Positions 1 through 64,000 are shown, counted from the first letter of the stretch. The stretch is DNA of 64,000 nt from Candidatus Krumholzibacteriota bacterium (GCA_963727455.1 CAVSGG010000005.1:480001-544000); one strand, 5' to 3'. Numbers and translations: made by a program. The notes: generated by a model from the sequence alone, not told the origin.

Positions 1-351
1 GCGGCTGCGCTGCACGCCTTCGAGGAGAACTTGGGTGATGCCGCGCGCGAGTCGAAGCTTGCGCGCGCGCTGCGGAAACTGCGCGAGACGGCAGAGCGTA
101 TCGAGGACAGCCTCGCCGCGCAATCTCTGCAACGGGCAGGCGAGGAGCACCCCTTCGTGCTTCTGACTCCCGACCTATTGGGGCTGCGCGGCACTCCCCA
201 AGAGAGGGCCTACGCGACGGTCGTGGCGTGGGAGTGGTTCGGGCAGGACTTTTCCCGCTATCTGCAGGAGCTGGGCAGGCGCTACGTCGAAGACTTGGAG
301 GAGGGTGTGGCGCCGTTCTATCTGGGACGGATACGCTTGGAGACGACATGA
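1..351 (+). CDS. bshC: 3' end of a probable bacillithiol cysteine-adding enzyme BshC (5'-truncated by the window)
   Basis: Frame is open from base 1. A helical stretch is followed by G-T-P-Q-E-R, resembling the conserved C-terminal QER motif of BshC. The stop overlaps the bshB1 start, upstream of bshA. Confidence 0.6.
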   Translation, partial: AAALHAFEENLGDAARESKLARALRKLRETAERIEDSLAAQSLQRAGEEHPFVLLTPDLLGLRGTPQERAYATVVAWEWFGQDFSRYLQELGRRYVEDLEEGVAPFYLGRIRLETT

Positions 352-1091
352 ACCGTGCACGAAGAAAGAGTGAGGTCGACGCGCTGTTTCTCTCACCGCA
401 TCCCGACGATGTGGAGTTGTTCTGTGGAGGTACGGTAGCCCGGCTGGTCGAAGCTGGGTCCGAAGTCGCCATCGTCGACCTCACCCGCGGCGAAATGTCC
501 AGCAATGGGACGGTAGAAGAGCGACGCGAAGCAAGTTTGCGTGCGGCCGAGATCTTGGGCGTGAAAGAGGAGCGCGAGGTTCTCGGGTTTCCCGACGGGG
601 GAGTCAAGGAACACGATGCGCAACAGCTGAAGGTTCTGGTCGAACTCTTGCGCGTGAGACGACCACAACTGCTCTTCGCGCCCTATGGTGTGGATCGGCA
701 TCCGGACCATGTGGCCGCAGGGGCCTTGGCGCGGCGCGCCATCTTTTTCGCGGGTTTGAGCCGCTTCGCCGCGGGGGGGAAGCCTTACCGGCCGAGGCTA
801 CTCGTCGGCTATCCCTGTCACACTCTCGTTCCCGTTTCGTTCACAGTGGACGTTGGTAGAGTCATGGAAGCGCGCCGTGCGGCCATCGCGGAATATCGCA
901 GTCAATTTCAGGCTGGACCCGACTCCACGGCGACCTACATCAATCGGCCCGACTTCCTGACGGCCCGCGAAGCCCGTCTGCGCGAGTGGGGACTCACGAG
1001 TGGGGTGGAGTTCGCCGAGGGCTTCGTCCTGGATGAGCCACTCCTGTTGACCGATCCACACTCTCTCTTCCTGCGAGGGGATGCACGATGA
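348..1091 (+). CDS. bshB1: Bacillithiol biosynthesis GlcNAc-malate deacetylase (PIG-L family)
   Basis: PHPDDVE, DLTRGE, RHPDH and YRSQF motifs; ATG at 348; overlaps bshA. Confidence 0.88.
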   Translation: MNRARRKSEVDALFLSPHPDDVELFCGGTVARLVEAGSEVAIVDLTRGEMSSNGTVEERREASLRAAEILGVKEEREVLGFPDGGVKEHDAQQLKVLVELLRVRRPQLLFAPYGVDRHPDHVAAGALARRAIFFAGLSRFAAGGKPYRPRLLVGYPCHTLVPVSFTVDVGRVMEARRAAIAEYRSQFQAGPDSTATYINRPDFLTAREARLREWGLTSGVEFAEGFVLDEPLLLTDPHSLFLRGDAR

Positions 1092-2239
1092 CCGGCAAGA
1101 AGTACCGCATCGGGATGACCTCGTTCGCCGCGCAGGGTGGCAGTGGTGTGGTGGCCAGCGAGTTGGGTTTGGCGCTCGCCGCGCGCGGACACGAAGTCCA
1201 CTTCATTGCGAACGCTCTGCCCGTGCGTCTGCGCGAATTCCTCCCCAAGGTGTTCTTTCACGAAGTACAGACGGTTCAATATCCCGCGTTTCCCCACGCT
1301 CCGTATACGCTTGCTCTGGCCACGAAGATGACCGAAGTGGCGCGTTACCACGAGCTCGAGATTCTGCATGTACATTACGCCATTCCGCACGCCGCGAGCG
1401 CCTATCTCGCTCAGAAGATGCTCGAACCCACCCAGATCAAAGTGGTGACCACGCTGCACGGGACCGACATTACCTTGGTGGGTCAGGAGCCGAGCTTTTG
1501 GCCCCTGACACAGTTCGTGATCGAACAGAGCGACATCGTCACTGCGGTGAGCAAGGACTTGGCGCGACAGACGCGTGAGATCTTTCGCACCAATCGCGAA
1601 ATTCGCGTCATCTACAACTTCGTCGACCCCGAACACTTCCGTCCCCGACCCGATTTGAAACGAAACAACCCTCTGGCTCCCGCCGGCGAAAAGGTCCTGC
1701 TTCACGCCAGCAACCTCAGACCCGTGAAAAACGTGGAAACCGTCGTTCGCGTTTTCGCCCGCGTGGTGAAGGAGGTCGATTGCCGGCTGGTCATCGTGGG
1801 GGATGGTCCCGAGCGAGGTCCCGCCGAGCGACTCGCCCGTAGATTGGAAGTGGCAGACAAAGTCACCTTCCTGGGAGCGCGCGAATCCATGGAAGAGCTG
1901 ATGGCCATGGCTGACGTGCTTCTTCTTCCGAGCGAGCACGAGTCCTTCGGACTGGTGGCATTGGAGGCGATGAGTGCACAGACGCCAGTTGTCGCCAGCA
2001 AGCGCGGCGGTTTGCCCGAGTTGGTCGAGCACGGAGAAACCGGCTTCCTGCACGAACCCGACGATATCGAGGGCCAGAGCGCATCGGTGCTGCGCCTCTT
2101 GCGTGAGCCGAATCTGGCGCAGGTGATGGGAGAAAGGGCGCGTGAGGTGGCAAAGAACCGCTTTTGTACCGAGTGTGTATTGAACTCGTATCTGGATATG
2201 TATCACGAGATTAGCGGGAGCTCTCGCGCTCCGGGTTGA
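1088..2239 (+). CDS. bshA: N-acetyl-alpha-D-glucosaminyl L-malate synthase (GT4)
   Basis: GGSGVVASELG, LHVHYAIPHA, TTLHGTDITLVG, HASNLRPVK and ESFGLVALEAM are BshA hallmark motifs. Confidence 0.93.
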   Translation: MTGKKYRIGMTSFAAQGGSGVVASELGLALAARGHEVHFIANALPVRLREFLPKVFFHEVQTVQYPAFPHAPYTLALATKMTEVARYHELEILHVHYAIPHAASAYLAQKMLEPTQIKVVTTLHGTDITLVGQEPSFWPLTQFVIEQSDIVTAVSKDLARQTREIFRTNREIRVIYNFVDPEHFRPRPDLKRNNPLAPAGEKVLLHASNLRPVKNVETVVRVFARVVKEVDCRLVIVGDGPERGPAERLARRLEVADKVTFLGARESMEELMAMADVLLLPSEHESFGLVALEAMSAQTPVVASKRGGLPELVEHGETGFLHEPDDIEGQSASVLRLLREPNLAQVMGERAREVAKNRFCTECVLNSYLDMYHEISGSSRAPG

Positions 2240-2263
2240 CACAGCCAGCCGGTGTTCTAGACT
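2236..2263 (+). promoter_or_regulatory. Putative sigma70 promoter TTGACA-N16-TAGACT
   Basis: Consensus -35 at 2236-2241 and -10-like TAGACT at 2258-2263, 30 nt upstream of ATG 2293. Confidence 0.5.
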
Positions 2264-2292
2264 CTGTCTGTAGCACACACGAACCCGCGAGG

Positions 2293-2700
2293 ATGGTAGA
2301 GGTGAGCGAAAAGCCAACGAGCAGCCGCGACGTGATCGCCCGTCTTCAAGAGCATGCCGAGAACGGGCGATACTGTCTCGCCGCTTACGATTTCGTCTTG
2401 CGCGGACTCGATCAAACCATTCGGGCACTCCCGGAGGTACGTCACGTCAGCGGACAGGAGCTCATGGAAGGGCTTCAGGCCTTCGCCAAAGAGCAGTTCG
2501 GACCCATGGCCAAGCACGTACTGAATTCCTGGAGTATCATGCGCACCGAAGACTTCGGTCAGATCGTGTTCGAACTCGTCGATCAGGGAATCCTGCGCAA
2601 GACGGAGGAAGATCGTCTCGAGGATTTCGTGGATCGTTTTGATTTCGACGAGGTCTTCGAGCGCGACTACTACAAAGACCACAAGATCCCGAGTGCTTGA
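2293..2700 (+). CDS. Minf_1886-type conserved hypothetical protein
   Basis: HVSGQEL...QFGPMAKHVLNSW..TEDFGQIVFELV..G.L.K.EED..EDF pattern. ATG 2293 (or GTG 2302) is preferred over the TTG at 2236. Confidence 0.7.
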   Translation: MVEVSEKPTSSRDVIARLQEHAENGRYCLAAYDFVLRGLDQTIRALPEVRHVSGQELMEGLQAFAKEQFGPMAKHVLNSWSIMRTEDFGQIVFELVDQGILRKTEEDRLEDFVDRFDFDEVFERDYYKDHKIPSA

Positions 2701-3287
2701 TGGACGAAGTTTCGCGTTCCGCTCTCATTCTCGGGGGCGGGCGTTCACGCCGCATGGGCCGCGACAAGCGGCTCATTTCTCTACAAGAAACTCAGACGGT
2801 CCTTGCCTTGGAAGTGGCAGCGCTGCAATCCTTGCATTTGCCCATCTGGTTCGCAGGCGCGGCGCACGACGCCGCGCGGCCGCAGCTCGACGGGGTTGCG
2901 ATACTCTGGGACCTAGAATCTCTCGCCGGTCCCCTCATCGCCCTTCTCGACGCATGGCGAGTGGTGTCCGGTGAACTCCTGCTACTGAGCGCCGACTTGC
3001 CGCAGCTGCGCACCGAGTTCCTTCAGAAGATCTTGGGAGAAGCGGCTGCGCATCCGCAGGCCAAAGCCGTCATTCCCAGCGATGGCGAACACTGGCAGCC
3101 ACTATGCGCGTACTATCGAAGCGGGGCACTCCTCCAACTCCAGGAGCTGAGAAGGGCCGGGGAGCGCTCGCTGCTCGCTGCCCTGCAGGGGATGAAGACT
3201 CACGAACTCCACATCTTCGAGGCGCCCGACGAAGCGAGTTTGTGCAACTGGAATCGCCCATCGGATCGAGAGGAACCGCATCCGTGA
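2700..3287 (+). CDS. mobA: Molybdenum cofactor guanylyltransferase
   Basis: LGGGRSRRMGRDK, GPL, DLP, QPLCAYY and terminal NWNRP motifs; adjacent to moaC. Confidence 0.82.
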   Translation: MDEVSRSALILGGGRSRRMGRDKRLISLQETQTVLALEVAALQSLHLPIWFAGAAHDAARPQLDGVAILWDLESLAGPLIALLDAWRVVSGELLLLSADLPQLRTEFLQKILGEAAAHPQAKAVIPSDGEHWQPLCAYYRSGALLQLQELRRAGERSLLAALQGMKTHELHIFEAPDEASLCNWNRPSDREEPHP

Positions 3288-3315
3288 ATTCCGACGAGAC
3301 CAAGAGGGGACCAAA

Positions 3316-3828
3316 ATGAAGAAGAAACCTCAGGCCAAGAAAATGTCGCACCTCGATGCCAGTGGGCGGCCGCGCATGGTCGACGTGGGGGATAAGCCGG
3401 CGACTGACCGCAGCGCACTTGCAAAAGGGCGGATTCAGCTCTCCACGCCCGCGTGGAAGGCGCTGCAGAGCCCGACGGGAACTGGAAAGGGAGATCCGCT
3501 GCAGGTGGCGCAGGTAGCGGCAATCCAGGCCGCAAAGCGGACAGGAGAGTTCATTCCCCTCGCGCATCCCTTGCCGCTGCGTGCGGTCGAACTGAGCTGG
3601 AAGAAGAGAACGCGTGCCCGCGTGCTGGAGGTCCTGGTGAAAGTGCGCGCCTTTGGGCCCACTGGAGTGGAGATGGAGGCGCTCACGGCGGTCAGTGCGG
3701 CTCTCTTGACGGTCTACGACATGCTCAAGGCAGTGGACCGGGGTATGGTCGTCGGACCAATCTGGCTGTCCCGGAAGGAAGGCGGCCAGAGCGGCCTCTG
3801 TCACTTCGACGATCCGCCGCTCCCTTGA
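3316..3828 (+). CDS. moaC: Cyclic pyranopterin monophosphate synthase
   Basis: SHLD..G.PRMVDV..K, KGD, IPLAHPL, TGVEMEALTAVS, YDMLKAVD, KEGGQSG. Confidence 0.95.
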   Translation: MKKKPQAKKMSHLDASGRPRMVDVGDKPATDRSALAKGRIQLSTPAWKALQSPTGTGKGDPLQVAQVAAIQAAKRTGEFIPLAHPLPLRAVELSWKKRTRARVLEVLVKVRAFGPTGVEMEALTAVSAALLTVYDMLKAVDRGMVVGPIWLSRKEGGQSGLCHFDDPPLP

Positions 3829-3834
3829 TTCTGC

Positions 3835-4019
3835 TTGACCGCCGGCCGTAAGTGCATCTATACAACCAGAACACCCCTGGGAACCCATTCGTTCGGGAAA
3901 CGTACACGGTGGGGGTCGGTAGTCCCGCCAACCGACCTCGATGTGGGTAGGCGATGCCGACCCTCCTTCAAGCACAAAGTGAACGGGCTCGGTAGAGCGA
4001 AGAGCCCGAAGGAGCGACG
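3835..4019 (+). promoter_or_regulatory. Putative promoter and structured 5' leader of the tol-pal operon
   Basis: TTGACC (3835-3840) and TATACA (3859-3864); several complementary stems, including CTCCTTC (3963-3969), which is complementary to the SD GAAGGAG (4008-4014). Confidence 0.4.
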
Positions 4020-4766
4020 ATGCTTCACACTCTGGCCCTCGCGACCATTTTTGGCGACTTCGGTGACATCATCGCGACCTCGTCCCCCTTCGCGAAGTTC
4101 ATCATTCTCGTTCTTTTCATTCTCTCCGTCGTGTCCTGGGCCGTGATCGGGGACCGCTATCGCCGCCTAAGGCGCGCAGAGCGCGAAGACAGCCAATTTT
4201 GGCAACGTTTCGACCGCCTGGAGAACTACGAGCAGATGGAAGGGCTCAGCCAGTGGTGCGAGAAGAGCCAGAATTCGAGTCTGGGGAGGATTTTCCGCTT
4301 CTTCCACCGGGAATTTTGGCCGCGCTATCTGAGCCATCGAGGACAGGGCAGCGAGGATACCCTACGAGGGCTGCTGCGCCGCGGCGCGGACCGAGTTGCC
4401 TCCCAACAGATCGAGGAGCTGGAGCGAGGCGTAACCTGGTTGGCCACGCTCAGCTCCATCGCCCCGTTTCTCGGTCTCTTGGGGACGGTCTGGGGCATCA
4501 TGGGTTCGTTTCTACAGATCGGGCGGCAAGGAACTGCCACCCTCGACGCAGTGGGGCCAGGAATTGCCGAGGCGCTGGTCACCACCGTGTGCGGGCTCTT
4601 CGTCGCCATTCCCGCCGTCATCGGATACAACTGGCTCCTGCGCCGGATTCGCGGACAGGAGAGCGATATGGTGCGTCTGATCAGCATGCTCGAGGACCAG
4701 GTCGCGGCCGAGACCCTCACCATGAGTGAGGAGGAGGTCCGAGTGAACGCTGGAGGATTCCACTGA
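4020..4766 (+). CDS. tolQ: TolQ (MotA/TolQ/ExbB proton channel)
   Basis: APFLGLLGTVWGIM, PGIAEALVTT..GLFVAIPAV; first gene of the tolQRAB-pal-cpoB order. Confidence 0.88.
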   Translation: MLHTLALATIFGDFGDIIATSSPFAKFIILVLFILSVVSWAVIGDRYRRLRRAEREDSQFWQRFDRLENYEQMEGLSQWCEKSQNSSLGRIFRFFHREFWPRYLSHRGQGSEDTLRGLLRRGADRVASQQIEELERGVTWLATLSSIAPFLGLLGTVWGIMGSFLQIGRQGTATLDAVGPGIAEALVTTVCGLFVAIPAVIGYNWLLRRIRGQESDMVRLISMLEDQVAAETLTMSEEEVRVNAGGFH

Positions 4767-5188
4767 TGCGTAGCGGCGACGCACTTCGTGGAAGAAAGCA
4801 CTACTCCCAGCTCGCGGAGATCAACGTGACGTCCCTGGTCGATGTCACTCTCGTGTTGCTCATCGTTTTCATGCTTACCGCCCCGTTCATTCAAGGCGGT
4901 GTCGAGGTCGACTTGCCCTCCACGCACTCGGTGCAGGAAGTGGCGCAGGAGGGCATCGTCATTTCTCTGGACAAGTCGCGGCGGGTGTACATCGACGATG
5001 ACCCGATACCAATGAGCCAATTGGCGGAAGTTCTTCATGCCAGTCATCCAGAAGGAGATTCCCGTCCGGTCTATCTCCGCAGCGATCAGGCCGTGCCGTA
5101 CGGCTTCGTGATTCGCGTCATGGGAGAGATCAAGGCGGCGGGAGTCGAAACGCTCAGCCTAGTGGTCGAGCCCGAGCCCGAGAGCTGA
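4766..5188 (+). CDS. tolR: TolR (ExbD/TolR family)
   Basis: EINVTSLVDVTLVLLIVFMLTAP, V.LP, LRSDQAVPYG.V..VM. Confidence 0.88.
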   Translation: MRSGDALRGRKHYSQLAEINVTSLVDVTLVLLIVFMLTAPFIQGGVEVDLPSTHSVQEVAQEGIVISLDKSRRVYIDDDPIPMSQLAEVLHASHPEGDSRPVYLRSDQAVPYGFVIRVMGEIKAAGVETLSLVVEPEPES

Positions 5189-5203
5189 GCGGCGCAAGAC
5201 CTC

Positions 5204-5962
5204 ATGCGAAATACCCTCTTGGTATCGTTTTGCGCGCATCTCCTTGCCACACTCCTCTTCGGAGTGGTGAGCATCGCGTTGCGCCGGCCCCTGCAGCCGG
5301 CGGAGTACATCAGCGTGAACCTGGCCTCGATCCCTCCAGCTCAGGCTCAGAAGAAGCCTACCGAAGCGGTGCAGGAGAAGGTAGTGCCTCCCGAGCCCCA
5401 GGAAGTGAAGACGGCCCAACCCGAGCCCGAGATGGACCTGAGCCAAGAGAAGCCGAGCGAGCCCGCCGAACAGATCGTGCCACCAAAACCGGAACTGCCT
5501 CCGCCCACGAAGAAGGAAAAGCCGAAGGAGAAGGTGCAGGAGAAGTTCCCCGAACCGGTACAGCCCTCCAGAGCCAAGGAAGAACCGCAGAAGGAGAGCA
5601 AGGAAGCCCCCGCGGAGGAAACTCCCGCGACTCAAGCGCAGGCGGGTCCCGCGGTACAGGTCGAGAAGCATGAGGGGGTTCCGGACTACTATCTCGCCTT
5701 GCTCCAGCGCAAGATCGATCGCCGCTGGGAGCCTTCCGCTGCCAGGACGCGGGGAGGCCCCGCGGTCGCCTGTCTGATTCGTTTTCGCATTTCGCCGGCG
5801 GGAGTCATCGAAAATCCACGCGTGGTGGAGAGCAGCGGTTTCTCCGTATTCGACCGTGAGGCGCTGCGCGCCGTCCTCTCCGCCTCGCCTCTGCCGCCAC
5901 CCCCTGCGGGTTCGCGCGCCCTGGAGGTTCCCATCAGCGTTCGTTTCCACCTGGAACAGTAG
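5204..5962 (+). CDS. tolA: TolA/TonB-like energy transducer
   Basis: N-terminal TM with a His residue, Pro/Glu/Lys-rich linker, C-terminal domain SSG...FDREALRAV...PLPPPP; lies between tolR and tolB. Confidence 0.75.
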   Translation: MRNTLLVSFCAHLLATLLFGVVSIALRRPLQPAEYISVNLASIPPAQAQKKPTEAVQEKVVPPEPQEVKTAQPEPEMDLSQEKPSEPAEQIVPPKPELPPPTKKEKPKEKVQEKFPEPVQPSRAKEEPQKESKEAPAEETPATQAQAGPAVQVEKHEGVPDYYLALLQRKIDRRWEPSAARTRGGPAVACLIRFRISPAGVIENPRVVESSGFSVFDREALRAVLSASPLPPPPAGSRALEVPISVRFHLEQ

Positions 5963-5970
5963 GAGTCGTC

Positions 5971-7305
5971 GTGCGCGGATTCGTGCCCAAAATCCTGATC
6001 ACCTTGCTCGTCCTTTTCTCGCTCGGGGGCAACTGTCTCGCGCAGGACGATCAAGGAGTGCTCATCGACCTGCATCGTCAGGGGGCGCGCCGTGTGCGCT
6101 TGCGCATGATGCCGCTGTCCATCGAGAGCGCGCAGGCCAGCGTTCCGCCCGCGGCGACTGCCTTGGCCAATCGTCTCGTACGCGATTTCGTGTACAGCGG
6201 TGTTTTGGATCTGATGGATCCTCTGCCGGAGGGAGTCAGGCGGCCACCCTCCAGCGCTCGGGCCACACCCAAGGATGAGACGCAACCGGATGCCGTGGTT
6301 GCCCTCGGTCTGAGCGGCGAGGACCCGGCTTCGATGATCTTGACCGCCCGACTGCTCGCGCCCGGAGCGCAAACCCTCATCGTGGGGAAGCGCTACGTGG
6401 TGGATCTGAAGGACCCCGGGGCCGCAGTGCATCATTTCTGCGACGTCGTGGTGAACCAGCTCACCGGCGAGGCAGGAATTGCGCGCACCCGAATTCTCTT
6501 CAGCCGCGGCAATCGGGACCGGCGCGAAATCTATCTGGTGGATTACGATGGCGAGAATCTGAAGCAGATCACGCGCAACGGGAGCATCAATCTGGCGCCC
6601 CGCTGGTCGCCGGACGATGACCGTGCCTGCTACACCTCGTACTTTCAAGGTCAGCAGAGGCTCTTGATCTTGGACGGAAAGACGGGGCGAAGCGAGCGCG
6701 TAAGCGACTATCCCGGTTTGAACGTGGGTGCGAGCTGGGATCCGCTAGGCAAGGGCCTGGTGGTCACCCTCAGCCGGGACGGCAACGCGGAGATCTATAG
6801 GATTGACGGGAAGGGAGGCGTCGTGCAGCGTCTCACTCACAGCCCCTCGATCGAATGCTCGCCGGATTTCGATCCCACCGGTCAGCAAGTGGTCTTCACG
6901 AGCGATCGCACCGGGGTGCCGCAGATCTATGTCATGGATCGCGAAGGAGCTAACCGGCGCCGCTTGAGCTATGAAGGGAACTACAACGACAGCGCAGATT
7001 GGTCGCCGCGGGGAGACCGTATTGCCTACGTACGTCGCATCGACGGACGCTTTCAGGTGTTCACGATCGAACCCGATGGAAGCAATCTGCAACAGATCAC
7101 GTTCAGCCAAGATGGCAACAACGAGGACCCGTCCTGGGCCCCCGATGGTCGCCATCTCGTGGTAAGTAGCGACCGTTCGGGTCAAACCAATCTCTGGGTC
7201 CTCGACGTCGAAGGCGGGACTGCCCGCCGACTGAGCAGTGGAGCAGAGGATGACACCTGTCCCGACTGGAGCGGAGTGGAGAAACCCAACGCTCCATCGG
7301 ACTAA
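5971..7305 (+). CDS. tolB: TolB beta-propeller protein
   Basis: Signal peptide; PD40 repeats (PRWSPD, SPDFDPTG, WSPRGD, PSWAPDG); SDRTGVPQIY. Confidence 0.9.
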   Translation: MRGFVPKILITLLVLFSLGGNCLAQDDQGVLIDLHRQGARRVRLRMMPLSIESAQASVPPAATALANRLVRDFVYSGVLDLMDPLPEGVRRPPSSARATPKDETQPDAVVALGLSGEDPASMILTARLLAPGAQTLIVGKRYVVDLKDPGAAVHHFCDVVVNQLTGEAGIARTRILFSRGNRDRREIYLVDYDGENLKQITRNGSINLAPRWSPDDDRACYTSYFQGQQRLLILDGKTGRSERVSDYPGLNVGASWDPLGKGLVVTLSRDGNAEIYRIDGKGGVVQRLTHSPSIECSPDFDPTGQQVVFTSDRTGVPQIYVMDREGANRRRLSYEGNYNDSADWSPRGDRIAYVRRIDGRFQVFTIEPDGSNLQQITFSQDGNNEDPSWAPDGRHLVVSSDRSGQTNLWVLDVEGGTARRLSSGAEDDTCPDWSGVEKPNAPSD

Positions 7306-7330
7306 TCCGATTCATGAGGAGGAAACGCGT

Positions 7331-7924
7331 ATGAAGCGTCGAACCATTCAAGCAGCGCGCAATCTCGGTTACCCGCTGGCTCTCATCGCACTTTTGATCC
7401 TGGGCTTCGCTCTGAGTGCCTGTGGAGGAAAAGACGAAGCGGTAGAGACCAATCCCTCCGAGAGCGGAATGAACGGTGACAAGGGAGTCGACAACGTCGA
7501 TCTCAAGGAAGGCGCCTTCGAGGGCAACAAGATGGGAGACGAAGGCGCGGAGAGCTCCGACCTTCAGGCTCCGAGCGAGGAGACTGCCCCTGCGGTGGTT
7601 CTCGAGGACGTGTTCTTCGACTTCGACAAGTACGAGCTGTCGGATGAAGCGCGCGCCACTCTGAACCAGGATGGGCGTCTGCTGCGCGACAAGAACGACG
7701 TTCGCATTCTCATCGAGGGTCACTGCGATGAGAGAGGGACGGTGCAGTACAATCTGGCCTTGGGGGAAAAGCGAGCCAAGGAAGCCAAGGCTTACCTGGT
7801 GGATCTCGGCATCGCACCCACGAGAATCGACATCGTGAGCTACGGTAAGGAGAGGCCTTTCGCCATGGGACATGACGAAACAGCCTGGCAGCAGAACCGG
7901 CGGGCACACTTGGTGGTTCGCTAG
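7331..7924 (+). CDS. pal: Peptidoglycan-associated lipoprotein Pal
   Basis: Lipobox LSAC; FFDFDK, IEGHCDERGTVQYNLALGEKRA, SYGKERP, NRRA; GAGGAGG SD before ATG 7331. Confidence 0.93.
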   Translation: MKRRTIQAARNLGYPLALIALLILGFALSACGGKDEAVETNPSESGMNGDKGVDNVDLKEGAFEGNKMGDEGAESSDLQAPSEETAPAVVLEDVFFDFDKYELSDEARATLNQDGRLLRDKNDVRILIEGHCDERGTVQYNLALGEKRAKEAKAYLVDLGIAPTRIDIVSYGKERPFAMGHDETAWQQNRRAHLVVR

Positions 7925-7937
7925 AGAGGAGCCGGCC

Positions 7938-8849
7938 ATGAGATGTGGAAGATCGATGCTCGCGGTGGCGTTTGCCCTCGTGTTGGCGCCGGGGTGCGCT
8001 CAGCTGACGCGAATCGAAGACAAAGTCGACGACGTTTCGGCGACGAGTCACGGCCTGCAGCGCCAGCAGGAGGTCACCGCCAAACAGGTGGACGGTCTGC
8101 AGAAGGCGCTGGATTCGGAGGGGATTACCAGCGACGAGAAGCGCGCCGATCTTCTCTCGCGGCTCAAGAACATGGAGCGCTCGATGCAGCAGCTCGAAGC
8201 TCGTGTCGACGATCAGGGGAAGCTGCTGCAGCGCATCCAGGCCAGCCTGGATCTCCTGGCTTCCGGTGGGCAGAGAAGAGTGCCTCCCATGGGCACGGCG
8301 CCCGCTAGCTCTGATTCCACCGCCGTCGATTCCAAGACGGCGCAGAGCGGTGCGAACCCAGCAGAGAAACAGAGCGACACTTTACCGCCGGACACCGCGG
8401 AGGATACCGAGGAGAGCCAGGCCGATTCGAATTCCGTCGACGAGGCGGCCACCTCTCGCTCTCCCGGAGTCGAGGTTTACGACGCGGCGTTCAGCGACTT
8501 CACCCGGGGCTCATACAGTTTGGCGCGAGAGGGGTTCGCGGAATTTCTCGCGCGCTATCCCGATACCGATCTCTCGGACAACGCGAGCTACTGGATCGGC
8601 GAGACTTGGTACGCTCAGGGGAACTACCAGGAAGCGGTGCGTCATTTCGATGCCGTTTTGCGGACTTACCCTGACGGTGATATAGTTCCTGGCGCTCTGC
8701 TGAAGTCGTCGAATTGTCATCTCGAGCTCGGTGAAAGAGACCGCGCTCTGGAGGGTTATCGACGCTTGGTTCGTGAGTATCCCGATAGCGATGAGGCGTT
8801 CATCGCTCAACACAAACTCGCTGAAGCTGGGGTCAGCACCAAGCCCTGA
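7938..8849 (+). CDS. cpoB: Cell division coordinator CpoB (YbgF)
   Basis: Lipobox-like APGC, coiled coil, and TPR domain (YP...LSDNASYWIGE.WY); follows pal. Confidence 0.87.
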   Translation: MRCGRSMLAVAFALVLAPGCAQLTRIEDKVDDVSATSHGLQRQQEVTAKQVDGLQKALDSEGITSDEKRADLLSRLKNMERSMQQLEARVDDQGKLLQRIQASLDLLASGGQRRVPPMGTAPASSDSTAVDSKTAQSGANPAEKQSDTLPPDTAEDTEESQADSNSVDEAATSRSPGVEVYDAAFSDFTRGSYSLAREGFAEFLARYPDTDLSDNASYWIGETWYAQGNYQEAVRHFDAVLRTYPDGDIVPGALLKSSNCHLELGERDRALEGYRRLVREYPDSDEAFIAQHKLAEAGVSTKP

Positions 8850-8856
8850 GAGAACC

Positions 8857-9192
8857 ATGCCGAAAATACCTGCCCTGCGCGTGGCACGGAGTCTGGAACA
8901 GGCTTTTCGCCCGCACGATCTCTGTTCCGTCGATTCGGATTATCACGTCTTCGTGGTGGCCTATTCGGGTTCGTACGTGGAGCACAGCCATCCGGCCGAC
9001 GAGTTCATCCTCATTCTGGAAGGTGAGCTCACGATCGAGGTGGGAGGAGGACAGCAGGTGTTGCGTCAGGGCGACGCCTTTCTCGTGCCCTCGGGCACTC
9101 TCCACCGGCCACGGAGCGCCCGCCGTACCCTCGCCCTGGTGATGGAGCGCCGGGGCCTGCAAACCAGCGCGCAGGGACCAATTCCCGGCTGA
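8857..9192 (+). CDS. Cupin domain protein
   Basis: HSHPADEFILILEG ... GDAFLVPSGTLHRP cupin motifs. Confidence 0.8.
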   Translation: MPKIPALRVARSLEQAFRPHDLCSVDSDYHVFVVAYSGSYVEHSHPADEFILILEGELTIEVGGGQQVLRQGDAFLVPSGTLHRPRSARRTLALVMERRGLQTSAQGPIPG

Positions 9193-9203
9193 GCCGAGCC
9201 CGG

Positions 9204-9251
9204 TTGCCTTTCCTGTTTTCTTCGCCTATGCTAATGCGAAGGAAGGAGGAG
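9204..9251 (+). promoter_or_regulatory. lexA promoter (TTGCCT-N17-TATGCT) with an overlapping inverted-repeat operator, candidate SOS box
   Basis: -35 at 9204-9209 and -10 at 9227-9232; CTTCGC-N10-GCGAAG (9220-9241) flanks the -10. Confidence 0.55.
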
Positions 9252-9255
9252 CGAC

Positions 9256-9858
9256 GTGTATCTCACCAAACGGCAGTCTCAGCTCCTGGACTATCTACGC
9301 TCGAGCATCGCAAGTAACGGTTACGCTCCCAGCTTGGAAGAAATCGCAGCTCATTTCGAACTCTCCTCGGTCGGTACGGTTCATAAACATCTGAAGGCGC
9401 TCGAAGACAAGGGCGTCATTCAGAGGCAATGGAACCGCAGTCGCGCGATCGAGGTTGTTGGCCTCATGGACGGCAAGGCGCGCCGTTTGCCGCTTCTTGG
9501 CACGGTGGCCGCGGGCCGACCCATCGAGGCGGTTCCGCAGTCCGAGAGCATCGCAGTTCCCGAGGACATGATCGGCCGCGGTCCCGCGTACGTACTGCGG
9601 GTGAAGGGCGATTCGATGCTCGGCGATTCCATTCGGGATGGTGACTACGTCGTGGTCGAGCAGCGCGAGCATCCGGACAACGGTGACATCGTCATTGCCC
9701 TGCTCGAGGGCGAAAATGTCACGCTCAAACGATTCTATCGCGAAGGAAACATGGTGCGGCTCGAACCGGCGAGTAGTTCGCACGAAGCGATTTCGGTTCC
9801 AGCGGATCAAATGCAAATCCAGGGAATCGTCGTGGGTATTCTGCGCCGTTTCCTCTAG
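9256..9858 (+). CDS. lexA: SOS repressor LexA
   Basis: LTKRQ, PSLEEIA wHTH, VAAG cleavage site, GDSM catalytic Ser and TLKR catalytic Lys. Confidence 0.95.
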   Translation: MYLTKRQSQLLDYLRSSIASNGYAPSLEEIAAHFELSSVGTVHKHLKALEDKGVIQRQWNRSRAIEVVGLMDGKARRLPLLGTVAAGRPIEAVPQSESIAVPEDMIGRGPAYVLRVKGDSMLGDSIRDGDYVVVEQREHPDNGDIVIALLEGENVTLKRFYREGNMVRLEPASSSHEAISVPADQMQIQGIVVGILRRFL

Positions 9859-9861
9859 GCC

Positions 9862-10969
9862 ATGGCTCGTTCGCGCCTTCTCCATCTGCGACTTCAGCCC
9901 GGCCCCGCCCTATCCCGCCCTGCCGCGAAATCCGATCACCCTGCACCGGGCGACTTTGCCCGCGGCGGCTTTCCTCTGCACCGTCTTCGCCCGTGGTCTC
10001 CTTCTCCACGGGTCAGCAATCCGGATGCGTTCGACACTTTCGTGGCGGAGCCTCACCTCTCCGAGTCGTTTCTACAATTTCTTCAGAACAAGGCACCAAG
10101 AGTAGAACCCGTTGGACGCTGGGAAGTGTTGATGGATCTCAGCGGTTGCGAACGACTGTATCCCGAGACGGGGAACTCTGCTGGCGGAGATCAACCGCGA
10201 GTTGCCGAAAGAAAACTCACTCGTTTTGGCCGCGGGGGAGGGAGCAACGCGTTTGGTGGCTCGTCTCGCCGCGGCGGTCGCACCGGCGGGAAGTTGGTGG
10301 AGCGTGGAGACCAAGGCGAGCGCGAGCTTCCTGGCCCCCTTCCCCCTGCAGTGCGTGAAGGACGAATTTCCCGCTTGGGTGGAAGCACTTCAGGAGCTGG
10401 GGCTGTTCACTCTGGGAGATCTAGCTGCGATTCCCTTCGTACTTTTGCATCGTGCGCTGGGAGCGGGCGCGCGGACCCTCTGGGAGGACGCCAGGGGGGA
10501 GGGATCTCACGCCGTCTACCAGCGGCTCGAGTTGCCCTTGCTCCGTGCGCGACACCGCTTTCAGTCTCCTCAGAGCGAACCGGGCTTGGTTGCCTCGGCC
10601 CTGGGAGTTCTGGCCGATCGGCTCGCGGTCGAATTGCGCTCGCATCGGCTTGTCGCGGCACGCATTCAGCTTCGACTCGGCTTTCACGGTGGGACGCGCG
10701 CCTGCCGCGGCAGAACCCTCTCGCCCGCCTCGGATGAACTCGAGGCCATCCGCCGCGCAGCCTGGGCACTGTGGCGGGAGGAATCGGGGCGACGGACTGC
10801 GGTGACAGCTTGTGAGCTTCGCGCCGAGCTTCTGCGCAAACGGCCGGCCGAGAGCCTGTGCTTCGACTTCGTCAAGGCGCGTAAGGATCTGGCGCCGGCG
10901 ATTCGCTCCATCCGGCGGCGATACGGAACGGCGGCGATTCGCTGGTCTCCGGAGCTCTGGATGGATTAG
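9862..10969 (+). CDS. Degenerate Y-family polymerase (ImuB/DinB-like), one frameshift near 10190
   Basis: PRVEPVGRWEVLMDLSGCERLY (DinB palm-like, without the S-x-D-E acidic pair), LQELGLFTLGDL HhH, little-finger region, and C-terminal IRRRYGTAAI. Confidence 0.65.
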
Positions 10970-11967
10970 GCGTTCTCGTCGAAGAGATCGTGCTGTGTCG
11001 CTTTGAGCTTCTGTCGGCCGCGTTTTGTGCTCGGCGCTTCCTCGCGAAAAGATAGAGGCTTGGGATTCGACGCACCCGCGCGCTTCAGGTCCTCCTTGAT
11101 CTCGGGAAACTCCTCCTGAAGCCACGAAGGAAACTCAGCTACGTCTTCGCCGAGCAGGGCTCGAATCTGCAGAGCGTTCACCACCGCCTGCCCCTGGAAG
11201 TGGTTGTTGGTGATGATGTAGCTTTCATTCGCCGAGGCTTGGCTCTTGCTGAGCGCGTCGATCCAGGGGGTGAGTTCGGCGAGCGAATAGCGGTAATCGT
11301 AGCGCTGATCTCGTCCGGCATTCTTCTGAAACCAGTTCTCTCGGTTGCGCCCGTGGAGGCGCAGATAGAGAAGCTCGCCGCTGGATTGCAGCACTGGCGG
11401 CAAGCTGTCAGAGAGCTGAGGCTGATCGACACTGACCACGCACAGTTTCGAGTCGTGCAGCGGAACGATTCCCGAATCGTCCCCCCAGCTTCCGTGGCGG
11501 AGTTCGAAAACGAGCGAGTGGGGGGCGAGCTTCTCCGCGAGCCTCTGAAGGTAGGCGAGGTGCTTCTCGCTGCGCCGAAAGGACCAGGGAAACTGCGCCA
11601 GGATGGGGCCCAGCCGCCCACTCTCAGCCAGGGGCTTGAGAAACTCCTCGAAGTCCACCAGCGCCCCAGAGGAGATCTGTGGATCGTCGTGCGTGAAGGA
11701 GCGGTGCAACTTGACCGCAAAACGGAAGTCCGCGACCTCACGCAGCCGGCGCACCCAGCCCTCCGCGTTCTTGGGGGGAGGGATGTGGTAGAAGCTCGAA
11801 TTGACCTCGATCGTGCGAAAAAAGCGCGCGATCCACAGCAAGGGGTCGAATCGCCTGGAGGGGTGGGGAGGATAGACCCGGCCCTGCCAATCCGGATAGC
11901 TCCAGCCGGCTGGCCCAACCCGAGGGGGAGAGGAGGGCTTGGAAACGAGCGCAGAGGCAGATTCCAT
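10966..11967 (-). CDS. DUF72 (YecE-like) TIM-barrel protein
   Basis: GPAGWSY.DW, IEVNSSFY, FAVKL...FTH, QFP.SF, ELRH.SW, YLRLHGRN, YDYRYS, NNH. Confidence 0.9.
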   Translation of the reverse strand: MESASALVSKPSSPPRVGPAGWSYPDWQGRVYPPHPSRRFDPLLWIARFFRTIEVNSSFYHIPPPKNAEGWVRRLREVADFRFAVKLHRSFTHDDPQISSGALVDFEEFLKPLAESGRLGPILAQFPWSFRRSEKHLAYLQRLAEKLAPHSLVFELRHGSWGDDSGIVPLHDSKLCVVSVDQPQLSDSLPPVLQSSGELLYLRLHGRNRENWFQKNAGRDQRYDYRYSLAELTPWIDALSKSQASANESYIITNNHFQGQAVVNALQIRALLGEDVAEFPSWLQEEFPEIKEDLKRAGASNPKPLSFREEAPSTKRGRQKLKATQHDLFDENA

Positions 11968-12011
11968 GCTCTCAGTGTAGCGCAGACTCCCGCAGAAGGC
12001 CGCCTGTGGCG

Positions 12012-12040
12012 TTGACGTTCCGCTGAGCCGCTCCTACCAT
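12012..12040 (+). promoter_or_regulatory. Putative sigma70 promoter TTGACG-N17-TACCAT for hsp20-lon
   Basis: -35 at 12012-12017 and -10 at 12035-12040 with 17-nt spacing. Confidence 0.5.
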
Positions 12041-12114
12041 CCCGGAAACGGTCGAATTGGAGTTTTTGGCCCCCTCAGAGCGCCCGGAGAGGGGCGACGC
12101 ACCCCGGAGGAACC

Positions 12115-12570
12115 ATGTCCCAAACGGACACGCTCTCATGCCACGGCGGCGGCCGCATGGACGACGCCTTCGAATTCTTCTTCGGAGCGAGCCGTGGGCG
12201 CTCCCAGCCCTTCGGAATGCAGCCCGACCTCGGCTGGCACCCGGCGGCTGACGTCTACGAAACCAAGGACGAGTTCATCATCCAAATGGACCTCGCCGGA
12301 ATGCAACGGAGCGAGATCGAAGTCATCGTCGAGGACGATTTCGTGCGTGTCCGGGGAGAGAGGACCAATATCGCTCCACCCGGGAAGAAGCACTTTCACA
12401 AAATGGAGATTCAGATTGGTCCTTTCGAGCGCCACATTCAAGTTCCCGACACCGTGGATCTCTCGAGCGCGAGCGCGAGCTATCGCGCCGGATTTCTGTT
12501 CATCCACCTGCGGAGAGGAAACCTGAGTCCCTCACCGCGGCGCAGCATCCCCGTCGAGCAGAAAGACTGA
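12115..12570 (+). CDS. Hsp20/alpha-crystallin small heat shock protein
   Basis: W.P.ADVYET, DLAGM, V.GER, EI..G.FER, A.Y..GFL.I.L. Confidence 0.88.
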   Translation: MSQTDTLSCHGGGRMDDAFEFFFGASRGRSQPFGMQPDLGWHPAADVYETKDEFIIQMDLAGMQRSEIEVIVEDDFVRVRGERTNIAPPGKKHFHKMEIQIGPFERHIQVPDTVDLSSASASYRAGFLFIHLRRGNLSPSPRRSIPVEQKD

Positions 12571-12592
12571 AGGCCGTCCCGTCCAAGGAGTC

Positions 12593-14981
12593 ATGGTGTC
12601 CACAGAGCAGCAACAGCATCAGCCAGAGCTAAGCTCCGAGCTCGGGCGAATTCCGACGAGCATGCCCATCCTGCCCATCAGCGAGGCCGTGGTCTTCCCC
12701 TACATGATGGTGCCCCTGGTTCTCTCCGATCCCAATCTCATCCGCCTCGCGGACGATGCGCTCGCTGACGCCAAGGTACTGGGTACCTTCGCGCAGCTTC
12801 CTTCGCATGACGAGTCGGAAGACGAGGAGAAGCCCTTCGGGGAAGAGATCTACGAAGTCGGCACGGCGGTAGCCATTCAGAAAATGCTGCGGTTTCCCGA
12901 TGGAAGCATGCGGCTGCTTGGGCAGGGGGTCGCGCGGGTCCGGCGCAAACGCTACAAGTCAACCGAGCCCTATCTGGTGGCCGAGGTGGAGGTGCTGGAG
13001 GAGTTGCCCGCCACCGACACGCGCACGATTGCGCTCATGCGAGGAGTGGCCAACAACTTCATCAAGATCGTGGAATCGAGTGAATCTCTCAGCGATGAGC
13101 TGAGGGTCGTGGTGATGAACATCGACGATCCCGGGCGCCTGGCGGACATGGTGGCGACCAATCTGGAAATCTCGGTCGAGGAGAAACAACAGGCCCTGGA
13201 GATTCTGCACCCCCGCAAGCGGCTGGAGATGCTGAGCAAGATCGTGCTGCGTGAGTTGGAAGTGGTTGAGCTCGGCGAGCGAATTCAGAGCCGAGTGCGC
13301 AAGGCGATGGACAAGGACCAGCGCGAATACTACCTGCGACAGCAGCTCAAGGCGATCCAGCGTGAGCTGGGTGACGTCGATCAGAGCTCGGTCGAGTTGG
13401 ACGAGCTGCGCGAGGCGATCGATAAGGCGGATCTGCCCGACAGTGTCCGGGAAGTCACCGTGAAGGAGTTCGGGCGGCTCGCGCGCATGAGCCCCGGTGC
13501 CAGCGAGTACACCGTCAGCAAAACCTACATCGACTGGATTCTCGATCTTCCATGGCTGGTGACGACAGAGGACAACCTCAATCTCAAGCGGGCGGAGGAG
13601 ATCCTCGAACGCGATCACTATGGACTCCACGACGTGAAGGAACGCATTCTGGAGTTCCTCGCGGTCAAAAAGCTCAAGAGCGACATGCGCGGCCCGATTC
13701 TCTGCCTCGTGGGACCACCGGGGGTTGGCAAGACGAGCTTGGGCAAGTCCATTGGCGAGGCTATCGGAAGAAACTTCTACCGGCTGAGCTTGGGAGGTAT
13801 GCGCGACGAGGCGGAGATCCGTGGGCACCGTCGCACCTACGTAGGCGCCATGCCGGGGCGAATCCTGCACGGCATCAAGACCGCGGGTTCGAAAAATCCG
13901 CTGATCATGCTGGACGAGATCGACAAGCTGGGGAACGACTTCCGCGGGGATCCGGCCAGCGCACTGCTGGAGGTGTTGGATCCGGCGCAGAACAACACCT
14001 TCACCGACCACTACCTCAACATGCCCTTCGATCTCTCCGACGTGCTCTTCATCTGTACCGCGAACATGCTGGACACCATTCCCAGACCTCTGCTCGACCG
14101 CATGGAGATCATACACATCGCGGGGTACACGCGTCTGGAGAAGCTGGAGATCGCCAAACGCTATCTCGTGCCCAGGCAGGTGGTCGAGAACGGCCTCTCG
14201 CGAAACAAGATCCGCTTCACCGACGCGGCGATCAGCCACATGATCACCCAGTACACTGCGGAAGCGGGCGTGCGCAATTTGGAGCGGACCATCGGCAGCA
14301 TCTGCCGCAAGGCGGCACGCGGTTTCGCCACGGGAAAGCGCAAACGCGTGAACATCTCGGTGAAGAATCTGGAAGACTATCTCGGCGTTGCGCACTTCTC
14401 CGAGGACGAGAGAAAGAGCCACCCCATGATCGGCGTCACCGCGGGTCTCGCCTGGACCTCGGTGGGCGGGCGCATCCTCTTCGTGGAGGCAGTCGCCATG
14501 CCCGGGAACGGGAAGCCTACGTTTGACCGGGCAGCTCGGTAGCGTGATGCAGGAGTCGGCGCAGGCCGCGCTGAGCTACATTCGCTCGCGTTATGCGGAC
14601 ACTGAATCGCAGGCGAAGTGGTTCCGCAACAACGATATCCATATCCATCTTCCGGCGGGAAGTGTGCCCAAGGACGGGCCCAGCGCGGGCGTGGCCTTGG
14701 CAACTTCGTTAATGAGTCTCTTCCGCCGCATTCCCGTGCACCACCGAGTCGCCATGACCGGAGAGATCTCCCTGACGGGAGAGGTGATGGCCATCGGGGG
14801 GCTGCACGCAAAGGTCCTCGCTGCGCATCGCGTTGGGATGCGGGATGTCATCATTCCGGCCGCCAACGAGAAGGACGTGGAGGACCTCCCCGAAGAGGTA
14901 ACCGAGGCGATCAAATTCCACCCGGTAAGCGGCGTGGAAGAGGCCTGGGAAGTTGCTCTCACTCGAGACTTCCGGGAGTAG
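12593..14981 (+). CDS. lon: ATP-dependent Lon protease, one frameshift at about 14522
   Basis: Lon N-domain, GPPGVGKTS, RRTYVGAMPG, LDEIDK, DPASALLEVLDP; the protease domain (TGQLG.VMQESA, PKDGPSAG) continues in another frame after an extra T in ACGTTTGACC. Confidence 0.92.
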
Positions 14982-14983
14982 AC

Positions 14984-16042
14984 GTGCCACTCTCGTTCCT
15001 CAATCGAGTTCTGAAGCGCCCCAGCGATGTGGTGGCCAAGAAGGACGCTTTTCGTCTGCCTGGAGCTCTCTTTGACGGAGTGAGGGTGCTGCTCATCGAT
15101 TCGGACGATTACACCGATCTGCTCTTCGCCATGCCGCTAGTGGAGGAGATACACGACCGCTTTCCCAATTCCCGGGTGGGGCTGGTGAGCGACGAGCGAG
15201 CGCACTATTTGGCGCTTTCCAGCGGAGCATTTCATGAGCTGGTAGTGTATTCCCCCGAGCAGTTAAGTTTGAACTCGAAGGGCTTCGAGAACCTGGCGGA
15301 GGCGGTGCGGGCCGAACCCTGGGACGTGGTGATTCTGCTGGGCCGTCGAGCCCGATCCGGCGCGCGAGGAGTTGGCGCTGGCCAGCGGGGCCCAGTTGCG
15401 GGTGGGTTCTTTGCACCCCAAGAGCTATCCCGCGCATCAACTGTGCGGTGCGCGCCACGAAGGAAGATCACTACCCCTACCGGCGCACTGCGACCTGGGG
15501 CAAGTTCTTTGGATTGCCGCTGGATCATGCTCCGCTGCATTGGCCGCTGCCCGAGTCGAAAGTGCGGCAGATCGCGCAGCTGATTCACTTCAACAAGCCG
15601 CGCAAGGATGAGATCCTCCTCGGAGTCGATCCGGGGCAGGGCAAGGAGGGGACGCTTCTGGGAGCGGAGAACCTGGCATTTCTCGCGAATCATCTGGGGA
15701 AGCGCATGCGATCCAAGACCCTGGTGCTCTCGGCGGACGAGGACATGCAGCGCTTGGCGGAATTCGAAGCGTTGCTCACGGTGGAGAATTGGATCTGCCG
15801 CATCCCACCTTCTGGAGGTCGTGCTTCTTTTGAGCCAGTGTGAGGTCCTGGTGGCCGGGAATACGGACCTCTTCCATTTTGCGGTAGCCTTGGGCGTGCC
15901 CGCTCTCGGTCTCTTTACTACACGCGATGGCAAGCGTTGGCGACCGGACGAAGGGGAGCGAGTGGAGATTCTCGAGCTCGAAGACGGGGGAAATCTCGAA
16001 CTCTCCAACGTGTCGGCTTGTTTCGATCGTCTCCTCGGATGA
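14984..16042 (+). CDS. GT9 (heptosyltransferase-like) protein, divergent, frameshifted at about 15345 and 15790
   Basis: N-terminal DLLFAMP..EIHDRFP; C-terminal VAGNTDLFHFAVALGVP.LGLF, a degenerate form of the GT9 DSG..H.A motif. Confidence 0.65.
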
Positions 16043-16096
16043 TCTTGCCCGACGAAACGCCCGTACCAGACTCTCAACGAAAGATCTACGGCGAAG

Positions 16097-18040
16097 ATGC
16101 GTGACTGGCTCCGACTGCTCAGAATGTTGCGCTACTATCGCCGACAGAGCGCCATGCTCGTCGTGAGCATTTTCCTGGCCTCGGTGCTCTCCACCGTGGG
16201 CATCACTTTCATCTCCCCGCTCTTGAGAATTCTCTTCTTGGAGCAGCCGACTCCCCCCGCGGTCGAGATGGTGCGCAATCCCAGCAGGATACATTCGCGC
16301 CGAGAACGGGAGCTGCAAGAGCCATCCGATGCGAGGAGTTCCCAAAATGCGATTCCCGTCCCCGAGAAGCTCTCCGAGGCGCGCCACAACCTGCAGACCT
16401 GGGTTGAGAGGCATCTGTACAAGGGGAACCGCGGGGACATGTTGCTGCGGGTGTCGATTCTTCTCTTCCTGCTCTATCTGGCCAAGAATCTCTTCACCTT
16501 CTCCCAGGGTGCCTTCACTGCGATCCTCGAACAGAAGGTCATCTACGACATTCGGCAGAATCTCTTCACGGCCATTCAGGACATGCCCTTGCGCTACTTC
16601 TCGCAGGAGAGAACGGGGTATCTCATGAGCCGCGTCATCATCGACGTGGACATGATGCGGGGAGCATTGGTGGGGTGCGCCTCGCAGATTCTCTCCAACT
16701 CGATCATGGTCGTTCTCGCACTCATCTTGGTTTTGTGGTGGAGCTGGCAACTCGTCCTTGCGACGCTGGTCATCGTTCCACCGAACATTCTGTTGATGGG
16801 CTATCTCAGCAAGAAGATGCGCAAGGGGAGTCACCGCACCCAGGAGTCGATGGGCGCGCTGGCCACCGTTCTGCAGGAGACGATCGCGGGAATTCGTATC
16901 GTGAAGGCCTTTACCATGGAGATCGCGGAGAGGCTGCGCTACGGCAAAGAAAATCACCGCTACTACAAGGCCTACAGCAAGATGAAAGTGCTGGAAGCGC
17001 TCTCCTCGCCAGTGAGCGAGATTCTGGGAATCACTACCGCGGTGGTGATCCTTGGCTTCGGCGGTCATCTGGTTCTGAGCGGTCGGCTGCGCCCCGATCT
17101 TCTGGTCGCATTCCTGGGCGTCATGCTCTGGGTGATCGGGCCCATCAAGAATCTCATCAAGGTCAACAGCACCCTCCAGCAGAGCCTGGCCGCGGCCCGT
17201 CGCGTGTTTCTCATTCTCGATGCGGAGAAGGAGGAGGCCAACGCGGATGGCATCAAGCGAATCGATGGCCTGAGCGATCGAATCGTCTTCGAAGAGGTTT
17301 CCTTCGACTATCGCGACGACGTGCCGGTGCTCCGCGAGATCTCGCTCAGCATCCCCGTGGGGACGACCCTGGGAATCGTGGGACCTTCCGGAGCGGGCAA
17401 GTCGACTCTGGTAGATCTCATCCCGCGTTTCTACCATCCCACTTCGGGCAAGATCACGCTGGACGGCATCGATCTCGAAGACATCTACCTGCCCACCTTG
17501 CGATCGCTGGTGGGAGTGGTCACGCAGGAAGTCATCCTCTTCAACGACACCATCGCGGCTAACATCTGCTACGGTTCTCCGCAGGCCAGCCGCGAGAAGA
17601 TCATCGAGGCCGCCAAGACCGCGAATGCTCACGAGTTCATCAGTGAGTTTCCCGAGGGCTACGAGACGATCGTGGGGGAGAGAGGTACGCAGCTCTCCGG
17701 CGGGCAACGACAGCGCATCGCGATCGCGCGCGCGATTCTGCGCGATCCGCCAATTCTCATCTTCGACGAGGCCACCAGTTCACTGGATACAGAGAGCGAG
17801 AAGTTGGTCCAGGAGGCGATCGAGAGACTGGTCAAAGGGCGCACCACCATCGTGATCGCGCATCGCCTTTCCACTCTGGTGCGCGCGGATCGCATCGTGG
17901 TGTTGCAGGAGGGACGGATCGTGGAGGAGGGTGTCCACGAGACGCTGCTCGCGCGACAGGGAGTCTACCGGAGGTTGTATGAGCTCCAGGACAACGGGCG
18001 ACCGCCCAAGCCTGGCCCTTCTCCCGAACTGGCTGGGTGA
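16097..18040 (+). CDS. msbA: MsbA-like lipid A/core ABC flippase
   Basis: ABC TM domain plus GPSGAGKST, LSGGQRQRIAIARA, IFDEATSSLD and IAHRLST; sits in an LPS core cluster. Confidence 0.8.
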   Translation: MRDWLRLLRMLRYYRRQSAMLVVSIFLASVLSTVGITFISPLLRILFLEQPTPPAVEMVRNPSRIHSRRERELQEPSDARSSQNAIPVPEKLSEARHNLQTWVERHLYKGNRGDMLLRVSILLFLLYLAKNLFTFSQGAFTAILEQKVIYDIRQNLFTAIQDMPLRYFSQERTGYLMSRVIIDVDMMRGALVGCASQILSNSIMVVLALILVLWWSWQLVLATLVIVPPNILLMGYLSKKMRKGSHRTQESMGALATVLQETIAGIRIVKAFTMEIAERLRYGKENHRYYKAYSKMKVLEALSSPVSEILGITTAVVILGFGGHLVLSGRLRPDLLVAFLGVMLWVIGPIKNLIKVNSTLQQSLAAARRVFLILDAEKEEANADGIKRIDGLSDRIVFEEVSFDYRDDVPVLREISLSIPVGTTLGIVGPSGAGKSTLVDLIPRFYHPTSGKITLDGIDLEDIYLPTLRSLVGVVTQEVILFNDTIAANICYGSPQASREKIIEAAKTANAHEFISEFPEGYETIVGERGTQLSGGQRQRIAIARAILRDPPILIFDEATSSLDTESEKLVQEAIERLVKGRTTIVIAHRLSTLVRADRIVVLQEGRIVEEGVHETLLARQGVYRRLYELQDNGRPPKPGPSPELAG

Positions 18041-19046
18041 TCTCGTCATGGCCGGGCCGGCCCTGCGCTGCCTCAAGGAGGAGGGGCCGGTGGTGGGTGT
18101 GGGTGCTCCCGCCCTGCTGCACTCTCGCGCGGGATTGGGGTTTGATCGACGAGGCGGTGGACTACGACCGCCGCGGGAGCGACCGCGGGATTGCGGGGAC
18201 TGTGGCGCGCGGCCCGGCGCATCCGGGCCCATCGTCCGCATCGCGCCCTCATCTTTCCACCGTCCTTTCGTGCCGCCCTCCTGGCGTTTCTCAGCGGTTG
18301 CCCGCGCCGTCGCGGATTTCCCCGGGACGGGCGTGCTTTCCTGCTGGACGAACCCTATCCCGCGCCGCAAGCCTCCACGTAGCCGGCATCAGGCGAGAGT
18401 CTGGCGCTCCATGGCGAGGGGGGAAGCCCTGGAGAAGAGCGAATCGTATGCGCCGCGAAGCCTGCAGGCGGGACCGGCTGCGCAAGCCACTCTGCGGGAT
18501 CTCAGGCTAGCGGGTGCCCGAGCTGGCCGCGGCGGGACGCTACGCTGTGCTGGCTCCCGCGGTTCGCTATGGACCAGCTAAGCAATGGCCCGCCAAGCTA
18601 CTTCCGTGATTTAGCGCAGAAACTGACCGAAGAGCGGGGGCTGCAAGTGGTGGTTGTGGCGGGGGTGGGTGGGCGAGGAGGCGGAAGTTGCCGCCGCCAC
18701 CAGCCAAGGGCTTCGGTGGTGGAATTGGCCGGGAAAGACCGATCTCTTGGGGCTGAGCGCACTCCTCGCGCAGGCGGCACTCTTCGTGGGCAACGACAGC
18801 GGTCCGGCGCATCTCGCGGCCGCCTTGGGGGCGCCCACGCTGACCATCTTTGGTTCGACCAACCCGAACTGGACGGCGCCACTGGGGGAGCGGGCGCAGA
18901 TCGTGGGGCCCCATCCCGTCCCCTGCACTCCGTGCTACTTGAAACTCTGTCCGATCGGACTTCCTTGCCTGAAGGAACTCACGGTCGACGAGGTTTGGCG
19001 GGAAGTTCTCGAATTGAGCCGGGGAGAGAATGCAAAACGCGTTTGA
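17979..19046 (+). CDS. waaF: Heptosyltransferase II (WaaF-like GT9), several frameshifts
   Basis: PNWLGDLVMA; ALIFPPSFRAAL; GNDSGPAHLAAALG.PT.TIFGST; C-terminal PCTPC...CP...CL. These are spread over different frames. Confidence 0.7.
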
Positions 19047-19643
19047 GAGTTCGAAGGCAAGCTGGAGGGGAGTGGTATGGCTCGACCGAGACGGGACCTT
19101 GGTCGACGACCCCGGCTACCTTTCCGATCCGGCCGCGCTGAAACTACTGCCGAATGGCCCGCGGGCGATCGCGCGAACTCAACGCGGCCGGACTTTGCGT
19201 GGTTCTCATCACCAATCAGAGTGGAATCGCGCGCGGACTGGTGAGCCGTGAAACGGTCGATCGCATCCACGAGAAGCTGAGCGCGGAATTGGCGAGCGAA
19301 GGCGCCCACTTGGACGGCATCTATCTCTGTCCCCATCTTCCGCGCGAGGAACTGGAGGAAGGGCAGCAGGCCTGTTCGTGCCGGAAGCCGCAGACGGGTC
19401 TCGTCGAACGCGCCATGCGGGAACTGCATCTGGAAGGTCTTTCCTCGATAGTGGTGGGCGACAAGATGAGCGACCTCGAACTTGCGAGGAGAATCCCCAG
19501 TCGCAGTGTACTCGTTCTCACCGGTGAGGGACGCGCGACGCGCGATGCGCTCGAGAATTCACCCGTGAAAGCGGATCATCGTGAGCGAAGATCTAAGGAC
19601 GGCGGCGGAGTGGATCATCCAGACCCTGGGGCTTTCTCGATGA
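19030..19643 (+). CDS. gmhB: D-glycero-D-manno-heptose-1,7-bisphosphate phosphatase (HAD), frameshifted
   Basis: LDRDGTL, ITNQSGIARG, YLCPH, CSCRKP..G and VGDK.SD across two frames; the 3' end is inferred. Confidence 0.8.
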
Positions 19644-20711
19644 ACGCAGAGCCAGGAACTTCAGTACGAAGAATTTTGGTGACGCGACTGCGCTATCTGG
19701 GCGACGTGGTATCTGAGCACGCCTCTGCTGGGTAGCTTGCGCGAGCTCCTTTCCGAAGGCCCGGATCGAGTATCTGACCTTCGCGAGCTACGCTCCGGTT
19801 CTCGCGCATCATCCCTGGGTGGATCAGGTGCACGCATTGCCTGACGAACGCGGGAGTTCTTGCAACCCTGCGCATGGCGGCGAAGCTCCGACGAGCGAAG
19901 TTCGATTGGTGGCTGGATCTTTTCGGCAATCCGCGCAGTGCGCTGCTGTGCGCATTGGCTCGGCCGAGGAATTCGGTGGGACCGGCGCGGGGAATTCGCT
20001 CGCGCTTCTTTGACTACCGTCGCACGGCACCCCAACATTCGCCCTCTGCGATCGTGCACCACCTCGACAAGGCGTCGCCGCTCGTGGGTCGCGCCGCGTC
20101 CGCGTCGCGTGCACCTGCGAGGTGACACCGGGAGAGCTGGAGGCGATCCGCCGAACAGTTTCCCGATTTGAATGGGCCACAGCCCTTGTTGTTGCATCCG
20201 GGCGCGACCTGGCCCAGCAAGGCCTGGCCCGACTCGAAGTGGTCGGCCCTGATCGATGCGCTCGACGCGCGAGCAGCTGGGGCCGATCTGGATTTTGAGC
20301 GCACCCGGGCAAGAGGCGATGAGCGAGAGGATCGTGCGCCAGGCGCTCGCGAGCTGCCGCGTCGTGCCTCCTCTTCCCTTGCGGCCATTGCTGGCGCTCA
20401 TTGCCAGCGCGCGCGCCTACCTGGGAAACGATGGCGGCGTGCTGCACTGTGCGGTCGGGCTTTCCACGCCCACAGTGGGAATCTTCGGGCCCACCGAGCG
20501 CGAGATCTGGTTCCCCCACGAAGAATTCGGCGGACTTCTACTGGTACAGGAGGAGGTGCCGTGCCGGCCCTGCCATCTCCACGAATGCGATCATCTCTCG
20601 TGCTTGCGCGAACTGCCGGTCACGAGGGTCGTCGCGGCGCTGCAGGAGCTCTTCAAGAGCGCGAGAGCGGCTTCGGTGTCGCGCCGGGAAGGCCTGGTGG
20701 TCCATGGCTGA
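19640..20711 (+). CDS. GT9 heptosyltransferase-like protein, several frameshifts
   Basis: ILVTRLRYLGDVV; HPGATWPSKAWP; GNDGGVLHCAVGL.TPTVGIFGPT; CRPC...C....CL. Confidence 0.75.
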
Positions 20712-21739
20712 GCCTCGCCGTGTCCTGATCCTGAGGCGACGAGCGGTGGGAGACATCGTGGTGTCTCTGCCCATGGTCCATGCTCTGCGCCAGCTCTGGC
20801 CGGGCGCGAAGCTCTCGCTGGTGGTGGATCGCATGGCGGCGGAGCTCGTCGAACACTGCCGGGGCGGCGGACGAGGTACTCGTTTACGATCCTCCCGAGA
20901 GCGGCGCGGCGCGCGTCCTCTACGATTTGAAGTGGCTTGGAAAACTGCGCTGCCGCACAGTACGAAGTCACCATCGACCTTCTGGGCACTCCGCAGAGTG
21001 CGCAGTGGACCGAGACTCATTGGATCTCCTCTGCGAGTCGGAAGGAAGAGGCGCTTTCCGCAGCTGGGCCTACAATTACCTGCTCGAGACGGCGCGAAGG
21101 AGCGACTCGCTTCGCCGGTGAGGAAATGTTGGATTTCGCGCGCGCGCTGGGCGCGAGGACTTCGAATTGGCGGCCGGCTCGCTTGCTGCAGGAAGGCGAT
21201 TCCGGTCCGAGCGACCCGCCGCCTCCGGGAAGCGGAGCTTGGGTGATTCTGCATGCGCCCGCGAATTGGAGCGCGAAAGCCTGGCCCCAACGGCATTGGG
21301 TCGAGCTGGTCCGGCGCCTCGCGGCGGTGGGAATGGAGAGGATCGAGATCTCCTGGGGCCCCGGGGAGGAGGGCTTGGCGGGACGGGATTCTGCGAGAGA
21401 GTGGGGAATTGGCGATGGCGATGCCGCCCACTACACTGCTGGAACTCACGCGCCGCATCTCCCGCTGTGATCTGCTCGTGGCGGTGGATAGCGGACCGGC
21501 GCATATCGCCATGGCGGAAGGGACACCGACTCTGACTCTCTTCGGCAGTACCAATGAACGAGGATGGCACCATTCCTACTCCGATCCATCGTGCGCTGAT
21601 GCACGAGGTGGAGTGCCGGCCGTGCGACCTGACCGTGTGTCCCGTGCCGGGACACCCGTGTCTGGAGCTCCTCGAGCCCGAGCGCGTGTGCACGCAAGCG
21701 CTCGAACTGTTGGCGCTAGTAGCGGAGGGGGAGGCGTGA
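20704..21739 (+). CDS. GT9 heptosyltransferase-like protein, several frameshifts
   Basis: LILRRRAVGDIVVSLP; HAPANWSAKAWP; VDSGPAHIAMAEGTPTLTLFGST; CRPCDLTVCP...HPCL. Confidence 0.75.
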
Positions 21740-22581
21740 GTTCCATCGGAGCGATCGTGATCACTTTAAACGAGGAGCGGAACATTCAGCAGTGCCTGAA
21801 GAGCCTCGAGTTTTGTGCGCAGCGTGTGGTCGTGGATTCGTTCAGCGAGGATGACACGGTGCAGCAAGCCTTGCCCCATGCCGACAAGATCTACCGGCGC
21901 CATTTCTCGAGCTGGGGCGAGCAAAAAAATTGGGCTCTGCTGCAACTCGATACCGAATGGGCCCTCATCGTGGATGCGGACGAGCGCGTGGGGCTCTCGC
22001 TCGCGCGGGAGATTCAAGAGGCCACCGAATCGGGCCAGAGTGACGCTTTTTGGATTCGCCGCAGGAATTTTTTCTTCGGACGTCCCATCCGCGGGGCGGG
22101 ATGGGGGCGAGATAGAGTGATGCGGCTCTTGCGCTTGGATGCAGGAACTTACGACCACAGGCAGGTACATGAGGAAATCCAACTCCATCCGGGCAAGCGC
22201 TGTGGGGAACTCGAGCACCGGCTCGATCATTTCTCTTATGAGGACTGGTCCTCCACGTTCGACAGGATGCTGCTCTACAGCAGCCGCGGAGCGGTGGACG
22301 CCCTGGCCTCGGGAAAGAGCGCTTCCATCGGGCGTCTGGCATTCGCACCTAGTCTGCGATTCTGGAAGCAGTACCTCCTGCAGGGAGGATTCCGGGACGG
22401 GGTGCATGGGCTGATTCTCTGTGGCCTCAGCGCATCGCAACTCTTCTTGAAGTTGGCGAAGATGCGCCTGGGAGAAGTTCCCGTCCCCTCGGAGAGCGGT
22501 GTTGCACGAGAGGTGGAGGTCGTGCTGGGACCGAGCCCCCGCGCGCTTGCCCGCAACGATGGTGGAGCCGAGAAGGAGTAG
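21736..22581 (+). CDS. GT2 glycosyltransferase, WaaE/KdtX-like
   Basis: ITLNEERNI..CL.SL, VVDSFSEDDT, QKNWAL, VDADER, VHE, GFRDG..G. Confidence 0.85.
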   Translation: MSSIGAIVITLNEERNIQQCLKSLEFCAQRVVVDSFSEDDTVQQALPHADKIYRRHFSSWGEQKNWALLQLDTEWALIVDADERVGLSLAREIQEATESGQSDAFWIRRRNFFFGRPIRGAGWGRDRVMRLLRLDAGTYDHRQVHEEIQLHPGKRCGELEHRLDHFSYEDWSSTFDRMLLYSSRGAVDALASGKSASIGRLAFAPSLRFWKQYLLQGGFRDGVHGLILCGLSASQLFLKLAKMRLGEVPVPSESGVAREVEVVLGPSPRALARNDGGAEKE

Positions 22582-22582
22582 C

Positions 22583-23365
22583 GTGAGAACCAAACGCGCA
22601 GCAGCCACGAAACTCGCGATGCTACTCTTCGCGTCCGCCTGTCTGGTGGTCGGACTGGTACGGCTATCCTGGGCCGCTCCCGGATTCGGTCCGGGAGAAG
22701 AGGCCGTGTTCAACATCAGCTACGGAGTGATCAGCGCGGGTGAGGGAACTCTCTCCGTGATGCCCTACCTCGACTACGATGGTTCACACTGCTATCACTT
22801 TCGCACGCGCGCGAGGAGCAACCGGTTCTTCAGCGCCATCTTCAGGGTTCGCGATCAGGCTGATTCCTTCATGGACTCGGACTCCCTCGTTACGCGGTAC
22901 TTCAACAAACATCTACGCGAGGGGAGTTTTCGGCGCGACGTGGAGATCCACTTCGATCAGAAACACAACAAGGCCTACTTCCCCGACGGTCGCGTGAATG
23001 ACATTGTCCCTGATACTCAGGACGTGCTCTCTGCCTTCTTCAAAGTGCGCGCAATGAAGCTCGATGTGGGAATGGAGTTCGACGTGCCAACCCACGGCGA
23101 CAAGGAGATGTACCCTTTGAAGGTCAAGGTCCTGCGGCGCGAGACCCTCGACAACGATGCCCTGGGGAAGATCGACTGCATCGTGGTACAACCCTTCCTG
23201 GCTGACGATGGCCTCTTCAAACACGAGGGAGATCTCTTGTTGTGGATGAGCGACGACGAGCGGCACATTCCCGTAAAGATGCGGGCCAATGTTCCGGTCG
23301 GAGCGATCGAGGCCAACCTGATCAGCTACACCCCGCCGACCGTTTTGTCCTCCAGTGGGAACTGA
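22583..23365 (+). CDS. DUF3108-type exported protein
   Basis: Signal peptide; F.PGE...F.ISYG.I.AG; QDVLSAF; LG.IDC..V.P; W.SDDERHIPVK. Confidence 0.75.
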   Translation: MRTKRAAATKLAMLLFASACLVVGLVRLSWAAPGFGPGEEAVFNISYGVISAGEGTLSVMPYLDYDGSHCYHFRTRARSNRFFSAIFRVRDQADSFMDSDSLVTRYFNKHLREGSFRRDVEIHFDQKHNKAYFPDGRVNDIVPDTQDVLSAFFKVRAMKLDVGMEFDVPTHGDKEMYPLKVKVLRRETLDNDALGKIDCIVVQPFLADDGLFKHEGDLLLWMSDDERHIPVKMRANVPVGAIEANLISYTPPTVLSSSGN

Positions 23366-24650
23366 CGTGCGCGAAAGATTCTGTGACGTGGTGATCTTCG
23401 GGGGCGGGTTCGCGGGCTTGTGGATCCTCGATACGCTCGTGCAAGAGGGCTACGACGCTCTTCTGCTGGAATCGCGGGCTCTGGGTACGGGACAGAGCAT
23501 TCAGGCCCAGGGGATCATCCACGGAGGGGGGAAATACGCCCTGCGTGGGGTGGGGGACTTCGCGGCGGTCGAGGCGATTCGTGAGATGCCCGAGCGCTGG
23601 AGGCGAAGCTTGAGTGGACGCGAGCAGCCCGATCTCTCGCGTGCGTTGCTACTTTCCGATGTCTGCCACCTCTTCGTGCCGCGGGCAGGGCTCCTTTCCC
23701 ACCTGAGCGCACACGCCTTCCTGCCCGTAGTGCGCAAGGCGGGTCTCCTACATACCGGACCGGTGAAGCTGGAGTCCAAGGATTGGCCAAGAGCCTTACG
23801 CGGCTCGGCTCGGGCAGTGTACTCGATGGCGGAACCGGTGCTCGCGACGGGATCCGCACTGACCGCCCTCGCCGCCCGGCATCCGCAAAGGCTCCTGCGT
23901 TATGCGCCAGGAGCGTCTCTGGAGAATCTGAAGCTCGATCTGAAGAGAATCGAAGAATATATTGTAGAAATTGAAGATCCGGATGCCCCAGAGCCCCTGC
24001 GCCTGCGTCCCCGCTCCGTGGTCTTCGCGGCCGGGGCAGGCAACGAGGGATTGGTGCAGCGCGCGGAGCGAGGCGAAGCCCCCATGCAAAGGCGGCCGCT
24101 GCGCATGAGCATACTCCGGGGTTCGCTGCCTCCGCTCTACGGGCACATGGTTCGCGGCGGAAAGACGGCGATGACGGTGACCACCCATCCCCTGCAGGCC
24201 GACAGCATGGCTGACAACGCGGGGCAGTGCATCTGGCAGGTGGGAGGCGAGCTTGCCGAGCGTGCCGCTGAGGATGGGGACGGAGCTAGGTTGGAGCGCG
24301 AGTTGCCGCGGCAACTGCGGCGATTCTTTCCCGGAGTGGATTTTTCCCGCGTGCTGATGGCCAGCTATGGGGCGGTGCGTGCGGAAGCCCGCTCGCGAGG
24401 CGAGCGACGTCCCAGCGGGGTGCAGGTCAAAGAGCTGGGCGCGGGGGTGCTGGTCGCCTGGCCGACCAAGATGGCGCTGAGTCCGATTCTCGCGTGGGAG
24501 GTGCAGAGGGAGTTGAGCCGAATGCTTGGCCCACAGGAGCGCAGGGCGGGATTCCCCGCGCCCTCGGCTCCCGCGCTTGGCTGGCCGAGTCCGTCCGTGG
24601 CAAAGTACCCCTGGCAAGAGGAGGGCCTCAGTTGGTGCCCCGTGCGCTAG
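23355..24650 (+). CDS. FAD-dependent oxidoreductase (PA4991-like)
   Basis: GGGFAGLW Rossmann motif; LGTGQSIQAQGIIHGGGKYAL; AAGAGNE; MQRRPL.M; WPTKMALSP. Confidence 0.75.
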   Translation: MGTDVRERFCDVVIFGGGFAGLWILDTLVQEGYDALLLESRALGTGQSIQAQGIIHGGGKYALRGVGDFAAVEAIREMPERWRRSLSGREQPDLSRALLLSDVCHLFVPRAGLLSHLSAHAFLPVVRKAGLLHTGPVKLESKDWPRALRGSARAVYSMAEPVLATGSALTALAARHPQRLLRYAPGASLENLKLDLKRIEEYIVEIEDPDAPEPLRLRPRSVVFAAGAGNEGLVQRAERGEAPMQRRPLRMSILRGSLPPLYGHMVRGGKTAMTVTTHPLQADSMADNAGQCIWQVGGELAERAAEDGDGARLERELPRQLRRFFPGVDFSRVLMASYGAVRAEARSRGERRPSGVQVKELGAGVLVAWPTKMALSPILAWEVQRELSRMLGPQERRAGFPAPSAPALGWPSPSVAKYPWQEEGLSWCPVR

Positions 24651-25423
24651 GCAGGAGCGGACTTCAGGTTTCCAGGGTCGGTTTGGGTACGGTCAAACTG
24701 GGACGCACCAGTGGGGTCAAATATCCCGTGGCATTCGAGCTGCCAAGCGATGCTGAGTTGGATGAGTTTCTGGACGCAGCTTGGGAGATGGGGGTCCGCC
24801 TTTATGACACGGCGCCGGCCTACGGAAGCAGCGAGGAACGGCTGGCCCCCTTCGTGGCGCGGCATCGCCACGAGATGATCCTCTGCACCAAGTGCGGGGA
24901 GGAATTCAGCGAGGAGGGTTCACGCTACGACTTTTCGGCGAAGTCCTTGCGAGCGTCGCTGGAACGAAGTCTGCGCCGGCTCGGTAGCGAGTGCATCGAC
25001 CTCCTCCTTCTGCATTCCAACGGTGAGGACCTCGAGATTCTGAAGGAAACGGACGCGGTCGAAACTCTGCAGAACCTGAAGTCGGAAGGGAAAGCACGGG
25101 CCATCGGCATCTCCGCCAAAACCGAGGAAGGGGTTCGCGCCGCAGCGGAAACCTTGGACGTCGTCATGGCTCCCTACAGCTTGCACGCCCCTAAACTGGC
25201 TGAGGCCTTGCAGTACGTGCACTCCCGAGGGGTTGGGGTGCTGGGAATCAAGGGGCTCTCGAGCGGTCATCTCGCGCTGACGGGGGAAGATGCCACAAAG
25301 CAGGCCCTCCGTCATGTCTTGTCGCGGAGCTTTCTCGATGCACTGATCCTCGGTACAATCAACCGAGATCATTTGGCGCAAGCGGTGCACTTAGCCCAGG
25401 AAATGGATGAGTCCGGCGGGTGA
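24632..25423 (+). CDS. Aldo/keto reductase (PA4992-like)
   Basis: LGRSGLQVSRVGLGTVKLGR..GVKYP, DTAPAYGSSEERL, TKCGEEF, SLERSLRRL, HSNG.D. Confidence 0.85.
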   Translation: MVPRALGRSGLQVSRVGLGTVKLGRTSGVKYPVAFELPSDAELDEFLDAAWEMGVRLYDTAPAYGSSEERLAPFVARHRHEMILCTKCGEEFSEEGSRYDFSAKSLRASLERSLRRLGSECIDLLLLHSNGEDLEILKETDAVETLQNLKSEGKARAIGISAKTEEGVRAAAETLDVVMAPYSLHAPKLAEALQYVHSRGVGVLGIKGLSSGHLALTGEDATKQALRHVLSRSFLDALILGTINRDHLAQAVHLAQEMDESGG

Positions 25424-26981
25424 GATGAAGCAGGCTAGCACTTACTTTCCCGATACCTCAAGGCAACGAAGCCTCGGTGAAGAACGGCTTCCCTTGGCCC
25501 TCTTCCTCATTTTCTTGCTCGGACTCCTGTTGCGAGTGTACGGGCTGTCGCATCAGAGCCTTTGGATCGACGAGATCATCACCTTGCGCCAGGGCCTCGT
25601 TCCCGGGCACGGGCTCTGGGAACAGTTCCTGGACGACTATCACAATCCACTGCCGATGGTGGTGATCACCACTCTGGCTCGGATGAGCCACGCCGAACAG
25701 CTGCTGCGTTTTCCCGGAGCCCTCTTGGGTTCTCTCAGCGTGCTTTTGATCTTCTTCTTGGGAAGGAGGCTTTCCAGCGCGCGGGTGGGCCTCTTGGCCG
25801 CGCTGCTCTTGGCGGTGAATCCCTTCCATATCTTTCACTCGCAGGAACTCCGTGGCTACGCATGGATGATCTTCTTCGGATTGGCCACTGCCTTGGTTGC
25901 CGTGAACACCCGGGACCGGCTCAGCTGGCCGCGCGCAATCCTGCTCGCGGTTTTGGGGATTGCCACTGCTCTGTGCAATCTCGAGGGACTTTTCTGGATG
26001 GGGAGCCTGGCGCTTGCCTGTACGGCCGCGGGGAAAGTGCACCGTCACGACCTCAGGGCTTGGGGTGTGGCCTTCGGTCTCATGGTGCTCGTCACTTCAC
26101 CCTGGTGGACCGGGATCTCTCGCACCCATCACGAGGAGAGGCTCTTGCCGGGTCAGGAGACCGGGATACCCATGCGCGGACAAACCACCCTGGGAAAGTG
26201 GGCCATTCCCTACGCGGGTTTCGTGCTCGCCATGGGAAATACCATGGGTCCGACTCCACTGGAGATTCACGCGGAGAGTGAGGAGACGATCGAGGCGAAG
26301 CCGAGACTCGAGCGACGGCACTGGCCCGCCGTCGCGGGTGTGGCGGGAATCGTGTTGGTCCTCGGAGTGAGCGGGATCGTCGCGCTGCGCTCGCGCACTT
26401 GGCTTCTTCTTCTGTGGGTTGCCCTTCCAGTGTTGGTGGCGGTGTGGCTGGCCGCGCGCAACGTGAAGCCCCTGAATCCGCGCTACTGCATCGCGGCCTT
26501 GCCGGCGCTCATGCTTCTCCTTGCGGCTGGGATCGATGCCCTGCCGCGCAAGACCGCCTTCATGGTTCTCATCGCGTGGCTCGCCTTCTCGGCCGTGGCC
26601 GACTATCGCTATCACTTCGTGCCCCAGTATCAGAGAGAGGACGTGCGAGGAGCGGTCCGACTGGTGGAGGAGCGCGAGGGCCCCAAAGATTTCATCCTCG
26701 CTCCCACCGTCTACCGCGTCTTTCAGTGGTATTATCGAGGCAGCAATCCGGTCGAACCCTACTGGTGGTCGAAAGTGGATCATTCGCTCGCCGACGTCAC
26801 ACGCCGCTTGGATCAGTTGGACCCCGCGCGCAAGTACGCCTGGTACGTGCGCTGCCGCCCGTGGCACGACGATCCCAACGGCTGGCTGCTAGCCTCTTTC
26901 GAAGAAAACTGGCGTTCTCGGGCCCTATTTCGCCTGCCCGGTGTCGAGGTCTACCTCTTCGAGCGCAAGGAGACTCCCTGA
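25407..26981 (+). CDS. GT-C fold membrane glycosyltransferase (PMT/ArnT/GT39-like)
   Basis: SLWIDE, HNPL, LRFP, NPFHIFHSQELRGY and PRY; many TM helices. Confidence 0.78.
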   Translation: MSPAGEMKQASTYFPDTSRQRSLGEERLPLALFLIFLLGLLLRVYGLSHQSLWIDEIITLRQGLVPGHGLWEQFLDDYHNPLPMVVITTLARMSHAEQLLRFPGALLGSLSVLLIFFLGRRLSSARVGLLAALLLAVNPFHIFHSQELRGYAWMIFFGLATALVAVNTRDRLSWPRAILLAVLGIATALCNLEGLFWMGSLALACTAAGKVHRHDLRAWGVAFGLMVLVTSPWWTGISRTHHEERLLPGQETGIPMRGQTTLGKWAIPYAGFVLAMGNTMGPTPLEIHAESEETIEAKPRLERRHWPAVAGVAGIVLVLGVSGIVALRSRTWLLLLWVALPVLVAVWLAARNVKPLNPRYCIAALPALMLLLAAGIDALPRKTAFMVLIAWLAFSAVADYRYHFVPQYQREDVRGAVRLVEEREGPKDFILAPTVYRVFQWYYRGSNPVEPYWWSKVDHSLADVTRRLDQLDPARKYAWYVRCRPWHDDPNGWLLASFEENWRSRALFRLPGVEVYLFERKETP

Positions 26982-27625
26982 TGGCGGCCCAGGCCATCGG
27001 CACGGAAGCCGTGAAGTCGCAGCCGTTGTATGAGGCGGCAAAGCGACTCTTCGACATCCTTGCCGCGACTCTGGGCCTCATCTTCTTTCTGCCCCAGATC
27101 CCGTTTCTGGCGCTCTTGGTGAAATTGGAATCTCCGGGTCCCTTTCTGTTCCGGCAAGAGAGGGTGGGGAAAGACGGCAGTCACTTTTTCTGTTACAAGA
27201 TCCGTTCGATGGTGGACAACGCGGAGCTGCTGAAGCAGAGCCTCTCGCATCTGAACGAAGCCGACGGAGCGGCCTTCAAGATCCGTCGTGATCCCCGCAT
27301 CACGCGGGTCGGACAGTTCGTGCGCCGTTCTTCCCTGGACGAGTTTCCGCAGCTTCTGAACGTTTTGCGCGGAGAGATGTCGGTCGTGGGACCCAGGCCA
27401 CAGGTGCCCGAAGAGGTGGCGCAGTACCGCCCTGAACACCGGGAGCGTCTGCTCGTAAAGCCGGGTTTGACCTGTCTCTGGCAGGTCAGTGGCCGCAACG
27501 ACCTGGACTTCGAGGAGTGGATGCGCATGGATCGCGAGTATGTCGCCAAGAGAGGAATGAAAATGGACATGTGGATCATCCTACACACCCTGCCCGCGGT
27601 GATCGCCCGCAAGGGCGCCTACTAA
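26981..27625 (+). CDS. Priming phosphoglycosyl transferase (bacterial sugar transferase, single domain)
   Basis: KRLFDI, F.QERVG, YKIRSM, DPRITRVG, LDEFPQLLNVLRGEMSVVGPRP, PGLTCLWQVSGR. Confidence 0.9.
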   Translation: MAAQAIGTEAVKSQPLYEAAKRLFDILAATLGLIFFLPQIPFLALLVKLESPGPFLFRQERVGKDGSHFFCYKIRSMVDNAELLKQSLSHLNEADGAAFKIRRDPRITRVGQFVRRSSLDEFPQLLNVLRGEMSVVGPRPQVPEEVAQYRPEHRERLLVKPGLTCLWQVSGRNDLDFEEWMRMDREYVAKRGMKMDMWIILHTLPAVIARKGAY

Positions 27626-27673
27626 AGAGCTGCGCGTGCAATCTTCCATCACAACCGTTTCCTCGATCCGCTG

Positions 27674-28591
27674 ATGACTCCCGCCGCCTCCAGCTCGGGC
27701 AGAGTCTCGGTGTGGCTGCGCTTCACGCGGCCGTTCACCCTCTGGCCTCCGGGTCTGGGAATGGTGAGCGGAGGGCTCACCGCCTTGGGCGCCTATCCGC
27801 GCGAGGCCTTCACCTTGACGATTCTGACCAAGCTCGTTCTGGGCGCCCTCATGGCGGCTGTACTCAACGCCGCCAGTAACGGCATCAATCAGATCTATGA
27901 TTTGAAAGTTGACCGGGTGAACAAGCCCGAGAGAGCACTGGTGACCGGAGAGATGAGCGTGCGCGAGGCCAAGTTTCTCTCGGGGGTTCTCTATCTCATC
28001 GCTTTGATCCTGGCGAGTCTGATCAATTTCCAGTGCTTTCTCTTGGCCGCGATCGCGGCAGTTTTGACCTGGGTCTACTCGGCACCGCCCTTGCGCAGCA
28101 AGCGGCACGGATGGTGGGCCAACATCACCATCGCGGTCCCGCGCGGGCTCCTGCTCAAAGTTTGCGGTTGGGCATCGGTAAAGACCTTCATGGCTTTGGA
28201 GCCCTGGTACATCGGTTCGATCTTCTTCCTCTTTCTACTCGGCGCATCCAGCACCAAGGACTTCGCGGACATGGAAGGGGACCGTCTGGGAGGCTGTGAA
28301 ACTTTGCCCCTGCGCTACGGGGTGCGGCGGGCAGCGTGGATGATCGCCCCCTCTTTCGTGCTTCCTTTCATCATGCTTCCTCTGGGCACATCCCTGGGTA
28401 TTTTGACCGGCAACGGCCTGCTGCTCGACCTTCTGGGGCTCACACTGGCGGCCTGGGGATGCTATACCGTGTATCTTCTGGTGAGGCGTCCCGATGAGCT
28501 CGCGACTACCGAGAATCATCCTTCCTGGACCCACATGTATCTGATGATGATGGCGCTGCAAGTTGGCTTCGCCATCTCATACCTCTTTTGA
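27674..28591 (+). CDS. UbiA-superfamily prenyltransferase (homogentisate prenyltransferase/chlorophyll synthase/DGGGPS-like)
   Basis: RFTRPFTL, NGINQIYDLKVDRVNKPER, YSAPPLR.KR, KDFADMEGD...G.ETLP; multiple TM helices. Confidence 0.85.
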   Translation: MTPAASSSGRVSVWLRFTRPFTLWPPGLGMVSGGLTALGAYPREAFTLTILTKLVLGALMAAVLNAASNGINQIYDLKVDRVNKPERALVTGEMSVREAKFLSGVLYLIALILASLINFQCFLLAAIAAVLTWVYSAPPLRSKRHGWWANITIAVPRGLLLKVCGWASVKTFMALEPWYIGSIFFLFLLGASSTKDFADMEGDRLGGCETLPLRYGVRRAAWMIAPSFVLPFIMLPLGTSLGILTGNGLLLDLLGLTLAAWGCYTVYLLVRRPDELATTENHPSWTHMYLMMMALQVGFAISYLF

Positions 28592-28604
28592 GCTGGGAGA
28601 TTTC

Positions 28605-28988
28605 GTGATCGTCGGGATTGGAGTCGACCTCTGCGAAGTGAGCCGTCTACGTGAACTGGAAGAACGCTACGGCGAGCGCTTCTTAGCTAGGGTATTCACG
28701 GACACCGAGCTGAAGCGCTGCTCGGGTCGCCGGCATCACGAATGTCTCGCGGGACGCTTCGCGGCCAAGGAGGCCGCATTGAAGGCGCTGGGAACCGGAC
28801 TCTCGCAGGGGATCGCCTGGCGCGACGTGGAGCTCACGCGCGGGGAATATCAGGCCCCCACCATCGCCTTTCATCGTCGCGCCCGCGAAATCTTCGAAGC
28901 AGTGGGGGCAAGCAGAGTCGTGGTTTCCGTCAGCCACGACGGGGGGATGGCCATGGCCACCGTAATCCTCGAGGGTGAGGAACGATGA
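28605..28988 (+). CDS. acpS: Holo-ACP synthase (4'-phosphopantetheinyl transferase)
   Basis: GIGVDL, RFL.RVFT..E, LAGRFAAKEAALKALGTG, VSVSHD. Confidence 0.92.
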   Translation: MIVGIGVDLCEVSRLRELEERYGERFLARVFTDTELKRCSGRRHHECLAGRFAAKEAALKALGTGLSQGIAWRDVELTRGEYQAPTIAFHRRAREIFEAVGASRVVVSVSHDGGMAMATVILEGEER

Positions 28989-29656
28989 GCCGGGATCTGA
29001 CGGCTATTTTGGCCTCGGGTGCTTGGTTGCTCGTGGTCCTCGCCGGCGCGGAGTTCGCCCGACGCCGGGGAATGGAACGCGTCGATACCCGCCGCCTGGT
29101 GCACGTTGCCGTGGCGAGCTGGATCGTTCCCACCTTTCTGCTCTATGAAAGTTGGCAGTGGGCTGCCGCGCCCGCCCTGGTCTTCGTGTTCGTCAACGCC
29201 TTCAGCCTGCGTTTTCGCCTGATCAAGAGTGTGGAGATCGACGAGCGCAGTTTGGGAACGGTTTTCTTTCCTCTCAGTGTGGGGGTCCTGACCGTCCTCG
29301 GCTGGCAGGATCCCTGGCGGGCCGTGGCGGCGGCAGGTGTTTTGAGCATGGGGTGGGGCGATGCAGCCGCCTCCTTCGTGGGTCGGCGCTGGGGGCGCCA
29401 CACCTACCATGTGGCGTCGCATCAAAGAAGCCTAGAGGGCTCGCTCGCCATGCTCGTGGTCAGTTGGTTGGCGATTGTGGTAGCGGGTGTCCTTGTCGGC
29501 CCGCAGTTCGGCGGCGGTTGGATCTTGGCCGGATTGCTTGCAGCCTTCGTGGCCACGGTCCTCGAGGGAATCTCACTCGTGGGAACGGACAATCTCCTGG
29601 TTCCGTTTTCGACTTCCGCGGTTTTGGCGCTCTTGCACGGGAGTTTTTGGGGATGA
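28985..29656 (+). CDS. CTP-dependent prenol kinase (VTE5/FOLK/SEC59-like)
   Basis: TRRLVH, LGTVFFP, GWGDAAASFVGRRWG, RSLEGSLAM, E......DNLLVP; multi-TM. Confidence 0.8.
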   Translation: MSRDLTAILASGAWLLVVLAGAEFARRRGMERVDTRRLVHVAVASWIVPTFLLYESWQWAAAPALVFVFVNAFSLRFRLIKSVEIDERSLGTVFFPLSVGVLTVLGWQDPWRAVAAAGVLSMGWGDAAASFVGRRWGRHTYHVASHQRSLEGSLAMLVVSWLAIVVAGVLVGPQFGGGWILAGLLAAFVATVLEGISLVGTDNLLVPFSTSAVLALLHGSFWG

Positions 29657-30706
29657 TGGAAACCTCGAACTTTGCTCCCGTCGACCGATTGTTTCTCACC
29701 GGCGGCACGGGCTATTTGGGGAAGCACCTCGTGCGCGAGTTCCTCGAGGCCGGCTACGAGCTCTTGCTTTTGACCCGCGAAAACTCCGATCGCAGCGGGT
29801 TGCCACTGGACGGCATACGGTACGTGGAGGGCGACCTGCTCGATCCTTCGAGCTACCGGCATGTCCTGGGAGAGGTCGGCGCGGTCGTGCATTCGGCGGG
29901 CCTGGTGAGCAGCTGGGAAAAAGACAAGAGTCTCTTCGATCGAGTAAACGTGGGAGCTCTGGACGGGCTCTTGCACGCCTGCGGAGAGGCCCAGGTCGCC
30001 CGGGTGGTGTACACCTCTTCCTTTTTCGTGCTGGGTCCCGGAGAAGACGAAGCGCCACGCAACGAAGCGCAGCGCATGCCCGTGGCTGGATTCAATGATT
30101 ACGATCGCACGAAAATTCTGGCGGAACGCTGTGTGAAGCAGCACCGGCAACGGGGGCTCGACATCGTCAGCTCTACTCCCGACGGTGATCTATGGCCCTG
30201 GCGAGCGCACCCAGGGCAACCACGTGGCGAAGATCCTGGAGGATCTCCTGAACCAGAACTTGCCGGGCGTGATCGGAAGCGGGGAGCAAGTTTGGAACTA
30301 CGTGTTCGTGGGTGACGCGGCGCGCGGGCATCGCTTGGCCCTCGAAAGAGGCGAAGCCTGCGCGGACTATCTGCTGGGGGGGGAGAACGCCAGCATGTTG
30401 CGTTTCCTCGAGCTGGCGGCAAATTTGGGCGAGGTGGCCGTGCCCACGCGACGCATCCCTTTCGCCCTTCTGATGGCCGTGGCGCGTTTACAGATGCTTC
30501 GAGCCAAACTCACCGGCAAAGCTCCGGAACTGACCAGCGGGATGGTGCGCAGCTACCAGTATGATTGGGCCTTCGACGACGCCAAGGCCCAACGTGAGCT
30601 TGGCTACCAGGGCAGGCCTCTGCTCGAAGGGCTGCGCGAGACCATCGACTGGTTGCGCAGCGGAGGAGCTTCGCCCTTTCACGACGAACGGTGGGAGTTC
30701 GAGTGA
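29653..30706 (+). CDS. Extended SDR, farnesol dehydrogenase (FLDH)/HpnA-like, frameshift at about 30175
   Basis: TGGTGYLG, HSAGLV..W, VNV, YTSSFFVLG, YDRTK, VIYGPG..T.GN.V, LPG.IGSG, LLGGENAS, AKAQRELGY. Confidence 0.78.
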
Positions 30707-31449
30707 GCGTGATGCCCGCTTTCAGCTACGGTTTCGACTTGCACAAGCTCGCACTCCCTTTAGCGGGGAATCTCGTTCTCGCGCTGTATGCGTGGCGTCG
30801 CAGGCTCGTCAGCCGCAGTGGTTTCATCGGAGGAGCGCTCCTGGGCAGCTGGATTTTGGTGCTAGGAGGAGGTGGAGCCTATCTGCTTCTCTGCGCCTTC
30901 TTCGCCCTGGGCACCGCCGCGACGCAGCTGGGGTATCGCAGCAAGGCGGAAAGAGGATTGGCTCAGGAAGAGGGCGGCCGCCGCGGGGTTCGTCACGTAC
31001 TCGCAAACTGCGGTGTCGGCCTGCTCCTGGTCTTGCTTTTTCCCAGTCGTTTCTCCTTCGCCCTGGGAGCGGCCTATGTGGCCGCCTTCGCCACCGCGAC
31101 CGCCGACACCCTGGGCAGCGAAATCGGGCAGCTGTGGGGAAGGCGCGCCTTCGATCCACTACGGATGCGTCCAGCCCCCTCGGGTAGCGAGGGAGCCGTC
31201 TCCTTGGAAGGGACCCTGGCGGGTGGGCTGGGAGCGGGAATTCTGGCTCTTCTAGGCTCAATTCTGCATTTTTACCCCTATTCCGTGCTCTGGGTCCCCC
31301 TTCTCGCGGGAGTTCTCGGAAGCGGCCTGGAGAGCCTCTTGGGCAGCTCAGGTGCGGTTCGAGGCCGTCTGGACAACGAAGTGCTGAACTTCCTCAACAC
31401 TGCGGTGGGGGCGCTCTTGGCCTGGACCGCGATCCAGATCTTGCCCTGA
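30703..31449 (+). CDS. DUF92/TMEM19 membrane protein (VTE6-like)
   Basis: G.AQ..GGRRG..HVLAN, ATATADTLGSEIG, G.EGAVSLEGTLAG, ESLLG, NEVLNFLNT. Confidence 0.88.
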   Translation: MSVMPAFSYGFDLHKLALPLAGNLVLALYAWRRRLVSRSGFIGGALLGSWILVLGGGGAYLLLCAFFALGTAATQLGYRSKAERGLAQEEGGRRGVRHVLANCGVGLLLVLLFPSRFSFALGAAYVAAFATATADTLGSEIGQLWGRRAFDPLRMRPAPSGSEGAVSLEGTLAGGLGAGILALLGSILHFYPYSVLWVPLLAGVLGSGLESLLGSSGAVRGRLDNEVLNFLNTAVGALLAWTAIQILP

Positions 31450-31843
31450 GGCCTCCCGGCGGGGCACATGCTTGAGTTTTCCCCAGTCCAGTGATAGACT
31501 TAGAACTCGATCGAGAGGGACTCTCCGGGTACCTATGCGCTAGGTCACATCCGGCTGCAATCCTTCTCGATGGATTGCAACTGTGCTACCGCACCAGAAG
31601 GAGTGCCCGTAGAGCTTGGTTAACGCGGTTCCTCATTGCGAGGAACGTTGACATCCGGGGGGGACGTAGCTAGCTACCGATGGCAGGAGTCCGAAGGGAT
31701 GAACTGCGCGGTCTGGTGGAACCCTTGGTGAGAGCTCGAGGTGCACGATCCGAACGATCGTCTACCCGCTGCCATCTCGCTGAACTTGCCTCGTGGAGGC
31801 GAACCCTCGTGCCATAGTCGGTACGAGGGAGGAGCGTAGTGTC

Positions 31844-32659
31844 ATGTCCCTCGATTTTGTCTCAGCGCGATCTCTACTCGCAACCCTCTTGACAGGTTTG
31901 CTTTTGTTCGGCCTCGCAGCGTGTGGCTCGAGCGCGTATACCGACGTCAATTTGCACAAGGATCTCGATGCGCGGAGCACAGGTCAAAACAGCCCGGCTG
32001 CTCGTATTTTCGCGACCGCCCCGGATACCATGCAGGCGCCCCCGGTCTACCGCATCGGCAGTGGCGATGTTCTGGAGGTCGTCTTCTTTACGCACCCAGC
32101 TCAGAACCGCTTCGTGACGGTACGGCCGGATGGACGAATTACCTTGCCCTACGTGGGAGAGTTGATGGCACGCGGCAAGGAACCCGAGAAGCTCGCAGCG
32201 GAAATCCAGAAGGACTACAGCACGGTGCTGGTGGATCCCAAGGTCGACATTCTGCTCAACAAGATCGGGGGACGGTACTACGTGTTGGGGGAAGTGAGGG
32301 CCCCGGGGGAATTCGACTATGAGAAGCCAGTTACCCTGCTTCAGGCCATTGCAAGAGCGGGCGGCTATACCGATGAAGCAAGGCTTAGCAACTTTGTTCT
32401 CATTCGTGCCGATGAGGAAGGCGGGCGCTTCGCCGCTGTATTCAATTTACGTGAGTACATGGGGGAGCGGAGTAAACGGGGAGATGTCTACGTGCAACCG
32501 GACGACATCGTCTGGGCACCAAAAGACAATATCAGCCGATGGGACAATAGCGCTCGCAAAGCGCTCACCGGTCTGCTTCAAACGCAAGACTTGATCTTCA
32601 AGGGACAGCAAATCGCCAATTTCGATAACGTATACCCTGGTAGATTCTACGGTCCTTGA
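31844..32659 (+). CDS. wza: Polysaccharide export lipoprotein Wza/OPX
   Basis: Lipobox LAAC; YRIGSGDVL, VRPDGRITLPYVGE, YVLGEV..PG, TLLQAIARAGG. Confidence 0.85.
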   Translation: MSLDFVSARSLLATLLTGLLLFGLAACGSSAYTDVNLHKDLDARSTGQNSPAARIFATAPDTMQAPPVYRIGSGDVLEVVFFTHPAQNRFVTVRPDGRITLPYVGELMARGKEPEKLAAEIQKDYSTVLVDPKVDILLNKIGGRYYVLGEVRAPGEFDYEKPVTLLQAIARAGGYTDEARLSNFVLIRADEEGGRFAAVFNLREYMGERSKRGDVYVQPDDIVWAPKDNISRWDNSARKALTGLLQTQDLIFKGQQIANFDNVYPGRFYGP

Positions 32660-32689
32660 GATTGCAACGCCGATTGGGAGAAGTAAGCC

Positions 32690-34135
32690 ATGTCAGGACT
32701 CTATAGCCAAGGTCCGGTGCAGGGAGAACGTGATACCACGATGCGCGACCTTCTGTCGGTCGTATTCAAACGCAAGTGGCTCATCATTATTTTCTTTCTC
32801 GGCACCTCCGCCCTCGTTGCACTGAAAGTAGTGACCACGCCGGAGACCTGGTCAGCCGATGCCACGCTCATGCTGCAACGGCAGGGGCGAACCAGCGTTC
32901 TCGAAAAAAGTGGAAGAGCGTTACCCTGGGTCGAGGTCATGGAGTCCGAGGTCGAAATTGCCCGCAGCGTCCCAGTACTTCAACTCGCTCGGGCCAAGCT
33001 CAAGGAGCCCACCAAAGACTTTCCCGAAGGCATTGACATGGGGATCGGGGCACTAGGATCCCACATCAACCCCGGCGGCGTCGGTGAGTCGAACGTAGTA
33101 TTCATTACAGGTACCGGAGAGCAACCGAAATTAGCCATTCGGATCGCAAACAAAGTGGCCGAGGCTTATGTGGAATATCACAAGAAGATGTTTGCACTGC
33201 CCGACGCTTCAGGTGCGGTCAGAGTGCAGGCGGATTCAACCTTAAGGGCTCTCTCCGATCTGCAGGGAGAACGTCAAGAGGTTCTCAAGGAGGCCGGGGT
33301 CACCGATCTGGCGACCGAGGAAGAAAATTTCCACCTCTTGCTTCGCAAGCTGAGGTCTGATCTCAGCGAGGTCGAACTCGAGATCAACACTCTACAGGCG
33401 CAGGTAGCAGCAATCCCAAAGGACGTGGACGGAATCAACGTGGATCTTCCTTTTGATTTGTCCCGGGGCAAAGCACAACCAGAAGTTATGTTGACTGCCT
33501 TGGACAAGTATCGGAAGAGCCTGCAAAACCTCCAGGAACTCAAGTCGCAGTACACAGAGGCCCACCCTCGAGTGAAGTTGGCTGAAGTTGATCTGCAGGA
33601 GAGTCGCCGGAGCTTGGAGAACTCCATTCGCCAGTTAGCTTCTCTGAAGACCGAGGAACTGAATGTGGCAAAAGCCAAGCGCGATGGAGTTCAGCGTCAG
33701 ATTCATGAAATCGAGGCGAAGCTCGCCAAAATGCCCGAATACACGAGAAAGGTGAGCTTCTTGGACACGCAGATCAGCAGTGCGGAGAAACAGTACGCTC
33801 AGCTGAACGAGAAGTATGTGGATACCCACATCAACCAGGTGGGCTATCAGGACTATGGTGTATCTCTTCTGTCACCGGCAATGTCGGCCTACAAGAACAC
33901 GCGCGGCGACCTGGTGCGTATGGCCCTGGCGCCGCTCTTGAGCCTCTTGGCCGGAATCGGTCTGGCTTTCTATCTGGAAAACCTGGACCACTCCATGAAG
34001 ACAAGGGAGGACGTGGAACATCATCTCGAGATCCCCGTCTTGGCGAGCTTTCCCGATGTGGACGAAGGAGAGTCCGATCTCGAGCCCGAAGTGAGACGAA
34101 CCCCGTTTTGGAAGGGCCGCCGTAGCGGCCGCTGA
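32690..34135 (+). CDS. Polysaccharide co-polymerase (Wzz/GumC/Wzc N-terminal-like)
   Basis: Two TMs flanking a long coiled coil; YT..HP.V; C-terminal ENLDHS.KT.EDVE..L..PVLAS.P. Confidence 0.82.
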   Translation: MSGLYSQGPVQGERDTTMRDLLSVVFKRKWLIIIFFLGTSALVALKVVTTPETWSADATLMLQRQGRTSVLEKSGRALPWVEVMESEVEIARSVPVLQLARAKLKEPTKDFPEGIDMGIGALGSHINPGGVGESNVVFITGTGEQPKLAIRIANKVAEAYVEYHKKMFALPDASGAVRVQADSTLRALSDLQGERQEVLKEAGVTDLATEEENFHLLLRKLRSDLSEVELEINTLQAQVAAIPKDVDGINVDLPFDLSRGKAQPEVMLTALDKYRKSLQNLQELKSQYTEAHPRVKLAEVDLQESRRSLENSIRQLASLKTEELNVAKAKRDGVQRQIHEIEAKLAKMPEYTRKVSFLDTQISSAEKQYAQLNEKYVDTHINQVGYQDYGVSLLSPAMSAYKNTRGDLVRMALAPLLSLLAGIGLAFYLENLDHSMKTREDVEHHLEIPVLASFPDVDEGESDLEPEVRRTPFWKGRRSGR

Positions 34136-34160
34136 AGCTCTGCTTGAGGAGCGGTAGAAG

Positions 34161-35681
34161 ATGTATCGGCACCATTTCGGCCTGAGAGAGAAGCCCTTTC
34201 AGATCGCTCCCAGTCCGAGGTTTCTCTTTCCGTCGGAGACCCACGACGAAAGTCGCGCCAGAATCCTTTATGGCATCGAGGACAACCGCGGCTTCGTGGT
34301 GGTCTACGGCAGAGTGGGTCTGGGGAAGACGACGGTGCTGTTGTCGGTGCTGGAGGAGCTCGATGCCAAGACTCGGACAGCGCTCATCTACCAGCCGGTC
34401 ACCAGCTTCTACAACCTGCTGCGCATGTGCGCGCACGAATTCGGCCTGGGCAGCGAGAATCGGGACGAAGTCAATCTCATTTGGGATCTAAACGAGTTCT
34501 TCATCCAGCGACTGTCCGAGGGCGAGAAGTGTGTGCTCATTATCGACGAGGCGCAGAACCTCAGCCTCGAAATTCTGGAGAAGCTGCGCACGCTCAGCAA
34601 TCTGCAGACGGAAAATGCCTCCCTCTTGCAAATCGTGCTCGTGGGCCAACCCGAACTCTACGACAAGCTTTCGGATCCTCGTCTGCTGCAGTTGCGGCAA
34701 CGGGTGGGGGTATGGCACGAAATCGAGGCTCTCGATCAGGAAGAGACCACGGACTACATCTTGCATCGTCTGCATCGAGCGGGAGCGCGCCGGCCGAAGG
34801 ATATCTTTTCGGTAAAGGTGTGTGAGCGTGTCCACCGCCTTTCGGGCGGCGTCCCGCGCGTGGTCAATCAGGTCTGCGATACCGCCCTGATGATCGCATT
34901 TGGCAAGGAGACTCCCAAAGTCACTGAAGAGGAGGTGGTGGAGGCTGCGCGGGAGCTGCATCTTTTGGAGGAAGAACCGAAGCCAGAGCGGCCGCCAAGC
35001 AAGAGAAAATGCCGATCGACGCCGAGGGGCGCTCCGCTGCTGGACGCGTTTGAGCTTCGCCGCAGTCGTTCTCCTGGTCGTTCTTGGAGCGATCTGGGTG
35101 CTCTTCGGCAGCAATCTGCAGCTCTCACTGCGGGGAAAGGGTATGGCCACCGAAAGCGGGGTCGTTGATGCCGTGGCGGCACCCTCCGGGCCGGACTCGA
35201 GTGTCGATGCCCCGGCTTCGGTTTCTCGCCGCAAAAAGGCACGCAGGAGAGCCTTGCCCCACATAGTGGGCAAGCTGGCGCTGAGGAACCCGCACTGGCC
35301 ATCTCGACGCAGCAAGAGCAGCGCATGAGGGCCCACCTGGAGAATCTGCGAAAGCTTCGTGCCGCCGGCAAGCCGGTCTATACGGTGCACCTCAAGTCCT
35401 TCAAGGAGCTGGCACGTGCCCGAGAATTCGCTACTGATGTCGCGAGGGAACAAAATTGGGGACAGCCGGTATTTATGGAACGAAGTGACGGTGGAACGGT
35501 GTGGTACCGAGTGTTCGCGGGAGAGTTTGCCAAGAGCAGCGATGCTTTGGCTTGGATCGCAGAGCTGAAGAGCAGCGGCAAGCTGAGCTACGCCAATTTG
35601 ATAAGACTGAGCCGGGATGTCGAAGTTCTCGTGCCGGCTGAGGCCGACACCAGGGTGTCTTTGAATGGAGTTGAGGGATGA
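34161..35681 (+). CDS. ExeA-like AAA ATPase with TM helix and C-terminal SPOR-like domain, frameshifts at about 35005 and 35300
   Basis: MY..HFGL.EKPF, G.VGLGKTT, IIDEAQNL, LVGQPEL, SGGVPR.VN..CD; TM in a second frame; WYRVFAGEF (SPOR-like) in a third frame. Confidence 0.72.
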
Positions 35682-36508
35682 GCAGCATTCGTGATGCGCT
35701 CAAGCGCGCCGAGCGTGAGCGGCTTCGGCGCCAAGAAGATGCAAAGGTCTTGAGAGAGGTGCGTGCCTCAAACGAGGAGTCGCGTTCTGGCTCGGTCGAA
35801 AGCGATACTCATGGAGTGGACGCCGATCCTCGCCGTGAACTCAAGGTCATCGACAGTCCGCGCATTTTCACGGTGGAAGTCCCCATGGGCTTCGCCGAGG
35901 AGCTGGCGCTGTTCCGGCATGGGGTGGAAGCAGCGGTGCCGAAACCGAGACGTTCTCTACTCCTCAGCGGCGCCACCGCGGGCGAGGGAGTGACGACTCT
36001 CACGACATTCCTGGGGACCAGCCTGGCCGTGCGCGATGGCAAGAAAACCGTGGTGATCGACGCCAGTTTCAAGTCACCGCGCTTTTCGCGCATCTTTGGG
36101 CTTCTGGGCCGTCCCGGTCTCTCTGATTACTGTAGTGGATCCGCGGAGTTGGCGGACGTGTTGGCGAAGACCGACTGCGACCAGCTCTTTCTCATGGGTG
36201 TGGGGACGGAGCTCTACAATCCTTCCCTCATTCTCAGCTCGGATCGGGCCCGTAGTCTCGCCTCCGAACTCACCCAGCGCTTCGACTATGTTCTTTTCGA
36301 TACGGGTGCTGTCCTGGCTCATGCCGAAACCTCCATGCTCGCCTCCAGCGTCGACGGCGTGGTACTGATCGTACGCTCGGGAAAGACCAAACGCGAAGTT
36401 CTGCTCAAGGCGGAGAAACTCATCCGCTTCAGCGGTGGCCGCGTGATCGGTTCAGTCTTGAACCGGCGTCAATATCCCATTCCCGATTCGATCTACAAGC
36501 GACTTTAG
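35678..36508 (+). CDS. CpsD/CapB-family BY-kinase domain with degenerate Walker A
   Basis: MSSIRDAL.RA, GEGVTT, VIDA, FDYVLFDT, VDGVVL.VR.GKT, G.VLN. Confidence 0.78.
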   Translation: MSSIRDALKRAERERLRRQEDAKVLREVRASNEESRSGSVESDTHGVDADPRRELKVIDSPRIFTVEVPMGFAEELALFRHGVEAAVPKPRRSLLLSGATAGEGVTTLTTFLGTSLAVRDGKKTVVIDASFKSPRFSRIFGLLGRPGLSDYCSGSAELADVLAKTDCDQLFLMGVGTELYNPSLILSSDRARSLASELTQRFDYVLFDTGAVLAHAETSMLASSVDGVVLIVRSGKTKREVLLKAEKLIRFSGGRVIGSVLNRRQYPIPDSIYKRL

Positions 36509-36524
36509 GCCGGCGACAGAAGCG

Positions 36525-37733
36525 ATGTCTCTCGCCCTCGACGTCCCTCTACTGCCGCCCGCTTGCCACTCCTACGAGGTCCGTGTGCGAGATCATCTCG
36601 GCGATCTCATCGAGAACGCACGCGCCGCACTCGGTTCGCGGCTGGTTGCGGTGGTTTTGGGAGGTAGCCTGGCGCGCGCCGAGGGAGTGGTGCTGCTCTC
36701 GCGCGATGGCGACAAACTGCTCTCGGACATCGATCTCTATCTCGTGGTCGAGAACTGCGAGAGGGAGGAATCTCGCGGATTGGAGAAGTCCCTCCGCGAG
36801 AAGGCAAGTGGAGAGAAATTTTTCGCGGCGCCCCTCGATCTGGGCTTCGTGCAAAGAAGATGGTTTCGCAACCTGAAGTCCACGATTCCCGCGCATCAAC
36901 TCGCCTTTGGGCATCGAGTACTCTATGACCGCTCCGGAGAATTCGAAGTGGAGATCCCCGCGGTGCAGTCGACCTCGCCGCCGCGAATCGATCGAGATGA
37001 TGCGCTTCGGCTCTTGATGAATCGCTACGCCGAGCAGATTCTCCAGGACGCGAGTCAGCCCGGTTCGGACTTCACGCACTACCACCGCTGGAAGCTCTAT
37101 CTGGATGCCCCATTGGCCTGGCTCGCGACGACCGGCCGCTATCATCCCCGACGCGAAGTCCAGCGCGAGCGCTTGGCCGAGCTCGAGGGATCCAGAAGCT
37201 TGCAGGAGTGGCTGGGTGCCGGCTTGGAGAGGCTGGAGCAAATCCGGCAGGCGATGCGGGGCGGTCCCGTCGACCGCGCGGAGCTGCAGGCTTTGCAGGG
37301 AGACGAACTCGCGTGGAGTTGGCCCTTTTTTCGGGCGGGTCTGCGGGTGGCGATCGGAGAGCCGGGCAGTTCTGACGCCGCAAGCTTGGCGAAGGCGGTG
37401 CAAGAGGGCGCTCCCGGGAAGGGAGATCGCGAACTGGGAATTCGCTGGCTGCAGCGCCGTCCTCTCTTGGCGCGCCTGAGGGAGTCGAGGCGATGGGCGC
37501 GGGTGGGACCCTCTACCTCGCGCTCCTGGATCTCCCACGCGCGAGGCGGAACCGGTCGCGACCGGGTGCAGCTGGCCTGCGCGCTCTACTTTGGCGGTCT
37601 GGACACTTGGGTCGATGCTCTGCGCGATCTCATCCCCGACGGGGAGCTAAAGCGGCGCAGCGCGGGGGGCGACCAAGCGGAATGGTTGGGGGGACTCTGG
37701 TCTGATTGGGTCATGGGAGGGACCCGCTCGTGA
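36525..37733 (+). CDS. Pol-beta-superfamily nucleotidyltransferase-like protein
   Basis: LGGSLARAEG...SDIDLYLV (GS...DxD), a third acidic residue in LDLGF, then a helical C-terminal region. Confidence 0.6.
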   Translation: MSLALDVPLLPPACHSYEVRVRDHLGDLIENARAALGSRLVAVVLGGSLARAEGVVLLSRDGDKLLSDIDLYLVVENCEREESRGLEKSLREKASGEKFFAAPLDLGFVQRRWFRNLKSTIPAHQLAFGHRVLYDRSGEFEVEIPAVQSTSPPRIDRDDALRLLMNRYAEQILQDASQPGSDFTHYHRWKLYLDAPLAWLATTGRYHPRREVQRERLAELEGSRSLQEWLGAGLERLEQIRQAMRGGPVDRAELQALQGDELAWSWPFFRAGLRVAIGEPGSSDAASLAKAVQEGAPGKGDRELGIRWLQRRPLLARLRESRRWARVGPSTSRSWISHARGGTGRDRVQLACALYFGGLDTWVDALRDLIPDGELKRRSAGGDQAEWLGGLWSDWVMGGTRS

Positions 37734-38884
37734 GTAAGCGGAAGATGGCACTCATGGTGATGGTCGACGCGCTGGGAGGACGCTTTCTGCGCGAACACAA
37801 TTTCTTGCCCGAACTGGAGTATCGTGCCTCTCTACGTACGGTACTGGGGTTCTCGTGCGCATGTCAGCCGGCTTTGCTCAGCGGCAAGAACCCTTCGGAA
37901 AATGGCCACGGCGCCATGTACGTGCGCAGAGGCGAGGAGTCCGTTCTGGATGCGGCCAGGCCCTTCGACAAGCTCCCCGCCTTTCTCGGGGAAAACCACC
38001 GAGTGCGCGCGAAGATCTACGGACGCGTGGCCTCGCGAATCGAGGGATACTTCAGCCTCTATGATGTACCGACTCGCCTGCTTCCCCGATTCGATCTCTC
38101 GGAAAAGGGCAGGATCTTCCGGCCCCAGGGACTCAACCGGGGAAAGAGTATTTTCGATCGCCTCGTCGAACTGGGTCTCAACTTCCGCAGCTACGACTGG
38201 AGCACGCCGGAGGTCGACAACCTGCAGGCTTGCGAATACGACATTCGCAGCCGGAGAGTGGATTACATCTTCCTCTATTTGCCGGGCCTCGATGGACTCT
38301 TGCACGCGCACGGACCGGGCGGGCAGGAAGTTCTGAAGCACCTTTCTTGGTACGAGGCTCGTCTGCGGCGCCTCATCAGTCTGGGAGAGGAGAGCACAGA
38401 CAGCTTCGAGTTCTTCCTGTTCAGCGATCACGGCATGAGCCCGGTGCACGGGGGAATCGACCTCATCTCCAAGATCGAGCCAACGATGGGCCGCAATGGA
38501 AAGCGCTATCTCGCTTTCTATGATTCCACCATGGCTCGCTTCTGGTACGAGGACGAAGAGGTGGGAGCTCAGTTGGTGGCTTTGCTCAACAACATCGAAG
38601 GGGGACGCCTGATTCCCGAAGATGAACGGGCCGAACTGGGGGTGCGCTTTGCCGACCGCAGCCAGGGGGATCTGCTTTTCGTGGTGCAGGAAGGTCTCCT
38701 GATTCTACCCAGCTACATGGGCAAGACCATGCTCGCCGGCATGCACGGCTACCATCCGGATGCGCAACACGCTGACGCCTGCCTTCTGGGCTCCTACGCC
38801 CCGGACCTCGGCATGAGTCACATCCGTGACCTTTACCGCCTCATGGATTCCATCGCGGTCAGCGTGAAGGAATCGAAATCGTGA
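37730..38884 (+). CDS. Alkaline-phosphatase-superfamily (nucleotide pyrophosphatase/phosphodiesterase-like) protein
   Basis: MVDALG, LD.LLH..G, FSDHGM, GMHGYHP metal-ligand motifs; no signal peptide. Confidence 0.78.
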   Translation: MSKRKMALMVMVDALGGRFLREHNFLPELEYRASLRTVLGFSCACQPALLSGKNPSENGHGAMYVRRGEESVLDAARPFDKLPAFLGENHRVRAKIYGRVASRIEGYFSLYDVPTRLLPRFDLSEKGRIFRPQGLNRGKSIFDRLVELGLNFRSYDWSTPEVDNLQACEYDIRSRRVDYIFLYLPGLDGLLHAHGPGGQEVLKHLSWYEARLRRLISLGEESTDSFEFFLFSDHGMSPVHGGIDLISKIEPTMGRNGKRYLAFYDSTMARFWYEDEEVGAQLVALLNNIEGGRLIPEDERAELGVRFADRSQGDLLFVVQEGLLILPSYMGKTMLAGMHGYHPDAQHADACLLGSYAPDLGMSHIRDLYRLMDSIAVSVKESKS

Positions 38885-40431
38885 GCCGGGATCTCGCACG
38901 CTACGCACGCTCCGGAGCTTGGTCCACCGTGGCCTATGCAATCCAGGTAACAGGGGCGCTGGCCGTGAGCATCGTCGTGGTGCGTGCGCTGGGGGAGAAA
39001 CAGTGGGGCGTCCTGAGCGAGATCCGTCAATTGGTTCAACTCTGCACCATCTTGGGTGGAATGGCGCTCGAGCGCAGCATCCTGCGCTTTCTCCCGCAGC
39101 TGATCAGCGAGAAGAACGAAGCCGGAGCGCGTTCGCTCTTCAGGAAGACAATGGGCGTGCGCCTGCTGCTCTGGCTTCCCTTGTTCGTGCTCGCACTTGT
39201 CTTTGGAAGGCACCTCGATCGCTTCTTCCACCTTCCCGTCTTCGAACTAGTCCTGATCGGGGTTGCCAGTTCTCTGGTCTTCTCGCTCTTCAACCACGTC
39301 CGTGCCGCGGCCTCCGCGCGCTTTAGGACCCGCAGTGTGGCCCTTGGCACCGCGGTGGGGAGCTTGGTTACGCTGGCGGCCACACTCTGGGTGCTCGCCA
39401 ATGGCAAGGGAGTGGCCGGCGTACTGGTCGCAGCTGCCCTTGGAATGGGCGTTGCCGCGGTCGTGCAGTTGCCCGCCGCGATGGGAGGAGGTGCGCAGGC
39501 AGAAGCGAGTTCAAAGAGCAATGATAGCTTCTCGCTGCGCGAGCACCGATTCCTCGCTTATGCGTTTCCCTTCGCCGGAATTGCGATCCTCAATTATGTA
39601 GTGCACTCGGCCACCGAGGTTTTCTTCCTGGGACACTTTCACGGACCAATTCTGGCCGGCTTCTACGTACTGGGATTCAGTTTCGCCCAGAGGCTCATCG
39701 ACTTTTTGCCTCTGGCTCTCTGGGAAGTCTCCATGGCAGGCTTTGCCGAAGTCGCGGTGCGCGACGCGCGGCGTCTTCCGGCCGCACTCTTGGGCTATGT
39801 GAAGCTGCTGTACATTGTGCTGCTCCCCCTCGCATGTCTGGGGGTAGCCTTTTCACCAGCACTCATTCGGGTTTTATATGGGGAGGCGATGGTGCCCTCG
39901 GCATTGGTCAGCCAGGCATATTTTGCCATTGCTGCTGTCGCAGCCGTGGGCGCACCCATCGGGATGGTGGTATACGCGCGCGATCGAACCGCGTCTGCAC
40001 TCAAGGCATATACGGTCTTCGCAGTTGCGAACATCGGACTCGATTGGGTGCTGATCCCCTCTTTGGGTTTATGGGGTGCAATCCTGGGTTTGGGAACCGC
40101 AAAAATACTCTCGGTGCTTCTGATGTCACGCATCGCGTGGCAGGAGAGTCCGGCACTTCGCATACCCTGGACTTTCCTGCTCAAAGCGCTGCTTGCCTGT
40201 TCACCCGTATTTCTGTGGTGGCTGGTTCCCTCTTCGTTGCATTCGCCGCTTCCTTTGGTAGGCGGACTCGTGGGTTCTGTTCTCTTGCTCATAGTCTCAT
40301 TCCGACTCGTCGGGGTTATCGGCATATCGGAAGCCTCTCTTATTCGAGGTACGCAGTTACCGCTTCGTAATAGTCTGTTGCAACTACTCGGGGCCCCAAC
40401 AAGTGGTGCTGAACCCACTGGAGCGGTCTAG
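38881..40431 (+). CDS. Wzx-type flippase (MOP family)
   Basis: About 14 hydrophobic segments; VRALG...WG; LIP.LGLWGA. Confidence 0.8.
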   Translation: MSRDLARYARSGAWSTVAYAIQVTGALAVSIVVVRALGEKQWGVLSEIRQLVQLCTILGGMALERSILRFLPQLISEKNEAGARSLFRKTMGVRLLLWLPLFVLALVFGRHLDRFFHLPVFELVLIGVASSLVFSLFNHVRAAASARFRTRSVALGTAVGSLVTLAATLWVLANGKGVAGVLVAAALGMGVAAVVQLPAAMGGGAQAEASSKSNDSFSLREHRFLAYAFPFAGIAILNYVVHSATEVFFLGHFHGPILAGFYVLGFSFAQRLIDFLPLALWEVSMAGFAEVAVRDARRLPAALLGYVKLLYIVLLPLACLGVAFSPALIRVLYGEAMVPSALVSQAYFAIAAVAAVGAPIGMVVYARDRTASALKAYTVFAVANIGLDWVLIPSLGLWGAILGLGTAKILSVLLMSRIAWQESPALRIPWTFLLKALLACSPVFLWWLVPSSLHSPLPLVGGLVGSVLLLIVSFRLVGVIGISEASLIRGTQLPLRNSLLQLLGAPTSGAEPTGAV

Positions 40432-40442
40432 GAGGTCGATTC

Positions 40443-40814
40443 ATGCGAAATGTCGTGGTTCTGCTCACGTGCCTGGGGCTCATGGTGACAGCCCAGGTAT
40501 TGTGGAAGTCGGCTCTCAGCAGGGTGGGAGTGGTTGATGTAATGTCCTCGAGCTTACCGAGCCGGATCCTCTTACTCGCCCGGTCCTGGCGGATCCTGGG
40601 CGGATTGATCATGTTCGGCCTGGCAACCGTTCTGTGGTTCGATTTGCTCAGCCGCTGGGAATTGTCACTCCTCTATCCTTTCATGAGCTTGAGCTATGTC
40701 TTTGCCTTCCTCGCGGGTTGGATTTTTCTCGGTGAACATCCGCAGCCACTTCGCATCATGGGTATTCTCGTGATCATTTTGGGGATCGTACTGGTCTCAA
40801 GGAGCGCTCCCTGA
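40443..40814 (+). CDS. Small DMT/EamA (ArnE/ArnF-like) membrane protein
   Basis: 4 TM; LSRWELSLLYPFMSLSYV...FLGE...R..G..I..GI. Confidence 0.75.
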   Translation: MRNVVVLLTCLGLMVTAQVLWKSALSRVGVVDVMSSSLPSRILLLARSWRILGGLIMFGLATVLWFDLLSRWELSLLYPFMSLSYVFAFLAGWIFLGEHPQPLRIMGILVIILGIVLVSRSAP

Positions 40815-40815
40815 C

Positions 40816-43281
40816 GTGATTTCCGTTGCCTCGATCGGGACACGACGGGGATGGCGCTTCCTCTTGGGAACCGCCTGTACTTTGCTGTTTTGGGTTCTTT
40901 TGGGGGCAACGTTCCTGCCGCTGCCTATGAGGGTAACCGGCGCGTGGCTCGTACTCTTGCTCGGTCCCGGGCTGGTGCTTCGAGTCGACGCCTGGTGGGA
41001 CGGGGCTGAACTCTTGGCCCGTATCGGGTCCTTACTTCTGGCCTCGTGTAGCTGGGTTCTTCTCACCATTTTTCTCGTTCAAGTTTTCGGCGGTGGATTG
41101 CGTCTGGGCCTCTTCGTCTTCAGCGCGAGTTTGCCGCTGCTTGCCCTGAGCCCGTGTCCTGCGCGGTGTCAGCGCAGCGTCTCTCCTTGGCGCGGCGCCA
41201 TTTTGCTCTTCTTGGTCCTCGCTCTTCTCTTCATTCATCTCACGAGACAACCGCCGCAACTTAGGCTCGATAGTGATGTTCCAGCTCATCTTGGGGCCAT
41301 TCACGACGCCCTCCAACAGAATCGCTTTCTTCCTTTCGACGGTTCATTTCCTGGCGCACCACCTGCGCGGGATCCGCGGATGGGTCTCCTCCACGGGGTA
41401 CACGCGGCGCTCGCCAAGGTGCTGGCTGTCGATCCGGCACGTGCATGGGGTCTCAGTGGCGGCGTTTTCAGCCTCATGTTTCTGATCTGTTTTGCTTGGC
41501 TGTTTCTGGAGTGGGGACTTGCCCAATGGCAGGCATTCGCGGCCGCATTCCTGCTGGCGGCGGGTAGCGGTGGGGGGGCCTCCCTGGGGATTTGGGGCGC
41601 CGTGTATCCCTCGCAGTTCGCCCTGGCCCTGGCTGGGGCTTCAGGTGCGTGGTTTCTGCGTACGAGGAAAAATTCCGGCGCTGGAAAACACTGGTGGTTG
41701 GGGTCCCTGGCGCTCGCGCTCTCAGTTTTGGTGCATCCCTTCGCGTGGTGGGGAATGTGTCTGGTGCTGGCCCACGTTCTCATCCTCTCCTGGATCACCA
41801 GGAAGCCCAAGGATCTGAGTCTGGCCCTCTTGCGATTTCTAGCATTGGCGGTGGGGGTTGGAGGTGCGTTGGCTCTTCCCCTGATGCTGCACAGACCAGG
41901 TAACACCGGACAATGGGAGCGAGCAGGAATTCTTCTATTCGGCCACGATCTTTTCACGATGGATCCTCTCATCGTACTTCGCTGGTGCGGCGTTCTCGCG
42001 CCTCTAGCCATCCTTCTCGCTGTCTGGCGGTGGAGACGCTGGAGGCGAGACGTTCGGGGACTCTTCGTCATTGCGAGTGTGTTGCCGATCTGGACGATTG
42101 CTTTCGACCCTTTGCTCGAGCCATTCGTTTTCTCGCACGCAGGATATCTCTCGGAGCGTTTGGGTCTGTTGGCGGGGGCTCCGGCCGTGCTGCTCTTGGC
42201 CCTGGCGCCCGAGAGCGGACAGACTTGGGGGCTCCTGCGGAGGACCGTGCTCGCAGCGGTAGTCTTGGGCCTGTTTGTCACGGTGTGGCCCAAGCTCGCA
42301 GCCTCTCCCTATCGGGTTCAGAAGTCCTTCTCGGCCCCGTTGAGAGAGGCGGTGGCCGCATCGCGGGGGACACTGTTGACCGACCCGCGCACCTCTTATG
42401 CCTTGCGGGGGATGAGAGGTGGAGCGTATAGCCTGTTACCCGTGGCACATGCCAGCCCCTTGGACGGTTCGGTCGAGATGCGGACGGGGTGGTACCGAAG
42501 AATGCTCGCGCGGGAGTGCACGCCGACTCAATTTGAGCACGCCCGCAATGAGCTAGGGGCATCCACCTTGCTACTCATGAAACAGGTCGAGGCGGAATAT
42601 GGGAAGATGCCAGAGTATGGGTTCGTGCCGTCCGACCGCCGGCAGGAGGATTTGGGCAAGCGACTGAAAGAGACGGGATTTGCCCCCAGGGCAAAAGGGA
42701 CGGAATGGGCTCTGTTCGACTGCAGAGATCTCACGGTTGTGCCCTCGGAGGATGTTGCCAACTCGAGTATCTGCGGAAAGCATCATCCTGGGGCTAGGAA
42801 AGGGGAGAGAGGCAGGAAGCTCACGAGTATTGAAATCAAGCCTGGCTCGGCGAGTCCGGGTGACAGCCTGACGGTCCGGATCTGCTACTCTGATGGCGCC
42901 GGGTCGATAGCGAACTCGAGCTGGGAGAAGGTACAATTGCGTTTTCTCGGACCGCACGAGCCGGTGCCACAACCTTTCCAGAGAGTAAGCAAGGTCTACC
43001 GCAAACTGATTCAAGAGAAGTCCTTGCGCTCGCAAAGTCGCTTCACCGTTACTTTCTTTCCCAACGACGGATATCCACTTAACCGAGAAGTGTGGGGAGA
43101 GTATAGAACAGTGGTCATTCCCGCTTGGATAAAGGAAGGACAGTACGAGGTACTCGCGGACTTGAAAGCGGAGAGATGGAGACCGGTAAGAAGGTTGGCC
43201 GACTATCTGGACGATCGAGCTCGATGGTCGGGGAAAAGTATGGGCCGAGTGATCGTGAAGTCTGAGGAAGGAAGGCGGTAA
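40816..43281 (+). CDS. Large polytopic membrane protein, probable GT-C fold (paralog 1)
   Basis: Many TMs; luminal SDVPAH and DPRMG motifs; soluble C-terminal domain; shares motifs with 52087-54531. Confidence 0.55.
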   Translation: MISVASIGTRRGWRFLLGTACTLLFWVLLGATFLPLPMRVTGAWLVLLLGPGLVLRVDAWWDGAELLARIGSLLLASCSWVLLTIFLVQVFGGGLRLGLFVFSASLPLLALSPCPARCQRSVSPWRGAILLFLVLALLFIHLTRQPPQLRLDSDVPAHLGAIHDALQQNRFLPFDGSFPGAPPARDPRMGLLHGVHAALAKVLAVDPARAWGLSGGVFSLMFLICFAWLFLEWGLAQWQAFAAAFLLAAGSGGGASLGIWGAVYPSQFALALAGASGAWFLRTRKNSGAGKHWWLGSLALALSVLVHPFAWWGMCLVLAHVLILSWITRKPKDLSLALLRFLALAVGVGGALALPLMLHRPGNTGQWERAGILLFGHDLFTMDPLIVLRWCGVLAPLAILLAVWRWRRWRRDVRGLFVIASVLPIWTIAFDPLLEPFVFSHAGYLSERLGLLAGAPAVLLLALAPESGQTWGLLRRTVLAAVVLGLFVTVWPKLAASPYRVQKSFSAPLREAVAASRGTLLTDPRTSYALRGMRGGAYSLLPVAHASPLDGSVEMRTGWYRRMLARECTPTQFEHARNELGASTLLLMKQVEAEYGKMPEYGFVPSDRRQEDLGKRLKETGFAPRAKGTEWALFDCRDLTVVPSEDVANSSICGKHHPGARKGERGRKLTSIEIKPGSASPGDSLTVRICYSDGAGSIANSSWEKVQLRFLGPHEPVPQPFQRVSKVYRKLIQEKSLRSQSRFTVTFFPNDGYPLNREVWGEYRTVVIPAWIKEGQYEVLADLKAERWRPVRRLADYLDDRARWSGKSMGRVIVKSEEGRR

Positions 43282-44744
43282 TGGGATTCCGGGAGAAACT
43301 CGGAGGTCGACCACCTCAGGGCCTGAAGGCGGAGCGTATCTGGCCGGCGCTAACAACGATCTTGTTTGGAGTTATCGGCGCGTACCTGGTGACCAGCGTA
43401 GTCATCGACACTTCCAAGCGGAACGTAGAGATCTTGGCCGCCCTGGTCTTCCTTGGCTTCGTACTAGTCACCCACCCCTATAAGGCCCTTCTCTTTGCGG
43501 TTGTGGTCCTGTTTTTCCCCGCGTCGACGACCGTTGGTACTACGAGCACCTTGCTCATTTTTGCCGTGGGCGGCTTGGCGCTCATGAAAACTCGGCTGCT
43601 CCATATCCAATCACCATTTGTCAACCGAAAGATAGACCTGGCTCTAGCGGGCTTCATGGTGACGATGCTGCTCAGTCTTTACATGCAGGACTTCAGCAGT
43701 TTCAAGGCAGTCTTCCGACCAATCACCGGATTCGTATCCGGAATCGTGCTGTACTATCTCATCATTCAGCTCGTGGACACCAAGGAGAGATTTTTCAAAT
43801 TGGCGCAACTCTTCGAGGTCATGGCCGTACTCATGGGCATTCTGGCCGTCCTGCAGGCTACGTTTCCCGGGACGCACTTCCTCCCGGAGTTTTTCTCTTT
43901 TTCCAATGACGCCGCGACACTGAAGCAAATTCGCCTGGGGTATGTTCGGGCCCGTGCGACATTTAGCGGATTTGAACTCTTTGCTGAATTCTGTGCCATC
44001 AACCTTGTTTTGCAGTATTTCATGTTTCGACGCGCTCGCAGTATCAATGGGAAGTTATTTTGGGTAACGGGAGCGGCCATCATGCTTATGGCGCTCTTCG
44101 GTACGATCACGCGAGGCGGAATCATTATCTTGTTGTTTGGATGTGCGTACGCCATCGTCATGTCCGGACTTGCGATCCCACGCAAGGAGCTTCTCCGAGT
44201 TGCTTTTGTAGGCATGATGCTATTCTATCTCATACTTCCATTCATCGGAAGCTATACCGGCCACATGTTCGAGCGTCTATCGAAATTGGGAACAGACGAC
44301 AGTAGTGTGCATAGTCGGGAAATCGTCATGCAGCAGGCATTGGCGGCAATCCCCAGAAGCCCTTTCCTCGGCCATGGCATCTACACTCCCGTCGGGACCT
44401 TCCGTGGAGGAGTGTCGCAGAACATTCACAGCTTGTACGTGAGCCTTGCCTACAAGTTAGGGATCCCCAATCTGCTGTTGTTCCTGTGGTTCGTGTCAAT
44501 TCTCGTACGGACCAGTTGGAGGCAAAGTCAAAACCGACAAGCCCCGCGTGAATTAAGAGAATTCATGTTCGGACTCCACGTTGTCCTCATAATGTTTTTG
44601 CTGGACGAAGTAAAAATCGAGTTTCTTCGATCAGCACAGAGTACGCACATAGTATTTCTATACTTCGGGCTCATCATGAGCTTGAACGAAATCATCAAGC
44701 GTTCTACCAGAGACACTCTTCCGAGCTCGGCGCGGCGCGCGTAA
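43281..44744 (+). CDS. Wzy polymerase / O-antigen ligase family protein
   Basis: Multi-TM; RARATF, TITRGG, SR..VM..AL, PFLGHG, HSLY. Confidence 0.78.
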   Translation: MGFREKLGGRPPQGLKAERIWPALTTILFGVIGAYLVTSVVIDTSKRNVEILAALVFLGFVLVTHPYKALLFAVVVLFFPASTTVGTTSTLLIFAVGGLALMKTRLLHIQSPFVNRKIDLALAGFMVTMLLSLYMQDFSSFKAVFRPITGFVSGIVLYYLIIQLVDTKERFFKLAQLFEVMAVLMGILAVLQATFPGTHFLPEFFSFSNDAATLKQIRLGYVRARATFSGFELFAEFCAINLVLQYFMFRRARSINGKLFWVTGAAIMLMALFGTITRGGIIILLFGCAYAIVMSGLAIPRKELLRVAFVGMMLFYLILPFIGSYTGHMFERLSKLGTDDSSVHSREIVMQQALAAIPRSPFLGHGIYTPVGTFRGGVSQNIHSLYVSLAYKLGIPNLLLFLWFVSILVRTSWRQSQNRQAPRELREFMFGLHVVLIMFLLDEVKIEFLRSAQSTHIVFLYFGLIMSLNEIIKRSTRDTLPSSARRA

Positions 44745-44848
44745 CGGAGATGGATCGACGTTTGCGCAATGTACAGTTATAAGGACTCTCCAAAGTACGA
44801 CGGGTCGGATCGAGTTAGGTTCATGGCGCAGGGAAAGCAGGGTCGCGC

Positions 44849-46702
44849 ATGTGTGGGATTGCCGGGATTGCTATGGCGGGGAGAATCCCCGCGAACACGG
44901 GTCTCCTGCGAGAGCTGACCGATTCCCTCTACCACCGCGGTCCCGATTCTGGCGGAACCTGGGTCAAGGGCAATGTGGGTCTGGGCCACCGTCGCTTGAA
45001 GATCATCGATCTCAGCGATCTTGCGCTGCAGCCAATGCAGACCGAGGATGGCGGAATCTGCCTCACCTTCAATGGCGAGATCTACAACTTCCAGGAGTTA
45101 CGTCGGCAACTCCAAAAAAAGGGCCACAGCTTCCGTTCGACTTCGGATACGGAAGTCCTTCTGCGGATGTATGTCGAGTACGGGATCGAGATGGTCCATC
45201 AGCTTAGGGGGATGTTCGCCTTTGGACTCTGGGATGAGAGCGCGCGTACGCTGTATCTCTGTCGGGACAGGATCGGCATCAAACCGCTTCTCTATTTCCC
45301 CGCGCCGAGCGGACTCTATTTCGCCAGTGAACTGCACGCTCTGAAGCTCGTGCCGTCTATATCCTCGACTCTCGATATGACTGCAATCGCCGACTTCTTG
45401 ACATTTGGCTATGTACCGGGACGGAAGACACTCTACTCGAGCATCTTTCGCCTTCCGCCCGGGCATATCCTCGAATATCGACCGGATACCGGAGCTCCGC
45501 CTCGGCTGAGGAAATATTGGTCTCTGAGCGATTCGGTCACGTCGACAGAGCGAGTCGCCTATGAAGATCGTGTAGCTGAGATCCGCGCGAAGGTCAGCGA
45601 ATGTGTGGAGTTGAGGATGGTCAGCGATGCCCCCATCGGTTCTTTTTTGAGTGGCGGCGTTGACTCGAGCTTTGTGTCTGGTTGTATGGCGAGTCTATCC
45701 CCAGATCCCATCGAGACGTTTTGTATCGGATTCGAGGATTCCAATGTAGACGAACGCCATTTTGCGAGAATCGTAGCAGAAAAATATGGAACAAAGCATT
45801 CCGAGCGGGTTGTCAACCCCAACGACCTCTCTTCACTGGAGGCCATGCCCGCCCTGCTCGCCGATCCGACAGCGGACAACTCGATTGTACCCACATATTT
45901 CGTTTCCCAACTCGCGAGGAGTTCTGTCACCGTGGTTCTCAGTGGTGATGGTGGAGACGAAGGCTTCGGCGGTTACAACCGGTATTCGAGAATGAGAGAT
46001 GGGACTCCGTTCGATCTTCTGCCGTACGGACTGCGCAAGCCCTTGTTCGCCACCTTATCAGCGCTATGGCCCAGCCACCTGAGGGGGAAGGGGTGGCTTC
46101 AGCGTACTGCAAATGCATTCCTTGAGAGGTACCTGAATATGATTGCCATTTTCCCGGCAGGGGAATGGCGGCAGATGTTGACACCAGATCTACGGGCCCA
46201 GCTGGAGGGATACGATCCCTATGAGGAATACCGCAAGATCTACAATGCCTTACCTGGTCAGCCTGTCGAGCGTCTTCTTCGTCTGGACGTGGAGACCTAT
46301 CTTCCCTCCGATATCCTCTCGAAGGTTGATTTGGCCAGTATGTCCGTGTCACTGGAAACTCGGGTGCCATTGTTGGATCATGAACTGCTGGAGCTGTCCT
46401 TCAAGATCCCAATCGATGTGAAAATGAAGGAAGGACGACGCAAGGCGCTGCTGAAGGATGCAGCCAGAAAGTTCGTTCCTTCCGAACTGCTGGGTCCCCG
46501 GAAACAGGGATTCGTCATGCCTCTTGGTGAGTGGTTCCGGGGGCCACTGGCTTCGACTCTGCAGAAGCAGAAGTCAGATCCGGTATTTGAACAGTCAGGC
46601 ATCGACAAGCTGGTGGAGCTTCACCGGAGGGGACACCGAGATTTTGGACGTCGTCTTTGGGCTATCCTAATGCTCCGAAGGTCGTTGGCCCAGATTCTTT
46701 AG
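44849..46702 (+). CDS. asnB: Asparagine-synthase-like glutamine amidotransferase, probably sugar amidation
   Basis: MCGIAG, HRGPD, FNGEIYN, RDRIGIKPL, LSGGVDSS, SGDGGDE.FGGY, KQGF; lies within the polysaccharide locus. Confidence 0.85.
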   Translation: MCGIAGIAMAGRIPANTGLLRELTDSLYHRGPDSGGTWVKGNVGLGHRRLKIIDLSDLALQPMQTEDGGICLTFNGEIYNFQELRRQLQKKGHSFRSTSDTEVLLRMYVEYGIEMVHQLRGMFAFGLWDESARTLYLCRDRIGIKPLLYFPAPSGLYFASELHALKLVPSISSTLDMTAIADFLTFGYVPGRKTLYSSIFRLPPGHILEYRPDTGAPPRLRKYWSLSDSVTSTERVAYEDRVAEIRAKVSECVELRMVSDAPIGSFLSGGVDSSFVSGCMASLSPDPIETFCIGFEDSNVDERHFARIVAEKYGTKHSERVVNPNDLSSLEAMPALLADPTADNSIVPTYFVSQLARSSVTVVLSGDGGDEGFGGYNRYSRMRDGTPFDLLPYGLRKPLFATLSALWPSHLRGKGWLQRTANAFLERYLNMIAIFPAGEWRQMLTPDLRAQLEGYDPYEEYRKIYNALPGQPVERLLRLDVETYLPSDILSKVDLASMSVSLETRVPLLDHELLELSFKIPIDVKMKEGRRKALLKDAARKFVPSELLGPRKQGFVMPLGEWFRGPLASTLQKQKSDPVFEQSGIDKLVELHRRGHRDFGRRLWAILMLRRSLAQIL

Positions 46703-47863
46703 AGAAATTCCCGTGGCGATCCCCTCATACACTCGCAGGTGACTCTCAACCTCACGGTGGGCGCCATACTGCTCGCGTACGAGAGATGGTGCCGAAACCT
46801 TGACCGAGGTTCGCCAGTCGCTATCCGCCAGGGCAGCCGCGATCCTCCGCGCCAGGGTTATATCATCGTGTGTTGGAAAGGACCTCACTGCGAACCGGAG
46901 CGGGCCCAAGTCCTCGAGGTAGGGGAGTTCGGAACTAATGACGGAGACCCCCACCCCAAGGGCCTCCACCACGACATTCGGGAAGCCCTCCCTGAGGGAG
47001 GCGACGATCAAGAGGTCGAGCAGCTGCAGAACCGGGAATACATCCAAGAGCCGGCCAGTCCAGACGATGTGATTCTCCATACCTATCTCCTGGGCGAGGC
47101 GCCGCAATCTTGGGCCCTCCGCGCCGTCGCCAACCATAATCAGAGTGATCTCCGGGAAATCTTGGATGAGAGAAGGGAGCGCTTTGATCACTGTTGAGTG
47201 GTCTTTCAAGGGAAGCAGCGATCCAATCATCCCAAGGAAGGGGCCAGCACCCAATCCGGGAAATCTCTGACGCAGCTGGGCTAGACTGGTTGCTCGGGCG
47301 GGTTCTGATATTGATTCGGGCACCAAGCCATCATAGCCATTGGGGACGACGAAGATGTTCTCGGGATCAATGTTTTCCCGTGCAGCCAGTTTCCAGCCGA
47401 TCGAGCGACTATTGACCACAACTCTATCCGTACAAGCCCGCGTAACCCACCCCGCCAAGAGCTTCTTCGGAGGCCGCAGCTTCCAATCAAATTCATTGCG
47501 CTCACTCGTTATGATGTTCTCCACGCCCGCAAACTTGGCAGCGAGTGGACCAATGATCAGAGTGTCTGTGAGCAGGGAATGGAAGACATCGTAGCGGTTC
47601 CGGCGGAGGTGAACATAGAGGTCGAGAGGAAAGAATAGGGAGCGAATTTTTGAGGAGCTTCTGAGTTCGATGATCGGACAACCAAGCGAACGAAACTCTT
47701 CGGTGAGAGACCCCATCGCTTTGAAGCAGATAATCTCTACCTGGTGATTTCTCTCGAGCAGTCCTCTGACCAGTCTCAAGGCATGGCGTTCCGTTCCCCC
47801 AATTTCAAACCACCAAAGAAAGATGCCAATTCTGAGCCTGTTGAACTCGCCATGGAAGTCCAT
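46667..47863 (-). CDS. GT4 glycosyltransferase
   Basis: GGTERH, VPNG, GSLLPLKDH, VGDG, SLREGFPNVVVEA. Confidence 0.85.
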   Translation of the reverse strand: MDFHGEFNRLRIGIFLWWFEIGGTERHALRLVRGLLERNHQVEIICFKAMGSLTEEFRSLGCPIIELRSSSKIRSLFFPLDLYVHLRRNRYDVFHSLLTDTLIIGPLAAKFAGVENIITSERNEFDWKLRPPKKLLAGWVTRACTDRVVVNSRSIGWKLAARENIDPENIFVVPNGYDGLVPESISEPARATSLAQLRQRFPGLGAGPFLGMIGSLLPLKDHSTVIKALPSLIQDFPEITLIMVGDGAEGPRLRRLAQEIGMENHIVWTGRLLDVFPVLQLLDLLIVASLREGFPNVVVEALGVGVSVISSELPYLEDLGPLRFAVRSFPTHDDITLARRIAAALADSDWRTSVKVSAPSLVREQYGAHREVESHLRVYEGIATGISLKNLGQRPSEH

Positions 47864-48526
47864 GGTGAACTAACTCCCCTTCGTCGACGAAGACTATCGT
47901 TCCTCTGTGGATCGTCTGACCTTACTCTAGGTTTGCCTAGACTCAATGCCGATAGGCGAAGTGTATCACGAAGATGAAATACGGGCTAATAGCTGAATCT
48001 GGATCTGCCGTCTCGCGGAGTCGAGGCTAGTATCTCGATCGCCGGAATCAAGACAGCGGCGAGCTTCTGCTCATCTTGACGGGCACTCTGAGTTGGGTTG
48101 CATTTGCTCCTTTCGGGCTTGACACGATAGGAAAGCCAACGGAGCGCTTCTTCTTCTCTCGAGTATCAAATCTCTGTTTCTCTCAGGCCAATCCCAAGCA
48201 GACGGAGCTTTGCTGTGGGGGTAAGTGCTCTGATATCGAGGATCTCTCGGATTGGAATATCGTAGTCGGGCTTTCTGACTGCGAGAGCCGCCGTAGGCTA
48301 GGTTACCCCAAAATCCTGTCTAGTTCTGAGCTAGTGAAGCGTGGTTGACGGCATTGGGGCTGAACCTTTTAAGCTACATGGGGTTACAGCATTTGCGAAC
48401 CTTCAATGGCCCTTACAATGAGGCCGTATATTTGGTAGAATTGTATTGGGCTTGCCGAGGAGTTACCGCTCCATGGAAGTTGATTTTCGGGTGCGGTAGC
48501 TTACCCGCGATGCAAGGTGCTAAGTC

Positions 48527-49453
48527 ATGAAATCGGAACTTCCTGGGCTTCCAGATGTCTCCTTTGTACGGCAGGGTCAGAGGCTCGCATCTTATACTAC
48601 CTTCGGAATCGGAGGACCCGCGGAGTACCTGGCAAAGCCCCAGACTCTAGATCAAATGCAGGCATTGTTAGCCTGGAGCGCTCATCATGGACTCCGTCTC
48701 ACCTACCTGGGTGGGGGGAGTAATGTGCTCATTGACGATTCAGGGATCGAGGGCTTGACAGTCATTACCCGGCGCTTCAAATCAATGCAACGCATTTCGC
48801 GACACCAAGTGTATTGCGAGAGTGGCTGCTTTCTTCCGCATCTGTCCCGGTATGCGGACGAGAAACGTCGGGGAGGATGGGAGTTCATGGCTGCGATTCC
48901 CGGTACAGTTGGGGCGAGCGTCCGAATAAACGCGGGTTTAGGTAGTGGAGGTCAGATGGCAGATTGGGTTGTATCTGTCGACACGATCGATAGGAAGGGA
49001 ACCGTACTTCGACTCTCGAAAGACGATCTCAAATACGGCTATCGTTTCTCCTCCTTACTCAGGAGAAGCGATCTTTTTGTGACCGGAGCCGTGCTGAATC
49101 TGGGTCCGAAGGAACCTCTTGAAGACATTGTGGCACGCAAGAAAGAACTTCTTTCCCGTAGAAAAGCGAAGTCACCTACGAACCCAAGAAATTGTGGAAG
49201 TGTGTTTCGCCGCACTGAAGACAATAGCCCACCAGGACTTTTGATCGACAGAGCGGGGCTCAAGGGTTATAGAATTGGTCAGTGTCAGGTATCTCTTCAA
49301 CACGCCAACTGGATCGTGAATCTAGGTGGGGGCACTGCTTCCGAGGTCAAGGCAATTATCGACCACGTACAAAAAGTGGTTGAAGCCACTTCGGGGGTCA
49401 AGCTTCGCCGTGAAGTCGTCTACTTGCCGCAGGATCAGGAGGGGATGTCATGA
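48527..49453 (+). CDS. murB: MurB-like UDP-N-acetylenolpyruvylglucosamine reductase (polysaccharide-locus copy)
   Basis: TTFGIGGPA, GGGSNVL, IPGTVGA...NAG, YGYRFS, NCGSVF, LIDRAGLKG, HANWIVN, LRREV. Confidence 0.85.
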   Translation: MKSELPGLPDVSFVRQGQRLASYTTFGIGGPAEYLAKPQTLDQMQALLAWSAHHGLRLTYLGGGSNVLIDDSGIEGLTVITRRFKSMQRISRHQVYCESGCFLPHLSRYADEKRRGGWEFMAAIPGTVGASVRINAGLGSGGQMADWVVSVDTIDRKGTVLRLSKDDLKYGYRFSSLLRRSDLFVTGAVLNLGPKEPLEDIVARKKELLSRRKAKSPTNPRNCGSVFRRTEDNSPPGLLIDRAGLKGYRIGQCQVSLQHANWIVNLGGGTASEVKAIIDHVQKVVEATSGVKLRREVVYLPQDQEGMS

Positions 49454-50745
49454 GTGATAGTCCCAATCACGAACAACTGGTAGTCGAGCGATCCTGCCTT
49501 GACGGTTCTGTCGTGCTAAGCGGAGCGAAAAACAGCGCGCTCAAGCTGATTGCTGCCTCAATTCTGACGGATGAGCCGCTGCGACTGCAGAGTTTTCCTC
49601 TGAAGCTCACGGATGTACAAGTCATGCTTGGCATGGTCCGATCGCTCGGAAAGAAAGTAGTCGAGGGTGATTCTGCCGTAAGGATAGAGGGACCCTGCAA
49701 GGTGATGACTCTTGAGTGGCGGGAAAGATCAGTTCGGACCAGCCTCTTGTTGCTCGCGACTCTATTGGGACGATTTGGTAGAGGCGCAGTACCCATTCCA
49801 GGCGGATGCAAGATCGGAGAGAGGAAGTACGATCTCCACCAGATGGTTCTGGAGCGACTTGGTGCGGAGATTTGGGAGGAGGATGGGCTTCTGTGTGGTA
49901 AGGCCAAAAGTCGACTTCGGGGTACGGAGATTCACCTGCCGATTCGGTCGACTGGAGCCACAGAAAGCGCAATACTTGCAGGTTGCCTGGCAACGGGCAG
50001 AACAGTACTCTGGAACCCACACGTCCGTCCCGAAATCCTAGATCTTATCAACTTGCTGGGGAAGATGGGTGCTCGAATTCGAGTTTACGGGCAGGAGAGG
50101 ATTGAGATAGATGGTGTGGACTGCCTTTATGGCGCTCGGCATGCAGTCATCGTAGACAATATGGAGGCCTTCACTTTTCTCGTAGCCGCAGCGGTCACGG
50201 AAGGTAGTGTCGAAATTCTGGGCTTTCCGAAGCATGATCTAGAAGTTCCGCTTATCTTCGCGAAGGCAGCGGGCGTTCATGTCTATGAAGGCCCTGAGTC
50301 GATAATTGTCAATGGGAGTGAGCATTGGCCCATTGAGTTGAGTACCGGACCTTATCCTGGGATCAATAGCGATATGCAACCGCTTTTCGCCGTGCTGGGT
50401 TCGTGCGCCCACGGAGAGAGCCGCATCACCGATCTTCGCTTTCCGGACCGATTTGGCTATGTCGAGGAACTTGCTCGTTTTGGGGGTGATTATAAGGTTG
50501 AAGGAAATCTACTGCGCATAAGGGGGGGTGGAACTCGTCATGGAGCTGCGGTACGCGCATTGGACTTACGGTGTGGAGCCGCTCTGTTAGTGGCGGGAAT
50601 GGTGGCGGATGGAACAACCAGAATTTTGGACTGTCATCAGATCGATCGTGGCTATGAGAACATCGTGGGTAAGCTTCAGGGTCTAGGGGGGAGACTCCAC
50701 AGGGAGCCAAGCGGATTACAGACATCGGAAAGCGTGCTCGAGTGA
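49450..50745 (+). CDS. murA: MurA-like enolpyruvyl transferase (polysaccharide-locus copy)
   Basis: SGAKNSAL, PGGCKIGER..DLH (active-site Cys), STGATE, PYPG..SDMQP, RF.YV.EL, DLRCGAAL, IDRGYE. Confidence 0.87.
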   Translation: MSDSPNHEQLVVERSCLDGSVVLSGAKNSALKLIAASILTDEPLRLQSFPLKLTDVQVMLGMVRSLGKKVVEGDSAVRIEGPCKVMTLEWRERSVRTSLLLLATLLGRFGRGAVPIPGGCKIGERKYDLHQMVLERLGAEIWEEDGLLCGKAKSRLRGTEIHLPIRSTGATESAILAGCLATGRTVLWNPHVRPEILDLINLLGKMGARIRVYGQERIEIDGVDCLYGARHAVIVDNMEAFTFLVAAAVTEGSVEILGFPKHDLEVPLIFAKAAGVHVYEGPESIIVNGSEHWPIELSTGPYPGINSDMQPLFAVLGSCAHGESRITDLRFPDRFGYVEELARFGGDYKVEGNLLRIRGGGTRHGAAVRALDLRCGAALLVAGMVADGTTRILDCHQIDRGYENIVGKLQGLGGRLHREPSGLQTSESVLE

Positions 50746-50749
50746 TTTC

Positions 50750-52090
50750 ATGACAGCGTCGTCACCGCGTTCGCAACCATCCGCTCTCCGTCACATTCTC
50801 CAGACACTTGGGACACAGGTTCTTGTGCTCCTGCTCGGAGTTATCGGAGGGGTGCTCGTAGCAAGAATTTTGGGGCCTTCCGGGCGTGGACGCTACGCCC
50901 TTCTGATGATGATTCCCAACTTGGCCTTCACCTTTGGAAATCTGGGTTTTGGCAGTGCCGGTACCTACTTTCTCAATCGAGGAAGCATTGCGCGCGGTCA
51001 GGTTGTTGGATCACTCTATGCTATCGGGATTGCTCTTGCGCTTCTGAGTGCAGCAGTAGTGTTAGTGATTCATCCCCAAAGAATCTCTGTCTGGCAGGAC
51101 CTTCCAACGCTACAGATCCTCATTGCAATTCTCACAACGCCTTTTCTCTTTCTCTTGAATTTCTCAAGCCGGGTACTTCTGGGAACCGGCTCCATCGGGA
51201 AAATGAACATAGGTAGACTGCTGCAGGCCGGAAGCCGAGTGGTCGTAGTCGTAGCTCTTGTTGGAATACTCAGTTATGGCGTTACCGGAGCAATGGTCGC
51301 ATTTGCACTCTCGACGGCAATTGGCGCAGCGTACAGTGCCTCTGTAGGATTGAAATCGGTTGGGCGTCCGATCAAATTCTCTTCTCGGTTCCTCACTCAT
51401 GGGCTCAGTTATGGCCTGCCCTCCTTCCTGATTCTGCTGGCTAATTACCTAAATCATAATTTCGATGTGCTCATGGTGAAGCACTACCTCGACAACACAA
51501 ATGTCGGTCTCTATACCTTGGTAGTCGCTTGGGTGGAGAGACTATTTTATCTTCCTCAGTCCGTGGGAGCCGTGATCTTTCAACGCGTGGCGTCGGATGA
51601 GAAAAGCGGGAGCCGCGCTCTCGTGATGAAGAGCGGGCGACATTCCCTTGCCCTAGTAGTGCTTGGAGCGCTGGTGCTGTCACTCTGCGGACCGGTATTA
51701 GTCGTAGGGCTGTACGGAGCCGAGTTTCGGGGCTCCATTCCGGCTCTTTACTGCCTATTGCCCGCAATTGTAATGCTATCCCTCTATCAAGTCTATGCTG
51801 TAGCACTCGCGGCCGATGGACATCCGCGCGTCGGGGCAATCGCTTCTGCACTATCTTTCGCCATCAATTTTGCGCTAAACACCGTACTGATTCCCCGCAT
51901 GGGTATAGTGGGCGCGGGACTCGCAACAACGGTCTCCTACGGGATCATGTCGGGGATAGTAGTCACCGCATACAAGCGCAGATATGGAGTATCCCTAGGA
52001 GAGATGTTGGTGATCCGGAAAAGTGAGATCAGGTCCTCTCTAGCGCGGCTCTTGAGCCATCTTCCACTGTCGAATCGAACGAGATCATGA
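50750..52090 (+). CDS. Second Wzx-type flippase
   Basis: ARILGPSGRG.YA, VGLY, YG.EF, LIPRMGIVGA.LAT; multi-TM. Confidence 0.82.
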   Translation: MTASSPRSQPSALRHILQTLGTQVLVLLLGVIGGVLVARILGPSGRGRYALLMMIPNLAFTFGNLGFGSAGTYFLNRGSIARGQVVGSLYAIGIALALLSAAVVLVIHPQRISVWQDLPTLQILIAILTTPFLFLLNFSSRVLLGTGSIGKMNIGRLLQAGSRVVVVVALVGILSYGVTGAMVAFALSTAIGAAYSASVGLKSVGRPIKFSSRFLTHGLSYGLPSFLILLANYLNHNFDVLMVKHYLDNTNVGLYTLVVAWVERLFYLPQSVGAVIFQRVASDEKSGSRALVMKSGRHSLALVVLGALVLSLCGPVLVVGLYGAEFRGSIPALYCLLPAIVMLSLYQVYAVALAADGHPRVGAIASALSFAINFALNTVLIPRMGIVGAGLATTVSYGIMSGIVVTAYKRRYGVSLGEMLVIRKSEIRSSLARLLSHLPLSNRTRS

Positions 52091-54531
52091 TATCGCGAGA
52101 GGAACTGCTTCGCCGGATGTTGCTGCCTGGGTTGGTTATCCTGACGCTACTGGCAGCGCGGTGGCTGGGGCTCCCAGAGGGCTTTGGGGTGTCCGCAGCC
52201 TGGCTATTGCTCGTCATCATGCCGGGGATACTGATTCTAGAATGTGTACCGGAGCTACGCTGCCAAGAACAGATCAGCTTTGGGATATTGGACCGCTGGC
52301 TTGAATCGACGGCAATCGGAGTGCTTTGTCTGTCGATCTGGCTCGGGATCTCAGATGCAATCCGAATCCCCCTCGATCTTGCCATTATCGTGTATGGAGG
52401 CGCCGGTGTCGTTGTGTGGTGGTATACCGGCCCAAGCATCAACTGGCAAGTTAAGAAAGTCAGTTGGGAGATTCTCCTGGTAGGGGCGATCATTGCAGTC
52501 TCTGTGATCCGGATATTGTCACTTCCTTATGTAACCTCAGCCAGCTCCGATCTGCTGGCCCATCTCGATGGTATAAGGCAAGTGAGATTTACCGGTGAGG
52601 TCTTTCCTCACATGCTCTCGACGGACGGTATGGCTGGTGTAAAGCCAGATCCCCGCTTCGGCACATGGCACGGAATGGTCGAGGGAATCTGGTATCTTGG
52701 AGCATCGTCATTACAAGGGGCATGGACCTGTGCTGCAGCGTGGATGGTAGGCCCCATTTTGCTGGCATCGGAGCGGTTGGGGCGAGAGATCTTCCGTAAT
52801 GTCAAAGCCGGCGTAGTATGTCTCGTCGTGTATTTGCTTCTAATGTCTACCGTGGAGGGAGATCTTCTCTCGATGTCCGCCTTGCCGTCGGTAGTTGCAC
52901 GCTGCATTTTTGGAGTAGTGTTGATTTGGTGCCTGCGAGGCCTCGATGGAGTTGGGGGCGCACGGTGGTATTGGAGCCTTGCAGTCGCTGCAGCGGGACT
53001 CGCGCTTTTCCGGTTGGATTATTTCATGATGGTTGGTGCTGTGCTAGGGATCCTGGCATGCGCCGGAATATTGGGTTTCATAGGAGAAGGTCGTTGGCTC
53101 TGGACTAAACGTCTGGGAATCTGGATCTGCGGTGCGGTTCCACTGCTCGCGTACAAATACTCGATCTCCTTGCCAACGCCGCCCGGCTACCTGTCTCAGT
53201 TTCGCGCTGGCGTGTTGCTACTCGGTTCCAAGTGGTGGATGACGGATATTTTTCGTTTCGGCCCAACGATTTTTATCCTCTTGGTGATGGGTTTGATTTG
53301 GTTGGTTCGAGCGCGACACACACTGACGCGCAGTTCATGGCTCCTCCTCACGGTTCTTACCATCGGAGGTCTCCAGGCGTTTAATCCGCTTTTCTGCCGC
53401 CTATTCGAGCCTATTGTGAGCGCTCCGTATATCGTACGACTTGCCAGGTTGGTACCCATATATCTCCTGGTGACTGGAGTTCTACTGGACTCGACTGGTT
53501 TTCGAATCTGGGCGAAACCTTCGAAGAGACGCCCTTTGGTTGCGGGTCTCGCTCTTGGGCTAATCGGTGTTAGCGTTATCCCCGAGTTGCCTGGCTGGCT
53601 CCAAAGGCCCACCGTCTCTGAGAACTCGGTACTTGAGTCAGGGATGACAAATTGGCTCCGGGACCACGCTGAGGTGGATACGACAGTCCTGGCGAGCCCC
53701 ATCGTTGCATATTGTATCGCGGGCTTGACTGATTTGAAGGTAGTCGCAGTTCCTCCCAGCCATGCCTCACCCTGGGTGACGGACGCCAAACAGCGTGAGA
53801 GAGACGCTTATCGGGCGCTCAGCGATTGCACATCCTTGGTCGACAGAATGTCCATCTTGAGGAAATATGGCGCAAACTGGGTTCTATTTAGAGAAGAACC
53901 GGGAGTTGCTGATGATTGGGGCGCCTCCCAGGTCCTACACGAGGACCACGAGTTGGTACTTCTCTCGGTTGACCCTGCACATGGTTCCGCAGAGGGAGAA
54001 GGGAGGGTGTGTGGTTCCACCAGCCTCCCCAATCAGGCTAACATTCGTCCCATTTCCCTTGAGCAGGGACTCGAGGCATACGTGGCTTGGCCGGATACCC
54101 TAGAGGGCACACGTGGAGCGATCCTGGAGCTTCCCGTAGTCTGGAGACCGAACAATCCGATCATGGAAAAGAAAATCTGGGCGCTGCGGTTCGAGAGTGG
54201 TTATCCCCGTAGCTTTTTGTACTCCCCAGTGTGGAGTAAGCCGTACCGCAAACTGGAGGAGCTTCTCACAGGCAGGCGATACCGATTTCGTGTACAAGGC
54301 AATCCTTGTGAGGATCGCCCCCCAATTTTCATCTGGGGCGCTAATCGAAGCTACAGCGATACCCTGAAGGTTCGAATTCCAGCTGATGTTCACGATGGCT
54401 ACTACCGGGTTCAGCTGAAAGTGGTTACAGATAGCTTCATGAGAAATCACAGACCCCGTGATTATTTTAGTGATCGTGATCTCTGGACGGGCCAGGATTG
54501 CGGCGTCGTCTTGTCAATTCAGAACGAATAA
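52087..54531 (+). CDS. Large polytopic membrane protein, probable GT-C fold (paralog 2)
   Basis: SDLLAH, DPRFG..HG, PSHASP, SKPYRKL and DYFSDRDLW motifs shared with 40816-43281. Confidence 0.55.
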   Translation: MISREELLRRMLLPGLVILTLLAARWLGLPEGFGVSAAWLLLVIMPGILILECVPELRCQEQISFGILDRWLESTAIGVLCLSIWLGISDAIRIPLDLAIIVYGGAGVVVWWYTGPSINWQVKKVSWEILLVGAIIAVSVIRILSLPYVTSASSDLLAHLDGIRQVRFTGEVFPHMLSTDGMAGVKPDPRFGTWHGMVEGIWYLGASSLQGAWTCAAAWMVGPILLASERLGREIFRNVKAGVVCLVVYLLLMSTVEGDLLSMSALPSVVARCIFGVVLIWCLRGLDGVGGARWYWSLAVAAAGLALFRLDYFMMVGAVLGILACAGILGFIGEGRWLWTKRLGIWICGAVPLLAYKYSISLPTPPGYLSQFRAGVLLLGSKWWMTDIFRFGPTIFILLVMGLIWLVRARHTLTRSSWLLLTVLTIGGLQAFNPLFCRLFEPIVSAPYIVRLARLVPIYLLVTGVLLDSTGFRIWAKPSKRRPLVAGLALGLIGVSVIPELPGWLQRPTVSENSVLESGMTNWLRDHAEVDTTVLASPIVAYCIAGLTDLKVVAVPPSHASPWVTDAKQRERDAYRALSDCTSLVDRMSILRKYGANWVLFREEPGVADDWGASQVLHEDHELVLLSVDPAHGSAEGEGRVCGSTSLPNQANIRPISLEQGLEAYVAWPDTLEGTRGAILELPVVWRPNNPIMEKKIWALRFESGYPRSFLYSPVWSKPYRKLEELLTGRRYRFRVQGNPCEDRPPIFIWGANRSYSDTLKVRIPADVHDGYYRVQLKVVTDSFMRNHRPRDYFSDRDLWTGQDCGVVLSIQNE

Positions 54532-54533
54532 CG

Positions 54534-55817
54534 ATGGCTAGATCACTCAGAATCCTCATCCACCTGGATTTTTTGGGCCTGGGCGGCCATATGCTTTCGA
54601 CCATCAGCCTCGCTGAAGCAATCAAGTGTAGAGGCCACGAAGTATTGATTGCTGGAGAGATGGGATCTCTCCGGTCCAAACTCGAGGAAAGAGACCTGCC
54701 TTATGCCGAATTGGCGCTCGGGCTCGATCCAATTCCCAATGCCCCTGTACTGGCGCCGCCAAACGAACAACTGAACATCACTCGGCTGAGTCGGCTAGCA
54801 AGGGAATGGTCGGCCGATCTGGTTCACGCCTTTCATCCTTTCAATCTGCCAACCGCACGACGCGCTGCCCTTTCCTCGGGGATTCCTGCCATTTTGACGG
54901 TATGCGGGGGCAAACCAGCATATTCGTTACCGGCAAAGCAAACCGAGACCATTGTTTTCAGCGAGGAGTTGCGCGATGCCTACGTGCGCAAGCGGCTGGT
55001 CCAGGAAGACCGGATTCATGTAGTTGCGAATCGGCTCCCCCTGGGTGAATTGATGGATCGAACCTGGGAACTCGAGGAAGAGCTGTCAAGTCAGTTGAAG
55101 CCTGGTTCAAAGCGGATTTTGATGATTGGGCGATTGGATGGTGCGAAAACAACAGCCGCTCTTCATGTCATTGAGGCGTGCGCACTGCTCCGACAGAAGT
55201 TCTCGTCGCTTCAACTCTTGCTTGTCGGATCCGGGTCAGGCGTCGGGACTGTCAAGATGAGGGCAAAGAAAGTGGGGCTCACGACCGAGGGCGGCGTCTT
55301 TGTGCACTATGGGCGCGTTCTAGACGCGTATCGCTTGATTCCTCATGCAGATATTTGTGTCGGGGTGGGGAGGAGCATTTTCGAGGCAATGGCGATCGGG
55401 CGTCCCTGTGTCATTGTGGGCTCCGAGGGTTACGCGGGCCTGGTCTCGCCTGAGGCAATCGAAAAGATTGCCTACTTCAATTTCTCCGGACGTAACGCGC
55501 GAAAGCGGGAGGGGGTTGCGGTGCTGTCGGAGGCTTGCGAGGAAATTCTGGGCAACGAACGGCACGCCAGGTTCCTTGCGGATTTTGCACAGAAGTATGC
55601 CTCGAGAAATTTGGACGCGGCCGTTGGTGCGGAGAAATACGAGGTGATCTATGAGAAGCTCCTGAGACGATGGAGGGAGGGAATGATTCCACGTGACGAT
55701 GAATCTTCGATCAGTCGATATGCCCAAGCTCTCAGGAAGAAAGAAGCGCGGCAAAATCTTTCTGGTATGCCCAGGAGGATATTGCGGCGGGTTCTCCCGT
55801 GGTCAGGTCGTCAATGA
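54534..55817 (+). CDS. GT4-like glycosyltransferase
   Basis: GG, LA.AI..RGHEV, IGRLD..K, VGSG, GVGRSIFEAMAIGRP. Confidence 0.78.
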   Translation: MARSLRILIHLDFLGLGGHMLSTISLAEAIKCRGHEVLIAGEMGSLRSKLEERDLPYAELALGLDPIPNAPVLAPPNEQLNITRLSRLAREWSADLVHAFHPFNLPTARRAALSSGIPAILTVCGGKPAYSLPAKQTETIVFSEELRDAYVRKRLVQEDRIHVVANRLPLGELMDRTWELEEELSSQLKPGSKRILMIGRLDGAKTTAALHVIEACALLRQKFSSLQLLLVGSGSGVGTVKMRAKKVGLTTEGGVFVHYGRVLDAYRLIPHADICVGVGRSIFEAMAIGRPCVIVGSEGYAGLVSPEAIEKIAYFNFSGRNARKREGVAVLSEACEEILGNERHARFLADFAQKYASRNLDAAVGAEKYEVIYEKLLRRWREGMIPRDDESSISRYAQALRKKEARQNLSGMPRRILRRVLPWSGRQ

Positions 55818-55832
55818 GAAAATCACGGTGAA

Positions 55833-56504
55833 CTAGGCCCTGTGCATCAGCCGCCGCAGAATCAGTTTGGCCAGCGTCTTCAGCCCGACCGTGAAGCTCT
55901 GTCCCTTCGAAAGAGAATAATCGGTATAGATTGCTTTGATAGGGATTTCCACCAGGTTCAATCCGTGACGCCGAGATTCTGCGATGATCTCTGAGGACAC
56001 CTCCATCCTGTCCGTCTTGATGTCGATCTGCTCCAGAGCCTCGCGCCGAAAGCCGCGATACCCGGATTGGGAATCCGTGACCCAGGCCCCGAAGAGAAAA
56101 AACGTGACGAGGTTACCCACCCAGTTTGCAAGCTGACGGTGTTTCGGCATTCCCTCAGGCTCTAGGAGTCGAGAACCGATGACCACATCCGCTCCGTCAT
56201 CGAGGGCTTCGAGGAATCGAGGTATGTCCTCCGGATCATGCTGTCCATCTGCATCCAGGCAAATGACCGCCTCTCCGCCGCGCCTCAGAGCCGCGGCAAA
56301 ACCAGTTCCCAAGGATGCACCGAGTCCGCGGTTGATTACATGACGAACCAGGCATGCCCCTCCCTGTCGCGCGATCACTCCGGTTGCATCTCTCGAGCCG
56401 TCATCGACGACGATCACTTCGTCCACTCGGGGCCTGACTCGCTCGAGAACTTGCGCCAGAGTCGACTCTTCATTGTATGCGGGGATGACGACGATGGTCT
56501 TCAT
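55833..56504 (-). CDS. GT2 polyprenyl-phosphate glycosyltransferase (DPM synthase/GtrB-like)
   Basis: IPAYNEE, VVDDGS.DAT, H..NRGLG, LDADGQHDP, VIGSR, TDSQSGYR. Confidence 0.85.
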   Translation of the reverse strand: MKTIVVIPAYNEESTLAQVLERVRPRVDEVIVVDDGSRDATGVIARQGGACLVRHVINRGLGASLGTGFAAALRRGGEAVICLDADGQHDPEDIPRFLEALDDGADVVIGSRLLEPEGMPKHRQLANWVGNLVTFFLFGAWVTDSQSGYRGFRREALEQIDIKTDRMEVSSEIIAESRRHGLNLVEIPIKAIYTDYSLSKGQSFTVGLKTLAKLILRRLMHRA

Positions 56505-56757
56505 GCATCGATTGTAAACGGGCCTACTGGGCGAAGCAAGTGCCCTGGAACCGGTGATGCAAAGGAGGGGTCGGCGGTCCTGCGCGTGGTCTGCGGCGAA
56601 GTGCTGCGCGTTGGGGACGAGGCAGTCTCATCGTTTCCTGGGCCGCCCGAAAGCACCCTTTCGTGGCCCAGATGCGCCTATCTCCCGAACGAGAAGTTGT
56701 GCTAGGCTCCCCCCTCATTTTGGGGCGGCGAGCAGCAAGCAGGGGCTGGATCTTGCG

Positions 56758-57801
56758 ATGAGAGTTCTCTTGATATCCGAGCGATGGGAGGACGTAACTG
56801 ATGAAGGTATGCTTGGTTTCCTTGATGAGTTCGCTCAGTTTCTCAAAATGAAGTTCTCCCTCCTCATCGTGTACGATCATGGAAGTGGCGCGGGAGATCT
56901 TCCGTCGCGGCGGCTTCCCTTGGGCAAGCGTCTCGTCACACCCGAACTGAAGGGGTGTCTGGAGAGCTTCCGCCCCAACTTGGTTCTCTACTGCCCCACG
57001 GCATGCGCGACTTTCAATGCGCTCCTCCGTCACTCCCGATTGGAGCGTCTCGTTCCGGGAGCGCGCTGCGCATTGATGAGCTTACAATCGAGAGAGTACT
57101 CCTGGTGGCAGAAGCCGCTCCTGCGCTTCGTGCGTCCTTGGCGTCTGGTGGTGCTCTCGCGGGCGCAGGAGGAGTACTACCGGGAACGCGGGTTTGAGGC
57201 CCTCGCGGTGCGGGCGGGAGTCGATCTGACGCGCTTTTGTCCCGCGAATGCTCAGGAGCGGAAGTTACTCCGTAAGAGACTTGGGTGGCCTTCGGAAAAG
57301 CGAGTGATCTTCCATGCGGGCCATCTACGCGCCGGCAGGGGCCTCGATGCCATGAGCGCGTTGGCCCGACAGGAGGAGTTTCATCTGGTGATGGCTGCGA
57401 GCACCGCGAATCCCGCGGATGACTCTCTGCGGGAGGAACTGGTGGCGGCGGGAATCGAGATACACCACGAATATCTTCCCAAGATCGAGGATTTTTATCG
57501 TGCAGCTGATCTCTACCTGTTTCCGGTGCGGGAGGCGAGCGAAAGTATCGAGTTTCCCCTGTCCGTACTGGAGGCCATGGCCTGCAATCTTGCCATCGTC
57601 ACCACTCCGTTTGGGGCATTGACGGAGCATTTTACCGCTAGAGATGGTCTGCGATATTTTCAGAACTTGCGAGATCTGCCTGGCGCTGTGGATGCCGCAT
57701 TGAGTCAGAAGGTAAACACGAGGGCGAAGGTGGAGAGCTTTGGTTGGCATGCGGGAATGGAGGAATTGATGTCCAAACTTCGAGAGGCAATGAGCGCGTG
57801 A
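56758..57801 (+). CDS. GT4 glycosyltransferase
   Basis: DEG, GVDLTRF, HAGHL..GRG, ADLYLFP, IEFPLSVLEAMACN. Confidence 0.82.
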   Translation: MRVLLISERWEDVTDEGMLGFLDEFAQFLKMKFSLLIVYDHGSGAGDLPSRRLPLGKRLVTPELKGCLESFRPNLVLYCPTACATFNALLRHSRLERLVPGARCALMSLQSREYSWWQKPLLRFVRPWRLVVLSRAQEEYYRERGFEALAVRAGVDLTRFCPANAQERKLLRKRLGWPSEKRVIFHAGHLRAGRGLDAMSALARQEEFHLVMAASTANPADDSLREELVAAGIEIHHEYLPKIEDFYRAADLYLFPVREASESIEFPLSVLEAMACNLAIVTTPFGALTEHFTARDGLRYFQNLRDLPGAVDAALSQKVNTRAKVESFGWHAGMEELMSKLREAMSA

Positions 57802-58481
57802 AGTCGACCTTGGTCTATCTTGCCGGACTCGATGGCTCGGGAAAGAGCACACAAGCGCAGCTCTACCTTTCACAGGCCCGTTTGCGGGGCCAGGACTGGA
57901 ACTATCGCTGGGCTCGCTGGGAGCCGTGCCTCACTGCTCCTCTGATGCGTCTGGCCCGCAAGGTCCTCGGGCGGGGCACAGAACGCGGATCGAGCCGCCC
58001 GGAAGACGATGCTGGGTACGCCAGCTTCACCCAAGGGAAGCAGCGCATCTTTCGCCACGCCTGGTCGCGGCGACTCTGGACGACTGCAGTGCTGCTGGAG
58101 TACTTACCCCAGGTTTGGTGGCGACTTGGCGCCACCCGCATGCGAGGCAAACGGCTACTCTGCGACCGCTATCTCCCCGACCTTTGGGTTGATCTGGCAG
58201 TGAATTTCGCTACGGGAGTTCGGGGCGTAGAGGAACTGGCGCGCCATCCACTATGTCATCTCTTTCCAAAAGTGGATCGGATGATTTTCCTGGACGTCGA
58301 TCCTCGCGTGGGTTTTGAGCGCAAGAGTGACGGGACCCCGCGTGCGTATCTCGAGGAGCGAAGGCCGCTGTATCTGGCGCTCACTAGGATCCTGCCATCG
58401 CGCGTAATCGATGCAAACGGCACGGTGGAAGAGGTGGCTCGCGAGCTGCGGGATGCCGTGGAAAACGACGCGGGCTGTTAG
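57798..58481 (+). CDS. Thymidylate-kinase-like P-loop kinase
   Basis: GLDGSGKSTQA Walker A, CDRY, FLDVDP....RK, IDAN. Confidence 0.72.
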   Translation: MKSTLVYLAGLDGSGKSTQAQLYLSQARLRGQDWNYRWARWEPCLTAPLMRLARKVLGRGTERGSSRPEDDAGYASFTQGKQRIFRHAWSRRLWTTAVLLEYLPQVWWRLGATRMRGKRLLCDRYLPDLWVDLAVNFATGVRGVEELARHPLCHLFPKVDRMIFLDVDPRVGFERKSDGTPRAYLEERRPLYLALTRILPSRVIDANGTVEEVARELRDAVENDAGC

Positions 58482-58543
58482 GATCACCATGTGCTAAACT
58501 CATATGACGTCTTGGCTCCCCTTAACCTAAGTTCGGGAAGAAC

Positions 58544-60061
58544 ATGAAGCGGCTCATCATCATCGGAATCGACGGCATGGACGCGGATTTCGTGGCGGAC
58601 CATCCCAAAGAGATGCCCAATTTCCACCGGCTCGGACAAAAGGGTTATGGGGGAGGCCTGTACACGGTATTTCCTTCGGATTCGATCCCCTCGTGGATCA
58701 CGATCTTTACCGGCATCCCGCCCGTCGATCACGGTATCCTCGATGCCATTGACTACTTCAAGAAGAACCACACCGATTTTTCCGTCGATACTTCCGTATT
58801 CAAGGGCCGCACTTTCTGGGACATCGCGTCCGATGCGGGTAAGAAAGTATGTGTCATCAATCCCTTCATGGCCTATCCGCCCTGGCGAGTGAATGGCTAT
58901 ATGGTCTCCGGGCCGGTCTTCGTGACGGACGGGAAGGAAGCCTCCTGGCCGGAGGAACTCGCGGCGGAGATGCCGATCCCTTCGATGGGAGGAATCGTCG
59001 ACTTCCCGTCCAAGGACACGCTCGGTCAGTTCCGCAAGGAGAGCATCGGATACACCGAAGCTCAACACCGCTTCTCGTTGGATCTGTTGCGGAAGAAGGG
59101 TCCCTTCGATCTCTTCTTCTCCACTTACCTCACGCTGGACCGAGTGCAGCATTTCTACTGGCGATATCACGACCGCCACGATCCCACGTACCCCGGACCC
59201 AGCGAACACGAAGGGGTGGTGTTGGAGTTTTATCAGCTCTTCGATCGTATCGTGGGTGAATACATGGAAGCAGCCGGCGACGACTATGAGATCATGGTGG
59301 TCAGCGACCACGGCCATGGGCGTCGCTGCACCAAGGTCGCGAACGTCAACGAGTACCTGCGGAGAAAGGGATGGCTGCATGCGCGGGGAGGAAACAAGAA
59401 TCTCCTGAACCCGCGGCGAATGGTCCAGAAGCTCAAGACCTCCGCCCTGAATACGCTGGACCGGCTCGACATGGTCGACGTGGCACATCGTATCGTGAAG
59501 ACTGTTCCCAAAGTGCGTGAATTAAAGAAGACCTCATTCCTCGTCGATGAGAAGGACAATCTCGTCTTTACTCCTCGTTTTGCCGGCACCAATCCCTGTG
59601 GGGGGGTATCCATAAACCGCGCCCTGTGTGAGGCGAGGGGTCTGAAGTACGACGAGCTTCGGGCCGAACTCAAGCGAGATCTTCTGGCCATGAAGGATGA
59701 AGCGACGAGCGAGGGACTCTTTCAATGGGTGCTGACACGCGAGGAGTACGTGGGAGACGGGCAGGCGATCGAGAAATTCCCCGATCTCGTGTTTCTCTTG
59801 AAGATGCAATACGGAACAGGTTGGGATCTGTTTGGCGATCTGGTCGATACGAATCCCACCCACCGCAAGATCTCCGGGGGACACAAACTGAGGGGCGTCC
59901 TCTACACGACTCTCAATCCGCATGCGGCGAACGGTGACATCGAGGAAACCCCTGCCGTTCACGACATCGCACCGTTGGTGCTGCGCACTTTCGGACTGCC
60001 GCGCCAACCATGGATGCGGCGAGTAGGGTACGCGAAGCCAGAGGTGGCATGCGAATCCTGA
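58544..60061 (+). CDS. Alkaline-phosphatase-superfamily type I phosphodiesterase/NPP-like protein
   Basis: IGIDGMD, PSDSIPSW...TG...HG, DRVQH..W, VSDHG, SGGH...G, DIAP; no signal peptide. Confidence 0.82.
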   Translation: MKRLIIIGIDGMDADFVADHPKEMPNFHRLGQKGYGGGLYTVFPSDSIPSWITIFTGIPPVDHGILDAIDYFKKNHTDFSVDTSVFKGRTFWDIASDAGKKVCVINPFMAYPPWRVNGYMVSGPVFVTDGKEASWPEELAAEMPIPSMGGIVDFPSKDTLGQFRKESIGYTEAQHRFSLDLLRKKGPFDLFFSTYLTLDRVQHFYWRYHDRHDPTYPGPSEHEGVVLEFYQLFDRIVGEYMEAAGDDYEIMVVSDHGHGRRCTKVANVNEYLRRKGWLHARGGNKNLLNPRRMVQKLKTSALNTLDRLDMVDVAHRIVKTVPKVRELKKTSFLVDEKDNLVFTPRFAGTNPCGGVSINRALCEARGLKYDELRAELKRDLLAMKDEATSEGLFQWVLTREEYVGDGQAIEKFPDLVFLLKMQYGTGWDLFGDLVDTNPTHRKISGGHKLRGVLYTTLNPHAANGDIEETPAVHDIAPLVLRTFGLPRQPWMRRVGYAKPEVACES

Positions 60062-61290
60062 TGGCGAACACCTACCACTATCTCCGCGGGGGAGATAGTG
60101 CGTACGCCTTGGGCATCTCCTCCGCCTTGGAGCAAGAGGGGCACCAAGTCATTCCCTTCGCGATGAAGGGTGACGCGAATTTCGCCTCGGACTTCGCGCC
60201 CTACTTCACACCTGAGCTTGATTACCCTGCAATGCAAGCAGAGGGTGGACTGACAAATTCGTGGAGAGTGGTCAGTAATTCCATCTACAATCGACGGGCC
60301 CGGCGCAATCTTAGCCGGCTCTTGGACGAGCACCAGGTCGACCTGGTTCACCTTCACTCCATCATGCATCACCTCACCGCCTCCATCGTTCTGGAGTGTC
60401 GACAACGTGGTATCCCCATCGTGTGGACTCTCCACGACGCCAAGGCGTGCTGTCCAACCACTCGGTTCATGCGCGAGGGAAGAGTGTGTCACGACTGCGC
60501 ACAAGGACGCTTCTACCGTGCGGTGACCACCCGTTGCAAGCGCGGCAGTCTTGCCGCCTCGGCCATCGTGGCCTTCGAACTCTATCTACACCGTTGGTGG
60601 CGAATCTACGAGAGAGCCAACCTACTTTTAGCTCCCAGCCGGTTTCTGAGAGACCTTCTCGTCAACACGGGGCTTCGTCCCCATCGCTTCGAAGTGTTGC
60701 CGAACTACGTGGATGTCGCGGGCTTCGATCCCGCTCAGGGGAGCGGTGAGTATGCACTCTATGTCGGGAGACTCTCCCCCGAGAAGGGTCTCGATGTACT
60801 CTTGAAGGCGGCCGCCCGGGAGCCGAGGATGCCCCTGCGGATCGCCGGTTCGGGTGAAATGGAGGGCCAGTTGCGCCAGGAGTGTCGCGAGCGAGGTCTC
60901 GCCAACGTGCACTTCGAAGGGCATGTCGATCAGAGACGAGTGAAGGAACTGCTGCACGATGCCCGCTGTCTCGTCCTTCCGAGTATCTGGGACGAGAATT
61001 GCCCCATCTCCATCCTGGAAGCGTTTGCCGCCGGAAGAGCGGTCCTGGCCAGTCGGAGTGGTGGGGTGCCCGAATTGGTCAGCCAGGGCGAGACGGGTCG
61101 CCTCGTCGAGCCCGGGAGGGTCGGTCCTCTGGCGGTTGCGCTCAAGGAGCTCGTGGAGGCGCCTGATGAATGGGTGCGTATGGGGCAGAAGGCTCGTGAG
61201 CAGGCCGAGCTTCGCTTCGACGCGAGCACCCACCTGGACTCCTTGCTCGGCTATTACGAAGAGGTATTGGCTGTGCGGAAGAACGACTGA
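60049..61290 (+). CDS. GT4 glycosyltransferase
   Basis: GG, GHQV, WTLHD...CP, Cys cluster, VGRLSPEKG, PSIWDENCPISILEA. Confidence 0.87.
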   Translation: MRILMANTYHYLRGGDSAYALGISSALEQEGHQVIPFAMKGDANFASDFAPYFTPELDYPAMQAEGGLTNSWRVVSNSIYNRRARRNLSRLLDEHQVDLVHLHSIMHHLTASIVLECRQRGIPIVWTLHDAKACCPTTRFMREGRVCHDCAQGRFYRAVTTRCKRGSLAASAIVAFELYLHRWWRIYERANLLLAPSRFLRDLLVNTGLRPHRFEVLPNYVDVAGFDPAQGSGEYALYVGRLSPEKGLDVLLKAAAREPRMPLRIAGSGEMEGQLRQECRERGLANVHFEGHVDQRRVKELLHDARCLVLPSIWDENCPISILEAFAAGRAVLASRSGGVPELVSQGETGRLVEPGRVGPLAVALKELVEAPDEWVRMGQKAREQAELRFDASTHLDSLLGYYEEVLAVRKND

Positions 61291-61299
61291 GGTTCAGCG

Positions 61300-62412
61300 G
61301 TGCGTATTACCTTCGTCTCTCCTCCTCTGTACGCCATGTTCGCGCGCCCCGACCTGCATTTTGCCGGGGGAGCGGAGTTTCAGCAGCTATCCCTGGCCCG
61401 GTGGCTGCGCGACCACGGACACGAGGTCTCGTTCGTGGTGGCCAACTTTGGACAGGGTGAGGTGGAGACGGCCGAAGGATTTCGCTTCTACCGCTCCTTC
61501 GTGCTGGGGGAGGGAAATCGCAAACTGCGCTTTCTTCCTGATATGATCAAGTTGCGCGAGGCCATTCACCGAAGTCGACCCGAAGTCGTCAACCAGCGCT
61601 CGACCTCCTTCTACACCGGCCAGTGCTGCTGGTTCAGCCACCAATGTGGCGCGGCCTTCACCTTTTCCCTGGGAATCGATTACAACTGCTGGCCCGATCT
61701 GCAGGGACGGGCCCCGAGGCCCATCCAGCAGCTCTACCGCTGGGGGGTCGAGCATGCAGAGCTGGTTTTGGCCCAGACCGAGTGGCAAGCTGCTCTGATG
61801 GAGAGAAACTTTCAATGCACTCCGGACGTGCTTCCCAACGTCCTGGAGATTCCCCCCGAGAGAAGCGACGGCGAAGAGGGGGATTACATCCTGTGGGTGG
61901 GCAGCCTCGCCAAGCGGAAGAGGCCCGAACTCTTCGTAGAGCTCGCGCGTGCGCTCCCGCAGCAGAACTTCGTTTTGGTTGGAGGGCCGGGAGAGGACCC
62001 GGGCTATGACGATGAAATGAAAAAGCACGCTTCCGATCTGCAAAATCTCGAGTGGCGTGGCTTCGTGTCTCCGTCGGAAATCGAAGAGGTGTATCGGGGT
62101 GCCCATCTTCTGGTCGGAACCTCGCGCCTGGAGGGTCTTCCCAACACCTATCTGCAAGCCTGGTCGCATGGGGTTCCCGTGATCACGGTGAGTGTCGATC
62201 CTGACGGAGCCATCGCGGAGAAGGGTCTAGGGGAAGTGGTGGGAGAAGAGGGAAACCTGGCTCTGGCAGTGGAGAAATGGATCCGTGACGCTCGGCTCTG
62301 TCGAGAGGCCGGGGCGCGAGGGCGCGAGCACGTGCGCGCGCGACATGACATCGAGAACGTGGCCCCGCGAGCGGTCGAACTCTTCGAGCGAGCACGGAGG
62401 GGCCATGTCTGA
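61300..62412 (+). CDS. GT4 glycosyltransferase
   Basis: GGAEFQ, LWVG.LAKRKRPELF, TS.LEGLPNTYLQAW..G.PV. Confidence 0.87.
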   Translation: MRITFVSPPLYAMFARPDLHFAGGAEFQQLSLARWLRDHGHEVSFVVANFGQGEVETAEGFRFYRSFVLGEGNRKLRFLPDMIKLREAIHRSRPEVVNQRSTSFYTGQCCWFSHQCGAAFTFSLGIDYNCWPDLQGRAPRPIQQLYRWGVEHAELVLAQTEWQAALMERNFQCTPDVLPNVLEIPPERSDGEEGDYILWVGSLAKRKRPELFVELARALPQQNFVLVGGPGEDPGYDDEMKKHASDLQNLEWRGFVSPSEIEEVYRGAHLLVGTSRLEGLPNTYLQAWSHGVPVITVSVDPDGAIAEKGLGEVVGEEGNLALAVEKWIRDARLCREAGARGREHVRARHDIENVAPRAVELFERARRGHV

Positions 62413-63520
62413 GAAAGTCCTTCGCGTTGCGATTCTCGGGACGCGCGGACTGCCGCCCCGCTACGGGGGACGGGAGACCGCAGCCGATGAGATCGGACGT
62501 CGCCTTGCCGCGCGTGGACACGAGGTAGTGGTGTACTGTCGTAACTACAACGTTTCCACCCCGCGACCGGCCGAGTATCAGGGCATTCGACTGGTTCATC
62601 TGCCGTCCATCCAGGAGAAGAACCTCGACACCCCTTTTCATCTTGTACTTTCTCTCATCCATTTGATTCTACGAGAAAGACCCCAGGTAGTGATTCTCAG
62701 CGGTTCAGGTACCGCCTTTGCCATCCCCATCCTGCATCTTTTCAGGAAGAAAACCGTCATGTGGGTGGACGGGAAAGCGTGGACCCGCGGCAAGTGGGGA
62801 GCATTCGCGCGCTGGTATTTGAAGCGTTCCGCACTGTTCGGTGTCAGGCACAGTGATGCGATCATCACCGACACTCCTCTGGCGCATCGCTTCTATCTGG
62901 AGGAGATGGGCCGTGAGACCGACTACATTCCCTACGGCGCGCAGGTGGAGACGGGTGGAGGGACGGAAACGCTCGATCGCTTGGGACTCGTCCCCGAGCA
63001 ATACCTGCTCTTCGTGGGGCGGTTGGTGCCGGAAAAGGGTGTGCAGTATCTCATCGAGGCCTTCGAGAGGATCGAAACCCCAAGACGCCTGGTGATCGTG
63101 GGGGATGACCCCTACCAGAAGGAGTTCGTCCAGGAGCTGAAGAGCACTCCGGACCCGCGGATACTCTTTACTGGCTATATCTTCGGGAAAGGCTTCCACG
63201 AGCTGATGCGCAACTGCCGCATCTATGTCCAGCCCAGTGACGTGGAGGGAACGAGTCCTGTACTCTTGAGTGCGATGGCCTACGGCCGGGCTGTCGTGGT
63301 CAACGGGATTCCGGAGAACTTGAATACCATGGGAGATGCCGGTCTTTCGTTTGCGCCAGGCGATGTTTCCCAACTGCAGGACAGACTCGAGGAACTGATG
63401 GAGGACGAAGAGAAGATTCGAGAACTCGGACGCCGTGCATCAGATCGAGTGCGTGCCCTGTACGATTGGGACAAGATTACTGACACCTTTGCTGCTCTAC
63501 TCACAAGTTTGACAGATTGA
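62405..63520 (+). CDS. GT4 glycosyltransferase (WchF-like N-terminus)
   Basis: AILGTRGLP..YGG.ET, VDG..W.R.KW, IPYGA, VGRLVPEKG, EG....LL.AM.YG. Confidence 0.87.
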   Translation: MSEKVLRVAILGTRGLPPRYGGRETAADEIGRRLAARGHEVVVYCRNYNVSTPRPAEYQGIRLVHLPSIQEKNLDTPFHLVLSLIHLILRERPQVVILSGSGTAFAIPILHLFRKKTVMWVDGKAWTRGKWGAFARWYLKRSALFGVRHSDAIITDTPLAHRFYLEEMGRETDYIPYGAQVETGGGTETLDRLGLVPEQYLLFVGRLVPEKGVQYLIEAFERIETPRRLVIVGDDPYQKEFVQELKSTPDPRILFTGYIFGKGFHELMRNCRIYVQPSDVEGTSPVLLSAMAYGRAVVVNGIPENLNTMGDAGLSFAPGDVSQLQDRLEELMEDEEKIRELGRRASDRVRALYDWDKITDTFAALLTSLTD

Positions 63521-63561
63521 CCGCGCACAACTGACGGGAGGATGAACGGTCTGCCACTCGA

Positions 63562-64000
63562 CTACTTATCCTCTCTCGATTTTGGAGCCCAGTAGATCGC
63601 TTTGCCCATACCACTTGTGTCGTGGCGCAGCTCGTATTCCTCCTGCCATCTTCGACGTTGCGCCTTGGTGCGAAAAAGCGCGTAATGAATGAAATCCTCT
63701 TTGATAACGCTCTCACCCTTTAAGCTTCTATCCAGAATGAAAACCCGCGGATGGTAAGTATCCATGAGGTCACCGATGAAAACCGAATCACTTCTGGAAT
63801 GCTCGAGCGCGAGATCGCGTGAGACCAGAGCACCCAAATCCAAGATTTTGCGCTTGGAGGCCCAGCCAATCAGACCAATGTCACCGGTCGCCACCAGATC
63901 GTCGCGATTCGTGTTGGATTGAAGCCAATCCGCAACTTTCTGATAACGGCCACCTACGGATTCTCGAATCCTCGCGCTTCGATAGCTCTGAAGGGTCATG
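63562..64000 (-). CDS. C-terminal part of a probable membrane glycosyltransferase-like protein (truncated by the window)
   Basis: Frame open to the window end; WL.......LVATGDIGLIGW....ILDLGALV resembles the soluble tail of GT-C-type proteins. Confidence 0.45.
   Translation of the reverse strand, partial: MTLQSYRSARIRESVGGRYQKVADWLQSNTNRDDLVATGDIGLIGWASKRKILDLGALVSRDLALEHSRSDSVFIGDLMDTYHPRVFILDRSLKGESVIKEDFIHYALFRTKAQRRRWQEEYELRHDTSGMGKAIYWAPKSREDK

Follow-up and report, generated by a model that had tools for sequence, protein, structure and literature searches.

Organization of the locus

The window, a stretch of 64,000 nucleotides from a Candidatus Krumholzibacteriota bacterium (GCA_963727455.1, CAVSGG010000005.1:480001-544000), harbors five co-oriented genes at positions 27674 to 31449 (Table 1). 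Family searches and reading of the DNA confirmed the block: its first two genes encode a UbiA prenyltransferase and AcpS, the third a protein resembling VTE5 and dolichol kinase, and the last two an extended SDR and a DUF92 protein. The junctions are likewise as described before. The UbiA gene ends with TGA at 28589-28591 and is followed, after a gap of 13 nt, by the GTG start of the AcpS gene at 28605; the remaining junctions are three 4-nt start/stop overlaps, namely, ATGA at 28985-28988 (AcpS/kinase), ATGA at 29653-29656 (kinase/SDR) and GTGA at 30703-30706 (SDR/DUF92). The start codon of the DUF92 gene at 30703 is GTG, not ATG, and the next in-frame ATG is located at 30712. Directly upstream of the block, the ATG of the PGT gene at 26981 overlaps the stop codon of the GT-C gene. 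No promoter or terminator signal at the ends of the operon exceeded the shuffled controls.

Table 1. Genes of the module and its upstream neighbors, with positions counted from the first letter of the window.
Feature	Position	Strand	Evidence
GT-C type glycosyltransferase, PMT_2/STT3-like, upstream neighbor	25407..26981	+	PF13231 26.1 bits, PF02516 24.5 bits, both at cut-off
Small polyprenyl-phosphate glycosyl-phosphotransferase (Bac_transf, PGT), upstream neighbor	26981..27625	+	PF02397 212.7 bits
UbiA-superfamily membrane prenyltransferase, 305 aa, DGGGPS/ChlG/HPT branch	27674..28591	+	PF01040 139.2 bits; catalytic Asp motifs intact
Holo-ACP synthase AcpS	28605..28988	+	TIGR00516 95.2 bits (cut-off 59.8)
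VTE5/dolichol-kinase-like integral membrane protein, 223 aa, putative prenol kinase	28985..29656	+	PF01148 24.2 bits
Extended SDR, HpnA/FLDH-like, split by one extra base at 30171	29653..30706	+	PF01370 in both pieces
DUF92/VTE6-family integral membrane protein, putative prenyl-phosphate kinase	30703..31449	+	PF01940 153.5 bits

The SDR gene of the window carries one extra base in comparison with three intact relatives. In X1 and X2, two public runs from wetlands, the contigs (depths of 3.68 and 4.9) skip exactly this letter and show no other differences here, and its removal yields a single ORF of 350 aa that is 83% identical from end to end to the intact L001 orthologue, so that the frameshift probably stems from an error in the assembly or from a minor variant. 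The translation contains GxxGxxG, TSS and YxxxK as well as all strings that had been likened to plant FLDH in the original prediction (YTSSFFVLG, LPGVIGSG, GENAS, TGKAP and AQRELGY). The best curated model of the intact orthologue (L001:5955-7001) is HpnA (TIGR03466), whose score of 212.4 bits lies below the cut-off of 367.65; the sterol demethylase SdmB and the OleD reductase come next, and the nearest PDB entry is 3wj7, a “putative oxidoreductase” (143.6 bits). Its identification as a true HpnA was rejected due to the sub-cut-off score and the lack of a squalene-hopene cyclase above cut-off in all five module-bearing genomes, i.e., G000 (the genome of the window, 88.85% complete), G057, G058 and G068 (93-99%) and G121. 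Among the Atlas neighbors of the SDR are a cluster from Streptophyta and one named “dihydroflavonol-4-reductase/farnesol dehydrogenase family” (score 0.99), which we regard as a lead only.

The AcpS gene lies within the block, but it is probably a housekeeping passenger, because it represents the sole AcpS match of G000, G057 and G068 and is absent from the acidobacterial clusters described below.

The UbiA prenyltransferase

The score of the UbiA protein is far above the PF01040 cut-off of 34.2 bits and both of the Asp-rich motifs by which the superfamily binds Mg-diphosphate are present, but it passes none of the narrower models. Its best NCBIfam matches are PRK12884 (archaeal-type, 126.5 bits), ChlG (117.7), HPT (99.5) and DGGGPS (97.7), and the respective cut-offs are missed for the DGGGPS models (NF009521, 97.7 vs. 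296; NF009522, 85 vs. 353), the chlorophyll and bacteriochlorophyll synthase models (NF005742, 117.7 vs. 313; TIGR02056, 71.6 vs. 436; TIGR01476, 99 vs. 212) and the homogentisate phytyltransferase model (NF009525, 99.5 vs. 226). A genome-wide profile search found no UbiA of the chlorophyll-synthase type among the four UbiA genes of G000. The strings NQIYD...NKP and YSAPPLRSKR, which the original prediction had called typical of homogentisate prenyltransferases, are present in the translation, but a specific resemblance to these enzymes did not hold up, since HPT ranks below PRK12884 and ChlG and all three are far below cut-off.

The closest solved structure is the DGGGPS of M. jannaschii (6m31, 80 bits), followed by ChlG (9sau, 66 bits). 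The catalytic motifs of DGGGPS are given in the accessible part of PMC9385802 as N-x3-D-x3-D (motif 1) and D-x2-D-x3-D (motif 3), and the strings NQIYDLKVD and KDFADMEGD of the UbiA protein align with motifs 1 and 3 of the archaeal enzyme. It differs from the latter in the residue after the motif-1 Asn, which is Gln instead of Asp, and in a ChlG-like motif 2 (YSAPPL).

The two putative kinases

The VTE5-like protein has a borderline match to the cytidylyltransferase family PF01148 (cut-off 24 bits), which is its only Pfam match, and NCBIfam provided no match. Its alignments with two cyanobacterial proteins annotated as “diacylglycerol/polyprenol kinase family” (37% and 32% identity; E 7.9e-21 for the more similar one from Nostoc) cover more than 90% of the protein, and JGI annotates its close homologues as phytol kinase or dolichol kinase. 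The residues R36, H40, G125-D126, E194 and D202-N203 are invariant in an alignment of ten sequences that included cyanobacterial and fused acidobacterial forms. The DUF92 protein clearly exceeds the PF01940 cut-off of 27.5 bits and stays below that of the narrower TIGR00297 (146.7 vs. 205.85). In 140 of the best-scoring 150 representative clusters both domains reside in one protein, with the kinase at the N-terminus and DUF92 behind it, a fusion that fits two successive steps on one substrate.

Conservation of the module in two phyla

The original prediction had named missing co-conservation in other genomes as the first observation that would speak against it, and this objection did not materialize. 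The UbiA orthologue was detected in eight of 121 sampled genomes of the window's phylum, all of them from a single family (f1), and DUF92 above cut-off in eight, seven of which belong to the same family; both occur together in seven genomes, all from one family. The gene order is conserved in all six fetched loci of this family, with the exception of the SDR, which is missing in the two loci of genus g2.

The module is also present in Acidobacteriota in the order SDR, kinase::DUF92 fusion, UbiA. The kinase-like and DUF92 sequences form one ORF in all 16 related acidobacterial loci, with an adjoining UbiA orthologue in 15 and an SDR in 11 of them. DUF92 was found in 72 of 151 sampled acidobacterial genomes, from which 40 loci were fetched; the kinase is adjacent in 27 of these (as a single ORF in 26), UbiA in 16 and the SDR in 18, and 13 loci contain all four. 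The 27 kinase-linked loci include 11 without an adjacent UbiA, and an orthologue is located elsewhere in four of five genomes of this kind. The SDR is missing from nine of the 27 loci and from the cluster in several Thermoanaerobaculia, which together with its absence from the g2 clusters documents that it is a dispensable accessory of the module. The module is thus conserved in two non-photosynthetic bacterial phyla. Within the window's phylum it represents one inherited block, so that the number of independent lineages is small (family f1 and Acidobacteriota). The recurrence of the same genes as neighbors in a second phylum shows that the block is more than a chance association.

Genomic context and alternative explanations

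All six f1 loci have the GT-C and PGT genes upstream of the module on one side and Wza/Wzz on the other, and in Acidobacteriota the module comes after LptD, rmlA/rmlD/rmlB and a sugar epimerase. The envelope genes in the vicinity make a housekeeping function inside the cell more likely than scavenging from the environment, and no support was obtained for the environmental prenol of the original prediction. These genes could also reflect maintenance of a carrier lipid, with the VTE5/dolichol-kinase-like protein re-phosphorylating polyprenol for PGT- and GT-C-dependent envelope glycans and DUF92, SDR and UbiA modifying or recycling the carrier. The designation of some kinase homologues as dolichol kinase by JGI would agree with such a role, as would the PMT_2 GT-C gene near the unlinked UbiA of locus L081 and the PagL and GT2 genes near the UbiA of L079. 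However, the glycan neighbors vary between both phyla while the four module genes remain together, and the GT-C and PGT queries found no match in the 40 acidobacterial loci. Moreover, it is not obvious what a kinase converting prenyl-P to prenyl-PP would do in the recycling of a carrier, and the decaprenyl-phosphate phosphoribosyltransferase type is represented in G000 by another gene (NF008977, 262 bits vs. a cut-off of 234) and not by the UbiA of the module. We therefore consider carrier maintenance unlikely. Still less probable is hopanoid-type or other sugar or steroid chemistry, in which the acceptor, and not a prenal or prenol, would be the substrate of an HpnA-like SDR with epimerase or dehydrogenase activity; the ranking of HpnA, SdmB and OleD among its models is in line with this proposal, but the sub-cut-off HpnA score, the missing squalene-hopene cyclase and, as a lead, the Atlas neighbors are not.

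DGGGPS types come first among both the solved structures and the curated models that resemble the UbiA, which raises the question of archaeal-type lipids. The UbiA would then be a true DGGGPS that adds the second geranylgeranyl group to geranylgeranylglyceryl phosphate, and the two proteins with a CTP-transferase fold would activate its product in the manner of CarS and would not be kinases, a role with which the sole Pfam match of the kinase to a cytidylyltransferase family is compatible. DGGGPS homologues without an assigned role have been reported across FCB-group bacteria in the accessible part of PMC6431249. Against this proposal, GGGPS (PF01884), the supplier of the acceptor, was found in none of the five module-bearing genomes with a model that was positive in all four archaeal controls and in Bacillus. 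The CarS-like PF01864 did not match the module in any of these genomes, a G1P-dehydrogenase-type Fe-ADH_2 exceeded the cut-off in only two of the five, the UbiA stays below every DGGGPS cut-off, and the kinase can be aligned to polyprenol-kinase proteins of cyanobacteria, all of which makes archaeal-type lipids very improbable. The lowest probability of all we assign to a tocochromanol- or plastoquinone-like synthesis, in which a homogentisate prenyltransferase would be fed by salvage of phytol or geranylgeraniol as in the plant VTE5-VTE6-VTE2 route. The UbiA does contain N-Q-x2-D-x3-D and YSAPPLRSKR, which the original prediction lists as typical of homogentisate prenyltransferases, and HPT is within its top three NCBIfam matches, but this score is far below the cut-off and below those of PRK12884 and ChlG. 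HPPD (TIGR01263), which would supply the homogentisate, exceeded the cut-off in only two of the five genomes (not in G000, G057 and G058), and tocopherol cyclase was found in none of them with a model whose sensitivity the controls did not validate. The earlier statement that the window contains no photosynthesis or tocopherol genes was not contradicted.

Proposed pathway and related systems

The reading to which we give about even credence is that two membrane kinases activate a free allylic isoprenoid alcohol to its diphosphate, the donor for a UbiA that resembles DGGGPS and chlorophyll synthase. In the proposed sequence of steps, the VTE5-like protein would convert prenol to prenyl-P and the DUF92/VTE6-like protein prenyl-P to prenyl-PP, and the UbiA may then transfer the prenyl group to O or C of a probably membrane-bound acceptor. 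The accessory HpnA/FLDH-like SDR would most likely interconvert prenal and prenol at the entry of the pathway. This reading agrees with the tight packing of the genes, the retained Asp motifs of the UbiA and a short-chain polyprenyl synthase gene that immediately precedes the UbiA orthologue of L079. A need for salvage is not obvious given the three polyprenyl synthases encoded by G000 itself. The prenol would more likely be set free when the cell turns over a prenylated product of its own, comparable to the recycling of phytol in plants and cyanobacteria, than be scavenged from outside. Salvage and prenylation as originally proposed are partly supported, namely by co-conservation, kinase homology and the fusion, whereas an HPT-type UbiA, AcpS as a functional member, the SDR as a constant part and an environmental prenol found no support.

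The closest known system is the route of plants and cyanobacteria, in which phytol is recycled via the phytol kinase VTE5 and the phytyl-phosphate kinase VTE6, a DUF92 protein, to feed VTE2/HPT, MenA and ChlG. Like this route, the module has proteins related to both kinases, as exemplified by the identity to the Nostoc homologue and the PF01940 match, which would act in the same order, and a UbiA-family protein that would use the diphosphate. In contrast to plants, where the genes for VTE5, VTE6 and the consumers are unlinked, the genes of the module are adjacent or fused and occur in non-phototrophic bacteria; its UbiA does not fall into any curated family of consumers, and chlorophyll, tocopherol-cyclase and consistent homogentisate genes were not found. 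In the plant farnesol cycle, the extended SDR FLDH is the farnesol dehydrogenase and FOLK the farnesol kinase, and the module likewise has an extended SDR next to a VTE5/FOLK-type kinase, with plant and DFR/farnesol dehydrogenase clusters as a lead from the Atlas; its SDR is optional in the module and closest to HpnA among the curated models, below cut-off. We know of no genes assigned to the archaeal geranylgeraniol kinase and geranylgeranyl-phosphate kinase activities, and the Sulfolobus control genome contained no DUF92 match. These two activities in Sulfolobus (Ohnuma 1996, as cited in the accessible part of PMC9385802) and the Plasmodium prenol kinase PolK (accessible part of bioRxiv 10.1101/2023.07.17.549440) indicate that the chemistry from prenol via prenyl-P to prenyl-PP exists outside plants. 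The recurrence of the module in two phyla points to a prenylated membrane product that would be made from free isoprenoid alcohols.

Gene content and integrity of the module

The window spans G000:C5:480001-544000, and its genome (G000; 3.46 Mb, 18 contigs, completeness 88.85%, contamination 6.68%) harbors the five co-oriented genes of the original prediction, all of which were recovered with matches to family models. The predicted junctions, a 13-nt gap followed by ATGA, ATGA and GTGA overlaps, could likewise be read from the DNA; DUF92 starts with a GTG at 30703 and the next ATG is located at 30712. Upstream, the overlapping genes of a GT-C glycosyltransferase and a small polyprenyl-phosphate glycosyl-phosphotransferase (PGT) end 48 nt before UbiA, and Wza and Wzz are encoded downstream. 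A promoter and terminator scan of the module in the window revealed no signal above shuffled controls.

Genes of the module in the window, all co-oriented, with their family matches
Gene	Position	Length	Family match	Remark
UbiA	within 27674-31449	305 aa	PF01040, 139 bits	
AcpS	within 27674-31449		TIGR00516, 95.2 bits (cut-off 59.8)	
Kinase-like membrane protein	within 27674-31449	223 aa	PF01148, 24.2 bits (cut-off 24)	sole family match
Extended SDR	within 27674-31449			in two frames
DUF92	within 27674-31449		PF01940, 153.5 bits	

The SDR gene of the window has one base more than three intact relatives. Wetland metagenomes contain the DNA of the window, and the contigs of two public runs, with a low depth of 3.68 and 4.9, omit one letter at position 30171 and are otherwise identical over the stretch; the source sample may be either of the two. 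Removal of the extra base turns 29653-30706 into an unbroken ORF of 350 aa with 83% end-to-end identity to the intact orthologue of a relative (L001). Given this restored ORF and the wetland contigs without the extra base, the SDR is treated as intact in the population.

The module lies within an extended array of genes that are all on the plus strand (20401-35168), with several start/stop overlaps, ranging from GT9/GT2, DUF3108, a DAO-type FAD oxidoreductase, an aldo/keto reductase, GT-C and PGT before the module to Wza, Wzz and a 335-aa ORF (34161-35168) after it. The GC content drops from about 0.61 across the first 40 kb to 0.53-0.55 between 44001 and 56000, possibly marking a segment of foreign origin or different composition.

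Conservation in two phyla

Our survey covered the phylum of the window and Acidobacteriota. UbiA orthologues (E <= 1e-30) are present in 8 of the 121 sampled genomes of the former, all from a single family (f1), and DUF92 exceeds its cut-off in eight genomes, namely, seven of f1 and G089, where it is located on a 2.9-kb contig. Both genes co-occur in 7 of the 121 genomes; the UbiA gene of G016 sits on a 2.7-kb contig. The order GT-C, PGT, UbiA, AcpS, kinase, (SDR), DUF92 is retained in all six f1 loci that were fetched, two of which, both from one genus (g2), lack the SDR. Because they are kin, the f1 genomes count as roughly one event. The AcpS gene of the module is the sole one in three genomes (G000, G057, G068); in G001, which has no module, AcpS is found in an unrelated context and no "empty site" is visible.

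Acidobacteriota are the source of independent evidence for co-conservation. A search with the DUF92 protein led to 16 loci, 11 of them labelled Thermoanaerobaculia; in every one a single ORF encodes both the kinase-like domain and DUF92, 15 have an adjoining UbiA orthologue with 47-54% identity to that of the window, and 11 contain the SDR. PF01940 is above cut-off in 72 of 151 sampled genomes, a tally that takes in G145, which is flagged as unpublished and supports nothing else. Among 40 loci chosen down the score ranking of these positives, hence not randomly, the kinase is adjacent in 27 and shares one ORF with DUF92 in 26; 16 have an adjacent UbiA, 18 an adjacent SDR (at least 100 bits) and 13 the complete set of four genes, with L075, which gave no DUF92 match by tblastn, scored as a miss. 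Where UbiA is not adjacent, an orthologue with 56-74% identity to the query UbiA of locus L004 is located elsewhere in four of five genomes. Both domains occur in the same order in 140 of the best 150 fusion matches from a library of 1.84 billion representatives. The anticipated co-occurrence of the genes is documented for f1 (6/6 loci) and, in a partly fused form that lacks AcpS, for Acidobacteriota.

A shorter, stand-alone type of DUF92 is found in 13 of the 40 acidobacterial loci. It was observed in L051, L054, L055, L057, L059-L061, L064, L066, L067, L071 and L072, with kinase, UbiA and SDR absent nearby and other recurrent neighbors such as an MgsA-type AAA ATPase, and it likely represents a separate subfamily with another role.

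Affiliation of the encoded proteins

The module UbiA retains the Asp motifs of DGGGPS, and among solved structures it comes closest to MjDGGGPS (80 bits), followed by chlorophyll a synthase (66 bits). Its top NCBIfam models PRK12884, ChlG, HPT and DGGGPS all score far below their cut-offs, which, in the case of the HPT model, does not bear out the homogentisate prenyltransferase character read from its motifs. Judged from model scores, on which the placement of UbiA, kinase, DUF92 and SDR rests, the module UbiA is a distinct branch of the DGGGPS/ChlG/HPT clade. It is highly conserved, with more than 100 clusters at no less than 59% identity and 47-61% identity across phyla.

The neighbors of unlinked UbiA orthologues (L079-L082) are variable and indicate no acceptor. 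In L079 (G126, Acidobacteriota) a short polyprenyl synthase is located immediately upstream of the orthologue (5035-5910 and 4168-4743), with a PagL lipid A deacylase and a GT2 further upstream. The three other UbiA genes of G000 are of the MqnP-like, heme O synthase and decaprenyl-phosphate phosphoribosyltransferase types. The last of these, outside the window on the same contig (L078; G000:C5:168500-172500), passes NF008977 (262 versus 234 bits) and directly follows a WcaJ-type polyprenyl glycosylphosphotransferase, which suggests that this genome, although not actinobacterial, has a donor pathway for polyprenyl-phospho-pentose (arabinan-like). The 659-aa ORF of L077 (G000:C9:319500-323500) has its heme O synthase domain at residues 376-658, and its roughly 370 N-terminal residues matched no NCBIfam model at the threshold used.

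Alignments covering more than 90% of the kinase-like protein were obtained with cyanobacterial members of the "diacylglycerol/polyprenol kinase family", at 37% identity for Nostoc (E 7.9e-21) and 32% for Cyanobium, and closer homologues carry the JGI names phytol kinase or dolichol kinase. R36, H40, G125-D126, E194 and D202-N203 are invariant in a 10-sequence alignment including fused and cyanobacterial forms. A CarS-like model did not match the module in the five module-bearing genomes (G000, G057, G058, G068, G121). The predicted complex of the window's kinase and DUF92 (score 0.00, mark 0.32) is evidence neither way. The translated SDR retains GxxGxxG and the catalytic S, Y and K residues; its top curated model is HpnA, below cut-off, its top PDB match is 3wj7, and a plant cluster and one named "DFR/farnesol dehydrogenase family" are among its Atlas neighbors, which is a lead only.

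GGGPS, hopene cyclase and tocopherol cyclase were found in none of the five module-bearing genomes, the controls for the last model not showing its sensitivity. HPPD and a G1P-dehydrogenase-type domain are each above cut-off in two of them. G000 encodes three polyprenyl synthases and no geranylgeranyl reductase above cut-off.

Proposed route and its product

Gene fusion, repeated linkage to one UbiA type and homology to VTE5 and VTE6 fit a proposed prenol-to-prenyl-transfer route. The VTE5- and VTE6-family proteins would convert a prenol via prenyl-P to prenyl-PP, from which the module UbiA would transfer the prenyl group; the SDR would be optional and act at the start of the route. Of the plant-like VTE5-VTE6-UbiA route envisaged as a bacterial operon, the linked or fused families near one UbiA type are borne out, but the UbiA does not look specifically like an HPT.

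Envelope genes adjoin the module in both phyla, and they differ between them, with GT-C, PGT and Wza in f1 and LptD and rmlABD in Acidobacteriota. The LptD cluster is present in 23 of 61 loci examined; greedy ORF clustering took some wrong-strand ORFs in GC-rich loci, and only Pfam-confirmed clusters (LptD) were used. LptD (~780 aa, PF04453/PF19838) recurs upstream of SDR and fused kinase::DUF92 in L012, L014, L044-L053, L070-L073 and others, often with rmlA, rmlD, rmlB and a sugar epimerase in between. These neighborhoods favor internal recycling over the scavenging of environmental prenols that had been proposed, and the data suggest a housekeeping membrane or envelope compound as product. 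The same neighborhoods are also compatible with a role of the module in carrier-lipid metabolism, which we regard as unlikely. Still more doubtful, and a long shot, is that the DGGGPS-like UbiA, fed by its own geranylgeraniol and geranylgeranyl-phosphate kinases, attaches an isoprenoid chain through an ether bond to a glycerolipid of bacterial type, for example lyso-phosphatidate or monoalkyl glycerol phosphate. If true, many Acidobacteriota and the module-bearing family of Krumholzibacteriota would synthesize membrane lipids of hybrid isoprenoid/acyl or isoprenoid/alkyl type in the absence of GGGPS, and the "lipid divide" would be crossed by a bacterial route. Such a route would further be a candidate source of hybrid isoprenoid/branched tetraethers. 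According to PMC6898228, the origin of these tetraethers is elusive, and in wetland sediments they co-vary with branched GDGTs of bacteria.

Significance

According to a 2022 review (PMC9782597), only plants and cyanobacteria are known to have genes of two-enzyme prenol salvage, and comparisons of COG1836 led to the prediction of VTE6. Two further papers report bacterial DGGGPS homologues of unclear role (PMC6431249) and describe DGGGPS motifs and archaeal geranylgeraniol kinase activities (PMC9385802). No description of the four-gene module was found in the literature searched. Seaver 2014 (PlantSEED) is said to have predicted VTE6 from prokaryotes in which COG1836 is clustered or fused with phytol kinase, in which case the kinase-DUF92 link has been published before. 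The module shares the two families of the plant and cyanobacterial salvage route, whereas here they are linked or fused in non-phototrophic bacteria. The acidobacterial fusions are natural candidates for a single-polypeptide conversion of prenol to prenyl diphosphate. Repeated linkage of the kinase/DUF92 pair to a single, highly conserved UbiA of the DGGGPS/ChlG-like kind suggests a partner pathway for some of the bacterial "DGGGPS homologues", and the module leads us to expect a prenylated compound of the envelope or membrane that has yet to be described.
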